The notes under the pieces were generated by a model. It saw only the letters and a list, made by a program, of their open reading frames with translations. It was not told the origin of the DNA and did no database searches. A DNA stretch of 60,641 bases from a virus. Its lineage: Duplodnaviria > Caudoviricetes. The stretch covers positions 1-60,641 of IMG/VR virus record IMGVR_UViG_3300018080_001657; one strand, given 5' to 3'. Positions 1 to 60,641 of this stretch are shown piece after piece (positions within the stretch are counted from its first letter, which is position 1; each line of letters begins with the position of its first letter). Position numbers and translations under genes: made by a program.

Positions 1-117
1 GATCTCAAGTCTGTTAACCGGACTTGAAAAATAATTGGCCTAAAAATGGTTAACAGCGATGCTAATGAAAGCAAGTAATTACAAACATGGTGAGAGTAAA
101 GTTGAATACAAATTTTG

Positions 118-208
118 TGAAGGCATCCGGCTGGATGAGGAGCTAGCCTTGAAAGCTAGTAGGGCTAGTTAAAAGCTAGCCTTGAGAGTTCAAGTCTCTC
201 GCCTTCCT
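118..208 (+). tRNA. tRNA-Ser(TGA)
   Basis: Acceptor (T)GAAGGC/GCCTTCC, anticodon stem CTAGC/GCTAG with loop CTTGAAA, long variable stem, T arm GAGAG-TTCAAGT-CTCTC; T discriminator, no encoded CCA. Confidence 0.85.
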
Positions 209-266
209 CTAAAATCCGTAGTCTGCGACTTGTATCGCAGTAAGGGTTCGATTCCCTTGCCCTCCT
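207..266 (+). pseudogene. 3' half of a class II tRNA (anticodon loop to acceptor), 5' half missing
   Basis: CTCTAAAATCCGT, variable stem CTGCGA/TCGCAG, T arm AAGGG-TTCGATT-CCCTT, acceptor strand GCCCTCC-T; abuts the preceding tRNA. Confidence 0.7.
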
Positions 267-299
267 CAAACAAACAAAGAAAAGAAAAGAGGAAAGAAA

Positions 300-1265
300 A
301 TGGCAGCTGAAGTAGAAACAATGATGTATGTAGGACAAGTCCCTTGGCACGGACTAGGAACTTATGTTGGTAATGATCCTGTTACGTCTAAAGAAGCAAT
401 TATTGCAGCAGGACTAAACTGGAATGTTAAACTTAGTAGTCTTTATCATGGAGATATGCTCCCTGCGCCAACACTACATGACGTAAAAACACATCATGCA
501 GTTGTAAGAGAATCCGATAACCATATTCTTGGTGTTGTAGGCAATAGGTATCAACCAGTACAGAATGTAGATGCATTTGAATTTATGGATGGCTTGGTTA
601 AAGATAAATCTATGCGATACCATACTGCTGGTTCGCTTAGAGAAGGCAAAAGAGTTTGGTTGCTTGGTAAAGTAGGAAGCTTTGATGCAGTTCCTGGAGA
701 TCAAGTAGACAAGTATCTCTTCTTATGGAATTCACATGATGGTAGTACTGCTCTTCGTTGTATGTTTACAACAGTAAGAGTTGTATGCGCCAACACTGCA
801 AGAGTTGCATTGTCAGGACAAGGAAGCGATAGTATTTGTCTTTATCATACCAAGAATATTAAAGATTCAATGTATGAAGCAAAAGAAGTACTTGGATTAG
901 CACAAACAAACTTTAGTATGTTTGAAGCATTTAGCAAAACTGCTGTTAACAAACAAATCAACACAGCTGACCTAGACACCTTTGTTAAGAGACTGTTTCC
1001 TGATTCGCCTAACGTTGTCAAGAGAGCATATGCTACTGAGAGGGCTCGTAGTGAGGTCACAAGGCTCTTTGAGGACGGCACTGGGAACAACCTACCTGGA
1101 GTAGCAGGGACGGCCTGGGCAGCTTACAACGCCGTTACAGAGTATTCTAATTATTATCGTTCTTCTAGAGGCACCAACAAACAAGAGCGTAGGTTTGAAT
1201 ATACAATGTTTGGTTCTGGTGTGAACCTAATTGATAAAGCACAAGTACTACTGGCAGCAGCATAA
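300..1265 (+). CDS. DUF932-family phage/plasmid protein
   Basis: PWHGLG, AGLNW, GVVGNRYQPVQN, NSHDGS, VRVVCANT, TAWAAYNAVTEY motifs. Confidence 0.85.
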   Translation: MAAEVETMMYVGQVPWHGLGTYVGNDPVTSKEAIIAAGLNWNVKLSSLYHGDMLPAPTLHDVKTHHAVVRESDNHILGVVGNRYQPVQNVDAFEFMDGLVKDKSMRYHTAGSLREGKRVWLLGKVGSFDAVPGDQVDKYLFLWNSHDGSTALRCMFTTVRVVCANTARVALSGQGSDSICLYHTKNIKDSMYEAKEVLGLAQTNFSMFEAFSKTAVNKQINTADLDTFVKRLFPDSPNVVKRAYATERARSEVTRLFEDGTGNNLPGVAGTAWAAYNAVTEYSNYYRSSRGTNKQERRFEYTMFGSGVNLIDKAQVLLAAA

Positions 1266-1459
1266 TGTATAAGATTGGTGAAAAGACAAAATATGGCTGT
1301 GTTGTTGGGTATGAGTTTTATCATTCAAGCTTAGATAAGATTATAGAAGCACGTTCACAAGAAAAAGCTAATGAGCTTATTGAAATGTATCCTAGTTTCT
1401 GGCGATATATTATCAAAGAAGAGAAAGAACTGTATATTTTTCAGCATGAATTAAAATGA
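1265..1459 (+). CDS. hypothetical protein
   Basis: 64-aa ORF coupled to upstream stop (TAATG). Confidence 0.6.
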   Translation: MYKIGEKTKYGCVVGYEFYHSSLDKIIEARSQEKANELIEMYPSFWRYIIKEEKELYIFQHELK

Positions 1460-1465
1460 TAAACA

Positions 1466-1550
1466 GGAGGAGTCGTCTAACGGTAGGGCTCTCGCCTGGA
1501 AAGCGAGTGGGGCCTTAAAACCCTTGGGAGTTCGAATCTCCTCCCCTCCT
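1466..1550 (+). tRNA. tRNA-Ser(GGA)
   Basis: GGAGGAG acceptor, D loop TAACGGTA, stem CTCGC/GCGAG with loop CTGGAAA, long variable arm, GGGAG-TTCGAAT-CTCCT; T discriminator, no CCA. Confidence 0.9.
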
Positions 1551-1565
1551 CTAAAGGAAAATATA

Positions 1566-1748
1566 ATGAAGACATGTATGAGATGTGGAAAAGAATATGA
1601 TCCATCAATGGAATTTGTAGAGCCAGCTGAAGATATGGAAATGTTATTAGCAGTAGACGACAGAACTGAAGATTGTTGTCCAGATTGTTGTTGGGAGCTA
1701 ACAGATAAAATCCATACAGCTACAAATTGTTTCTTTACGGAGCTATAA
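1566..1748 (+). CDS. small Zn-finger-like protein
   Basis: AAGGA RBS, ATG at 1566; CxxC...CxxC. Confidence 0.55.
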   Translation: MKTCMRCGKEYDPSMEFVEPAEDMEMLLAVDDRTEDCCPDCCWELTDKIHTATNCFFTEL

Positions 1749-1749
1749 A

Positions 1750-2937
1750 ATGAGCAGAGTAGCAAAACTAATCATGGTAACTGGTGCTAACAATAATAAA
1801 TACTATGACATGACAGAAGTTGGCAGCGAGATTCAAGTAAAGTATGGTCGTGTAGGTTCTACTGAATGCCGTGCTAGCTATCCTAGTTACAAATGGGATT
1901 CATTGCTTAAGTCAAAAGTAAAAAAAGGCTACAAGGACGTGACAGGACTTCGTGTTGTGTCTGAGTCAGTGGACTTTAAGAACATTACTAACAATGAGAT
2001 TGATGCTATTGTTGTTAAACTACAGGCGTTTGCAAACAAATCTGTTAGTACTAACTATACTGTAAGTTCTGATGCGGTTACACAAGCACAGGTAGATGAA
2101 GCACAGAGGCTACTTGATGATCTTATGAAGATGATAAATAAGAAGAAGAAAGCCGACAAGAAGTTTGATGATCAACTGCTAGAGCTATATCAAGTTATTC
2201 CAAGAAGAATGTCAGATGTTAAACAACATTTAACAGTGGGTGGCCATGATCCATTAAGAATTATTGGCAATGAACAAGCAACCCTTGATGTTATGAAGGG
2301 TCAAGTTAATGTGGCAGTTGCTAAACAAAGCAACACAGTGGAAGATAAACGTACTATTCTAGATGCTATGGGTCTAGACATTCAGATTGCTACACCAGAA
2401 GATGTCAAGATCATTAAGAATAACCTTGGAGATATTGGTCCTCACTTTAAGACAGCATACAAAGTAGATAACTTGAAGTGTCGTGCCAGATATGACAAAT
2501 GGGTAAAGAAATCTGAGAACAAAAAGAGCATGTTGTTCTGGCATGGTTCTCGTAATGAAAACTGGTGGAGTATTCTTGACTCTGGCTTAGTGCTTCGACC
2601 TACAAATGCTGTTGTTACAGGCAAGATGTTTGGTTATGGATTATATTTTGCCGATAAAGCACGAAAGTCATTTAACTATACGTCATATCGTGGTAGTTAT
2701 TGGGCTAGAGGGTCAAGTGATGTAGCTATTATGTGTTTGTATGATGTTCATCTTGGTAATTGGCTGCACAAGAAAAAACATGAAGGGTGGATGACTCAAT
2801 TAACAGAAGATAAGCTTAAACAAAAAGGCAAGTACGATTCTCTATTTGCTGAAGGTGGTATCGACTTAAGAAACAATGAGTATATTGTATACAATGAAGC
2901 ACAGTGTACACCTAGATATTTAGTGGAGTTTAAATGA
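1750..2937 (+). CDS. WGR-domain poly(ADP-ribose) polymerase (WGR + helical regulatory + catalytic)
   Basis: NNNKYY..KYGRVG (WGR), LYQVIPR (regulatory), FWHGS, GKMFGYGLYFAD, NEYIVYNEAQ; H-Y-E triad intact. Confidence 0.92.
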   Translation: MSRVAKLIMVTGANNNKYYDMTEVGSEIQVKYGRVGSTECRASYPSYKWDSLLKSKVKKGYKDVTGLRVVSESVDFKNITNNEIDAIVVKLQAFANKSVSTNYTVSSDAVTQAQVDEAQRLLDDLMKMINKKKKADKKFDDQLLELYQVIPRRMSDVKQHLTVGGHDPLRIIGNEQATLDVMKGQVNVAVAKQSNTVEDKRTILDAMGLDIQIATPEDVKIIKNNLGDIGPHFKTAYKVDNLKCRARYDKWVKKSENKKSMLFWHGSRNENWWSILDSGLVLRPTNAVVTGKMFGYGLYFADKARKSFNYTSYRGSYWARGSSDVAIMCLYDVHLGNWLHKKKHEGWMTQLTEDKLKQKGKYDSLFAEGGIDLRNNEYIVYNEAQCTPRYLVEFK

Positions 2938-3917
2938 GTAATGAATTAAGAAAAGCAGCAGAAGAGAATAAAATTCTAGAAATTAGATCTGGGTCTCATT
3001 TATATGGTACAAGTACTCCTGAATCAGATGAAGATTATGTTGGTATCTTTATGCCACCAGCAGAGTATGTGTATGGACTTAAGTCAGTGAAAGAAGTTGA
3101 CCTTGGAACAGAAGATAAAGGGCCTGACGGAAAGAACACTGCTGATGCTATTGACCGTAAGCTGTATGAATTTAGAAAGTTTGTAACACTAGCACTAGCA
3201 AACAACCCTAACATTATTGAGATTTTATTTGTTAACCAAGAGAATATTGTTGATACCAATTCTTTTGGTAAAGAACTATTAGCCAATAGGCATTTGTTTC
3301 CTAGCAAGTTAGCTGCTAAAAAGTTTGTTGGTTATGCCCACAGTCAAAAACATAAGATGATTATCCGTAGAGATCATTTTAATGATTTACGAGAAGGATA
3401 TGCTCTATTAAATAGTTTTCATGACAAAGCTACTATGAGTCAAGTATTTGATCGTCATATAGAGGCGTCCCAAGACCCAATGCATTGCAATCCAGATTTA
3501 TTTACCAAAAAATCAAGTGGAATGCATATTCATGTTGGTGACATTTGTTTCGAGCCAGGAGTTTACGTAAAGAAAGCACGTAAGATGCTTAAGGAATGTT
3601 TAGATAAAGCAACCAACAGATCTGAGCTTGTACTTAAGTATGGATATGATACCAAGTTTGCATCACATCTTATCCGTCTGTTAACTGAAGGCATTACACT
3701 ACTAGAGAAAGGATACTTAACCTTTCCTCTTTACAATGCAGATACTATTCTCAATATTAAGAATGGTTCAATGGACATTAAAGAAATTATTGAATATGCT
3801 GATAAGCTTGAAGCACAGTTAGATAGCGTGCTAGAGAAGTCAGAACTGCCAGCTACTCCCTCCTACAATCAAATCGAAGCTCTTGTTATGCGTATGATGA
3901 AAGAGCACCTACACTAG
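2934..3917 (+). CDS. Pol-beta superfamily nucleotidyltransferase (RlaP/YcgL/T4 NrdC.11-like)
   Basis: GSHLYGTSTPESDED, NPNIIEILF, GYDTKFASHLIRLL. Confidence 0.85.
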   Translation: MSNELRKAAEENKILEIRSGSHLYGTSTPESDEDYVGIFMPPAEYVYGLKSVKEVDLGTEDKGPDGKNTADAIDRKLYEFRKFVTLALANNPNIIEILFVNQENIVDTNSFGKELLANRHLFPSKLAAKKFVGYAHSQKHKMIIRRDHFNDLREGYALLNSFHDKATMSQVFDRHIEASQDPMHCNPDLFTKKSSGMHIHVGDICFEPGVYVKKARKMLKECLDKATNRSELVLKYGYDTKFASHLIRLLTEGITLLEKGYLTFPLYNADTILNIKNGSMDIKEIIEYADKLEAQLDSVLEKSELPATPSYNQIEALVMRMMKEHLH

Positions 3918-3922
3918 CCATC

Positions 3923-3951
3923 TTGACATCTTAACCTAGAGAGACTATATT
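3923..3951 (+). promoter_or_regulatory. sigma70-type promoter upstream of amidase
   Basis: TTGACA (3923-3928), 17-bp spacer, TATATT (3946-3951) in an intergenic gap. Confidence 0.65.
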
Positions 3952-3968
3952 TAGGGCTGAGGTGTATT

Positions 3969-4658
3969 ATGGGAAAAATTATAGTACTTGATCCAGGACA
4001 TGGACTAAATGAAAAAGGTAAATATTCTCGTCCTTTAATAGATTGTACGGATGACGAAGCTATCATTGTAGATAGTAAAAAGTTTCCTGAAAGCATGTAT
4101 CCTCATGAGAATGATAACGCACCTGATTTCTACAGAGAAGATCTAGGCACGTTGGCTATAGCAAAAAGGACTGCTGCTGAATTAGAATGCAAAGGACATA
4201 AGGTATATATAACAAGAACAGATGAGCATAATGCTGGTGTTTATTTGTCAAGCTTAAGTGACAATGAATGGAAGAAAAGACACTGGAAGTCTTGGAAGTG
4301 GATTAAAGATTTTACAGATAAAAAACAAGCAGATATTTTTGTGTCTATCCATACAAATGCTACCAAGACACACACTGGATCAGGAACAGCTTGTTTCTGG
4401 GCTTCAGCACCTAATGGAGTAGATTTATCTACAGTATTAACACAAGAAATTAATAGTAAATTAGGTTTAAAGATCAGACGAATAGCTAAGCACCGTTACT
4501 TGATTCTACGTCAGGCATGTAATGGTAGAGCAGTTTTATTAGAATGTTTGTTTCACGATAACATAAAAGATATCAAGCTGTTATTAACGCAACAAGGAAT
4601 AAACAGTATGGCACAAGCAATTGCAAGTGGAATAGATAAATACTCTCTAACTTTCTAA
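3969..4658 (+). CDS. N-acetylmuramoyl-L-alanine amidase (Amidase_3)
   Basis: LDPGHG, E, VYITRT, FVSIHTNA, AVLLEC motifs. Confidence 0.9.
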   Translation: MGKIIVLDPGHGLNEKGKYSRPLIDCTDDEAIIVDSKKFPESMYPHENDNAPDFYREDLGTLAIAKRTAAELECKGHKVYITRTDEHNAGVYLSSLSDNEWKKRHWKSWKWIKDFTDKKQADIFVSIHTNATKTHTGSGTACFWASAPNGVDLSTVLTQEINSKLGLKIRRIAKHRYLILRQACNGRAVLLECLFHDNIKDIKLLLTQQGINSMAQAIASGIDKYSLTF

Positions 4659-4695
4659 TATAATTTAATATAAATAACTTACAGGAGGATTTGGA

Positions 4696-5457
4696 ATGAA
4701 AACAATCATGCCATTTATACTCACGTGTCTTTTAGTCTCAGGAGTTATTTTCCTGAGTTGTACAGTAAATACAAAAGGAATAAAGACTCCTGAGGAAACC
4801 AAACAAACAATTGTTTATGTAACAGAATATATAACAGAAGCTTCACCAGCAGCAGAAGAAGCGGTAGTCTCGCCAACAAAAGGAGAGAGACCAACACGAG
4901 ATGTTGCCATCAAAGAAGTAGTCGCATTGTGGAATGCTTACTATGATGACGAGAGCATAAGCAAGAAACACAAGAGACGTGCAAGCTTTGGCACATATGC
5001 AGGGTATCTTGTAGACGCAGTACGTATGTATCAAGAACAAGACACAGATATTGGCGGTAGGTTGCCTAATGATAGACATACACATCTTGTTGTAGCAACT
5101 ATGGCTGCTCTTGAATCAGGTGTTAGACCAAAAGTAGTTGGGAAGAGCAGAGGAGAAGTAGGACTGTTACAGATTCATGGCAAACTAGCACTGAATGGGT
5201 ACACGAAAAAGCAGGTACAAAGAAATCCTAGATTAGGTTTGCTTCTTGGTGTACGTTGGCTTGCATATCATACACAGTTCTGCAAGACAAACAAGAAAGG
5301 CATTGACAAGTGGACAAAAACATTGTCTTTATATGGAGCAGGATTAAGTGCTGGGCGCAAGAAAGATGGAACATGCAAGCAGATATGGATGGCACGAAGA
5401 AGGGTCAGACTAACAAAATTCTATAGCACCAGAATCAAATCTGCAACGAAGAGCTAG
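4696..5457 (+). CDS. secreted/membrane-anchored lytic transglycosylase-like (SLT) protein
   Basis: Hydrophobic N-terminus ending FLSC; AALESG and GEVGLLQI lysozyme-like motifs; AGGAGG RBS. Confidence 0.65.
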   Translation: MKTIMPFILTCLLVSGVIFLSCTVNTKGIKTPEETKQTIVYVTEYITEASPAAEEAVVSPTKGERPTRDVAIKEVVALWNAYYDDESISKKHKRRASFGTYAGYLVDAVRMYQEQDTDIGGRLPNDRHTHLVVATMAALESGVRPKVVGKSRGEVGLLQIHGKLALNGYTKKQVQRNPRLGLLLGVRWLAYHTQFCKTNKKGIDKWTKTLSLYGAGLSAGRKKDGTCKQIWMARRRVRLTKFYSTRIKSATKS

Positions 5458-5496
5458 TTTATTTCAAAGTATGGTATTCTGGCAGTAGGAGGTGTT

Positions 5497-5772
5497 ATGA
5501 GCTTGACGTATTTAGAAGAACTCATTGAAGCTGTCAGTTACGCACAAGATGATGGTACGAACTGGTGGGATGTTTTTGATTCAATAGACGATGCAGATGA
5601 TGTTGTCACGAAAGCTGGCAAAGAAGAGCCTGACGAATATCAGGTGGCACATCTTATGAGCATACTCGAAGATGGAGATATTTTTATAGAAACTCCCCTC
5701 GAAGAATTCAAACGTTGCATTAAGAAGCTTAAAAGAGAACTCAAAAAGATTAGATACACAGACAGAACATAG
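5497..5772 (+). CDS. hypothetical protein
   Basis: AGGAGG RBS, 91-aa ORF. Confidence 0.65.
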   Translation: MSLTYLEELIEAVSYAQDDGTNWWDVFDSIDDADDVVTKAGKEEPDEYQVAHLMSILEDGDIFIETPLEEFKRCIKKLKRELKKIRYTDRT

Positions 5773-5787
5773 ACAGAGGAGAGCTAT

Positions 5788-6621
5788 ATGCGGTCGAAAC
5801 TTCCTGTTCGTAAATCTAAAGAAGAATTACAATTTTATATAGAGCACGGTAAAATATTCGGTGATATTCTACATCAGTTATTTGATTCACTTTCTAAAGG
5901 AAACTTTACTAATGGTATTGAATTAGAACTAGAATATATACAGCTTGTTGAAAAAATAAAGAATAAAGTTTGGCGCACTGCCAAGTACCCTTTCATACAA
6001 CAGACAAATTATCTTGAAGAATGTTTTGGCTATGGAGTTTGTGTATCAGTAAATGATACAGTCGCTCACTGTAGGCCAAATGCAAATCAATTCAAAGAAG
6101 GAGATGTTATTTCTGTTGATTTTGGTTTGTCCTTAATGTTTAAAGGTAGAGAACTGTTTTTTGATTCAGCGTTTACAACAATATATAAAAAACCTTTTGC
6201 TTCTTGGGTGTTAGCTCCTCATGAAGCTCTGGTAGAAATAGAGAAAGAACAAGCACTGACAACACACAGAATAGCAGAAATTATTTACAACAAAACAATA
6301 GAAAAGAACTTAGAGACAATAGTAATGTTAACAGGGCATGGGATTGGGTACTCGCTTCATGAAGAACCCATTATCCGTAATGCACCAGGAGATTATTCAA
6401 ACGTAAGCCTATTTGATGGCTTGTGTTTTTGTGCTGAACCAATCTTTGTGCTACCAAAAGAACAAAGATATAGTTCAATTTTAGCTAGAGCATATGTAGA
6501 CTCGGATGGTTGGTCCGTAAGGACAGTTAACAATCAGCCAAGCAGCCATTTCGAAACTATGTTCTGCATTTCAAACAACAACTTGGTTGATTTATGTGGC
6601 ATTACCAAATGGTTTTGCTAA
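5788..6621 (+). CDS. map: methionine aminopeptidase type I (M24)
   Basis: CVSVNDTVAH, GDVISVD, FDSAFT, GHGIG..LHEEP, AEP, HFE metal/substrate motifs. Confidence 0.88.
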   Translation: MRSKLPVRKSKEELQFYIEHGKIFGDILHQLFDSLSKGNFTNGIELELEYIQLVEKIKNKVWRTAKYPFIQQTNYLEECFGYGVCVSVNDTVAHCRPNANQFKEGDVISVDFGLSLMFKGRELFFDSAFTTIYKKPFASWVLAPHEALVEIEKEQALTTHRIAEIIYNKTIEKNLETIVMLTGHGIGYSLHEEPIIRNAPGDYSNVSLFDGLCFCAEPIFVLPKEQRYSSILARAYVDSDGWSVRTVNNQPSSHFETMFCISNNNLVDLCGITKWFC

Positions 6622-6636
6622 AAGAAGAGGTATAGC

Positions 6637-7023
6637 ATGAGAGTAGCAAAAGTATTCGCAAACGCATTTGAGAGTGGTAAACTTCTAGGGTTCGCAGACA
6701 TTATTTTTTCCCTAACAGATGGAGGAAACGGATGTATGACCATTCGTGGATACAAAATCTTTAAGGGAAACAATGGTGGAATCCAAGTTGGTCTTCCTTC
6801 AAAGAAAGACGACAAAGGAGAGTATCGCCCTCTCGTAAGCATGGACTTCGAGAATGAAGATGCTAAAGCATTCATGGACCATGTAACTGAAGAGGTTGCA
6901 AAAGCCTATGCGGCAGCACTGAAAGTCAAGAAAGATGGCGGGAATACAGGGTCTAATAATTCTGGAACAGGCTCATCAGTTCCTTCCGGTGGAGGAATTG
7001 ATGACGACGACATCCCCTTCTAG
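6637..7023 (+). CDS. SpoVG-like single-stranded DNA-binding protein
   Basis: LLGFADI..TIRGYKIFKG..VGLPSKK core, G/S linker, acidic DDDDIPF tail. Confidence 0.75.
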   Translation: MRVAKVFANAFESGKLLGFADIIFSLTDGGNGCMTIRGYKIFKGNNGGIQVGLPSKKDDKGEYRPLVSMDFENEDAKAFMDHVTEEVAKAYAAALKVKKDGGNTGSNNSGTGSSVPSGGGIDDDDIPF

Positions 7024-7072
7024 AATGGTATGTCTTAACTTTCCTTATCCTTTATAATTTCTAGGAGGCACC

Positions 7073-7879
7073 ATGCAGGAGTTCTACTACGGTTTGCCAC
7101 AAATGCTATGGGATAACCTGTGCATAGAAGCTGAAGATCTGCTCCGAGAAGAAGAGTTGGGTACACATTTGGTAGCAGTATACCCTGCTGGCAATAGGAT
7201 TTATGGGTTAGAGTCTTGTCCACCAGGCATCTTTTGTCTTTATGTGGATACAGTAGAAGCCCTTATTAATCCGCTATCTAACTATCATAAACAATCTGGA
7301 TTCAAAGTCTTCTCTGTTGGAAATAATAGTTGTCCAGTCATTATGGCAGACCTATTCAAATGGACACAATGGATAACCAGCAGAGAGATTGACTGGAGAA
7401 GCAGAGCATTCTTGCACGCTATTCCATTTGGACAACATGTTATTCATGAAGACCCTAGTATTTCAGATATCATGGACGCTTGTCATCAAGCTATGAAAGA
7501 CATTAACTTTATGGTTAAAGATACTGGCAGCTCTACAAACTATACAATTCCATATAGGCACGTTTCAGACTATATAAGTCCAAATTGTTTTCTATATGAT
7601 AGAGCAATGCTAAGCTTATTTCATAAACACAAGTTCATGCCAAATATCAATCCCAAATGGGACAAAGTAATAGGAGAAACTAATCTTGGTATTGAATTGT
7701 CAAAAGTATATAGAGAAAAAGATATAGATTATCGAAAAAGAATATTGGAATATAAGTCTTGTACTATGGTTGGTTATTGGGACGATCCAGGCTGTCCTTA
7801 TGAGCTAAGATGTATCAGTAAAGAATCACTTAGCAATATTAGTAAATCTGTAATAGACTTCTACAGGTTTCAACTGTAG
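7073..7879 (+). CDS. hypothetical protein, possible degenerate nucleotidyltransferase
   Basis: AGNRIYGLES resembles GSRxYG but lacks DxD; AGGAGG RBS. Confidence 0.5.
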   Translation: MQEFYYGLPQMLWDNLCIEAEDLLREEELGTHLVAVYPAGNRIYGLESCPPGIFCLYVDTVEALINPLSNYHKQSGFKVFSVGNNSCPVIMADLFKWTQWITSREIDWRSRAFLHAIPFGQHVIHEDPSISDIMDACHQAMKDINFMVKDTGSSTNYTIPYRHVSDYISPNCFLYDRAMLSLFHKHKFMPNINPKWDKVIGETNLGIELSKVYREKDIDYRKRILEYKSCTMVGYWDDPGCPYELRCISKESLSNISKSVIDFYRFQL

Positions 7880-7888
7880 AATAAAGGC

Positions 7889-8341
7889 ATGTGCGGAATG
7901 AAAACTGTAATAAATGGTTGTTTCGATCTGATAAACAAAGGTCATATAAACCTAATACACTTGGGCCTTAAGTATGCTCAAAGCGGAACGCTACTTGTAT
8001 TGATAAATTCTGACAAGTCAGTAAGAGAAATGAAAGGAACCCATAGACCGTATGACGATGTAGTTACACGGGGTAGCAATATTGAAAAAATTATTCACAA
8101 GTGGTGCCAAAAGAACAGAGACTATCTAAGAACTAAGGTAGAAATCTTTGGTACTGAAAAAGAACTAGAAAAGAAACTTGAAAGATTTCAGCCTGATATG
8201 ATTATACGTGGACACGATAGGCCCGTTGAAGAAATCACTGGCTATGGAAAATGGCCAATACTTATTGTGCCAAGAACTGTAGATGAGAATGGTATTGAAG
8301 TTTCAACAACACGAACTGCACAAGAAAGAGGAAAAGAATGA
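7889..8341 (+). CDS. RfaE domain II/HldC-like sugar-phosphate nucleotidyltransferase
   Basis: NGCFDLINKGH, INSDKSVREMKG..RP, STT. Confidence 0.8.
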   Translation: MCGMKTVINGCFDLINKGHINLIHLGLKYAQSGTLLVLINSDKSVREMKGTHRPYDDVVTRGSNIEKIIHKWCQKNRDYLRTKVEIFGTEKELEKKLERFQPDMIIRGHDRPVEEITGYGKWPILIVPRTVDENGIEVSTTRTAQERGKE

Positions 8342-8796
8342 AAGACGAAAGAGGCTACGATCCAATGCACAGGTTGATTTGTAAAAGTCATTCTTCTTTA
8401 GCACAAAAACACCATGAAACCAAAAAGAAATGGGGAGCAGAATTTTTAGTTAGAAACACAGAAAAATACTGTGTAAAAATTATGACCCTTGAGCCAGATA
8501 CACAATGTTCTATGCATTTTCATGAAGACAAAGAAGAAACATTTGTTCTTGTCTCTGGAGAAATGATTGTTGAAACAATCAATACTAAAAATGCAGAAAG
8601 AAGTGTTACACATCTTGTTGTGGTAGGAGATGCTGTAACACTTAAACCAGGCACACCACATACATTCTATTGTCCAGAAGGTGCTATCCAGACGGCAGTA
8701 TTTATTGAAGCTTCAACGGAGGACAGTCCAAATGATAGTTACAGAATCTTCCCGAGCAGAGGGAAAGATGTTGATCATGGGAGACACAATAATTGA
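8338..8796 (+). CDS. cupin, sugar-isomerase-like
   Basis: KKWGAE, CSMHFHEDKEETFVLVSG, GD..PGTPH, EAST. Confidence 0.8.
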   Translation: MKDERGYDPMHRLICKSHSSLAQKHHETKKKWGAEFLVRNTEKYCVKIMTLEPDTQCSMHFHEDKEETFVLVSGEMIVETINTKNAERSVTHLVVVGDAVTLKPGTPHTFYCPEGAIQTAVFIEASTEDSPNDSYRIFPSRGKDVDHGRHNN

Positions 8797-9646
8797 TGAA
8801 ACTTGGTATGTAGATGCCAGAAAACTTTCTCCCGAAGCACCAATTCCTGTAGGATATCTTACTTCTTCTGTCCCCCATCGCAGTCCTGGAGGAGCAAGCC
8901 TTGCTGCGTCTTATGCTCTAAAACAAGGCTATCCTTTTACCTTCTTGACAGCCACAAGTAACAACAATACAAGATGGCTAGCAGCCAAAGGCATGGACGT
9001 TCATAGTCTTCAGTCTGTAGACAACGTAACTAAGACACGATACATAGATGTAAATTCAAATTATCATCTCTTAAGAATCGACAACGACGAAGTAGTAACC
9101 TTCCCATCTGTCACTTCTGACAAACTATCCCCTGTTTTAGAAGAACTATTAGATAAAGCAACATGTCTTATTATGTTGGACTATCGCAAAGGCATATTCT
9201 CTAACCTAGAAGCAGTTAAAAAGATGATAGCCGAGGCAGTAAGAAGAAACCTACCGGTATATGTCGACACAAGATGCAGTCCATCAAAATTCAGGATGTC
9301 AACTTACCTTAAACTTAACGAAAAGGAATACGTTGCAGCTTGTGCTGCTCTTGGCTTTAACAATTATCAAGATCTTTGCAGTAACCTCAACATACCGAAT
9401 GTAATTGTTACTGAAGGTAAAAGAGGTGCAACCCTGCATTCTGTCACCAATGAAACATTCCACTCTACTCCAAGTAAGGACAGATACAAAGGAATTCCAG
9501 ATGTTACAGGATGCGGAGATGTATTTGATGTCAACTTCTGCTACTATTGTTTTCAGGAGGGTCTTCCACCGACAGAAGCACTGAAGCTCTCCGTAGAACG
9601 GGCAAGTGAGTATGCCCATACAACAATTGGAGACAGACTATGTTAA
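8768..9646 (+). CDS. RfaE domain I/HldA-like PfkB sugar kinase
   Basis: LIMGDTIID, LSPEAPIPV, PGGA, TKTRY, LRID, DYRKG, DVTGCGD; likely start ATG 8768. Confidence 0.85.
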   Translation: MLIMGDTIIDETWYVDARKLSPEAPIPVGYLTSSVPHRSPGGASLAASYALKQGYPFTFLTATSNNNTRWLAAKGMDVHSLQSVDNVTKTRYIDVNSNYHLLRIDNDEVVTFPSVTSDKLSPVLEELLDKATCLIMLDYRKGIFSNLEAVKKMIAEAVRRNLPVYVDTRCSPSKFRMSTYLKLNEKEYVAACAALGFNNYQDLCSNLNIPNVIVTEGKRGATLHSVTNETFHSTPSKDRYKGIPDVTGCGDVFDVNFCYYCFQEGLPPTEALKLSVERASEYAHTTIGDRLC

Positions 9647-9849
9647 CTTTTGATGAAAGGATGGACAACCTAGAGGCATTACTGTCAATTGTTGCCTTTA
9701 AGTACTCTAACGAAATTGCTACTGATGACGAACTGGACGCTGCGGTAACTGAAATATGGGACAGAGTAGACTCAATCAAACACAGAACAAAAGTTATTGA
9801 GAATGCTTTGGCCGCAACTAGAGAGATTCTCTCCACAGCGAACGGATAA
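9640..9849 (+). CDS. hypothetical protein
   Basis: 69-aa ORF with GGAG RBS. Confidence 0.6.
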   Translation: MLTFDERMDNLEALLSIVAFKYSNEIATDDELDAAVTEIWDRVDSIKHRTKVIENALAATREILSTANG

Positions 9850-9854
9850 TAAAA

Positions 9855-10160
9855 ATGTCTAGATGTGTACATGCTCAGTCAGAGTACAAACTACATCAAC
9901 TACCACGATGTTCCAAATGCAAAGTAGAAATGCAACTTGTATTGGTACAATATGACAACAAACCAAAACCAGTTTGGGAGTGGGAGTGTCGTAAGTGCCC
10001 GAAAGCGGTTGCAAAACACAAGCTACAAGAAGCTCCTCCTTCAGCCTTCGAACAATTCCTAACAGAACGGTGTGAAAATGACCTCAAAGAAGCTATCAAA
10101 AGAAGAGAAAGCAACAAGGCAGCTCTGCAAGACATTAAACCAGCAAAATCTGACGAATAG
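9855..10160 (+). CDS. Zn-ribbon hypothetical protein
   Basis: CxxC...CxxC. Confidence 0.55.
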   Translation: MSRCVHAQSEYKLHQLPRCSKCKVEMQLVLVQYDNKPKPVWEWECRKCPKAVAKHKLQEAPPSAFEQFLTERCENDLKEAIKRRESNKAALQDIKPAKSDE

Positions 10161-10359
10161 GGAGATAGCGAATGTTTTACCCCAGTTTTTGTTTTCAATA
10201 GGGGCTTCGTTAGAAGATTGTAGTTTACAGAGCAGTGAAGAAGTGTTAAAAAGATATGCAGAAGAGCCAACATTCGGTAATGCATTGATGGCACAATCAC
10301 TTTGGATGAAAGAAACATGGGCATTGCCCAACACAGAAAGGGAAACGAAAGATGACTGA
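10072..10359 (+). CDS. hypothetical protein (start uncertain)
   Basis: Fills the gap to the next gene; overlaps upstream ORF. Confidence 0.5.
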   Translation: MKMTSKKLSKEEKATRQLCKTLNQQNLTNREIANVLPQFLFSIGASLEDCSLQSSEEVLKRYAEEPTFGNALMAQSLWMKETWALPNTERETKDD

Positions 10360-10897
10360 ACACTATGAAGAACGAGCAAGAAGAGAAAAAGCACCGATGC
10401 AGTACAGGATTTACAAAGGAATCAAAGGCAAGTCAGGAGCGATGCGACTGAACCTAAAGCGTCCTTATACAAATCCAGATCCAAAAAAATCAGAAGGTGT
10501 CCTGTTTTTAGAAATGGCACCATCTGTTGGACCAAATGATTATGACTGGGAGAACCAAAAAATCATCATGGCCCTAAGTATTGTGGACATCCCGAAAATT
10601 ATTCTTTATTTGAGAAGTCCGGGACATTCTTCCTTCGAACGAACCGATGGAAAACTTAAGTTGCTTCACGATAAAGGTGCTGGTACTGCTAAGAAAGGTC
10701 AAGATGTTAAGACACTTGAAATTGTCAAGTCTGACAGAACTGCAAATTTCTTATTCAACATGTACCAAAACTCAAACGGCAAAAACATCAGTGCCTCTGT
10801 TCCTGTCTCTCCTGATGAAGCAATCGTAATCGGTACACTCCTCCAAGCCGCCATTCCTGTCATTCTTGCCTGGACTGAAGGCCCTTATAACGCATAA
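10352..10897 (+). CDS. Whirly-family ssDNA-binding protein homologue
   Basis: IYKG.KGKSGAM, EGVLFLEMAPSVG..YDW, ALS, LHD...G..KTL, FN, VPVSPDE...IPVILAW are collinear with plant WHY motifs. Confidence 0.75.
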   Translation: MTEHYEERARREKAPMQYRIYKGIKGKSGAMRLNLKRPYTNPDPKKSEGVLFLEMAPSVGPNDYDWENQKIIMALSIVDIPKIILYLRSPGHSSFERTDGKLKLLHDKGAGTAKKGQDVKTLEIVKSDRTANFLFNMYQNSNGKNISASVPVSPDEAIVIGTLLQAAIPVILAWTEGPYNA

Positions 10898-10905
10898 CAT
10901 TAATG

Positions 10906-11025
10906 CATTAAGTTTGGCGCGTTCCACTATCACCTATTTAATAGTTTGGTCTTGTCTTTCTTGAAATAATCATTAGAATAGTAGATTATCCCATTAAGTT
11001 TGGGGCGTTCTACTACCAACTACTT
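10906..11025 (+). repeat. two imperfect 34-bp direct repeats (10906-10939, 10992-11025)
   Basis: CATTAAGTTTGGcGCGTTCcACTAtCAcCTAtTT vs CATTAAGTTTGGgGCGTTCtACTAcCAaCTAcTT, 29/34 identical. Confidence 0.85.
10952..10979 (+). promoter_or_regulatory. possible sigma70-type promoter between the repeats
   Basis: TTGTCT-16 bp-TAGAAT. Confidence 0.4.
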
Positions 11026-11038
11026 TCAGGAGGATAAA

Positions 11039-11428
11039 ATGAAACTTATCAGCAAGGCAACTCGCCTTAACCTAAGAAAATTCTTACTAAAAACATATAG
11101 ATCGGCTGTTAAAGCTTCTTATGGCGTGCAGTCAGATGTTTGTGCAGTTTGGGCTGTTGACGATGCTATCTACTGGGAAACTACCCATACAAATGGCACA
11201 CTTGCCAAAGACCAGCCGCTTGAAATACTTATCAGAAAGCTAGTAGGTCAAAATCTTCTTACACTTGCTGGTATACCAAAAGAGAAGGAAGATATTCCAA
11301 CTGTATTTCTGGCTCCGTTTCCTTCTTTGATCAAGGCTATTGGTATTAGTAGGTTCAACAAACTAACCAAGGAATGGCCTGGAAAGTCAATGGCTTTAGA
11401 TATAGAGGTAGTTAGATATAAGATGTAA
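11039..11428 (+). CDS. hypothetical protein
   Basis: AGGAGG RBS before ATG 11039. Confidence 0.65.
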   Translation: MKLISKATRLNLRKFLLKTYRSAVKASYGVQSDVCAVWAVDDAIYWETTHTNGTLAKDQPLEILIRKLVGQNLLTLAGIPKEKEDIPTVFLAPFPSLIKAIGISRFNKLTKEWPGKSMALDIEVVRYKM

Positions 11429-11443
11429 CAGAAAGGATAAAGA

Positions 11444-11938
11444 ATGAAAGAAGTAACGTTTGTGGTATGGAATGCTTCACAGGAAGAACTAGAACTTGCC
11501 AACAAAATCAAGGACTATTTTATTAGTTTGTTTGATAGCGATATAAGCGTTAAAATTGACGACTTAAAAAATATTGGCGAAACAACATATGAAAATCTAT
11601 GTGTTGTTTTTGGTACTACAGCAAAAAATTATATCAACCACGATGTGCTATGGGAAGTTCCAGCGCTTTCTACAATGCTGCCAGGCGAAGGTTATGTAAA
11701 GAATAAGCGATCTGCTATGAGGACTCTGAGAAGGGTTGCTGAAGAGCTTAAAACAGAAAAAGAAGAGATCCCTATCACAACACATCTAGAGACGCCACAA
11801 GGAGTTACAGTGGGAAGTGAGGGTTATGACATTAATATTACAGAACAGGAAGTAGACCATCTAAAGAACCTTAAGAAGATTTTAGGCGGAGGCAAGATGG
11901 TTGTTATTAAAGGCGATATAAGAATAGAGGTAGAATAA
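11444..11938 (+). CDS. hypothetical protein
   Basis: 164-aa ORF with AAGGA RBS. Confidence 0.65.
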   Translation: MKEVTFVVWNASQEELELANKIKDYFISLFDSDISVKIDDLKNIGETTYENLCVVFGTTAKNYINHDVLWEVPALSTMLPGEGYVKNKRSAMRTLRRVAEELKTEKEEIPITTHLETPQGVTVGSEGYDINITEQEVDHLKNLKKILGGGKMVVIKGDIRIEVE

Positions 11939-12510
11939 TGAATGACATGTCAAGAATTTCCAAGAAACTTAAAGATACTACTGAGTTTCTTAATGAACTA
12001 GGCGGTTACCTAGATGAAAACTTTAAAATTGCTGGTGTTACAGGCAAGGGTCATTCTGTAGAAGAATGGAAAAGCCATTTTTTAGTTGAGATACCAGATG
12101 AAGTTACGTTTCCTGTGCTTGTCAAGCTAGCATCAGAAGTCTTTGAGAAGTACCAAAGAGCTGCATACTTTAGAGACAAACAAACTATTCAGATGTCTAT
12201 AATGGAACAAACACACAAAGAAAAACATTATAGTGCTTATCAAACAGCTCGAAATGAAAACGAACAAAAATTTGGCAAGCCACTAGCAGCTGAAAGTTGT
12301 AAAGTATCTGCTGCACTAGCAACCAAGGAGCTTGATGATGCTATATCAAATCAAAAAGTGGTACGAGACTTTTGGAACAAAACATGCGATACACTTACAG
12401 AACTGCGCAAACTTCTTGAACTTATGGGGTATGCCCTTAGTGGCGATGCTCGTATCAACCGGGACTTTGTAGTTAAAGGAAACAATAATGACGATTATAG
12501 CGGCAGCTGA
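11938..12510 (+). CDS. hypothetical helical protein
   Basis: 190-aa ORF coupled by TAATG. Confidence 0.65.
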   Translation: MNDMSRISKKLKDTTEFLNELGGYLDENFKIAGVTGKGHSVEEWKSHFLVEIPDEVTFPVLVKLASEVFEKYQRAAYFRDKQTIQMSIMEQTHKEKHYSAYQTARNENEQKFGKPLAAESCKVSAALATKELDDAISNQKVVRDFWNKTCDTLTELRKLLELMGYALSGDARINRDFVVKGNNNDDYSGS

Positions 12511-13030
12511 AGATAAAAGTGGTTATTGGATTGGTTCTGACAGCCATGGAATAGTACATAATATTAGTGTTGAATTAGGCCCTAAGCTTATAAAGAAAGA
12601 AAAATATGTCATAGGCTTTAGTAATTCATATAGAGTTAGAGATATTATTACAGAAAATAAACATTTTCCTAAAACTATAGGCTCAACAACAAGCCTACGA
12701 AAATTTAGAGACGTACTTAAAGAAGCTATGGTTAATGACGGTTGTATGCCTGTCGGAATGGACGGCGATACAGTTTTGCATCCAGTTAGTTTGGTTATTA
12801 TTTCACATAATGGTATTTATACAATAGATTGTGATTATCAAATGCACAAAGCAAAACAGTACACAACAATAGGAGCAGGAAGTGATGTCGCACTTGGTGC
12901 ACTAAGAGCTACACTTAATATATCAAAATCTGGTGCTGAAGCAGTAAAACAAGCAGTTGAAGCAGCAATATTCCATTCAACCAAATGTAGTGGCAATATT
13001 CATATTGAACACATACCTAGAAAGAGATAA
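12488..13030 (+). CDS. HslV/proteasome-beta-like Ntn hydrolase
   Basis: Starts M-T-I-I-A, GSDS, K, IGAGS..ALGAL, EAVKQAVEAA. Confidence 0.75.
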   Translation: MTIIAAAEDKSGYWIGSDSHGIVHNISVELGPKLIKKEKYVIGFSNSYRVRDIITENKHFPKTIGSTTSLRKFRDVLKEAMVNDGCMPVGMDGDTVLHPVSLVIISHNGIYTIDCDYQMHKAKQYTTIGAGSDVALGALRATLNISKSGAEAVKQAVEAAIFHSTKCSGNIHIEHIPRKR

Positions 13031-13042
13031 CTTGGAGACGAA

Positions 13043-15511
13043 ATGACAATTAAAACACGAAGAGTAGACATTACAATTAACGAAAAGCTTATTAAAAAAG
13101 ATTTTGAGATACCAGAGTCTTGGTCTAACAGAGCAGCTACAATTGTAGCAACAAAATATGCAATGGACTATGAAAATTCAGTTCTGGATATTATCAATAG
13201 AGTTGTTGATCAAGTTGCTAAGTGGGGGGTTGATCAAGGATATTTTACTGATAAGCTTCCAAAAGGAACAATGGACGGACATACAGAAAGTGATATTTTT
13301 TGCAATGATTTATGGGACATCCTTATTGATCAAAGAGCTGCCTTCAATAGTCCTGTGTGGTTTAATTGTGGCGTCAAAGAAAATAGTAATCAAATGAGTG
13401 CTTGTTTTATCTTCCCTGTAGAAGACAACATGGAAGACATCTTGGACCATGCAACTAGAGAAGGCATTGTGTTCCGTGCTGGCTCAGGAGCTGGCGTTAA
13501 TGTATCTAAGCTTAGAGGTAAAGGAGAGAAGCTAGCCAATAAAGGAGAAGCATCTGGTCCTCTTAGCTTTATGAAAGTATGGGATGCTAATGCAGGTTCT
13601 ATTAAGTCTGGTGGTAAAAACCGCAGAAGTGCCAAGATGGTGTGTATGGATGTTGACCATCCAGATATCCTAGACTTTATTGAATGCAAAAAGATAGAAG
13701 AAGACAAGGCAAAGATTCTTATTGCTAATGGCACAGACCCTGAAGAAGCATATACAACTGTAGCATTTCAAAATACTAATCATTCTATCAGAGTAACTGA
13801 TGAATTTATGAAAGCAGTAAAAAACCAAAGCAATTGGGACTTGTACAACCGTGGAGACCTAACAACAGCCAAGACCATTGAGGCTGGTTACTTGCTAGCA
13901 AAAACTGCAAGAATTGCATGGGAGACCGGAGATCCTGGTATTCAATTTGATGACGCAATGAACAGAGACAATCCTGTACCATCTATTGATAGAATCAACA
14001 GTACCAATCCTTGCAGTGAGTTCTCAGCAATTGATAACTCTAGTTGCAATTTAGCTAGTCTTAATTTGGTTAAATATTGGGGCGGAGAAGAAGATGGACT
14101 CGATTGGGCCTTGTTCGAAAAAGATATTGGCGTATTAGTTACTGCTATGGATATTCTTATTGATGTAGCTGACTATCCAACACCAGAAGTAGCAACAACA
14201 ACACACAGAACAAGGCCTCTTGGGTTAGGATTCAGCAACCTTGGTGCTTATCTGATGCTAAAAGGACTTCCGTATGATTCTTCAGAAGCCAGGGAAGAAG
14301 CCAAAGAAATTACCAGATATATGACAGCTTGTGCATATGATGCAAGCATTGGCCTTGCAAAGAAATTAGGGTCTTTTGAGGCATTTAAAGACAATAAAGA
14401 TGCTTGTGCCGATATTGCAGCAAGACTAACAGGAACAGATAAAACAGGTTTGACCTGGAAAAATATTAAAAAACATGGCCTTAGAAACTCACAACTTACT
14501 TTACTAGCCCCAACAGGGACAATTAGTTTCATGATGGACTGTGACACAACAGGCATAGAACCACTATATGGACTAGAAACAATAAAAACTCTTGTTGGTG
14601 GCGGAACAATAACAATGACTCCTAACTGTGTACAAGAAACATTTAATAAAATTGTTCTTGGCAGTATAGATTCAAGACACTATCAAGAAGACGTAAAGAA
14701 ACGCATAGAAAGTTTAAATCCAAAGAAACAGGCTATATTTGCTACAGCCAATGAGATTTCTTGGAAAGGTCACATTGATATGATGGCTGCTTGTCAGCAG
14801 CATCTTAATGGGGCTATTAGCAAAACAGTTAACTTGCCTTCAGACTGTACTGTTGAGGATATTGTAGATACTTACATGTATGCGTGGGAGTCAGGAATAA
14901 AAGCTATTGCTATATATAGAAATGGCTCGAAAGGAATGCAGCCTCTTACTGAAGTCAAAGAAGAAAAAGAAATTAAATCAGAAGCATCTCAAGAAGAACA
15001 ATGGACTCCAGTTAGACGCAAGCTAGAAGATACTTGCTATGGACCACAGCATAAATTTAATGTTTCTGGATTCAAAGGCTACATAAATGTAGGCACATAT
15101 GCAGACGGCAAACCTGGTCAAATTTTTATCATAGCTAGCAAATCAGGTTCTACAATGCAAGGATTGCTAGATGCGTTTGCAACTTCTATTTCTATTGGTC
15201 TACAATACGGGGTACCATTAGAAAAACTTATAGAAAAATTCTCAGGCTCACAGTTTGACCCTAGAGGCATAACTGCAAATGAAGATATTAGATTAGCATC
15301 TTCAATTATTGATTATATTTTCAGATGGTTGCAGGTAGAGTTTTTTGATAATGAAGAAGACGAAACAAACCAAGATGAACCTATCAAAGCTGAGCCTATT
15401 AAAGAAGTTATTCTTGATGGACCAAGCTGTCCTTATTGTGGAGGGCTTACACAAAAGAGCGGAACGTGTTATCTTTGTAAAACATGTGGAGAAACAACCG
15501 GATGTAGCTAA
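13043..15511 (+). CDS. nrdJ: class II (B12-dependent) ribonucleotide reductase with C-terminal TSCPD-like domain and Zn ribbon
   Basis: FNSPVWFN, SACFI, RRSAKM, GDPGIQF, TNPCSE, CNLASLNL, APTGTIS, AISKTVN, terminal CGETTGCS. Confidence 0.95.
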   Translation: MTIKTRRVDITINEKLIKKDFEIPESWSNRAATIVATKYAMDYENSVLDIINRVVDQVAKWGVDQGYFTDKLPKGTMDGHTESDIFCNDLWDILIDQRAAFNSPVWFNCGVKENSNQMSACFIFPVEDNMEDILDHATREGIVFRAGSGAGVNVSKLRGKGEKLANKGEASGPLSFMKVWDANAGSIKSGGKNRRSAKMVCMDVDHPDILDFIECKKIEEDKAKILIANGTDPEEAYTTVAFQNTNHSIRVTDEFMKAVKNQSNWDLYNRGDLTTAKTIEAGYLLAKTARIAWETGDPGIQFDDAMNRDNPVPSIDRINSTNPCSEFSAIDNSSCNLASLNLVKYWGGEEDGLDWALFEKDIGVLVTAMDILIDVADYPTPEVATTTHRTRPLGLGFSNLGAYLMLKGLPYDSSEAREEAKEITRYMTACAYDASIGLAKKLGSFEAFKDNKDACADIAARLTGTDKTGLTWKNIKKHGLRNSQLTLLAPTGTISFMMDCDTTGIEPLYGLETIKTLVGGGTITMTPNCVQETFNKIVLGSIDSRHYQEDVKKRIESLNPKKQAIFATANEISWKGHIDMMAACQQHLNGAISKTVNLPSDCTVEDIVDTYMYAWESGIKAIAIYRNGSKGMQPLTEVKEEKEIKSEASQEEQWTPVRRKLEDTCYGPQHKFNVSGFKGYINVGTYADGKPGQIFIIASKSGSTMQGLLDAFATSISIGLQYGVPLEKLIEKFSGSQFDPRGITANEDIRLASSIIDYIFRWLQVEFFDNEEDETNQDEPIKAEPIKEVILDGPSCPYCGGLTQKSGTCYLCKTCGETTGCS

Positions 15512-15524
15512 GGAGCTGATTTGA

Positions 15525-16178
15525 TTGACAAGTCAACAACAAATGGATATGTACGATGCTTTATCTAAAAAAATTAAACATCGTTTTAAGAATTTTAAAC
15601 TAAGATACAAGAGCGACTATATTTTTTGGAGGATACTACCAAAGAAACTTAGGCGTTCAGCAATGACATTTGGAAATACAATTTGGATGCCGAGCAGAGC
15701 ATATAATGTATCAACATTGGCACATGAGTATGCACATCTTGTTACGTTTAACAAAATGGGACTATTAAAGTTCCTTTGGCTCTATCTACAGCCACAAATA
15801 TTTTGCATTCCTTTCTTCATTACTGCTGTTGTTTTATTCATCATGTCTTTTAAAATAGCAGCAGTAATTTCTTTACTTGCAGGTATAGTAATGTTAATGC
15901 CTTGGCCATCTAAAGAAAGAATGAAGCTTGAAGCAGAAGGGTACACAATGACTTTGGCTGTAGAAAAATGGGGTCATGGTGTAAATACTAAGTACTTACA
16001 AAAATATATCGTTGACAGTCTTATGAGTTGGCTCTATTATAAGATGACTTGGAACAGAGTTGAAGCTACTAAACTAGTTGAACAAATGACAAAACAAGTC
16101 AATGAGGAGTCAAGCGAACCAATGAATAACATTGCATATACAGACACATACGAGATATTCCACAATGAGCAGACCTAA
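15525..16178 (+). CDS. membrane protein with HExxH motif
   Basis: LAHEYAH, hydrophobic segments, LEAEGY; TTG start after AAGGAG. Confidence 0.6.
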   Translation: MTSQQQMDMYDALSKKIKHRFKNFKLRYKSDYIFWRILPKKLRRSAMTFGNTIWMPSRAYNVSTLAHEYAHLVTFNKMGLLKFLWLYLQPQIFCIPFFITAVVLFIMSFKIAAVISLLAGIVMLMPWPSKERMKLEAEGYTMTLAVEKWGHGVNTKYLQKYIVDSLMSWLYYKMTWNRVEATKLVEQMTKQVNEESSEPMNNIAYTDTYEIFHNEQT

Positions 16179-17061
16179 ATACGATCACGTTGACAAAGAG
16201 GATCGTCTTGCACAGCTCTCTAGTAGAACAGAAACAATCAGTAAAAGCTTTGTAACAGACCTTTGGATGAAGGTATTGCATAGAGCAATTGATGATATTG
16301 TTTTGTTTACAACAATGAGAGACGGTAACATTCCTTTAAAGGAAGAAGAAATTGAGCTTGAGAAATCTGCCAATGAATTTTTGTTTGATGATAGTCATCG
16401 TATACCAATGGATGACTACATAGTAAACATCAAGTGTAGCTGTTGCGAAGATACAATATATACAGACAACATGAGTGTTTTATCTGCTGGGGACTCCATA
16501 TGCCCTACATGTTCTTTCAAAGCAGATGAAAAATTAACTAAATATGAAATCTCAAGTGAATTTTTAGTTAAAGATGTGTCATTAGCAGAGTTGCTAGCGA
16601 TGTGGAACATCTATGATGTTAGTGGGTTTCGTAAGGGCACAAGAATAAGAATAGAGAAACTAGTTATAAAGAAGAAAAATGCTGCAATTGCAAGAGCAAA
16701 AGCGAAGGAGAATAAGATGAAGAATGGACTTCGTGCCATAAAGAAAGAACCCAAGGAAAGTGAAAATTTTCAACCACCTACTAAGACTGAGCTGTCAGAT
16801 TTTGACAAAGGCATTATCAAAGTTCTTGATGAAACAAAAGAAATGTTGATGGCAAAGAATAGAAAGTATGGAAACTCTGCAACCAAACCGGTTAGAGCAT
16901 TCTCAAAGGCAGATCCACAAGAGCAAATCAAAGTTCGTATTGACGATAAGATTTCTCGTCTAATTAGAAGCAACAGTAAAGAAGAAGACGAAGATGTAGT
17001 GAAAGATCTCATCGGTTACTTGACAATTCTTGCCGCTATTCAACGTGGCTACGTTCAATAA
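16165..17061 (+). CDS. Zn-ribbon protein fused to DUF1599-like (nucleotide-modification-associated) domain
   Basis: CxxC..CxxC; C-terminal KNRKYGNS, VRIDDKISR, DLIGY; internal RBS and ATG at 16717. Confidence 0.65.
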   Translation: MSRPKYDHVDKEDRLAQLSSRTETISKSFVTDLWMKVLHRAIDDIVLFTTMRDGNIPLKEEEIELEKSANEFLFDDSHRIPMDDYIVNIKCSCCEDTIYTDNMSVLSAGDSICPTCSFKADEKLTKYEISSEFLVKDVSLAELLAMWNIYDVSGFRKGTRIRIEKLVIKKKNAAIARAKAKENKMKNGLRAIKKEPKESENFQPPTKTELSDFDKGIIKVLDETKEMLMAKNRKYGNSATKPVRAFSKADPQEQIKVRIDDKISRLIRSNSKEEDEDVVKDLIGYLTILAAIQRGYVQ

Positions 17062-17074
17062 TTAAGGAGACAAT

Positions 17075-27632: not shown

Positions 27633-27864
27633 CATTCCTGAGGGACAATGGGTTGATTTCATTAATATTCTGTATGCATCTATAGAGCATATCGCACATA
27701 CAGAAAATAACCGTGGAATCATGATGACCTTACGCCAAATCGTAGGCGATTCGTTCCACAAAGGAGAAGTCCTTGTAGTAGATGGAAAGATTGTGCCCAG
27801 GGACTATTTTAAAAATGACAAAAGAACTTCTATTCTCAGTAACAAAGAAAGATCTAGTACTTGA
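27613..27864 (+). CDS. hypothetical protein
   Basis: GTG start with GAGG RBS. Confidence 0.5.
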   Translation: MTDKIVNIPEGQWVDFINILYASIEHIAHTENNRGIMMTLRQIVGDSFHKGEVLVVDGKIVPRDYFKNDKRTSILSNKERSST

Positions 27865-28168
27865 ATACTTTAGTGGTTCAGGTGCTGGCGGACAACATAG
27901 AAACAAATGCCAAAACAGTTGTAGATGTAAGCACCCACCAAGTGGAGCAGTAGGCTCTTGCCAAGAACATAGAAGCAAAATTCAAAATACAAAGATTGCT
28001 TTTCGTAGAATGGTACAGTCAAAAGAATTTCAAGAGTGGATAAGAATAGAGTCAGCCAGAGCGACAGGACAGCTGACACTAACCAAAGACGAAGTAGATC
28101 GTGGAATAACAAAAAACATTAAGGTTGAAGTTAAGAAAAACGGTCGCTGGGTAGAGGAAAGGCAATAA
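27815..28168 (+). CDS. RF-1 domain GGQ peptidyl-tRNA hydrolase (ArfB/PrfH-like)
   Basis: SGSGAGGQHRNK, H.PSG, CQEHRS..QN..IAF. Confidence 0.88.
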   Translation: MTKELLFSVTKKDLVLEYFSGSGAGGQHRNKCQNSCRCKHPPSGAVGSCQEHRSKIQNTKIAFRRMVQSKEFQEWIRIESARATGQLTLTKDEVDRGITKNIKVEVKKNGRWVEERQ

Positions 28169-28172
28169 TATA

Positions 28173-29117
28173 ATGACAGATACACAAGAGTTCTCAGTTG
28201 TAGCAGCTGAGGACGCATATGTAGTTAAGCCTAAAGGGCTTTATAGGCATAGACCAGGGCTACATCCAACAGAAGCATCAGTTGAATTTACAGAAGACAA
28301 CAGAAAGCTTGTTGTCGGCAAGTGTATGCGAGCTGCATGGTATAGAAGCATGGAAGTACGCAAGACAGAAAGTGCATCGGCAGGACTAATGCAGAAGGCA
28401 CATCTTGGCAAGTGGGACGAACAAGGCATCGTAGACAGATGGAAAGAAATGAGTATTTGGTATGACAATAACATTAAGTTCTATCAAAAGAGCCATTTCT
28501 TATCAGGAGAAATTGATGCAGTATTAAAGAACCCTAATACTGGTGGGCTTATTGGTATGGAAGTTAAATCTTTCTACGGATATTATGCCAACAAAATGGT
28601 TACTGGTGCCAAGAGAGAACAAACTCCTGGAGTTCCTAAAGAACCACAGTTCTTGCAGGCAATCATTTATGCTTGGGAGTACAGAGACATACTAGAAGAG
28701 TTTAGACTATATTACATTGAGCGTGGAGATGGACATAGAGTAGAGTTCCGTGTAGGTTTTGACGAAAGACCTGACGGCAAACACCAGGCATGGTGGCAAC
28801 AAATAGATGGCAAATACTGGAACTATTTTGTCCCAGATAAAGTATTTCAACCATATACCATTGAGGACATCTATGACAGGTATACTCTTTTGTTACAAAA
28901 GCTTAAAAATAAAGAACTTCCTGGTAAAGATTTCTCTGGTAAGTGGGACGACGAAACTGTAGAGTGGATGTGGACACATGGCAGACTCGGCAAAACAAAG
29001 TACCAGGCCTGGACAAAGAACTCATCAAAGAATCCTGTTGGCGACTGGCAATGTTCATATTGTGACTACAAGGCTCAATGTATGCAAGACGAACTAACAG
29101 CAGCTGCAACAGACTAG
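28173..29117 (+). CDS. Cas4-like PD-(D/E)XK exonuclease
   Basis: CMRAAWY, GEIDA, EVKS, QxxxY, C-terminal CSYCDYKAQC. Confidence 0.8.
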   Translation: MTDTQEFSVVAAEDAYVVKPKGLYRHRPGLHPTEASVEFTEDNRKLVVGKCMRAAWYRSMEVRKTESASAGLMQKAHLGKWDEQGIVDRWKEMSIWYDNNIKFYQKSHFLSGEIDAVLKNPNTGGLIGMEVKSFYGYYANKMVTGAKREQTPGVPKEPQFLQAIIYAWEYRDILEEFRLYYIERGDGHRVEFRVGFDERPDGKHQAWWQQIDGKYWNYFVPDKVFQPYTIEDIYDRYTLLLQKLKNKELPGKDFSGKWDDETVEWMWTHGRLGKTKYQAWTKNSSKNPVGDWQCSYCDYKAQCMQDELTAAATD

Positions 29118-29127
29118 AGAGGCTAAT

Positions 29128-29715
29128 ATGAAAATTGGAGTAGACATGGATGGAGTTTTGGCAAACTTCACAAGTGCAGCATTACGTAATGTAAAGAAGA
29201 AATGGAATATTGATATTACATATGAAGAGATGCTAGAGCCTAGGCTTAGCGAAATGATATTAAATCATTTGCCGGAGTCAAAAATGTCTGGCAGAGATAT
29301 CTATAAGCATATTGCACCTAAAGGTTTCTTCGAAGATTTAGATCCATATCCTGGTGCAATTGATGCACTTAAAGAACTTAGCAAAATACATGAAGTAACT
29401 ATTGTCACAAAACCTCTTGAATGGGAAAACTGTCCAGGAGAAAAATACTCTTGGTTAAAGAAACATCTTGGATACCACCCTAAAATCGTGCTGGTTAGTT
29501 CTATGGAAATCAAAGGAATGATTGATGTTGATGTTATGATTGATGACGACCCAAGAGTTATTAAAAATCTTTCGACAGCTATGCCTATTGTTGTGCAGCA
29601 CCCATGGAACAGAGAGTTCTTAAAATTTGAAGCAGTTCACTCGGTAGGTAATTTTAGCCAAGTACCTGCTCTTCTTAGCAGGGTAGCGCCCTTACTATTT
29701 AACCCAACCTATTAG
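29128..29715 (+). CDS. 5'(3')-deoxyribonucleotidase (HAD, NT5C-like)
   Basis: VDMDGVLANF, EKYSWL, MIDDDP, PWN. Confidence 0.88.
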   Translation: MKIGVDMDGVLANFTSAALRNVKKKWNIDITYEEMLEPRLSEMILNHLPESKMSGRDIYKHIAPKGFFEDLDPYPGAIDALKELSKIHEVTIVTKPLEWENCPGEKYSWLKKHLGYHPKIVLVSSMEIKGMIDVDVMIDDDPRVIKNLSTAMPIVVQHPWNREFLKFEAVHSVGNFSQVPALLSRVAPLLFNPTY

Positions 29716-29726
29716 GAGAATATAAT

Positions 29727-32177
29727 ATGAAACCAAGACTAATCAATCTTGAAGAAACTACAAGAGTAATCAGACCGTACTTAGAACAGTATCTACAAGA
29801 ACATGGGATTGATCCGTCAAAAAACTTTAGCTGTCTTAACCCAAAACATACAGATTCTTCTCCGTCTATGACGTGCAAACAAGTACCTGAGAGAGCATTC
29901 TGTTTTGGTTGTGGTTATACAGCTGACATCTTTGCCGCTGCAAGCTGTATTGAAGGAAAACCTAGTACTGGCATTGGATATATAGAAGACAATGTATTAT
30001 ATTTAGCAGAGAAATATGGCATTCAGGTCAAACTAAGTGACCTTACGCCAGAAGAACTTTATGAATACCGTACATATCAGGCATATAAAATGGCTGCTGA
30101 ACTAGTAGCTGACCCAAACTTTGGAGACTACTCGGTAGTTGACAAAGAAATTGACAGAAGAGGGTGGGACAAAAACAAAATAGCTGAGTGGGGCATTGGT
30201 ACAATTGATTTTAATGAGTTTAGAGAGAAACTAAAAGCTGCGGGCTATGAACCTAAGTTTCTTGGCGGAATAGACCTAGACAGATCAAATCTATTCAATT
30301 CAAACAACTTGTTGTTTACTGTATATGATGACCAGGGACGACCAGTAGGGTTTTCTGCTAAAAATCTTAAATACAATGGAGATGGTCATAGTGGACCTAA
30401 GTACATCAACACAAGAGGTACTGGCCTGGAGTGTGCAATCTTTAAGAAGGGCGAAAGACTCTATGGATATGAGATTGCCAAAGAAGCTCCAGACCCATTA
30501 TATATCTTTGAAGGCCAGGCAGATGTAATCACTGCCAGGCATCATGGCCTTATGAACTGTTGCTGTGGCATGGGTACAGCACTAACAGACCATCATATTA
30601 CACTGTTAAAGAAACATGGCTCTTTCAATATAGTTTTGGTATATGACTCTGATAAAGCAGGAGAGCTAGCGGCACAAAAAGCCTTAGATGAAAAATTTGG
30701 CAAAGAGAAAGACTTTAGGGTTAAGTTGTGTCAGCTGCCAGCTGGACAAGACCCAGATGAATTGATCAGAACACATGGATTCGATGAATTCGTAAGGCTT
30801 AAAAGATGGACTGCCTTCGAGTGGCGAATGATGAAGTTCGTAGAAGACTTTGGTGGCGATCTAGATGACGACCAGAGAAGAGAAGTAGCCGAGAAAATGA
30901 TTCCAATCATTGTTGCTGAGATGAGCCATATTCGACAAGAAGAAATGGCTAAACAAGTAGCAAAGATGACTGGCTATGACCTTACCACTATTGTGTCAGA
31001 AGTCAGAAGACAAAAGAACGAGAAAGATGCAGAGGTTCAAACCAAGAAGAAGAATCTTATTGAAGCACTGCTTACAGATGTAAAGAAGAATCCAAATGAT
31101 GCAGAGTTAGCACTGGCCCAGTGTCAAAATGCTATTAGTGACATCAATAAGTCTTTGCAGGTAGAGAACGAAGAGTCTTCTACTGTCTCTGCTATTGCTT
31201 CACTGAAAGAAGCAGATGAAATGAAGACAGGAGAATTTGCAGGCTTCTTCTTAAAGGCAGATGGACTTGGTGGTATTGGCGCTAGAATGGATGATGACTG
31301 GAAACGTGACAATCTTATGTTTGTTGGAGGCTCAGAGCAAGCTGGCAAGACTACTTTCTGTGCACAGTTGGCATATGAAATTGCTGACGATAAGAAGAAT
31401 GACGCTATTTGTATCTACCATTCTATTGATGATGCTAAAAAGTCTATCATTTACAAGTGGATATGCAACGCTTCTGAAGATAAAAGACTGACACTTAACA
31501 TGGTTAGCAATCCTAACTACTGGGCCTTACAGCCAGGCTGTGAATTCGTGCATGAGGCCAGAGAGAAGGCCTATCGCAAGGTCTTAAAGATGGTAAAGAA
31601 CGGTCAGCTAGTTGTAAAAGACTCAAGTGACGGATCTTCTGTTTCTTATGCCGAGAATGTAGTTAGGTATTACAGAGAACTGTATCCTGAAAAGAATATT
31701 GTGTTGTTTATTGATAACTTTCATAAGTTACCGGATTATTCTGAAATTCAAGGACACGAAAGAGTAAAAAGACTATCAAATCATTTGAAAAATATGGCCG
31801 TAGCACATAATATTACTATTATTTGTACTGTCGAGTACAGAAAGCTACAAGCAGGAGAGAAACCAACAAATCTAGCCATTGCAGAGTCACGTTCTTTGGC
31901 CTACGATTCTACTGTTATTGTTCACTTGCATAATGACATGCATCACAAGGGAGAACAGGAGTCTGTGCTCGTGCATCAAGATGAGGACGGTAAATTACTG
32001 CCAAGAATCTGGTGTAAGTTCGGTAAGAACAAAGTGTCTGGCTATGAAGGCAGAGAGTTCTTAGACCTGCATCCAGCTGGTGCCAGAATGTCTTCAGTAC
32101 AGATAGAGATTGCCGAACAAGAACAAAGAGACAGGCTAGCATATCTAAAAGAGAATCATGCAACAGAACAATATTAA
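29727..32177 (+). CDS. DnaG primase fused to DnaB-like helicase
   Basis: C..H...CxxC Zn finger, PKYINT, FEGQAD, GTALT, YDSD.AG, DPDE; GSEQAGKTT, FIDNFH, KNK. Confidence 0.9.
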   Translation: MKPRLINLEETTRVIRPYLEQYLQEHGIDPSKNFSCLNPKHTDSSPSMTCKQVPERAFCFGCGYTADIFAAASCIEGKPSTGIGYIEDNVLYLAEKYGIQVKLSDLTPEELYEYRTYQAYKMAAELVADPNFGDYSVVDKEIDRRGWDKNKIAEWGIGTIDFNEFREKLKAAGYEPKFLGGIDLDRSNLFNSNNLLFTVYDDQGRPVGFSAKNLKYNGDGHSGPKYINTRGTGLECAIFKKGERLYGYEIAKEAPDPLYIFEGQADVITARHHGLMNCCCGMGTALTDHHITLLKKHGSFNIVLVYDSDKAGELAAQKALDEKFGKEKDFRVKLCQLPAGQDPDELIRTHGFDEFVRLKRWTAFEWRMMKFVEDFGGDLDDDQRREVAEKMIPIIVAEMSHIRQEEMAKQVAKMTGYDLTTIVSEVRRQKNEKDAEVQTKKKNLIEALLTDVKKNPNDAELALAQCQNAISDINKSLQVENEESSTVSAIASLKEADEMKTGEFAGFFLKADGLGGIGARMDDDWKRDNLMFVGGSEQAGKTTFCAQLAYEIADDKKNDAICIYHSIDDAKKSIIYKWICNASEDKRLTLNMVSNPNYWALQPGCEFVHEAREKAYRKVLKMVKNGQLVVKDSSDGSSVSYAENVVRYYRELYPEKNIVLFIDNFHKLPDYSEIQGHERVKRLSNHLKNMAVAHNITIICTVEYRKLQAGEKPTNLAIAESRSLAYDSTVIVHLHNDMHHKGEQESVLVHQDEDGKLLPRIWCKFGKNKVSGYEGREFLDLHPAGARMSSVQIEIAEQEQRDRLAYLKENHATEQY

Positions 32178-32186
32178 GAGGTGTTA

Positions 32187-32342
32187 ATGAAACAAATTAT
32201 AAAAACAAGTGGACTGCTAACAGGCATTACTGTTATTAATAACTTAGATGCTGCTATGGAGTTCACGTCTGAAAAGGTGAAAGATATAGCCGACATCTTA
32301 GAACAAATTGATAACAATCTGGAGGTTGAAAAGAATGACTAA
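32187..32342 (+). CDS. small hypothetical protein
   Basis: GAGGT RBS, 51 aa, fills gap. Confidence 0.5.
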   Translation: MKQIIKTSGLLTGITVINNLDAAMEFTSEKVKDIADILEQIDNNLEVEKND

Positions 32343-32505
32343 AAGCTACGTATGTGGTGCATGTGGACAAGAAGTAAACAAATATAAAGATCAGTGCCCT
32401 TACTGTAAGGCATCTGGTGATAATCTTGTGGCAAATCCTTGGGGTATGGGAGACTTTGAAGACTACGATGACCTAGATGGCTACGGATACGACGACACAG
32501 AGTAA
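32335..32505 (+). CDS. rubredoxin-like small Zn protein
   Basis: YVCGACG...CPYC; GGAGG RBS. Confidence 0.6.
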   Translation: MTKSYVCGACGQEVNKYKDQCPYCKASGDNLVANPWGMGDFEDYDDLDGYGYDDTE

Positions 32506-33257
32506 TGATTTTTACTCCAACAGACATAGCATGTTTCTTGTACTGTCCTATGCTCCCTAAGGGGTCAGAATACCTTGTGTATGAGAAAAGTACTGTGTTT
32601 GAGTCATGTGTGGGCAATGCCATTGTGGAAGCAGAACGTGGTTGTTTGCTAAATGATAGCGAAATCAACCCAAGAATGATAAACAAGGCATGGGACAATA
32701 CCTGGTGGCCTGTCTGTGCAACTCATAAGATTCCATTTAAAAAAGCTCAAGACAAAACAGTCAAAGCAGGACCTTACTTCTTGGACTATTGCAAATATGA
32801 CATCTCAGATTTCTTACATCCAACTGTAGCTGTAGATATAGACGTACAAGTCCCTGTAGGACAAAGTGTCCTTCATGCTCACGTTGATTTGATGAAAGTA
32901 GACCTTACTGTATCAAACAAGAACATGATGTTAATAGACTTTAGCAAGAAGGGAATGAAAACTTTTGATGCTGGACTAGATCCAGGAATCGCTGCAACTG
33001 CCATGGCATTTCATAGAGGTGTCAAAGAGACAATACAATATGTTTTAGTTGAAGTTGACGAAAATACAGAGAAACTGTTCGTAACTTCTGCTGTTTTTAG
33101 ACCATCTGACATAGAGAATATAAAGAAAATGATATCTTATGTTGAGAATAGTATGCGCAATGGAGTATCTTATGGTAATAGATGGAAATGTAAGGAGTGT
33201 AAAGCGTGTCCAAGTTTCAAATACTTAATGAAAGAAGATTCCCTCTTAAGACAATAG
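32505..33257 (+). CDS. PD-(D/E)XK/Cas4-AddB-like protein, probably inactive
   Basis: FLYCP, HAHVDL, LIDFS (no Lys), C-terminal CKECKAC. Confidence 0.55.
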   Translation: MIFTPTDIACFLYCPMLPKGSEYLVYEKSTVFESCVGNAIVEAERGCLLNDSEINPRMINKAWDNTWWPVCATHKIPFKKAQDKTVKAGPYFLDYCKYDISDFLHPTVAVDIDVQVPVGQSVLHAHVDLMKVDLTVSNKNMMLIDFSKKGMKTFDAGLDPGIAATAMAFHRGVKETIQYVLVEVDENTEKLFVTSAVFRPSDIENIKKMISYVENSMRNGVSYGNRWKCKECKACPSFKYLMKEDSLLRQ

Positions 33258-33553
33258 ATTCTGCTGATACAGCGCATATGCCGTCTACGTGGAATGTTAA
33301 AGATAAAAATAAAGACTTGTTGCCCTTCTGGAGATGGGAACATAGAGTTACTTTGGGCTGGAATGCACGAGAATTTATGGTATTTATTGACCAAGTGCGT
33401 CAGAGTATACACATAGAAGAAATTACTGGTGGCCATCTAGAGACAGTAGCAGATGATAATTTGTTTGAGAGCTTACTTAATTTTGCACAAACAAAAGGAT
33501 TCTGTGAAATCATTGCCCCAATGATGAAGCCTACTAAGGAAAGGTTTATCTAA
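33206..33553 (+). CDS. hypothetical protein
   Basis: GTG start after AAGGAG. Confidence 0.6.
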   Translation: MSKFQILNERRFPLKTIDSADTAHMPSTWNVKDKNKDLLPFWRWEHRVTLGWNAREFMVFIDQVRQSIHIEEITGGHLETVADDNLFESLLNFAQTKGFCEIIAPMMKPTKERFI

Positions 33554-33843
33554 TGGATAAAATACCTGAAAAATTACCTACTAAGAATGTTAAGAAAACA
33601 GCCATTTCAACTTTGCAAGAGTCTTTAGAGCCTTACATTGGTGAAAAAATGACAGACGTGCAACTAAGAGCAATTGGGAACGCTATCAATAGTTTCTTTC
33701 TTAAATGCATAGAGCAAAAAATTCTTGATAAAGAGAAGTGGGACAAGGACAATACAATTATTGTTCAAGAAAAGAATGATAATGAAATTGATATTATTCT
33801 CCCTGATTGGATATATGAATGGATGGAGAATGAGGAAAACTAG
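33553..33843 (+). CDS. hypothetical protein
   Basis: TAATG-coupled ORF. Confidence 0.6.
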   Translation: MDKIPEKLPTKNVKKTAISTLQESLEPYIGEKMTDVQLRAIGNAINSFFLKCIEQKILDKEKWDKDNTIIVQEKNDNEIDIILPDWIYEWMENEEN

Positions 33844-34372
33844 AACACCAGTTCAGCTTGCCAAGAATGCCTCTAAGCTACATAAGCATATAGGAGAGCT
33901 TCTTGTATCAAATGATTCACCTTTTAAGCACTATGAAATCAGACAAGAATACCATGTATCTATGGTCAATCCAGATTATCACTCAAATAAAGAGAAATTT
34001 GATTGGGTTATTCTTAATTTGAATGTAGTAATAGAAGTGCACGGCGAACAACATTTTTGTCCTGTATGTTTTGGTGGCATAACTAAAGATGAAGCTAAGA
34101 GAAACTTTTTACGTAGACTCTACCTAGACATGCAAAAACAAGAAGCTGCTGAGAAGGCTCTGTGGGCCTATGTAGTGGTCAAACACGATGAGAAGAACTT
34201 TACCCTAGATAAGCTTGTAGCACGTATCAGATCGGCTCTGGAACGTGTTCCTGAAGGTGTCTATGAACAAAAGAAACCTAAGGCTAAGATACAAGGTCGG
34301 GGGTTTCAGAAATCAAATAGGAAATATCAATGGCCAACAAGGAAAATACAGAACAGAGGGTTCCAGAAATAA
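33830..34372 (+). CDS. DUF559/Vsr-like endonuclease
   Basis: QEY, FDW, VIEVHGEQHF, D.QK. Confidence 0.7.
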   Translation: MRKTRTPVQLAKNASKLHKHIGELLVSNDSPFKHYEIRQEYHVSMVNPDYHSNKEKFDWVILNLNVVIEVHGEQHFCPVCFGGITKDEAKRNFLRRLYLDMQKQEAAEKALWAYVVVKHDEKNFTLDKLVARIRSALERVPEGVYEQKKPKAKIQGRGFQKSNRKYQWPTRKIQNRGFQK

Positions 34373-34793
34373 CAGAATTGTTTTCCCTCGTGAAATGGCA
34401 CCTATTTATATGGCGGGTAGCCCAGATCCAAGAACATTTGCACGTGGCAAACGAACAATTGCAGGCTCTCTAATTGGAGTTGTCTTTGACAAAGAAAACC
34501 TAGAAGCTGTTCTTTCAAAAAGAAATTTTTATAATACTGAAGAACAGGATTTTGGACATATGCCTACAATTGATATTATTCTTATTGGTACAAATGAATA
34601 TGGAGCACAATCTTTTATGAAGATTCTTGGCTGTGAACTAATGAAAAGTGGTTATGGCGTGCCTATTAACGAAGTTATAACAGACAAAATTGAAACAATA
34701 ACTTATGTTGCTAATAAGATAGTTCCTTGGACAGTACCAGATATTGATATTGAAATCGTTAATCCATTTACTAAAAGAAAGAGTTTATTGTAA
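34245..34793 (+). CDS. tail-tube-like virion protein family member (start uncertain)
   Basis: REMAPIYMAGSPDPRTFARGKRTIAGSL, PTIDI, NEYGA, ITYVA recalled from large-phage virion proteins. Confidence 0.55.
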   Translation: MFLKVSMNKRNLRLRYKVGGFRNQIGNINGQQGKYRTEGSRNNRIVFPREMAPIYMAGSPDPRTFARGKRTIAGSLIGVVFDKENLEAVLSKRNFYNTEEQDFGHMPTIDIILIGTNEYGAQSFMKILGCELMKSGYGVPINEVITDKIETITYVANKIVPWTVPDIDIEIVNPFTKRKSLL

Positions 34794-34957
34794 TGGCTGA
34801 AGAAATAACAAAAGTAAGATGTGTAAATTGTGGAGCAAGGTGGGAATATGAAGGTCGTATCGATGATGACTTTGAGAAAAACATAGAATGTCCAGAGTGT
34901 GGTTTTGTATGTTCGGCATGGACATTTATCCCAGCTACTGGAGTTCTTGATGAATAA
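34793..34957 (+). CDS. small Zn-ribbon protein
   Basis: CVNCG...CPECG, 54 aa, TAATG coupling. Confidence 0.6.
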   Translation: MAEEITKVRCVNCGARWEYEGRIDDDFEKNIECPECGFVCSAWTFIPATGVLDE

Positions 34958-35246
34958 GATAAATGATAATTTTGAAAGATGTGGCTTAGCAATTAAGATA
35001 TATCCTCACTGGACATATGATATGGTTATTAACCATCTTGAAGTATGTAAGAAAGCTATAACTAGACACCTAATTTATAAGGGATATTGTGAGCCTGCTG
35101 AAAACAGAATTGAAGTACGATTTGAGCCAAGAGACGGATATACTAGGGTGAAAATAGTTTATGCCTATACTGAAGAAGATAGCATAAGTAACAATCCAGA
35201 CTATCAGGCTAAATTAGTTGAAGACATGGTAGAAATAGGAGAATAA
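34950..35246 (+). CDS. hypothetical protein
   Basis: ORF from ATG 34950 with GGAG RBS. Confidence 0.55.
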   Translation: MNKINDNFERCGLAIKIYPHWTYDMVINHLEVCKKAITRHLIYKGYCEPAENRIEVRFEPRDGYTRVKIVYAYTEEDSISNNPDYQAKLVEDMVEIGE

Positions 35247-35251
35247 TATTA

Positions 35252-35830
35252 ATGGTAAATCGAGCTGTTAAATGTAGTGTGTGTAAAAAAGGTATCTTCT
35301 ATCTGCCTGAAGGCTACAAGATGGATCTTAAGGTAACTTGTGTAGAGTGTCAGAAGGGCACCAAGAAGAAAAGAACCCGTCAAACAGCAGCAGCTAGCTA
35401 TTCTAAAATGAAGAAGGGTGTTAGGCCTGATATTCATCCTACATATAGCTTTAGGTCTGCAACCGAAGCAAATTTTGCACGAATCATGAACAAACTAGGT
35501 GTCTCTTGGAAGTACGAGGAGAGGGCCTTCAGCTTCCCTGGTTATAAAACTAAACCTCATGTATATATTATGGACTTCGAGATCACAGAGGGCTGTACAG
35601 AGCTTCCTGCTGGCTTCTATGAGATCAAAGGATACATGACGCCACAGAGTAGACAGAAACTCAGACGTCTTAAAAGATGTTATCCAGAAGAGTTCTCTAG
35701 AACAACTGTAGTCGTCTACAATAAATACAAGAAGAAAGACATAGAGCTTTGTGAGAAGCTAGGATACAAGACTATGCTATATGATGAATTGACTGCTAGA
35801 TTTTCAAAGGATATACCAACATGGGAATAG
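35252..35830 (+). CDS. PD-(D/E)XK endonuclease (T7 endo I/DUF1064-like) with Zn ribbon
   Basis: FRSATEA, WKYEE, YIMDF, YEIKGY. Confidence 0.75.
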   Translation: MVNRAVKCSVCKKGIFYLPEGYKMDLKVTCVECQKGTKKKRTRQTAAASYSKMKKGVRPDIHPTYSFRSATEANFARIMNKLGVSWKYEERAFSFPGYKTKPHVYIMDFEITEGCTELPAGFYEIKGYMTPQSRQKLRRLKRCYPEEFSRTTVVVYNKYKKKDIELCEKLGYKTMLYDELTARFSKDIPTWE

Positions 35831-36141
35831 ATCCTGATAAGAAAAGAATTGTTCAAGTTCTAAAAGATGATGAATGGGTCAACATCAAAATGAAAGACAT
35901 TAAAACTGGTAATGTTTTTAGGCTATATGACCCTGGCGGGCTTCCTGTTAAAGATGAACATGGCAATACTGAGTTTACTGCTCGTGCTGATGGAGAAGAA
36001 GTAGATGGAGTTGGTATTGTAGAAGCAGAAGATATGGACAAGCTGGAACCTAGAGGAGATTGTCTTAAGTGTCGAACCTACACAAAGAATCCAGAACATA
36101 ATTATTTCTATTGTTATATAAAAGGACATTGTCCTGTATGA
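35821..36141 (+). CDS. hypothetical protein
   Basis: 106-aa ORF with AAGGA RBS. Confidence 0.55.
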   Translation: MGIDPDKKRIVQVLKDDEWVNIKMKDIKTGNVFRLYDPGGLPVKDEHGNTEFTARADGEEVDGVGIVEAEDMDKLEPRGDCLKCRTYTKNPEHNYFYCYIKGHCPV

Positions 36142-36263
36142 ACGGACCCTAAAGAAACATGTGAACATGATTTTAAAGAACATTATTACTCAAGTTCAGA
36201 CATGCTAGGCTTACAGTGCACTAAGTGCGGCCTACAAGATAAGTATTCTTGGAGGAAGAAAGA

Positions 36264-36452
36264 ATGGAAAAAATAAATTGTCCAAATATTAAATGTAAAG
36301 GTCATCTAAAATGTATTGCTAACGAATCAACAACAATTGGATATTTTACTTATGATCAAAATGTTTGTACGGAAACATATAAATGTAATATATGTTTGTC
36401 AAAATTTGAAAGATCATGGAGGTGGCATAAGGAGGAATTAAATGATGATTGA
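36264..36452 (+). CDS. small Zn-binding protein
   Basis: GGAGG RBS; CxxxxC...CxxC. Confidence 0.5.
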   Translation: MEKINCPNIKCKGHLKCIANESTTIGYFTYDQNVCTETYKCNICLSKFERSWRWHKEELNDD

Positions 36453-36630
36453 GGGCGATAGAGACTTGAAGATAGATTTTCAAGAAGACTTTGATACTGG
36501 CATGCAACTAGTAAAGTTTACCAAGTATACATTTGATGGCAGAAGAAAAACTTTTATATTAGTCATAAAAGATAGTGATTTCTTTGAAGTCTCTGAAGGA
36601 GCAACTATTCCTAGGAGACATTTGGGATAG
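36442..36630 (+). CDS. hypothetical protein
   Basis: AAGGAGG RBS. Confidence 0.55.
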   Translation: MMIEGDRDLKIDFQEDFDTGMQLVKFTKYTFDGRRKTFILVIKDSDFFEVSEGATIPRRHLG

Positions 36631-36633
36631 ACC

Positions 36634-37248
36634 GTGTTAATTCCATCAGCTAAAGCACAACTACTAAGAGACTATCAGAGTGCACTGTTCTATCAGATAA
36701 CAGAACCAAAGAATGAGAGACAGTATGTATTCTATCTGCTTCTGAGGCCTCTTCTGTTGTGGGTTAGAGATACTATGATAGACGATTGCCTGTTAGAACC
36801 TGCCGAGGCAGAGAGCGAGCTGTACTTGCTCTGCTGTAAGATATTTGATGACTTCGACAAAGAGAAAAGCAGTATCATTCCTTATCTAAGGAAAGCTATT
36901 CCGTGGAAAGTACATCATCTACTAAGAAAGCTTAAGAGAGTGTCTCAGAGAGAAATACCTTCTGGACTAACAGAAACAACTGAAGATTTATATGAAACAG
37001 ATGAAGAATATTACTGGAAGATACCAGAAATGTTTATTACCGATAGATTTATAGGTAAACTCTTTACAATAAGAGAAAAATACTATATATATAAGATACT
37101 TGTAGCCGACAACGACAAGTTAACACAAAAAGACCTAGCCAAAAGCTGTAAAGTCAGCAGGCCAACTATGAATATAAGGCTCTCAGAACTAAAGGAAGCC
37201 TTAGTAACTGGAGGATATAATGGTACTACCCAAAGACGTAAAACCTGA
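36634..37248 (+). CDS. sigma70-family-like factor
   Basis: Region-2-like FDKEKSSIIPYL..AI...LLR; region-4-like FTIREK...LTQKDLAKSCKVSR HTH. Confidence 0.6.
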   Translation: MLIPSAKAQLLRDYQSALFYQITEPKNERQYVFYLLLRPLLLWVRDTMIDDCLLEPAEAESELYLLCCKIFDDFDKEKSSIIPYLRKAIPWKVHHLLRKLKRVSQREIPSGLTETTEDLYETDEEYYWKIPEMFITDRFIGKLFTIREKYYIYKILVADNDKLTQKDLAKSCKVSRPTMNIRLSELKEALVTGGYNGTTQRRKT

Positions 37249-37792
37249 AGATGTTATGCACCCAACAGGAGTTTTCTTTCGTAACCCCACTCACATGGAA
37301 GAAGCAGACATGGCACAGAGCCAAAACCAAATTGTAAAAGCACTTACGGCCGCTAAACGTGAACAAATAACCGAAGTACTGTCATTTACAGAAGAATCAA
37401 AACCATGGACTCTTCCTGGATTTGTTAATATTAGAGAAATGGATGAACTTCAATGTGAACAGCTTTGTCGGACCATGATGCGATACAGACCAAATATCTT
37501 TAAGGTTCATATTAAACTAGGGAATTACGTCAATGCTAAGCCTATTAAGACACTAAAAACAAGAAACCTATCTTCTTTAGAGCCACGTTTCCATACAGAA
37601 GTTGCAAAGAAAATGTCTGATGTTTTGTCTGACAGGTCTCTCAATGTAACAGAAATTATTTATACAGTTCATAGTGCTGAGCCTGGAAACTTTCGTGCAG
37701 TCAGTGAAGTATTTGGCATGGTAGATGACGAAGACTATGAGAATGATGAGCTATTTACACCTGGTATTCTAATCGAATATTACTCAAACTAA
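37220..37792 (+). CDS. hypothetical protein
   Basis: GGAGG RBS, 190 aa. Confidence 0.65.
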   Translation: MVLPKDVKPEDVMHPTGVFFRNPTHMEEADMAQSQNQIVKALTAAKREQITEVLSFTEESKPWTLPGFVNIREMDELQCEQLCRTMMRYRPNIFKVHIKLGNYVNAKPIKTLKTRNLSSLEPRFHTEVAKKMSDVLSDRSLNVTEIIYTVHSAEPGNFRAVSEVFGMVDDEDYENDELFTPGILIEYYSN

Positions 37793-37816
37793 TTTTCCTG
37801 CCAAAGGAGCTAACTA

Positions 37817-39808
37817 ATGGCTCAACGTGTTCATGGTGTTATAAAACCTAACAGGCGTGGCAATGTACCTGCTAGAGTAGTGAACGTCCAGTCCAAAAAG
37901 AAAAATGAAAATAATAAGATTCGTCTTGATAAACTAACATCTGATAATCCTGTTATCTGTGTTAAGAGAAGACTTGGTGGCATTGGTGATGTCATTATGA
38001 CAACACCTCTTCTTAAAGAAATAAAAAGACTAATTCCTGATTGTCATCTAATATATGCTACAGACCTAGAGTATGCAGACGGAGCACTAGGAGATATAAT
38101 TAGACATAACCCATATGTTGATGAGCTTATACCAAATTCGCAAATCGCAGAAAGTACCTATGCCTATAGTGTAGATGTTACTGCTACTGGTTTAGCAAAA
38201 GAAAAAGCAGGACAAATACCTCCAAACAGAATTGATATGTTTGCAGAAGCTGTAGGTGTATGCGTAGGTGCAGATCCAGTTCCTGTATATGAAGTGACTG
38301 ATGAAGAAAGAGAGATGGCAACAAAGCGTATTGAAGCTGATTTCCTTGGACCAGCAAAAAGTAGAGAAGATATAAAGTTAATTGTAATTCAAGTAAGAAG
38401 TAACGACGCCAGAAGAACATGGCCTCTTGATCATATGGATAAATTGGCTGATATGTTAGCAAAAGACCCAAGCATTAGAGTTCTTTTGTGTGACTGGGGA
38501 GATAAAGCAGATAGATGGGAATCAAGAGAACGGGTATGGGCCATTAAGAATGAAAGCATTGTAGACATAGCTGCGATTATAGAACAATCTGATTTAGTTA
38601 TCTGTCCAGACAGTAGTATTCTTCATCTTGCTGGTGCGTTAAGTAAAAAGATTGTTGCTATCTTTGGGCCAATACCTCCTGAGAGCCGTATTAATCATTA
38701 TACAAATGCACATGCTGTTACATTAGGTTTGTCTTGTCAGTATTGCTGGTATACTCCAATGTGTATTAGAAGCAACAACACAAAATTTGATTGTCTAACA
38801 AAACTTACACCAAAAATGGTACACGACGTGGCAATAAAGAAAATGGCAAATGAATATATTGTAGAAACGAAAGTAGAATATGGTAAAAATATGACTACAG
38901 TCGGGGGACAAGATCCTGTTATATTAGTCAAAAGAACAACAGGAGGCATTGGCGATCTTGTTATGGCTACAGCAGGCATAGAAGCACTTAAGGAAAAGTT
39001 TCCTAACAAGAAATTACATGTTGCAGTAAATAAAAATCTACATCCAGTACTAGAAAACAATCCATATATTGACCATGTGCTTGATATTAATCAGCCAATA
39101 AATGCAAAAATCTATCATATGATTTTTGATATTTCTCATCCTTGTGCGCGATACGAAGTAGCAAGACTAAGAGCCAGAAAGCCTGTTGAAAAGAATAGAG
39201 TTGAAATTTATGCAGAAGCACTTGGGTCAAGAGAAATTATTAAAGATCTTAAACCAAGGATACATTTTACAGAAGAAGAACTTAAAGAAGGAAAAAAGTT
39301 TTTATTAGAAAATGGACTGAACCCAAACAAAAAGACTATTGCTATTGCAACTAACAGTACAGAACTTTACAGAGACTGGCCAGAAGAGAATTACACAGTG
39401 CTATTTGAAGCATTGAAAGACAAGTTTAATATTGCAATATTCCACAAAGAACGTAAAAACTTTTACCCTGGAATTATAGATGCTCGTGGTCTTCCATTAA
39501 GAAAAGCAATTAGTACCATGGCAACATGTGATGGTCTTATCACTGTAGACACAGGGTACTTGCATATTGCAGCAGCATTAAATATACCAACAGTGGCATT
39601 GTTTGGTCCTATTGATTACAAAGCAAGATGTAAAGGATATAAGAACACAACAGTTATTGTGTCAAATCTAGACTGTATTCCTTGTTGGCGTAATGGCACA
39701 ACAAAATGTAAACATACTGGTTTAGTAAAATCTTATTCTAGATGTATGGAAAATATTCATGTTAAACAAGTAATTAAAGTAGCACTTACAAAATTTAAAG
39801 GAATATAA
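37817..39808 (+). CDS. tandem GT9 (heptosyltransferase-like) glycosyltransferase
   Basis: Two units each with GGIGD, NPYVD/NPYID, R.WP, DS/DT..HxAxAL, FGP, CxxCW. Confidence 0.9.
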   Translation: MAQRVHGVIKPNRRGNVPARVVNVQSKKKNENNKIRLDKLTSDNPVICVKRRLGGIGDVIMTTPLLKEIKRLIPDCHLIYATDLEYADGALGDIIRHNPYVDELIPNSQIAESTYAYSVDVTATGLAKEKAGQIPPNRIDMFAEAVGVCVGADPVPVYEVTDEEREMATKRIEADFLGPAKSREDIKLIVIQVRSNDARRTWPLDHMDKLADMLAKDPSIRVLLCDWGDKADRWESRERVWAIKNESIVDIAAIIEQSDLVICPDSSILHLAGALSKKIVAIFGPIPPESRINHYTNAHAVTLGLSCQYCWYTPMCIRSNNTKFDCLTKLTPKMVHDVAIKKMANEYIVETKVEYGKNMTTVGGQDPVILVKRTTGGIGDLVMATAGIEALKEKFPNKKLHVAVNKNLHPVLENNPYIDHVLDINQPINAKIYHMIFDISHPCARYEVARLRARKPVEKNRVEIYAEALGSREIIKDLKPRIHFTEEELKEGKKFLLENGLNPNKKTIAIATNSTELYRDWPEENYTVLFEALKDKFNIAIFHKERKNFYPGIIDARGLPLRKAISTMATCDGLITVDTGYLHIAAALNIPTVALFGPIDYKARCKGYKNTTVIVSNLDCIPCWRNGTTKCKHTGLVKSYSRCMENIHVKQVIKVALTKFKGI

Positions 39809-39810
39809 AA

Positions 39811-40689
39811 ATGTCAAACATTCCTAGCTCTGTATTTGTAACTTTAGGTGGTGGTCTTGGTGATGTATTTTATACGTATGTAAACGGTAAAAATGGATGG
39901 GGTTATATAGAGTCTTTAAAAAAGACATATCCAAGTATTAAAATAAAAGCTATGTGTGCAACTCATAATCCACAAACATTAGACTTTATTGAAAATAATC
40001 CATATATTGATTCAATAGTTGAATTTGGATGGGTATTAGACGCAACAGAATTATGGAAAAAATACAAAGGAGATGCTGTACGTCTTGATAAACAAAAAGA
40101 CTTACTTAAAAAATTAAAAGATAAAAAACCTAATGTTTATTTAAGTCAAACAGACAAAGAAACTGTTAACAATATAACTAGTAGTGGAAATTTTGTGCTT
40201 CTTCATCCTTTTGCAGGAGAGCCACATCGTAGAGCACTGCCAGCTGAAGAATATATACCATTGATCGATAGTATTATAGATAAACTTGGATTAAATGTTG
40301 TTCTTATTGGCGGTAGCTATACAAGAAGTAATCGAGTCCACAAAGAACTAAAGACAGAATACTTAGATTACAATAGAAGTGGACTGCATAATATTATTGG
40401 CAAATCAAATGCTCGTATATGTTTGACATTGGCAAGAAAACAAACATGCTTTTTGGGTTCGTGGTCAGCGTACTCTTGTGCTTCATGGCTGTACAATAAG
40501 CACACAACAATATTGCTCCAAGAAAATGACGTAGAGAAACTTAATAAGAAACTAAGTAAAGGACAAAGATGGGACGGAGCAAAATGTGACATGATAACAA
40601 CCAAAGGACCATATCATAATCCAAAAGACACAAACTTCAAGAAGGTTCGAGAAGAAGCCTTTAACAAGATACAAAATGAAACAAAATAA
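39811..40689 (+). CDS. divergent GT9-like glycosyltransferase
   Basis: GGGLGD, NNPYID, LLHPFA, VLIGG, NIIGKSN. Confidence 0.7.
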   Translation: MSNIPSSVFVTLGGGLGDVFYTYVNGKNGWGYIESLKKTYPSIKIKAMCATHNPQTLDFIENNPYIDSIVEFGWVLDATELWKKYKGDAVRLDKQKDLLKKLKDKKPNVYLSQTDKETVNNITSSGNFVLLHPFAGEPHRRALPAEEYIPLIDSIIDKLGLNVVLIGGSYTRSNRVHKELKTEYLDYNRSGLHNIIGKSNARICLTLARKQTCFLGSWSAYSCASWLYNKHTTILLQENDVEKLNKKLSKGQRWDGAKCDMITTKGPYHNPKDTNFKKVREEAFNKIQNETK

Positions 40690-41497
40690 AGTATATTTAG
40701 GGTTGATTGGAGGGCTTGGGGATGTAATTTATCAGTATTTACATGACCCAGCATGGCAATCTCTTGCTGACTACAAAACAAAGAACCCTAATACTTGTAT
40801 CAAGGCTATCGTAGTCTCACACAACCCTCTAGCCCATCAAATCGTAGAATTAAACCCTTATATAGATGAAGTAGAACAACATCCTCCAAAGAGAGAGATG
40901 AGAGATAAAAACTGGAAGCATCACGAAGTCATACATCAGTATGCACAAGGAGAATCAAGACTTATCGGGTCTAACCTAACACACAATAGACCTGTATTCT
41001 ATCTAAAGAACTCAGAAGTTGAGTTAGTAAATCAATTAGTTGTTGGCAAGACAGCTGTAGTACATCCATTTGCATCAGAAGAAGCAAGAGTTTGTATCCC
41101 ACCAAAGGACTATAGATCTATTGTCGACAAATTAAGACACAAAATGTTCAATGTAATTATGCTTGGCGGAAGCTATGTAAAATCATTTGGAGAAGAAGAA
41201 AAGTATAATAAAGTCGAGAAGTTCTTGTACCCTAAGACAGATGGGTTCACGAATCTAATAGGCAAAACAAATGCAAGAACTTCATTAGCCTTAGTAACTA
41301 ATGCTGATTTGTTTGTTGGAACTTGGTCTTGTTATGGTGTAACAGCATGGATGCACGGTATAAAATCAATAATATGTGTGCCTGACAAAATGTCTGAAGG
41401 ATGTTATAAAATACATGATGGTAAATATAAAAACCATAACAAAGCAGATAAGATAATTAAAGAATCAAATAGCAAAATGATAGTGAGGCTAATATGA
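40676..41497 (+). CDS. divergent GT9-like glycosyltransferase
   Basis: [34 protein letters not shown]. Confidence 0.7.
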
Positions 41498-42522
41498 AGA
41501 AGGCATTAATAACTGGTATCACAGGACAAGATGGATCTTACCTGGCTGAATTGCTTCTTGATAAAGGTTATGAAGTACATGGAATAATTCGTCGTACAAG
41601 CAGCTATGTGAGACAAAGAATTGATCATTTGTCAATGGACCCAGAGATAAAAGACAAAACATTGTTTTTGCATTATGGAGACATGACAGACGGCTCAAAT
41701 ATCTCAAGACTAATTGAGAAAATTATGCCTGATGAGGTTTATAACCTGGCTGCGCAATCACATGTAAAGATTTCTTTTGATGTACCTGAATATAGTGCAC
41801 AGGTTGATGGCATTGGAACCATTAGGCTGCTAGATGCCCTTAGAGAATTATGCCCAAAGGCTAGGTTTTATCAAGCTTCTACATCTGAGCTGTACGGACT
41901 AGTACAGGAGACTCCACAGAAGGAAACTACGCCCTTCTATCCTCGTTCCCCTTATGCAGTAGCTAAACTATATGCATACTGGATCACAAGGAACTACAGA
42001 GAGGCTTATGGCATGTTTGCCTGTAATGGCATTCTGTTTAATCATGAGTCTGAGAGACGTGGAGAAAACTTTGTTACTAGAAAAATCACAATGTCAGTGG
42101 CACGTATTGCTCGTGGCCAACAAGACAAAATATCTTTAGGAAATCTATCTGCATTAAGAGACTGGGGATATGCGCCTGATTATGTAAGAGGAATGTGGAT
42201 GATGCTCCAGCAAGATGAGCCAATGGATATTGTGATGGCCACAGGAGAGCAACACTCTGTAGAAGACTTCTGTCTTGCAGCATTTGATGCTATTGGAATG
42301 CCCATTAAGTTCAAAGGAGAAGGTGTTGATCGTAAAGGGTATAACATAAATGGTGTTGTACGTGTAGATGTTAATCCAAAGTTCTTTAGGCCAACAGAAG
42401 TACAAACACTACTAGGTGATCCAACAATGGCTAAAGAAGTTTTAGGTTGGGAACCAACTATTAGCTTCAAAGAATTAGTTACTCGCATGGTAGTTAACGA
42501 TCTTAATGAGATAAAACAATGA
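41494..42522 (+). CDS. gmd: GDP-mannose 4,6-dehydratase
   Basis: [51 protein letters not shown]. Confidence 0.97.
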
Positions 42523-42758
42523 GCACTGGAAATAACATAGACAGGTTAATTGATATAAATAACAAACTGTGGCATGAAGCAACACAGATAAAAGACTTTG
42601 ATAACAAACCAATCAAAGGACTCTCTTCAGAAGAAAGAGTTAAATGTTTCCTTGCAGTTAGAAAACTTAATTCTAGTCGATCTGCAATTAGAGCAGAGAT
42701 AGATAGAGAATTTGATGACGGAGTTGACGAATCTAAAGTCAACTATTCTGGAGAGTAA
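42519..42758 (+). CDS. small DUF4254-like protein
   Basis: IDRL...N.KLWH...LN..R...ID. Confidence 0.55.
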
Positions 42759-42759
42759 A

Positions 42760-42975
42760 ATGCTAACATATAGTATCGGAGAAATGGTTGATAAATTATG
42801 TGTAATTCATCTTAAGGTTTGGCATCTAGAAGAACAAATTCAAAAAGCAGAAGCAGATAGCCTAGACGCAAAAGAAATAGAAAAGTTATGTGACAAAGTA
42901 GTAAATCTAAATGCCTACAGGATGAAGATCGTCAAATCAATAGACGAATACTTTGAGGCAAAGGCAAATGGATGA
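42760..42975 (+). CDS. small DUF4254-like protein
   Basis: SIGEMVDKL...LKVWHLEE...LN..R...ID. Confidence 0.6.
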   Translation: MLTYSIGEMVDKLCVIHLKVWHLEEQIQKAEADSLDAKEIEKLCDKVVNLNAYRMKIVKSIDEYFEAKANG

Positions 42976-43654
42976 AGCTCTTATTAAAAAAACAATCAAT
43001 GGGGTTCAGAATTCTTCACTAGAATACATGAAGAGATATAGCTTATGTGATTGTGTTACTCTTGGATTCCCCGAAACATATAACGCTATGGGATTAGGAC
43101 TAGATGTATTCAACAGCAAGATAGAAGCTGGTAAGAAATACATCATGCCATATGCAAACAAAGTATCTGAGGAAGACATTAGAATCCTTAGACCTGTCGG
43201 CTACAAGACTCCCAAAGAAATTGAGACATTCTTATGGAGTCCATTTCATGATTCCACAAGCACATTCTATGATCTAGGTGACGACGTCATTCATTCTTTT
43301 AGATTTAAAGGACAGTGGTTAAGGAAATATAGCTTTGTAAAGCAACGTTCTGAACCATTGTTTACAGAAGTTATACGGTCAATTAAAACAATGAAAACAA
43401 AGATATATAACATGTGGGGATCAGATGTAAACTGCATGTTGTTGTTCTACGATAACTCTAGGTTGAATAATAAGACTGTCAAGAAGAGAATGGAAAGATA
43501 TAACGAAATATCACTAGAAGTATTGCATGACTGGCATGAATTGAAAGTTGAGCTGACAGAAGAAGACAAAGAAGGAAAAGAATGGGAGCATTATAAGAGG
43601 CCAGCAAGAATGAATTTATTAGATCAAATCAAGAAGATAGAAGACAATGCATAG
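42968..43654 (+). CDS. hypothetical protein
   Basis: Long ORF within the glycan cluster. Confidence 0.6.
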   Translation: MDEALIKKTINGVQNSSLEYMKRYSLCDCVTLGFPETYNAMGLGLDVFNSKIEAGKKYIMPYANKVSEEDIRILRPVGYKTPKEIETFLWSPFHDSTSTFYDLGDDVIHSFRFKGQWLRKYSFVKQRSEPLFTEVIRSIKTMKTKIYNMWGSDVNCMLLFYDNSRLNNKTVKKRMERYNEISLEVLHDWHELKVELTEEDKEGKEWEHYKRPARMNLLDQIKKIEDNA

Positions 43655-44507
43655 TAAATTCTATGTACATACTTGTGGAGGAATGGGAGACCATTATCTA
43701 GGATACTTCAACCCAAACTGCAAAAAATATGGACTTGGTTTTATTGAACAGCTTAAAGAAGAATACCCTAACTCAACTGTAAAACTTATTGCTCATCCTG
43801 CCAACCCACAAGGACCAGAGTTCTTTAGATACCATCCACATATAGATGAGATTGAAACACATCCATGGGTTGCAGGGCTAGGGAACTGTAAGAACAAAGA
43901 GAAAGAAGCAAAAGGATATATAGAGCTAGAAGAATTTGGTAAAGAGAAGGAATGGGCAAAGAGAAAGAATGAAACGATATATACTTCTGAAGAAGATGAC
44001 AAGTTCTTAAAAACAATCTTAAATAAAAAACCATTTGTTGTTTTACATCCATTCGCCAGTGATAAACAAAGAATGCCCATGCAACCAAGACAATTTTTTC
44101 CTTTGGTTGATAGTATTATCAAAGACTATGGCATCAAAGTAATTGTTTTAGGTGGCTCATACAAGAGAACAAGAAATAGACTAGATCAAATCAAAGAAGA
44201 ATTCCCCTATGAGAGAGAAGGTTTAATCAATCTTATCGGCAAGACCAATAGCAGAACAGCAGCTAAAATAATACACTCATCGAAGGTATTAATTGCTAAT
44301 CATTCTGGGCTATGGTGTGCTGCCTCAATAGGAGGAATAAAACTTATAGCAATGCACAGGAATCCAGAGTACCATAGCAAATGGATCAAATCTATCTTTG
44401 TAGATGATGGAGCTTCTTCTGTTGTCATAGATGTAAATGAAAAGATTAGAAAAAACATAATTAGAGCAAATATCATAGAGCGACTAGATAAAATCTTGAG
44501 GGCATAA
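43647..44507 (+). CDS. divergent GT9-like glycosyltransferase
   Basis: GGMGD, HPHID, VLHPFA, VLGG, NLIGKTN, NHSG. Confidence 0.7.
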   Translation: MHSKFYVHTCGGMGDHYLGYFNPNCKKYGLGFIEQLKEEYPNSTVKLIAHPANPQGPEFFRYHPHIDEIETHPWVAGLGNCKNKEKEAKGYIELEEFGKEKEWAKRKNETIYTSEEDDKFLKTILNKKPFVVLHPFASDKQRMPMQPRQFFPLVDSIIKDYGIKVIVLGGSYKRTRNRLDQIKEEFPYEREGLINLIGKTNSRTAAKIIHSSKVLIANHSGLWCAASIGGIKLIAMHRNPEYHSKWIKSIFVDDGASSVVIDVNEKIRKNIIRANIIERLDKILRA

Positions 44508-44508
44508 A

Positions 44509-45312
44509 ATGGATAAAGTATTTATAAAGAAAAACCACACGACAAAACAACAAGAATACTATAAGAAATTCAGAAACAACAAACACTGGGCAAAAGAATC
44601 ATCTAGGACTGGCAACCATTATCTTAATACATATCAGAACCTTAGAGATATCAACAAGCATGTTTTTCCTTATAACTTTGTATCGAATACAGACACAATA
44701 GTTAGTTGTGGGTGTGCACGGATGTATTTAGACATGGGAATATCTGACCCATTTATATTTGCAACTCTTGCTAAGAAAGTCATACTGTTTGAGGCAGACC
44801 CAATCAACATTCCTGCTGTTAGTTCTTATATAGAGAATAACAATGTAGAAAATGTAGAGCTTATATCTAAGGCAGTATGGGACAAGAATGAAGAGGTCAT
44901 GTTCTCTTCCTACAAGAAAACACCTGGTGGATCAAACCATATAGGTGGTTCGAATAGAAACATCCTAGTGCCTATTGAAGGAATAACACTAGACGCAGCA
45001 ATCAAAGAACCAGTTGACCTCTTACATCTCACAATCAATGGCATTGAGCACAAAGTGCTAAAGACAGCAGAATCACTGTTGGAGAACAAACCAATTGTGA
45101 CAGTAGCAATGTTTAACAAGAGTCATGAGATGTTTAAGAACAGGAAGAAAGCAGTAGAGTTGTTGTATGACTCTGGATATTACATTGGATGGGCAAAAGC
45201 ATCCTCTATTCCATGGGAAGATTTTAATTTCTGGTTTGCTATTGCCACACCAGACAAAGATCAATTACAATCACTAGGCTTTGAGCAGACATCAGAACTG
45301 TTCCCTGTATAG
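44509..45312 (+). CDS. FkbM-family methyltransferase
   Basis: VILFEADP, KAVWD, ITLD, VDLL..TINGIE..VL. Confidence 0.75.
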   Translation: MDKVFIKKNHTTKQQEYYKKFRNNKHWAKESSRTGNHYLNTYQNLRDINKHVFPYNFVSNTDTIVSCGCARMYLDMGISDPFIFATLAKKVILFEADPINIPAVSSYIENNNVENVELISKAVWDKNEEVMFSSYKKTPGGSNHIGGSNRNILVPIEGITLDAAIKEPVDLLHLTINGIEHKVLKTAESLLENKPIVTVAMFNKSHEMFKNRKKAVELLYDSGYYIGWAKASSIPWEDFNFWFAIATPDKDQLQSLGFEQTSELFPV

Positions 45313-45322
45313 AGAGGCACAT

Positions 45323-45967
45323 ATGTTTTTATCACCACGAAAAGAAGAAGTACCTTTTATATTGAACAACATCAAGAGTGGAAACATTCTTAATATTGGT
45401 GGAGCACAAGGAGAATGGAAAAGCAAACTTCTAGATAAAGGTCACCAGATGACAATTGTTGACGTAAGGAAATGTGTTTCCAACAGGAAGAATTGTACTG
45501 TTGTGCAGGCAGATGTAAGAAACGTGACACCAGAGTCCATAGGAACATTTGACAATATCATATTGATGTCTACTCTAGAGCATATCTCATTGCCTCTCTT
45601 CTCTAAAGACAACACAAAGACTTGGCAAGATGGACCGTGGAAAGAACAATTGAAAGTATTCAAGCACTGTACAACACTGCTTAAAGAGAACGGCATTATT
45701 ATATTTACTATTCCATGTGGGACACCAACAAAAGCACCAAGACATAAGCTGCTATATAACGAAGAGATGATTGAAGCAATAAAAGCAGAATGTGAAGTAG
45801 AGAAAGAACATTACATTCTTAGGCGTCCTGATAAATGGGAACACAGATCTGAATTTCCAATAGAATGTTGTTCTCCTGAAGAAGAAGCCGAGAGAATAGC
45901 AGACTCAACAGGAAGATTTGCATCTGCAATCTGTCTCATGATATTAAAAAAACCAAAAGAGGACTAA
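45323..45967 (+). CDS. class I SAM-dependent methyltransferase
   Basis: ILNIGG, QADV, FD.I..STLEHI, LKENG..IFTIP. Confidence 0.8.
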   Translation: MFLSPRKEEVPFILNNIKSGNILNIGGAQGEWKSKLLDKGHQMTIVDVRKCVSNRKNCTVVQADVRNVTPESIGTFDNIILMSTLEHISLPLFSKDNTKTWQDGPWKEQLKVFKHCTTLLKENGIIIFTIPCGTPTKAPRHKLLYNEEMIEAIKAECEVEKEHYILRRPDKWEHRSEFPIECCSPEEEAERIADSTGRFASAICLMILKKPKED

Positions 45968-46711
45968 ATGCCACTTCCAAACTTTATTATTATTGGTGAG
46001 ACCAAGTGTGGTACCACCTCAATGTATGACAATCTTATTCAACACCCACAGATATTGCCAACAGTTGGAAATGGGAATGATAGGATTGTTGATGCTAGTG
46101 TGCCGCTCGGAGTAAAAGAACTCAGATTCTTTGATCGTAATTATCATAGAGGCTGGGACTGGTACAAGTCATGCTTCCCCGAATGCCCTGAAGGCTGTAT
46201 TACAGGTGAAGCAACACCTATGTATCTTAATAGAACATTAGCATTAGACCGTATTGCTTCTGTGCTTCAAGATAACGTAAAGCTCATCGTGATGATAAGA
46301 AATCCAGCTAAAAGACTAGTGTCACATTTCTATCACAATCAAAGTATCAACAAGGATTGGCATATAAAATATCCAACAATATATGAATTCTGGCACAAGG
46401 TATCAGATCCAGATTATCATATGATTGAAAGAGGTATCTATTGGAAATCATTATTTAACTTGCAGAACTTTTTCAACAATGAGAATATACGTGTAGTTAT
46501 ATTAGAAGACATGCTTACGAGGCCACAAAAGGTATTGAATAATTTGTTTGATTTTCTAGAAGTAGACAAGACAGACACGATAGTTCCTGCTCATTCAAGA
46601 AAGAGCCAGAATAAACAAAAAGAAGCTGCACCTGATTATGTTTATGACTTTTACAAAACACACAATCTAATATTAGAAGAAATGTTACAGACAAAACTAT
46701 GGACAAAATAA
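45968..46711 (+). CDS. PAPS-dependent sulfotransferase
   Basis: PNFIIIGETKCGTTS, KELRFFD, GEATPMY, RNP..R.VSH. Confidence 0.9.
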   Translation: MPLPNFIIIGETKCGTTSMYDNLIQHPQILPTVGNGNDRIVDASVPLGVKELRFFDRNYHRGWDWYKSCFPECPEGCITGEATPMYLNRTLALDRIASVLQDNVKLIVMIRNPAKRLVSHFYHNQSINKDWHIKYPTIYEFWHKVSDPDYHMIERGIYWKSLFNLQNFFNNENIRVVILEDMLTRPQKVLNNLFDFLEVDKTDTIVPAHSRKSQNKQKEAAPDYVYDFYKTHNLILEEMLQTKLWTK

Positions 46712-47772
46712 ATCTACTTGAACCAGTAATACCGCCTAAGTCAAAAGAGTATGTGAATGACTGCTTAGACACGGGATGGCTATCATACTCAGGAAGCTAC
46801 GTAAAGCAACTTGAGAACCAAGTTAAAGACTTTGTAAGAACTAAGTCTGCTGTAGCTATGGGAAACGGCACAGGAGCTTTGTGGGTAGCACTAAAAACAT
46901 TTAGTATAGGACCAGGAGACTTTGTAGTAGTGCCGTCAATGACATTTGTAGCTACTGTAAATGCAGTTATTCAGACAGGTGCCACTCCAGTGTTTGTAGA
47001 CTGTAACAATAATCTACAAATAGATATAAATTTTTTACGTGATGCTATCGAAAAGCTAAAACCAAAAGCAATTATTCCTGTGCACATACTAGGAAACTTA
47101 TGCGACATGGACACAATTAAAAGTCTTGCCTATAACGACTGTATACCTGTAATTGAAGATGCAGCACAAGCATTAGGATCTATAGACAAATGTAATTGTT
47201 ATGCTGGTACAAGAGGAACAGTTGGAATGTATTCGTTTAGTTTCAACAAACTTATTGCTGCTGGACAAGGCGGAATGTTAGTCACAAGAGAAGAAAGACT
47301 TGGAAATCATATGAAGTATTTCTCTTTACAGTCAAAAGATAATGCTGAGATGTATGTTCATGATGAAGCTGGCTTTAATATGGGCATGTCAAATATAAAC
47401 GCAGCATTAGCCTGTGGGCAAATGGAAAACATAGATGAGACATTAAAGCAGAAGAGACGTGTACGTGACAAATATGTAGAACTTCTAGGCAAAGAGAACA
47501 TGTACTATCAAGAAGGTGGAAACGGGTGGTTAAATGCCTACAAGACAAACAAGGCCTATAAAGAGGTATCTTTAAGATGCAAAAGAGCTGGAATTCAAGT
47601 AAGACCGCTCTTCTATCCTAATCACAAACAAACAAGCTTCAATAAATATCCATATTTTGGAAACCATATGGCAGAAAACAAATATAAAACCACCGTATGT
47701 ATTCCATCGAGCCCAAACCTTACAGACGAACAAATCCAACATGTAGTAAAATCAATTAGAGGTGATAAATAA
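46699..47772 (+). CDS. DegT/DnrJ/EryC1/StrS aminotransferase (perosamine synthase/LegC-like)
   Basis: NGTGAL, VPSMTFVAT, PVHILG, IEDAAQALG, SFSFNKL..GQGG, GFN. Confidence 0.92.
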   Translation: MDKINLLEPVIPPKSKEYVNDCLDTGWLSYSGSYVKQLENQVKDFVRTKSAVAMGNGTGALWVALKTFSIGPGDFVVVPSMTFVATVNAVIQTGATPVFVDCNNNLQIDINFLRDAIEKLKPKAIIPVHILGNLCDMDTIKSLAYNDCIPVIEDAAQALGSIDKCNCYAGTRGTVGMYSFSFNKLIAAGQGGMLVTREERLGNHMKYFSLQSKDNAEMYVHDEAGFNMGMSNINAALACGQMENIDETLKQKRRVRDKYVELLGKENMYYQEGGNGWLNAYKTNKAYKEVSLRCKRAGIQVRPLFYPNHKQTSFNKYPYFGNHMAENKYKTTVCIPSSPNLTDEQIQHVVKSIRGDK

Positions 47773-47984
47773 TGGCACTTACATACGAAGAAAAGCTTAG
47801 GCTTAAGAATGCTGAAGAAACAACACAAGGATTAAAAGATCTTGTAGATGGAGCTGGCAGCAAGAACCAACTAAAACAGTTGCTTACTCTATGTCAAGAA
47901 CAACTAAGAAGAGTTGAGGCTAGATTAGATACTATTGAAACAGATCTAGAGGCAGCATTAACATTAGCTAGACGCCTTCAATAA
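47772..47984 (+). CDS. small coiled-coil protein
   Basis: GAGGTG RBS, 70 aa. Confidence 0.6.
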   Translation: MALTYEEKLRLKNAEETTQGLKDLVDGAGSKNQLKQLLTLCQEQLRRVEARLDTIETDLEAALTLARRLQ

Positions 47985-48321
47985 TAGAATGCTTCCATCT
48001 CTTATGAGACTTTAATCCTCGCTCTGATTTAGATTCAAACCCACAAATATCACACTTGTTGGTCTTTGGAAAAAGACTTTCAAAATCAAACATCTTATCT
48101 TCCTCTTCAACAGGATCTGGTTCTTCAATCTTTTCTTCTTTAATAGGTATATGAATTACTTCCTCAGTATTTGGAGTAGCAACATACACCTCTACAGTTT
48201 GTACTGGTTCAACAATAACTTCTGGTTCTTGTGTTTTAGGATAAAATCCTTGTTTTCTTCTAGGACGAATAGGCTTGTTTGTTCTTGGCCCACCTATCAC
48301 TCCATGTCTTCTAGTTGTCAT
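47968..48321 (-). CDS. protein with C-terminal C2H2 zinc finger
   Basis: CDICG...GL.SH...H; AAGGAG RBS. Confidence 0.7.
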   Translation of the reverse strand: MTTRRHGVIGGPRTNKPIRPRRKQGFYPKTQEPEVIVEPVQTVEVYVATPNTEEVIHIPIKEEKIEEPDPVEEEDKMFDFESLFPKTNKCDICGFESKSERGLKSHKRWKHSIIEGV

Positions 48322-48333
48322 ATTAAAAACTCC

Positions 48334-50781
48334 TTATTGCAAATAAATTAAATTAAAATCTGTTAGTGTCGGGGCGTCAAAGTTTTCTGACAGTTTATGA
48401 ATCTGAACAAAGATATGAGTTCCTTGTCCTGCAACTGAATAAGCAGGTGTTCCGGCATCATCGTGCATATATTTTGCTTCTTCCCAATACCAACCTGCAC
48501 CTGCAACTTTATTAGGATCATAAACACCAATACAACAGTTTTGACTTCTAATCTTTAAAGAAAAAGTACCAGCTGAAGTATCATTTCCACCATTGTATAA
48601 CTCTACTCCTGCAGCAGTAGTTGTTGGGTCAGTAGTAGCACCAAGGAGAATATTATGGTATTCTGTATCGAGACCATAGTTGTAAGAAGCACCATACCAT
48701 ACTGGCATTCCACCATGTCCACAAACACCTATAAAAACCTCAAATCCTTCAGTAGAACTAAGAGTTGGCGCATCAAAAATAACTTCTGCTTCCCAGTTAT
48801 GTGGCCTCATAAGAGGAACTATAAAAGAAGGACCTGAATTAGTACTTGCTCCAACTGGAACAAGACCTGAACTCCAAGTCCAGCTTCCTGTTGTAGCACT
48901 GCCAGCAATATGAGTTGGATATGGTATTGTTCCACTAGAAACATCTGTATGGTCACTTATAACAATTCCTAATGCTAATAGTTCTGCATCGGAATTAGTT
49001 GCAACATTAGTAAAATCAATTTCAAAAACTTGCTCTCCAAGCCTCCATATGTTTTCATCACTACTGCTGCCTATTTTAAACAAATCAGTAGTCCATTGCG
49101 TAACACCATCTGAATCACATGACAATAATGTTGTAGCATTTCTAACTAAAGTAAAATCATTAGTATAAGGATCGTCGTTATACGTAAGAGTTAATGCATT
49201 GCCAGAAGTTATTGAAACGTTATCTGCAGCATCTAATATTATATCATCTGATGAATCTAAGCTAATATTACCGGCTCCTAGTGTTGTTGCATTGAAGTTC
49301 TGTCCACTAGCGGGATCGAATTCTACTCCGCCTGCAGCAGTAAACGTAGCTACAACTGAAGCAGTGCCACCATAAAAATCAGTCTTCCCATCTCCTGCCA
49401 GTACCATTACATCACTATATGTCTGAGGTGTTCCTGCTGGAGTAGCGCCTCTTGCTATTGAATAGTTATTTGGTGTCCCAAGCGCATTGTATCTGTGTAT
49501 GTGTTGTGCAGTATACCAAGTAGCAGATCCGTACCTATTTATTGTCAGAACCTCATCTGCGGCAGAACCCCTTTGTAAAATAAAATCTCCAGAGCTATCA
49601 CCAGCATCATATCTAATCACTATATCGTCATCTGCGTATTGAGTAATATCGTCACCAGATGTCAAACTAATATCGCCAGTTCCGTTAGTAGTTAAGTTTA
49701 TAGCGTAATTAGCCGAAGGATACAAAAGAAAAGACCCCGTCGGAGTGAAATCAACTTGACCAAGACGATTAAATTTGAGTATGTTCGTGGTGTTATTCTG
49801 AACAGTGAAATCATTTGATACTACAGCAGATCCGGCAGTATTATATGCAAGTGTATGATCTGTTGTTGCATAGATTCTAACATCTGCCCCGGCATTGAAA
49901 TATAAATAGTTTGCCCCGGTCTGAGACATAACAAAACCTTCGCCGTCTAAAGGATCAACAATAACATCGCCATCTTGGGTGCACGATAAAACAGCAGTGG
50001 ACCCCTGATGTCTAACGGAAAAATCATCATGGTAATTACCCGCAGCAGACTTGCCATAGTCAATATTAATTCCTGAATTTGCTTCTAAAGCAATAGTGCC
50101 ATATGTATCAGCAAGAGTAGAAATAAAAGAAATAGTTGAAGCAGAGGTTAAAGTAATATTGCCTGCGCCAGAAGAAGTTATCTCACAATTCTGACCAGAA
50201 ATAGGATCTATTTCTATCTTTCCATTTTCGTCACACAAAAAAACAGTAGTAGTTCCTTTGCGTACTCTAAAATCTTCTGACCCTCCTGTCGTTCCTGCGG
50301 CATTATAGCTTATAATTGTACCAATTTGAGAAGTTAAATTTATATTGGTATCTGCATTTACAAGAATATTACCAGTACCAGTAGCATTGATCGTAGTGTC
50401 AAAATCTGCGGTAGTAGAAGTAAAAGTGGTCTGAGGAGTTAAAGCAATCGCACGAGTAAACTCTGCTATAGTTGCAGAACTACGAATAAGCTTTAAATAA
50501 TCAGAAGATCCTCCTGCATCTGCATAGACAAGCTCAGTATTAGTATTAGATTTAGTTGTAAGAATTCCACCTCCACTAGACGAGTGGAGAAGCACATCAT
50601 CAGAAGCTAGGAGTGTTAGATTGTCGCCAGAAGTCAAAGAGATGTCTCCAGCTCCATCAGTATCTACATTAAAATCATAACCAGATCCTGGATTTATTAC
50701 GTTATCTCTGCCTTCGCCAAGAACAAAGTCAGACCCATCCCCAATATACAAAGCTTCTCGAATTCTTGTTTCGCCAGCCAT
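48334..50781 (-). CDS. putative tail fibre/virion beta-stranded protein
   Basis: 815 aa, G/T/S/D-rich, recurring G.G(D/N)I.L.S units; AAGGAG RBS. Confidence 0.65.
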   Translation of the reverse strand: MAGETRIREALYIGDGSDFVLGEGRDNVINPGSGYDFNVDTDGAGDISLTSGDNLTLLASDDVLLHSSSGGGILTTKSNTNTELVYADAGGSSDYLKLIRSSATIAEFTRAIALTPQTTFTSTTADFDTTINATGTGNILVNADTNINLTSQIGTIISYNAAGTTGGSEDFRVRKGTTTVFLCDENGKIEIDPISGQNCEITSSGAGNITLTSASTISFISTLADTYGTIALEANSGINIDYGKSAAGNYHDDFSVRHQGSTAVLSCTQDGDVIVDPLDGEGFVMSQTGANYLYFNAGADVRIYATTDHTLAYNTAGSAVVSNDFTVQNNTTNILKFNRLGQVDFTPTGSFLLYPSANYAINLTTNGTGDISLTSGDDITQYADDDIVIRYDAGDSSGDFILQRGSAADEVLTINRYGSATWYTAQHIHRYNALGTPNNYSIARGATPAGTPQTYSDVMVLAGDGKTDFYGGTASVVATFTAAGGVEFDPASGQNFNATTLGAGNISLDSSDDIILDAADNVSITSGNALTLTYNDDPYTNDFTLVRNATTLLSCDSDGVTQWTTDLFKIGSSSDENIWRLGEQVFEIDFTNVATNSDAELLALGIVISDHTDVSSGTIPYPTHIAGSATTGSWTWSSGLVPVGASTNSGPSFIVPLMRPHNWEAEVIFDAPTLSSTEGFEVFIGVCGHGGMPVWYGASYNYGLDTEYHNILLGATTDPTTTAAGVELYNGGNDTSAGTFSLKIRSQNCCIGVYDPNKVAGAGWYWEEAKYMHDDAGTPAYSVAGQGTHIFVQIHKLSENFDAPTLTDFNLIYLQ

Positions 50782-50790
50782 ATTAACTCC

Positions 50791-52668
50791 TTAAATAACA
50801 GAACTTCTAATAACTGAAACAGACCAGTTATCAGAAGTAGAGATAGCTCTTAGTCGAACGTCTCCCGAAGCACCAGACATATCAACAGACAGCGTAACAT
50901 CTACAGTACCAGCATCAAGAGTAGTAACTTCATTGTACACTGGTGTTGTCCCTGCTGAATAATCCCACGAACACACAATCATTCCAGCACGATGATTTGT
51001 ATCATCGTCATTATCAATGATATTAAAGAACCATACACACCCTCCATTGTCTCCAGGGTCAAAAGTATCTACATCTTCAATAACTTGATCTACATCTGTA
51101 TTAGAAGCAGCAGACCATGAAGAACCACCAGCAGAAATAGGAGAGCCACTCCAGTACAAAGTTCCACTAACATTATATAGTTTGTCGGTTGTAGTTCCTG
51201 GCGATGAAATTTGTGCAAGCTGACATTCAGAATCAAAGTAAGAAATACCATCAACTTCAATCCTACCAGAAACAAACAAATCTCCATCAGTAGCTAAAGA
51301 ATGACTTGTGGTGCTTGTTGGTCCTATTGATAAATTTCCTTTGCCAGTTTGTATTCTGCCATCTGTTTGATCATGATACAGCCCAAGCCATTGAGTATTA
51401 TCGCTATCAGGATCAGTAACTGAATGAATAAAAATTGTAGGGTCTGTTTGTGTGGCATGATCGTAATCTTTGCCGTCACCATTAGCAACATCACCAAAAA
51501 CAAGATGTCTTCCTTCCGGTGGCCCAAGTAAAAAATACATCTGATTAATAGTATTTGAAGATTTCATACGACCGCCTACAGCAGTTGTATTAAAGTACAT
51601 AGCAACACCATCACCAAGAATAAGACTATTGTACTGATAGACAGCTCCATCAAAATAAGCTATTCCATCAACTTCAAGTTGATCAGCTACATAAAGGTCG
51701 CCAGCGCCAAAAGAAAAACGACTAGCAGCTTCTGTTCCAATGCTAAGACTAGCAAACTCAGGACTAGCAGAAACCTGCAAATCTTGGTCTAAAGTACAAT
51801 CAGCACTTACAGTAAGTAGCGTTGTACCTTGAGCAAGAGTAAGTGTATTGCCTGTATAACCAAGTGCAACAGTAGTTTCTACAACAGTGCTAGGAGCTGG
51901 AGTGCCGTCAGTTGTATATAAAACACTTGGGTTGGTATATGAACTCGGAGTGTCAGTGAGTCCTAAGAAAGAAGTAACGCCACCGCCTCCAACTGGAGAG
52001 CCAGCCCAATAGAGAGTGCCACCAATATTATATAGCTTGTCGGTAGATGTCCCTGGAGCTGAAATTTGATTTAATTCAATTTCAGAATCAAAGTAAGAAA
52101 TACCAGTTACTTCAAGGCTACTAGAAACATATAAATCACCGTCAGCAGTCAAAGAATGATTGGTTGTAAGAGAACCTATAGATAAATTACCTTTACCAGT
52201 TTGTATTCTACCGTCTGTTTGATCATGATACAATCCTAGCCATTGAGTATTATCTGAACTTGGACTAGTATTAGAATGAATAAAAACTGTAGGGTCTGTT
52301 GGTGTGCTATGTCCATGGTCTAGTGCTCTACTTGCAAACTCAGTAATAACTAGTTGGTTGCCCTGTAAGGTTCCTAAGCCTAAAGCAACCTGGTAAGTAG
52401 TTGCCCTGAATGCACTTCTGCCAGCACTGTCACTAAAAGCTATATCTTCTGTTGCATATAAAGCCGACAAGGTATATGCTGCACCGTCAAAATAAGAAAC
52501 GCCATCAACTTCAAATTGACTAGTGACATATAATGACTTGTCTGTTGTGGCACGATTAGGTGTGCCGTCTCCAATATATACACTATCGTTGGCAACAGCA
52601 GGAGTTAAAATCGATCCTGTCTTTGTCCAAAGACCAGGACCAGTTATAATTGCACTATTAGTAGCCAT
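50791..52668 (-). CDS. putative tail fibre protein with duplicated module
   Basis: Two copies of TDPT.FIHS..SDNTQWLGLYHDQTDGRIQTGKGNLSIG..TDKLYN..GTLYW; FLGLTDTPSSY motif. Confidence 0.7.
   Translation of the reverse strand: MATNSAIITGPGLWTKTGSILTPAVANDSVYIGDGTPNRATTDKSLYVTSQFEVDGVSYFDGAAYTLSALYATEDIAFSDSAGRSAFRATTYQVALGLGTLQGNQLVITEFASRALDHGHSTPTDPTVFIHSNTSPSSDNTQWLGLYHDQTDGRIQTGKGNLSIGSLTTNHSLTADGDLYVSSSLEVTGISYFDSEIELNQISAPGTSTDKLYNIGGTLYWAGSPVGGGGVTSFLGLTDTPSSYTNPSVLYTTDGTPAPSTVVETTVALGYTGNTLTLAQGTTLLTVSADCTLDQDLQVSASPEFASLSIGTEAASRFSFGAGDLYVADQLEVDGIAYFDGAVYQYNSLILGDGVAMYFNTTAVGGRMKSSNTINQMYFLLGPPEGRHLVFGDVANGDGKDYDHATQTDPTIFIHSVTDPDSDNTQWLGLYHDQTDGRIQTGKGNLSIGPTSTTSHSLATDGDLFVSGRIEVDGISYFDSECQLAQISSPGTTTDKLYNVSGTLYWSGSPISAGGSSWSAASNTDVDQVIEDVDTFDPGDNGGCVWFFNIIDNDDDTNHRAGMIVCSWDYSAGTTPVYNEVTTLDAGTVDVTLSVDMSGASGDVRLRAISTSDNWSVSVIRSSVI
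51172..52300. repeat. intragenic direct repeat of about 280 bp (approx. 51172-51449 and 52026-52300)
   Basis: Shared blocks such as CCAGTTTGTATTCT.CC.TCTGTTTGATCATGATACA and TTCAGAATCAAAGTAAGAAATACC. Confidence 0.85.
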
Positions 52669-52682
52669 TTATAGTCAACTCC

Positions 52683-54656
52683 TTAAACAACACCAAGATA
52701 TTTTGTAATAGCTTGACTTCCATCGACAGCACCTAGACAAATTTTAGAACCAGAATACATACCAACACCAATGTAAGCAGCAGTAGTATTTGTTATGTCA
52801 GTATCATTTAATATTAAGGTTCCATCTAAATATACTTTAAATTCTCCATTATGATCTCTAGTAATCTTTATATTTTGCCACGTATCAACAGTTACAGTAT
52901 TAATTGCAGTTGTGTCCATTACTGCTATATTGCATTCGATAAGGGCTACGTGCTCATCATTGTAAACCTGAACCCTGTAGTTACCAACAGTTATGGGTTC
53001 AATGGCCGAACCAAAATGAAACGTATAGTTATCTGTTGTCTCTTTGTAAATCCAAAAATCCCAAGTTCCAAAAGCAGCTTCTGTCTCTGTACACATGAAC
53101 TCAGAAACAGGAATATATACTATTTCGGTGGTAGAGGTGGAAGTAAGAACTTTACAAAGCTTCCCGTTTACTTCTTCTGTTTGTATCTTCCAAGCTCCAG
53201 CATCTACTTGCATTTTAGTATTACCAATGAAACCATCGGTTATATGGTCACCAGATTCGCCAGCAGACCAATCTGTTTTAAACTGAACAGTCTTAGCAAA
53301 TTCTTTATATTGTTTATCGACCCAATCAGAATCTTTCTCTTCAGAATACATTTGGAAATCTGCTATCTCTCCATTCCAACTTCTACCAGACTGATCTGAA
53401 GCAAGGTAAACATAGTAGCTACTAGTAGAGGTATGGTTAAATGAGTGTGTAACGTCTCCAACTAATTCTGAATTTAAGTATAACTTAAAACCAGCTTGAG
53501 TTTTTGTGAGAACAATATGATTCCAAGTATCATACTGTGGAGCTTCTGTAGTGGACAACAATGATGCATTGCCACCACCAGATTCATCAGAATATATTTC
53601 AAATGTTCCATCTGTATGTTGCCATAACCAAAAGAAATTACTTGCATTGTAATAGATACAAACTAATCCAGCTGGATTATGACTACCAGCTCCATGTTGT
53701 TTAAAGATAATCTGATATGTTAGATCGCCTGAAGCTAAATTGTAATCAGAATCATTGCCAATAGTAAGTCTACTGCTAGCAGTATTATCAAAGAACAATG
53801 CAGAACCTAATGCACTATCCGTTGAATGAATATCATAAACAATCTCTCCATGATTAAAATTAGCAGACTTGTCTATTACTTTATTTCCAACAGGACTCAT
53901 ATCCCACGAGCCTATTAAAGTATCTTCTGTTGGTATTGAGAATGTTTTACGTTGAGAATATCCATTTGTTTTTCTTGGCCATTTTGTGCTAAGCAAATCG
54001 CTATGTATTAACGCCATTTCTTTTTCAGTAAATTGTTCCATAGCAACAATAATTGACTTTAATCCTGCTCCAGTATGTGCGCCATATCCTCTTGATGTAC
54101 CAATAAGTAACGAATCAGCAGTAGTGTCTATAGTAAGTGGAATAGAAGAAGTACTTGTTGAAAAATTAATACCATTAGTATAAAAATTAACTAATTGTCC
54201 TTTCTTTGTGGTTATTCCAACAGAGGATAAAAAAGGATAACTAGCCTGCGCATCTATAGAATCTATGCTTCCATACGAAACAGTTCCAGTATAAAAAACT
54301 AAGTCTCCAGCACTTACGTCAAAATTAAATTGATAATTTACACTGCTAGCATCATTTCTTTGAATATAAACATCATCAGAAGAATTAGAACCTGAAGTAT
54401 GAGTCCATCCTATTTGCACTGGCATTGCTATAATAGTAAGTTCATCATCAAAGACAAGCTTACTGTCTGCATAATGAGCAGATATGTCTGGTCTTCCAGT
54501 TCCAGCATTGGAAGTACGATAATAATCTCTATAGAACCTTATATCTGTTGATGTGCCATGAAAATCATTACCAGAAAAATCTCTTGCAGAACCAGAACGA
54601 TAATCATGATAAAGAGATATTCTATTTTCTTTAATTAGACTTTCTAAAAAACTCAT
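52683..54656 (-). CDS. LamG/concanavalin-A-like lectin domain virion protein
   Basis: VIDKSANFNHG, WNHIVLT..KLYLN, WNGEIADFQMY, WQNIKITR..VYLDG. Confidence 0.75.
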   Translation of the reverse strand: MSFLESLIKENRISLYHDYRSGSARDFSGNDFHGTSTDIRFYRDYYRTSNAGTGRPDISAHYADSKLVFDDELTIIAMPVQIGWTHTSGSNSSDDVYIQRNDASSVNYQFNFDVSAGDLVFYTGTVSYGSIDSIDAQASYPFLSSVGITTKKGQLVNFYTNGINFSTSTSSIPLTIDTTADSLLIGTSRGYGAHTGAGLKSIIVAMEQFTEKEMALIHSDLLSTKWPRKTNGYSQRKTFSIPTEDTLIGSWDMSPVGNKVIDKSANFNHGEIVYDIHSTDSALGSALFFDNTASSRLTIGNDSDYNLASGDLTYQIIFKQHGAGSHNPAGLVCIYYNASNFFWLWQHTDGTFEIYSDESGGGNASLLSTTEAPQYDTWNHIVLTKTQAGFKLYLNSELVGDVTHSFNHTSTSSYYVYLASDQSGRSWNGEIADFQMYSEEKDSDWVDKQYKEFAKTVQFKTDWSAGESGDHITDGFIGNTKMQVDAGAWKIQTEEVNGKLCKVLTSTSTTEIVYIPVSEFMCTETEAAFGTWDFWIYKETTDNYTFHFGSAIEPITVGNYRVQVYNDEHVALIECNIAVMDTTAINTVTVDTWQNIKITRDHNGEFKVYLDGTLILNDTDITNTTAAYIGVGMYSGSKICLGAVDGSQAITKYLGVV

Positions 54657-54665
54657 ATTATCTCC

Positions 54666-57425
54666 TTATGTACGATTAAGTCTCTTCATCATATTTAGAT
54701 ATATGTCGCTAGCCATTATTTGCGTAAGAGGCTGAGATAAGATTTGAATCTCATAAATGTCACCAACCCAATGAAAAGCATCTGTTCCATTACTATTAGC
54801 TCCTGCTAAATAAAATGGATAAGTTCCAGGATAACCAGTATGAGCAGCAGAATAGGCTTCTCTACCATCTAGAAAAAGTGTAGCTGTAGTTCCGTTCCAG
54901 CTCAACATAAGTACATGTACCTTACCGACTTCTACAATATTACCAGCAGTTCCATGTATTAGACTCCAAGTATCATTGCCTACTGCCCCGCCGATAAGCC
55001 CACTATACACACCAAGGTAGGCACGAGGAGAAAGAGAACCTATAATCATTAAGTCACTACCAGTAACTGAATCATATTTTACAATACCAATAATCGCACC
55101 TCTCTTTGGAGGAACAATTGTTGTTTCTAAAAAATTAGCACCACAAGTATATCCATGACGATCTAAAATTTTATCAGGAAAACTAGTAGCTAATGTTGAT
55201 GCGGCATGATTCTCGTTCCCAGAGATATCTAAAACTCTGACCAGTATGTTTTTTATACTAATACCATCAAATTCACAGTATGATGCAGAAGATGACCCTC
55301 CTGCAAAACCAAAACCAATACCTGTTGATGCTACTGTTACTATCAGATTAAATTCTTGCCAACTTGTTGAAGTCGTACCTGTCCATAAAGTTGTTCCTCC
55401 GTCATATACACGAGGCGGATTCACGCCATTTGATCTTGCCCAGCCTGTAATTTGATATTTAGCTCCAATTGTTAATATTGATTGCTGTGCTCTTGGAGTA
55501 GATACTGAACTATAAGCTACCTTTAATACTTGTGAACCTTCATATGGAGACGTAGTTTCTTTAGTTAACGTAGCACTGTTTATAGCAGTCCAGTCAGCAA
55601 CACCAACTGTTTCCATATCATTATCAGCTAACAACTCAGTATCAATAACATTACTAAGATCACAAGTACTAGATGTAAATGGATAATGAGCAACAAGATT
55701 AGTAGGCTTGTGGTGTATGCTTGCTTGGAAGGCAGTTGCGTCAACAGTCTCTAGGCACTTGTCAAAAATCTTGAAACAAGTTATCTCGCCATCAAAAGCA
55801 TCAGTACTAGATTCGTCTTCTCCACCAAAAGTTATCGAACCAATTAATGCTGGAGTCCATGCCGTAGTATCAGTATCTAGAATAAGATTATTGTTTAACC
55901 AAACATCAGTTCTCTCTGAATCAGCAGAGACTATTAAAACGTTACGATGGTTTGTACTCCAATATCCATTCCATGTAGCATTGGTAATAGCAGCGATTTC
56001 AGTATTAGCTAGCTGTATTACTAATTCATCTGAAGCATTTTTAAAAACAAAGTATCTAGAATCACTATCAAAAAGATAGTGGGCATTACCATCATTGCCA
56101 GCAAAGTCAGGGTTGAATTCTAATACCGCAGAAAAATTAGTAATGGCAGGAACAAGCGTAGGAAATATAATATAGTCTGATGTACCATCAAACTCAGCAC
56201 CATTGTCAATAGTAGGAGATCCTTGTATGTCTGGCATTTCTAATATAGAAAAACAATCAACATAAACAATGTCTCCAGAAGACCCTACTCCAGGACCAGT
56301 CTCATAAATACGAACAGTAGCTGTCGTAGAAGATGCAGTTACATCATATTCAAAATAGGTCCAGTCTGTAGAGGGAATACTAACAGCAACAGGTGCTCCT
56401 GTTAGGTTCACCCAGCCAGTAATTTGTTGATTAGTGCCCTGAGATCCACGTTTTGCCCAAAAAGAAATTCTATATTTTCGTCCAGATGTAGTATCAAAAA
56501 CAATTTCTGTTCGATTGCTAGTTCCAGATGCAGTTGCTTTTAAACAATAGTCACCAAGATGTGCAGCCGTATCAGTAGAGTCTACTGATGCAATCGATCC
56601 TCCACCGCCTGCAGACCAACCAGACGTAGTGTCTAATTCTTGTTCGATACGAGAAGTACAACAGTTATTCTGATAATGAATATCTTTATTGAAATGAGAT
56701 TCAAGTAAAGTTTCATTTATAAATCGTTCTGACCATATTGGTTTGATAGAAGTATTTTTGTGTTCTAATGAATTACCTTTGTGGTATGCATAAAGTTCTT
56801 GGTCGCTCAAAACCCTATCAAATGCCTTAAAAGAAATAAACTTTCCGTCAAATCTATCGCCACCACCTACATTTCCACCCAATGTAAAGTTTTCCATAGG
56901 CGTCCAAATATTTGTTAGCGATCCAGCGTTTACATCATACAGTTTTACTCCGTTAAAAAACAATTTTCTTTCATCACCATTTGACAAATTAACAGTAACG
57001 GCAATAATATTCTTTTTGTTATAACGCAGATATGGAATCAATGTAGCGCTAGAAAAATCAAAAACAACAGCATTACCTATAGCAAATTGAATATTATTAG
57101 AAGCATCTTCTCTAAAATAATGAAATCCATTTCCTGTTGAAGAAGTTGAAAATCGTTTAGCAGTACTGTTGCCAAAAATAAAGCCATTTCCAGGGACAAA
57201 CTCATAAATAAGAGTAATCGCATCTTTTACTTCAAAAGTAAAACCTGATTGAGTTACATATTCAGTAGTACCAGAAAGCGATAGCCCATTATTTATTACT
57301 GGTTCATTTGCAATAGTCCAGCCATTTCTAATAACAGACTCAGCAGATTCAAATCCCTCAGCAAAATAACATCCAGCCTCTCGCTCTGCAGGAGTAGTAT
57401 ATTTATTAATCAAGGGACAAAGCAT
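54666..57425 (-). CDS. multi-LamG plus CBM4-like carbohydrate-binding virion protein
   Basis: FDG.I..FK.FDR.L, YRISFWAK, YQITGWAR, DISGNENHA, TLFLDG, WVGDIYE. Confidence 0.75.
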   Translation of the reverse strand: MLCPLINKYTTPAEREAGCYFAEGFESAESVIRNGWTIANEPVINNGLSLSGTTEYVTQSGFTFEVKDAITLIYEFVPGNGFIFGNSTAKRFSTSSTGNGFHYFREDASNNIQFAIGNAVVFDFSSATLIPYLRYNKKNIIAVTVNLSNGDERKLFFNGVKLYDVNAGSLTNIWTPMENFTLGGNVGGGDRFDGKFISFKAFDRVLSDQELYAYHKGNSLEHKNTSIKPIWSERFINETLLESHFNKDIHYQNNCCTSRIEQELDTTSGWSAGGGGSIASVDSTDTAAHLGDYCLKATASGTSNRTEIVFDTTSGRKYRISFWAKRGSQGTNQQITGWVNLTGAPVAVSIPSTDWTYFEYDVTASSTTATVRIYETGPGVGSSGDIVYVDCFSILEMPDIQGSPTIDNGAEFDGTSDYIIFPTLVPAITNFSAVLEFNPDFAGNDGNAHYLFDSDSRYFVFKNASDELVIQLANTEIAAITNATWNGYWSTNHRNVLIVSADSERTDVWLNNNLILDTDTTAWTPALIGSITFGGEDESSTDAFDGEITCFKIFDKCLETVDATAFQASIHHKPTNLVAHYPFTSSTCDLSNVIDTELLADNDMETVGVADWTAINSATLTKETTSPYEGSQVLKVAYSSVSTPRAQQSILTIGAKYQITGWARSNGVNPPRVYDGGTTLWTGTTSTSWQEFNLIVTVASTGIGFGFAGGSSSASYCEFDGISIKNILVRVLDISGNENHAASTLATSFPDKILDRHGYTCGANFLETTIVPPKRGAIIGIVKYDSVTGSDLMIIGSLSPRAYLGVYSGLIGGAVGNDTWSLIHGTAGNIVEVGKVHVLMLSWNGTTATLFLDGREAYSAAHTGYPGTYPFYLAGANSNGTDAFHWVGDIYEIQILSQPLTQIMASDIYLNMMKRLNRT

Positions 57426-57427
57426 TA

Positions 57428-57748
57428 TTATTCTTCCTCTTCGCTATCATAGAGAGCTTTCATTGCAGAAAGTTCTGACAAGATAGATACAGCCTGAGCT
57501 GTAGTTAAGTTATTAGCATTAGCAACAGCCTTTATTCCTCCAGCCTTTTCAATTGCTTTAGCAGGACTATATGTATTAAATATAGTATTAAAGATACTAA
57601 CAATTTTAGCTTTGGTAACTGTTGGTTGTCCTGGTGGCTCAGGAGGTTCAGGAATTGCTTCAAGCTTAGTCTCTATTTGCAACACAGTAAATTCTCCAAT
57701 TGCCATAATCTCAGGGGCAACAGCTTCATATTCTTCTAATGTGGCCAT
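57428..57748 (-). CDS. hypothetical protein
   Basis: AAGGA RBS, 106 aa. Confidence 0.65.
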   Translation of the reverse strand: MATLEEYEAVAPEIMAIGEFTVLQIETKLEAIPEPPEPPGQPTVTKAKIVSIFNTIFNTYSPAKAIEKAGGIKAVANANNLTTAQAVSILSELSAMKALYDSEEEE

Positions 57749-57762
57749 TCATATCCTTTCTT

Positions 57763-58200
57763 TTAGTACATTTTTTTAGACCAAATAGTTAAGCCTGCAT
57801 CGTCGGCTGTTCCCGTAGTAATTTCATATTTGATTCTTACCCATTTTACAGCTATGTTTTCTGTAGAAACAAGAAAGTCTGTATCAACCCAACTAGCCAC
57901 GCCGAACCAAGCATTTGTAACATCAATAAACGAACAACTAGCAGGAGCAGTACCATCGTCTTGAATAGAAGCTTCTATAGTAATTGTAAGTTCATCTGTT
58001 ACTATAGTTGTTGTTCCTTGTAGTCCAAGATGTTTAAATCCACTCATGTCAACATAGACATATAATGGAGTTTCACTTGCGTCAATTGCAGAATCATCTA
58101 ATAACACTTCACCTACATATTTTTGATCAGGTGAATCTATCTCTTCAACCCTAACAGCTTCAGAGAATTCATTGTAACCTTGTGTTGTAAAAAGACTCAT
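57763..58200 (-). CDS. hypothetical beta-sandwich structural protein
   Basis: AAGGAG RBS; TIEAS.., KWVRIKY. Confidence 0.65.
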   Translation of the reverse strand: MSLFTTQGYNEFSEAVRVEEIDSPDQKYVGEVLLDDSAIDASETPLYVYVDMSGFKHLGLQGTTTIVTDELTITIEASIQDDGTAPASCSFIDVTNAWFGVASWVDTDFLVSTENIAVKWVRIKYEITTGTADDAGLTIWSKKMY

Positions 58201-58211
58201 TTTATATCTCC

Positions 58212-60641: not shown

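Follow-up and report, generated by a model that had tools for sequence, protein, structure and literature searches.

Whirly proteins are the closest described relatives of the phage protein reported here, and an initial annotation that took them to be usually described as plant and algal factors agrees with what is stated in PMC9070903, PMC12230644, PMC11135702 and the preprint 10.64898/2026.10.24.761589. Three of these sources call the family plant-specific (PMC9070903, PMC12230644 and preprint 10.64898/2026.10.24.761589), and in PMC11135702 it is inferred to have arisen in the ancestor of green plants. The plant Whirlies (StWhy1, which is PBF-2 p24, StWhy2 and AtWHY1/2/3; PDB 1l3a, 3n1h, 4koo, 4kop and 4koq) belong to the same Pfam family as the phage protein. 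Plant WHY1 and WHY3 are reported to stimulate strand exchange by the bacterial-type AtRecA1, and the same source describes no stimulation of mitochondrial RecA strand exchange by canonical mtSSBs (preprint 10.64898/2026.10.24.761589). A phage-encoded homotetramer with a Whirly-type fold that acts on single-stranded nucleic acid has also been described, namely ChmC of nucleus-forming jumbo phages (PhiPA3 gp61, PhiKZ gp67; PMC11077065), which is described as having three strands in each repeat and a disordered, N/G-rich tail at the C terminus, as preferring RNA, and as functioning in mRNA handling (PMC11077065).

The window analysed here, meaning the whole stretch of 60,641 nucleotides, is a genome fragment, about 28% complete, from an uncultured tailed phage, and its phage nature is supported by Atlas neighbours that are mostly labelled Uroviricota.

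10352..10897, + strand, Whirly-family gene (181 aa; minimal Whirly domain, ATG start)

From the order of its motifs, this open reading frame was initially read as a phage homologue of plant Whirly proteins. The phage peptides quoted at that time, IYKGIKGKSGAM, EGVLFLEMAPSVGPNDYDW, LLHDKGAGTAKKGQDVKTL, FLFNM, VPVSPDE and IPVILAW, are all found in the translation of 10352-10897, and the plant strings given for comparison resemble real ones, as Tarenaya WHY1 (P0201) has IYKGKAAL, EGFVLLEFAPAAGVRQYDW, FFHDPNKGRSDEGKVRKVL and HFFNL, and in the alignment also carries IPVTRAEL...LPYLMGW. The Pfam Whirly profile (PF08536), proposed as a check, gives a significant match (E 5.8e-15) that scores 55.8 bits, where the curated cut-off is 23, and covers nearly the whole model, with residues 30-161 aligned on model positions 7-134 of 136. 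The same match is reproduced by a six-frame search. Phmmer searches of the PDB returned StWhy2 (1.5e-8), PBF-2 p24 (5.3e-7), and AtWHY1 (1.6e-5), with matches that are collinear along ~160 residues. All PDB matches down to an E of 1.9e-4 are Whirly proteins, AtWHY1-3 included, and the first non-Whirly matches are annexins, at E values of at least 0.37. No PHROG family matched the protein. The resemblance is far beyond chance, and ORF 10352-10897 encodes a genuine, if minimal, Whirly-family protein (PF08536).

The AlphaFold (AF2) model of the protein (pLDDT 88.6, pTM 0.82) contains two repeats, the first with strands at residues 18-21, 30-36, 50-60 and 71-75 followed by a helix at 79-88, and the second with strands at 102-107, 118-126, 133-141 and 144-152 followed by a helix at 154-171. 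This predicted tandem beta-beta-beta-beta-alpha fold has the order of strands and helices expected of a Whirly protein, and between the two repeats there is an extra segment with a short helix (residues 93-98). In a Foldseek search of the PDB, 12 plant-Whirly chains occupy places among ranks 1-16 (TMq 0.63-0.71, TMt 0.69-0.78), and the closest structures are AtWHY1, PBF-2 p24 and StWhy2; for 4koo_B the match has an E of 1.2e-10, a TMq of 0.70 and a TMt of 0.77, with similar values for 1l3a, 4koq and 3n1h. The groups that follow the plant Whirlies are MRP1/2 (2e-5) and then PUR-alpha (2e-4). A comparison with solved plant Whirlies had been suggested as a structural check, and the predicted model does superpose on them, with plant Whirlies as its top Foldseek matches.

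When four copies of the protein were predicted together, the homotetramer scored 0.92, 0.92 and 0.91, against 0.00 for the best of 3 controls, with contact agreement between runs of at least 92% and a partner pLDDT of at least 86. The predicted contacts are made via two helices, and every copy touches two neighbours. Of proteins with solved structures, 20 of 30 one-chain pairs and 1 of 23 single chains reached the mark used for these predictions, in a calibration run on two copies with their own alignments, so that these counts hold roughly for four copies. It may be that the pass reflects the model's memory of solved Whirly tetramers. For the oligomeric state, which the initial annotation had also singled out, the prediction is a four-fold 'whirligig' homotetramer as in solved Whirlies, and the phage and plant proteins would therefore have in common both the fold and a four-fold tetramer joined via two helices. 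Homology of the phage protein with plant Whirly is supported by sequence, by fold, and by predicted oligomer.

Identity between the phage protein and plant proteins is 20-29% in the alignment, and the positions common to phage and plant Whirlies are Y-K-G at the first hairpin, YDW, HD(P), E156 and W174. The plant KGKAAL motif corresponds in ORF 10352-10897 to the variant YKG-IKGK-SGAM (YKGIKGKSGAM), in which the MAFFT alignment places a 4-residue insertion after YKG that is seen in this clade; one viral relative, L010, lacks the insertion and reads YKPKAAV. Because of the insertion, the second lysine of KGKAAL is without a clear equivalent in the phage protein. As KGKAAL is not canonical, the protein falls outside the higher-plant WHY1/WHY2/WHY3 subgroup but still within the Whirly family, and green-algal and Marchantia WHIRLY-like proteins are described as lacking KGKAAL as well (PMC9070903). 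Plant Whirlies carry ~60-90 extra N-terminal residues, associated with organelle targeting, and an acidic/aromatic ...LEW tail. In the alignment with plants, the phage protein begins ~15 residues ahead of the domain and stops 7 residues past the conserved W174, so that it has neither a transit peptide nor the acidic extension at the C terminus. The description of ChmC sets that protein apart from the phage Whirly, which passes the Pfam Whirly profile, has four strands per repeat in its model, and lacks a tail.

The window's protein is one member of a large family. All close homologues (54/54) carry PF08536, and the viral and metagenomic family comprises 255 cluster representatives at E<=1e-3. 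The phage side is very diverse, with at least 134 representatives at 50% identity and end branches of ~0.6 substitutions per site. An alignment-based scan of viral contigs located relatives in 12 IMG/VR loci, which with one more record makes 13 others. An alignment query was needed for this purpose, as the window's single protein gave no match in the viral contigs, and scans with P0180 and P0174 found nothing. Among 50,697 deposited phage records there was no megablast match to 12 kb of the window and no tblastn match to the window protein, P0198, the L006 copy or P0193. A tblastn search of plasmids with P0198 gave no match, and cellular prokaryotic genomes yielded none with P0198 or with one pattern from alignment A1, the latter searches being a weak test. 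A homologue search with the picozoan protein P0187 as query retrieved P0187 alone. Synteny is kept among members that are 29-37% identical to the window's Whirly protein, and Whirly belongs to the old gene core of an uncultured lineage of tailed phages that are large (about 130-200 kb). A literature search found no paper describing phage Whirly sequence homologues of this kind.

Phage Whirly genes sit in a conserved block with the order C2-Whirly-...-C1-C3, and in the window a recA gene lies further downstream.

10072..10359, + strand, C2, small upstream gene (95 aa, predicted four-helix protein)
11444..11938, + strand, C1, downstream neighbour (164 aa; in 11/13 sources clustered, that is, the window and 10 loci)
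11938..12510, + strand, C3, downstream neighbour (190 aa; in 8/13 sources clustered)
17075..19138, + strand, bacterial-type RecA with an intein and a LAGLIDADG endonuclease (PF00154, 393 bits)

The stop of C2 overlaps the Whirly start by 8 nt, an arrangement that fits translational coupling. Homologues of C2 are found upstream of Whirly in 10 other loci, and at the C2-Whirly junction of the window and of 6 further loci the two genes are spaced by -14 to +1 nt. This conserved small partner gene is a feature of the phage Whirly that is unknown in plants. The AF2 model of C2 (pLDDT 86) has 4 helices; C2 matches no Pfam or PHROG family and has 0 Foldseek matches in the PDB at E<=0.001. Likewise, neither C1 nor C3 matches a Pfam or PHROG family, and profile searches of the PDB gave nothing below an E of 0.2 for C1 and 0 matches for C3. 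These sequence searches, together with the fold comparison for C2, revealed no Rad52-like annealase beside Whirly. Sugar-metabolism genes directly precede Whirly, which lies at the border between blocks of auxiliary sugar-metabolism and replication genes, and a ribonucleotide reductase (RNR) lies between Whirly and RecA in the window. Because Whirly follows sugar-metabolism genes and the RNR comes before RecA, its linkage to recombination genes is loose. In addition to RNR, the window encodes DnaE, a primase-helicase, an Mre11/SbcD-like phosphoesterase and ThyX. An Rfam search across the window found no intron at the split dnaE, and one tRNA alone reached the gathering score.

The window's RecA lies 6.2 kb downstream of Whirly on the same strand, and 17075..19138 includes the domains RecA_C, Intein_splicing and LAGLIDADG_2, with a PHROG assignment as a UvsX-like recombinase. 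RecA is present in 14/14 Whirly-bearing viral records, always downstream and on the same strand at a distance of 3.7-30 kb. Since the 14 records share gene order they represent one lineage, and the co-occurrence does not amount to 14 independent observations. A bacterial-type RecA stands alongside both phage and plant Whirlies, phage-encoded in the one case and nuclear-encoded in the other.

Single-strand binding proteins (SSBs) were sought with four profile families in the window and 5 of the 13 other records. The OB-fold SSB profile PF00436 was positive in 10 of 14 control genomes, and it matched neither the window (0/1) nor any of the related records (0/5, of which one is 100% and one 91% complete). 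The same 10 controls were positive with phrog_44, which found nothing in the 5 related records. Nothing was found with gp32 (PF08804) or Enc34 (PF10991), results of little weight in that these profiles had no positive control. The many ORFs that carry no annotation could still include a divergent OB-fold protein. OB-fold SSBs (PF00436; T4 gp32, PF08804) have the same job as that proposed for the phage Whirly, which is to coat ssDNA and to act together with a RecA-type recombinase, and SSB is also a homotetramer. The fold, however, is unrelated. SSBs recruit partners through an acidic C-terminal tip, whereas the phage Whirly lacks both this tip and a flexible linker. A simple motif test for an acidic C-terminal tip was negative for the phage protein, for the close homologues (0/54), and for the family representatives (0/146).

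The reading that we favour, with a probability of roughly 0.68, is that the protein serves phage recombination and replication as a minimal, tetrameric ssDNA-binding protein that works with RecA and maybe replaces SSB. Its two beta-beta-beta-beta-alpha repeats would assemble into a four-fold 'whirligig' tetramer that, by analogy with plant organellar Whirlies, most likely binds ssDNA without sequence preference, and that would coat the ssDNA arising in phage replication and recombination. We infer that the tetramer would act together with the bacterial-type RecA that the phage itself encodes, so as to protect ssDNA and promote strand exchange of high accuracy, and that in this phage lineage it may also fill the job of the missing OB-fold SSB. 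The initial annotation had suggested a phage ssDNA or recombination factor, a role made plausible by RecA in 14/14 records and an OB-fold SSB in 0/5 related records.

A different activity is conceivable for a protein of this fold, that of an RNA-binding chaperone of mRNA or small RNA in phage gene expression, like ChmC or MRP1/2. ChmC, a Whirly-fold homotetramer, is reported to bind ssRNA with a Kd of 58 nM and ssDNA with a Kd of 184 nM and to be required for infection (PMC11077065), MRP1/2 bind guide RNA and are the next-best PDB group after plant Whirlies in the Foldseek search, and a review terms plant WHIRLY proteins DNA/RNA-binding (PMC9070903). Furthermore, no known domain of DNA metabolism is present in C2, C1 or C3, the immediate neighbours of Whirly. 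We nevertheless consider an RNA chaperone quite unlikely, as both sequence and structure place the phage protein much nearer to plant Whirlies, which bind ssDNA (E 1e-10, TM about 0.7), than to MRP1/2, for which the Foldseek match has an E of 2e-5 and a TM of 0.5-0.6. ChmC itself is described as having no detectable sequence similarity to known proteins, three strands per repeat and a disordered tail of 50-70 residues (PMC11077065), as opposed to the four strands per repeat and absence of a tail in the AF2 model of the phage protein, and a RecA that is always encoded nearby, with no SSB found, argues against an RNA chaperone. Plant WHIRLY1 also offers a precedent for an architectural or regulatory DNA binder that compacts or marks DNA, or that is a transcription factor for promoters of the phage or its host, because it compacts the nucleoids of plastids and its first description was as a transcription factor (PMC7209962, PMC9070903), having been reported both in nucleoids and at PR-gene promoters. 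The position of the phage gene at the border of the sugar-metabolism and replication blocks would suit a regulator. Compaction, however, is ascribed to the PRAPP motif of monocot WHIRLY1 (PMC7209962), a motif that the phage protein lacks, and the second lysine of KGKAAL, which has no clear counterpart in the phage protein, is needed for assembly of the 24-mer (PMC3245945). Promoter and terminator scans of the + strand around the gene gave nothing above shuffled expectation, with 4 promoter-like sites where 4.8 were expected and no conspicuous promoter- or operator-like feature, leaving an architectural or regulatory function highly improbable.

The large, diverse and syntenic phage family of true sequence homologues contradicts the term 'plant-specific', and the origin of Whirly becomes a question for rooted phylogenies. 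In an unrooted tree, one branch, with UFBoot 99 / SH-aLRT 90 and present in 98% of bootstrap trees, sets the eukaryotic Whirlies apart as one group, and the phage-side backbone is poorly resolved. Because the tree has no root and the phage backbone is poorly resolved, the direction of transfer is unreadable. Of the phylogeny envisaged in the initial annotation, the single eukaryotic group (99/90) stands, and the unrooted tree is compatible with the phage ancestry raised there but does not show it. As a tentative possibility, plant and algal Whirlies may have their origin in a recombination protein that an early Archaeplastida ancestor acquired from large phages encoding RecA. Such an acquisition would resemble those of organellar RNA polymerase and Twinkle, for both of which a phage source is accepted, and the same is accepted of several proteins of organellar replication (PMC12230644, PMC6554949). 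The single eukaryotic group is compatible with either direction, including one in which an early alga or some other eukaryote passed Whirly to phages, and also with inheritance by both from an unsampled cellular lineage, and the more distant Whirly-fold families are eukaryotic in the case of MRP1/2 and eukaryotic and bacterial in that of PUR-alpha. We regard such a cellular source as rather unlikely in view of the diversity of phage Whirlies and their synteny at 29-37% identity, the little opportunity that bacterial phages have to pick up algal nuclear genes, and the precedent of phage-derived organellar replication proteins. If a phage origin is correct, 'plant-specific' would be wrong, the partnership of Whirly with RecA, at present being reconstituted for plant organelles, would be a much older viral invention inherited by plants, and phages would provide a minimal system for studying how RecA is steered by Whirly tetramers toward accurate recombination.

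A separate proposal, recent capture of a plant or algal gene by a phage, was rejected because identity to plants is low (20-29%), and the phage family is a deep one, with a gene order that persists in members 29-37% identical to the window's protein.

Because the phage protein is a bare domain, RecA is always co-encoded, and no ordinary SSB is detectable, these phages offer a simple test system for ssDNA handling and for modulation of RecA by a Whirly tetramer, an active question for plant organelles. The novelty of a phage Whirly is tempered by one that is already auto-named in UniProt, and by the published description of the Whirly-fold phage protein ChmC (PMC11077065). In a search of BFVD models, the best viral structural matches to the window's protein were UniProt A0A6J5NR37 (E 1.1e-8, TMt 0.81, 26% identity) and A0A172Q074 of Acinetobacter phage vB_AbaM_ME3 (E 3.8e-6, TMt 0.80). 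We found no paper discussing A0A6J5NR37 or the ME3 protein A0A172Q074. Both are shorter (141 aa and 121 aa, respectively) and distant in sequence, and the ME3 protein is unnamed, but A0A6J5NR37 already bears the automatic name 'Whirly transcription factor [uncultured Caudovirales phage]'.

The open reading frame at 10352-10897 on the plus strand begins with ATG and encodes a protein of 181 aa, in which the Whirly profile PF08536 is the sole Pfam-A match (E 5.8e-15, 55.8 bits vs a curated cut-off of 23), residues 30-161 aligning with positions 7-134 of the 136-position model. The initial annotation had read this frame as a phage homologue of plant Whirly ssDNA-binding proteins; every phage peptide that it quoted is present in the translation, and the homology is confirmed by Pfam and PDB sequence matches well above chance. 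In a phmmer comparison with all PDB chains, six of the nine matches are Whirlies (StWhy2 K67A, 1.5e-8; StWhy2, 2.7e-8; PBF-2 p24, 5.3e-7; AtWHY1, 1.6e-5; AtWHY3, 2.5e-5; AtWHY2, 1.9e-4), the top alignments being collinear over ~160 residues, and the other three are annexins with E values of at least 0.37. PHROGs holds no family for the protein. The frame is thus a real, well-supported phage member of the Whirly family.

The predicted structure agrees with this assignment. An AlphaFold2 model built on an alignment of 39 of the 54 close homologues (15 were left out) has a mean pLDDT of 88.6 and a pTM of 0.82, and consists of two beta-beta-beta-beta-alpha repeats. In a Foldseek search of the PDB, 12 plant-Whirly chains fall within ranks 1-16, led by AtWHY1 (4koo_B, E 1.2e-10, TMq 0.70, TMt 0.77) and followed after the plant Whirlies by MRP1/2 at 2e-5 and PUR-alpha at 2e-4. 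Four copies are predicted to form a ring-like tetramer in which each copy contacts two neighbours through two helices (residues 77-94 and 153-176) and an N-terminal segment. Three runs scored 0.92, 0.92 and 0.91, with at least 92% contact agreement and partner pLDDT of at least 86, and the top of three controls scored 0.00. Of proteins solved as same-chain pairs, 20 of 30 reach the score mark used, and of solved single chains, 1 of 23; this calibration rests on two copies and on its own alignments, vs four copies here. Because Whirly tetramers have already been solved, the pass may reflect likeness to them rather than independent evidence.

A word-indexed search returned 54 homologues with 40-100% identity, all metagenomic in origin, on contigs of up to 198 kb, and all carrying PF08536. 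Exhaustive HMMER searching of 1.84 billion cluster representatives extended the family to 255 members at E<=1e-3, 110 at E<=1e-10 and 20 at E<=1e-30, with lengths mostly of 150-200 aa among the 150 representatives listed of the 255. An alignment-driven scan of IMG/VR located relatives at 12 loci on contigs of 39-198 kb, two of which, L012 and L013, match in the order of their genes and the length of their ORFs and may represent repeat sampling of a single phage. Some cluster representatives coincide with these viral copies: P0055 and P0193 give tree rows identical to L003 and L010, and P0073/L004 and P0183/L012 do not differ over the kept alignment columns. Across 93 diverse members H106 never varies, and conservation is 90% or higher at Y21, K22, G23, G29, G49, Y64, W66, D79, E156 and W174.

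Conservation extends to the plant proteins. In an alignment of 24 sequences from phages, metagenomes, a picozoan, a fern and seed plants, H106, E156 and W174 are invariant, and conservation reaches at least 90% at Y64 and W66 (the YDW motif), at D107 and G49, and at further positions. The signature that reads YKG-KAAL in plant Whirlies is, however, YKG-IKGK-SGAM in the clade of the window protein, owing to a 4-residue insertion, and the two repeats are separated in this clade by an additional segment that holds a short helix. The insertion is missing from two other viral copies, both near the plant KGKAAL form: L010:8007-8468, with YKPKAAV, and L015:1351-1860, with YSKGSAA and, as in plants, HDPGKG. 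Only the plant proteins are extended, by a long targeting region at the N terminus and a ...LEW tail at the C terminus. Judged by these motifs, the phage Whirly lies outside the higher-plant subgroup, having no canonical KGKAAL, and inside the Whirly family; according to a passage of a 2022 review, KGKAAL is also missing from green-algal and Marchantia WHIRLY-like proteins (PMC9070903).

Whirlies are usually described as plant or algal proteins, as the initial annotation held, and passages of PMC9070903, PMC12230644 and the preprint 10.64898/2026.10.24.761589 call them 'plant-specific'. Among the titles and abstracts listed for Whirly and phage, we found no description of phage-encoded Whirly sequence homologues. 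The only phage Whirly that we found in print is ChmC, whose likeness to Whirly is one of fold alone in its authors' account, as excerpted from PMC11077065. Against novelty count the best BFVD match, UniProt A0A6J5NR37, which bears the automatic name 'Whirly transcription factor [uncultured Caudovirales phage]', and the second, an unnamed protein of the cultured Acinetobacter phage vB_AbaM_ME3.

For the genomic setting of the Whirly gene, ORFs were called in 13 sources (the window plus the loci) and clustered. The features of the window are as follows, the protein-coding ones without a cluster name resting on PHROGs/Pfam matches.

118-209 and 1466-1551, plus strand: two tRNA-Ser genes (anticodons TGA, GGA) at the record start, the second alone above the Rfam gathering score
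10072-10359: C2, small gene upstream of Whirly, present in the window and 10 loci
11444-11938: C1, downstream of Whirly, in 11 of 13 sources
11938-12510: C3, downstream of Whirly, in 8 of 13 sources
13043-15511: RNR large subunit
17075-19138, plus strand: bacterial-type RecA with intein and LAGLIDADG endonuclease (PF00154 at 393 bits)
21647-26027, plus strand: DnaE-type polymerase, two ORFs around a LAGLIDADG ORF
21647-22810, plus strand: DnaE piece 1, PHP and N-terminal part
22820-23617, plus strand: LAGLIDADG ORF
23601-26027, plus strand: DnaE piece 2, remainder
26027-27145: Mre11/SbcD-like phosphoesterase
29727-32177: primase-helicase
elsewhere in the window: ThyX and NUDIX proteins
minus strand: weak tail-fibre and baseplate matches

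The Whirly gene stands in a conserved block. In the window it overlaps the end of C2 by 8 nt, and 6 other loci also have a tight junction, the spacing between C2 stop and Whirly start running from -14 to +1 nt over all seven; an ORF at 9855-10160 was ruled out as the C2 of the window. C1, C2 and C3 match no Pfam or PHROG family, a PDB-profile search with C1 and C3 gave no match, and the predicted fold of C2, four helices modelled at pLDDT 86, has no structural relative in the PDB. Profile searches detected no Rad52-like annealase coupled to Whirly. An ORF of 180 aa (12488-13030, plus strand), whose cluster is common to the window and L002, has a weak proteasome/HslV-like match (PF00227, 21.6 bits vs a cut-off of 22.4). 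In the distant clade L005-L011, a ClpP-like protease, a 590-aa AAA+ ATPase (phrog_8638), DUF1257 and a conserved ORF of ~65 aa lie near the Whirly block (for example, L006:6484-7179 and L006:12064-14498).

The window, an entire IMG/VR virus record (60,641 bases) of 28% completeness by CheckV, is densely packed with mostly co-directional ORFs. Megablast with 12 kb of it against 50,697 deposited phage records found nothing similar, and its DnaE has at most about 36% identity to anything among them; the window accordingly comes from a large, uncultured tailed phage whose lineage is undescribed. The closest ESM Atlas clusters are mostly labelled Uroviricota, and terminase matches occur in both nearly complete relatives, above the Pfam cut-off in one. 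Two sugar-nucleotide/LPS-type blocks on the plus strand (7889-9646 and 37817-47772) include a cytidylyltransferase, a cupin, a pfkB-like kinase, two GT9 heptosyltransferase-like proteins, GDP-mannose 4,6-dehydratase (484 bits) and a DegT aminotransferase, and hint at a Gram-negative host and at cell-surface or virion modification. In the window RecA, Intein_splicing and LAGLIDADG_2 lie between the RecA core and RecA_C, and the RecA match is also in two pieces in the related records G002 and G004. At the split DnaE, no group I intron reaches the Rfam gathering score.

RecA (PF00154) is found above the cut-off in all 14 Whirly-bearing viral records, the window and 13 others, always 3' of Whirly on the same strand, at 3.7-30 kb and within 15 kb in 12 of the 14; the gene order common to these records makes them one lineage rather than 14 independent associations. 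The canonical SSB profile PF00436 matched neither the window nor any of the five related records searched of the 13, one of them complete with terminal repeats (197.7 kb) and one 91% complete, and it did match 10 of 14 control genomes. The same 10 bacterial controls were matched by phrog_44, which we take to be an SSB family, and again none of the five records. Matches to gp32 (PF08804) and to the Enc34-type SSB (PF10991) were likewise absent from the five, a result of little weight since the controls also gave none. Whirly thus belongs to the conserved gene core of a phage lineage that encodes RecA and has no detectable ordinary SSB.

We consider it probable (roughly 0.68) that the phage Whirly binds ssDNA as a tetramer and serves the phage in replication or recombination. 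Plant Whirly tetramers, according to passages of PMC3245945 and PMC7549692, bind ssDNA with little sequence specificity and shield resected DNA from error-prone annealing. According to excerpts of an October 2026 preprint (10.64898/2026.10.24.761589), complete strand exchange by AtRecA1, which is of bacterial type, is stimulated by WHY1 and WHY3, and strand exchange by the mitochondrial RecAs gains no stimulation from the canonical mitochondrial SSBs. By a plausible mechanism, the phage protein would coat ssDNA arising in recombination-dependent replication or repair and might cooperate with the phage RecA, and it could replace SSB in its lineage; a specific RecA-accessory role falls just short of even odds, and SSB replacement is a tentative proposal. 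Several observations count against an ssDNA or recombination role: an acidic C-terminal tip is absent (0 of 54 close homologues, 0 of 146 representatives), KGKAAL is interrupted, linkage of Whirly to RecA is loose, and Whirly-fold proteins can prefer RNA, as does ChmC.

The existence of phage members raises the interesting question of the evolutionary origin of Whirly, for which the initial annotation had suggested phage ancestry. A quick tree of 160 rows comprised the window protein and 10 viral copies, the 134 listed representatives of at least 145 aa (the other 12 of the 146 are shorter and were left out), 6 more close homologues and 9 eukaryotic sequences, P0167 and P0187 of the 134 being relabelled eukaryotic. 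All 11 eukaryotic rows fall on one side of a branch with SH-aLRT 88, and all 11 viral rows and 132 representatives on the other. In a careful tree of 75 hand-picked rows, whose bootstrap had not fully settled, the eukaryotic group, recovered by 98% of bootstrap trees, has UFBoot 99 / SH-aLRT 90, and support is 100/98 for the plants when the picozoan is set aside. Closest to the eukaryotes are P0180, P0188 and P0198 (99/95), and the split uniting these three with the eukaryotes reaches only 87/74. Being unrooted, the tree accommodates a phage and a eukaryotic donor alike. Support for a phage origin, from a phage family that is deep and syntenic and from known cases of organellar enzymes derived from phages, is suggestive only, and we regard such an origin of plant Whirly as less likely than not. 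Parts of PMC11135702 place the origin of Whirly in Chloroplastida, outside which the picozoan P0187 lies, and a 2024 preprint, in a passage, counts WHIRLY1 among the eukaryotic proteins that replaced prokaryotic nucleoid architects (10.1101/2024.05.06.592765). The picozoan transcript (EukProt, Picozoa sp.), a possible contamination, encodes a Whirly with an N-terminal extension that groups with plants. P0198 lies on a 195-kb contig and bears the annotation of a hypothetical protein from 'Acinetobacter sp.'; through it one further Whirly-bearing viral record was found.
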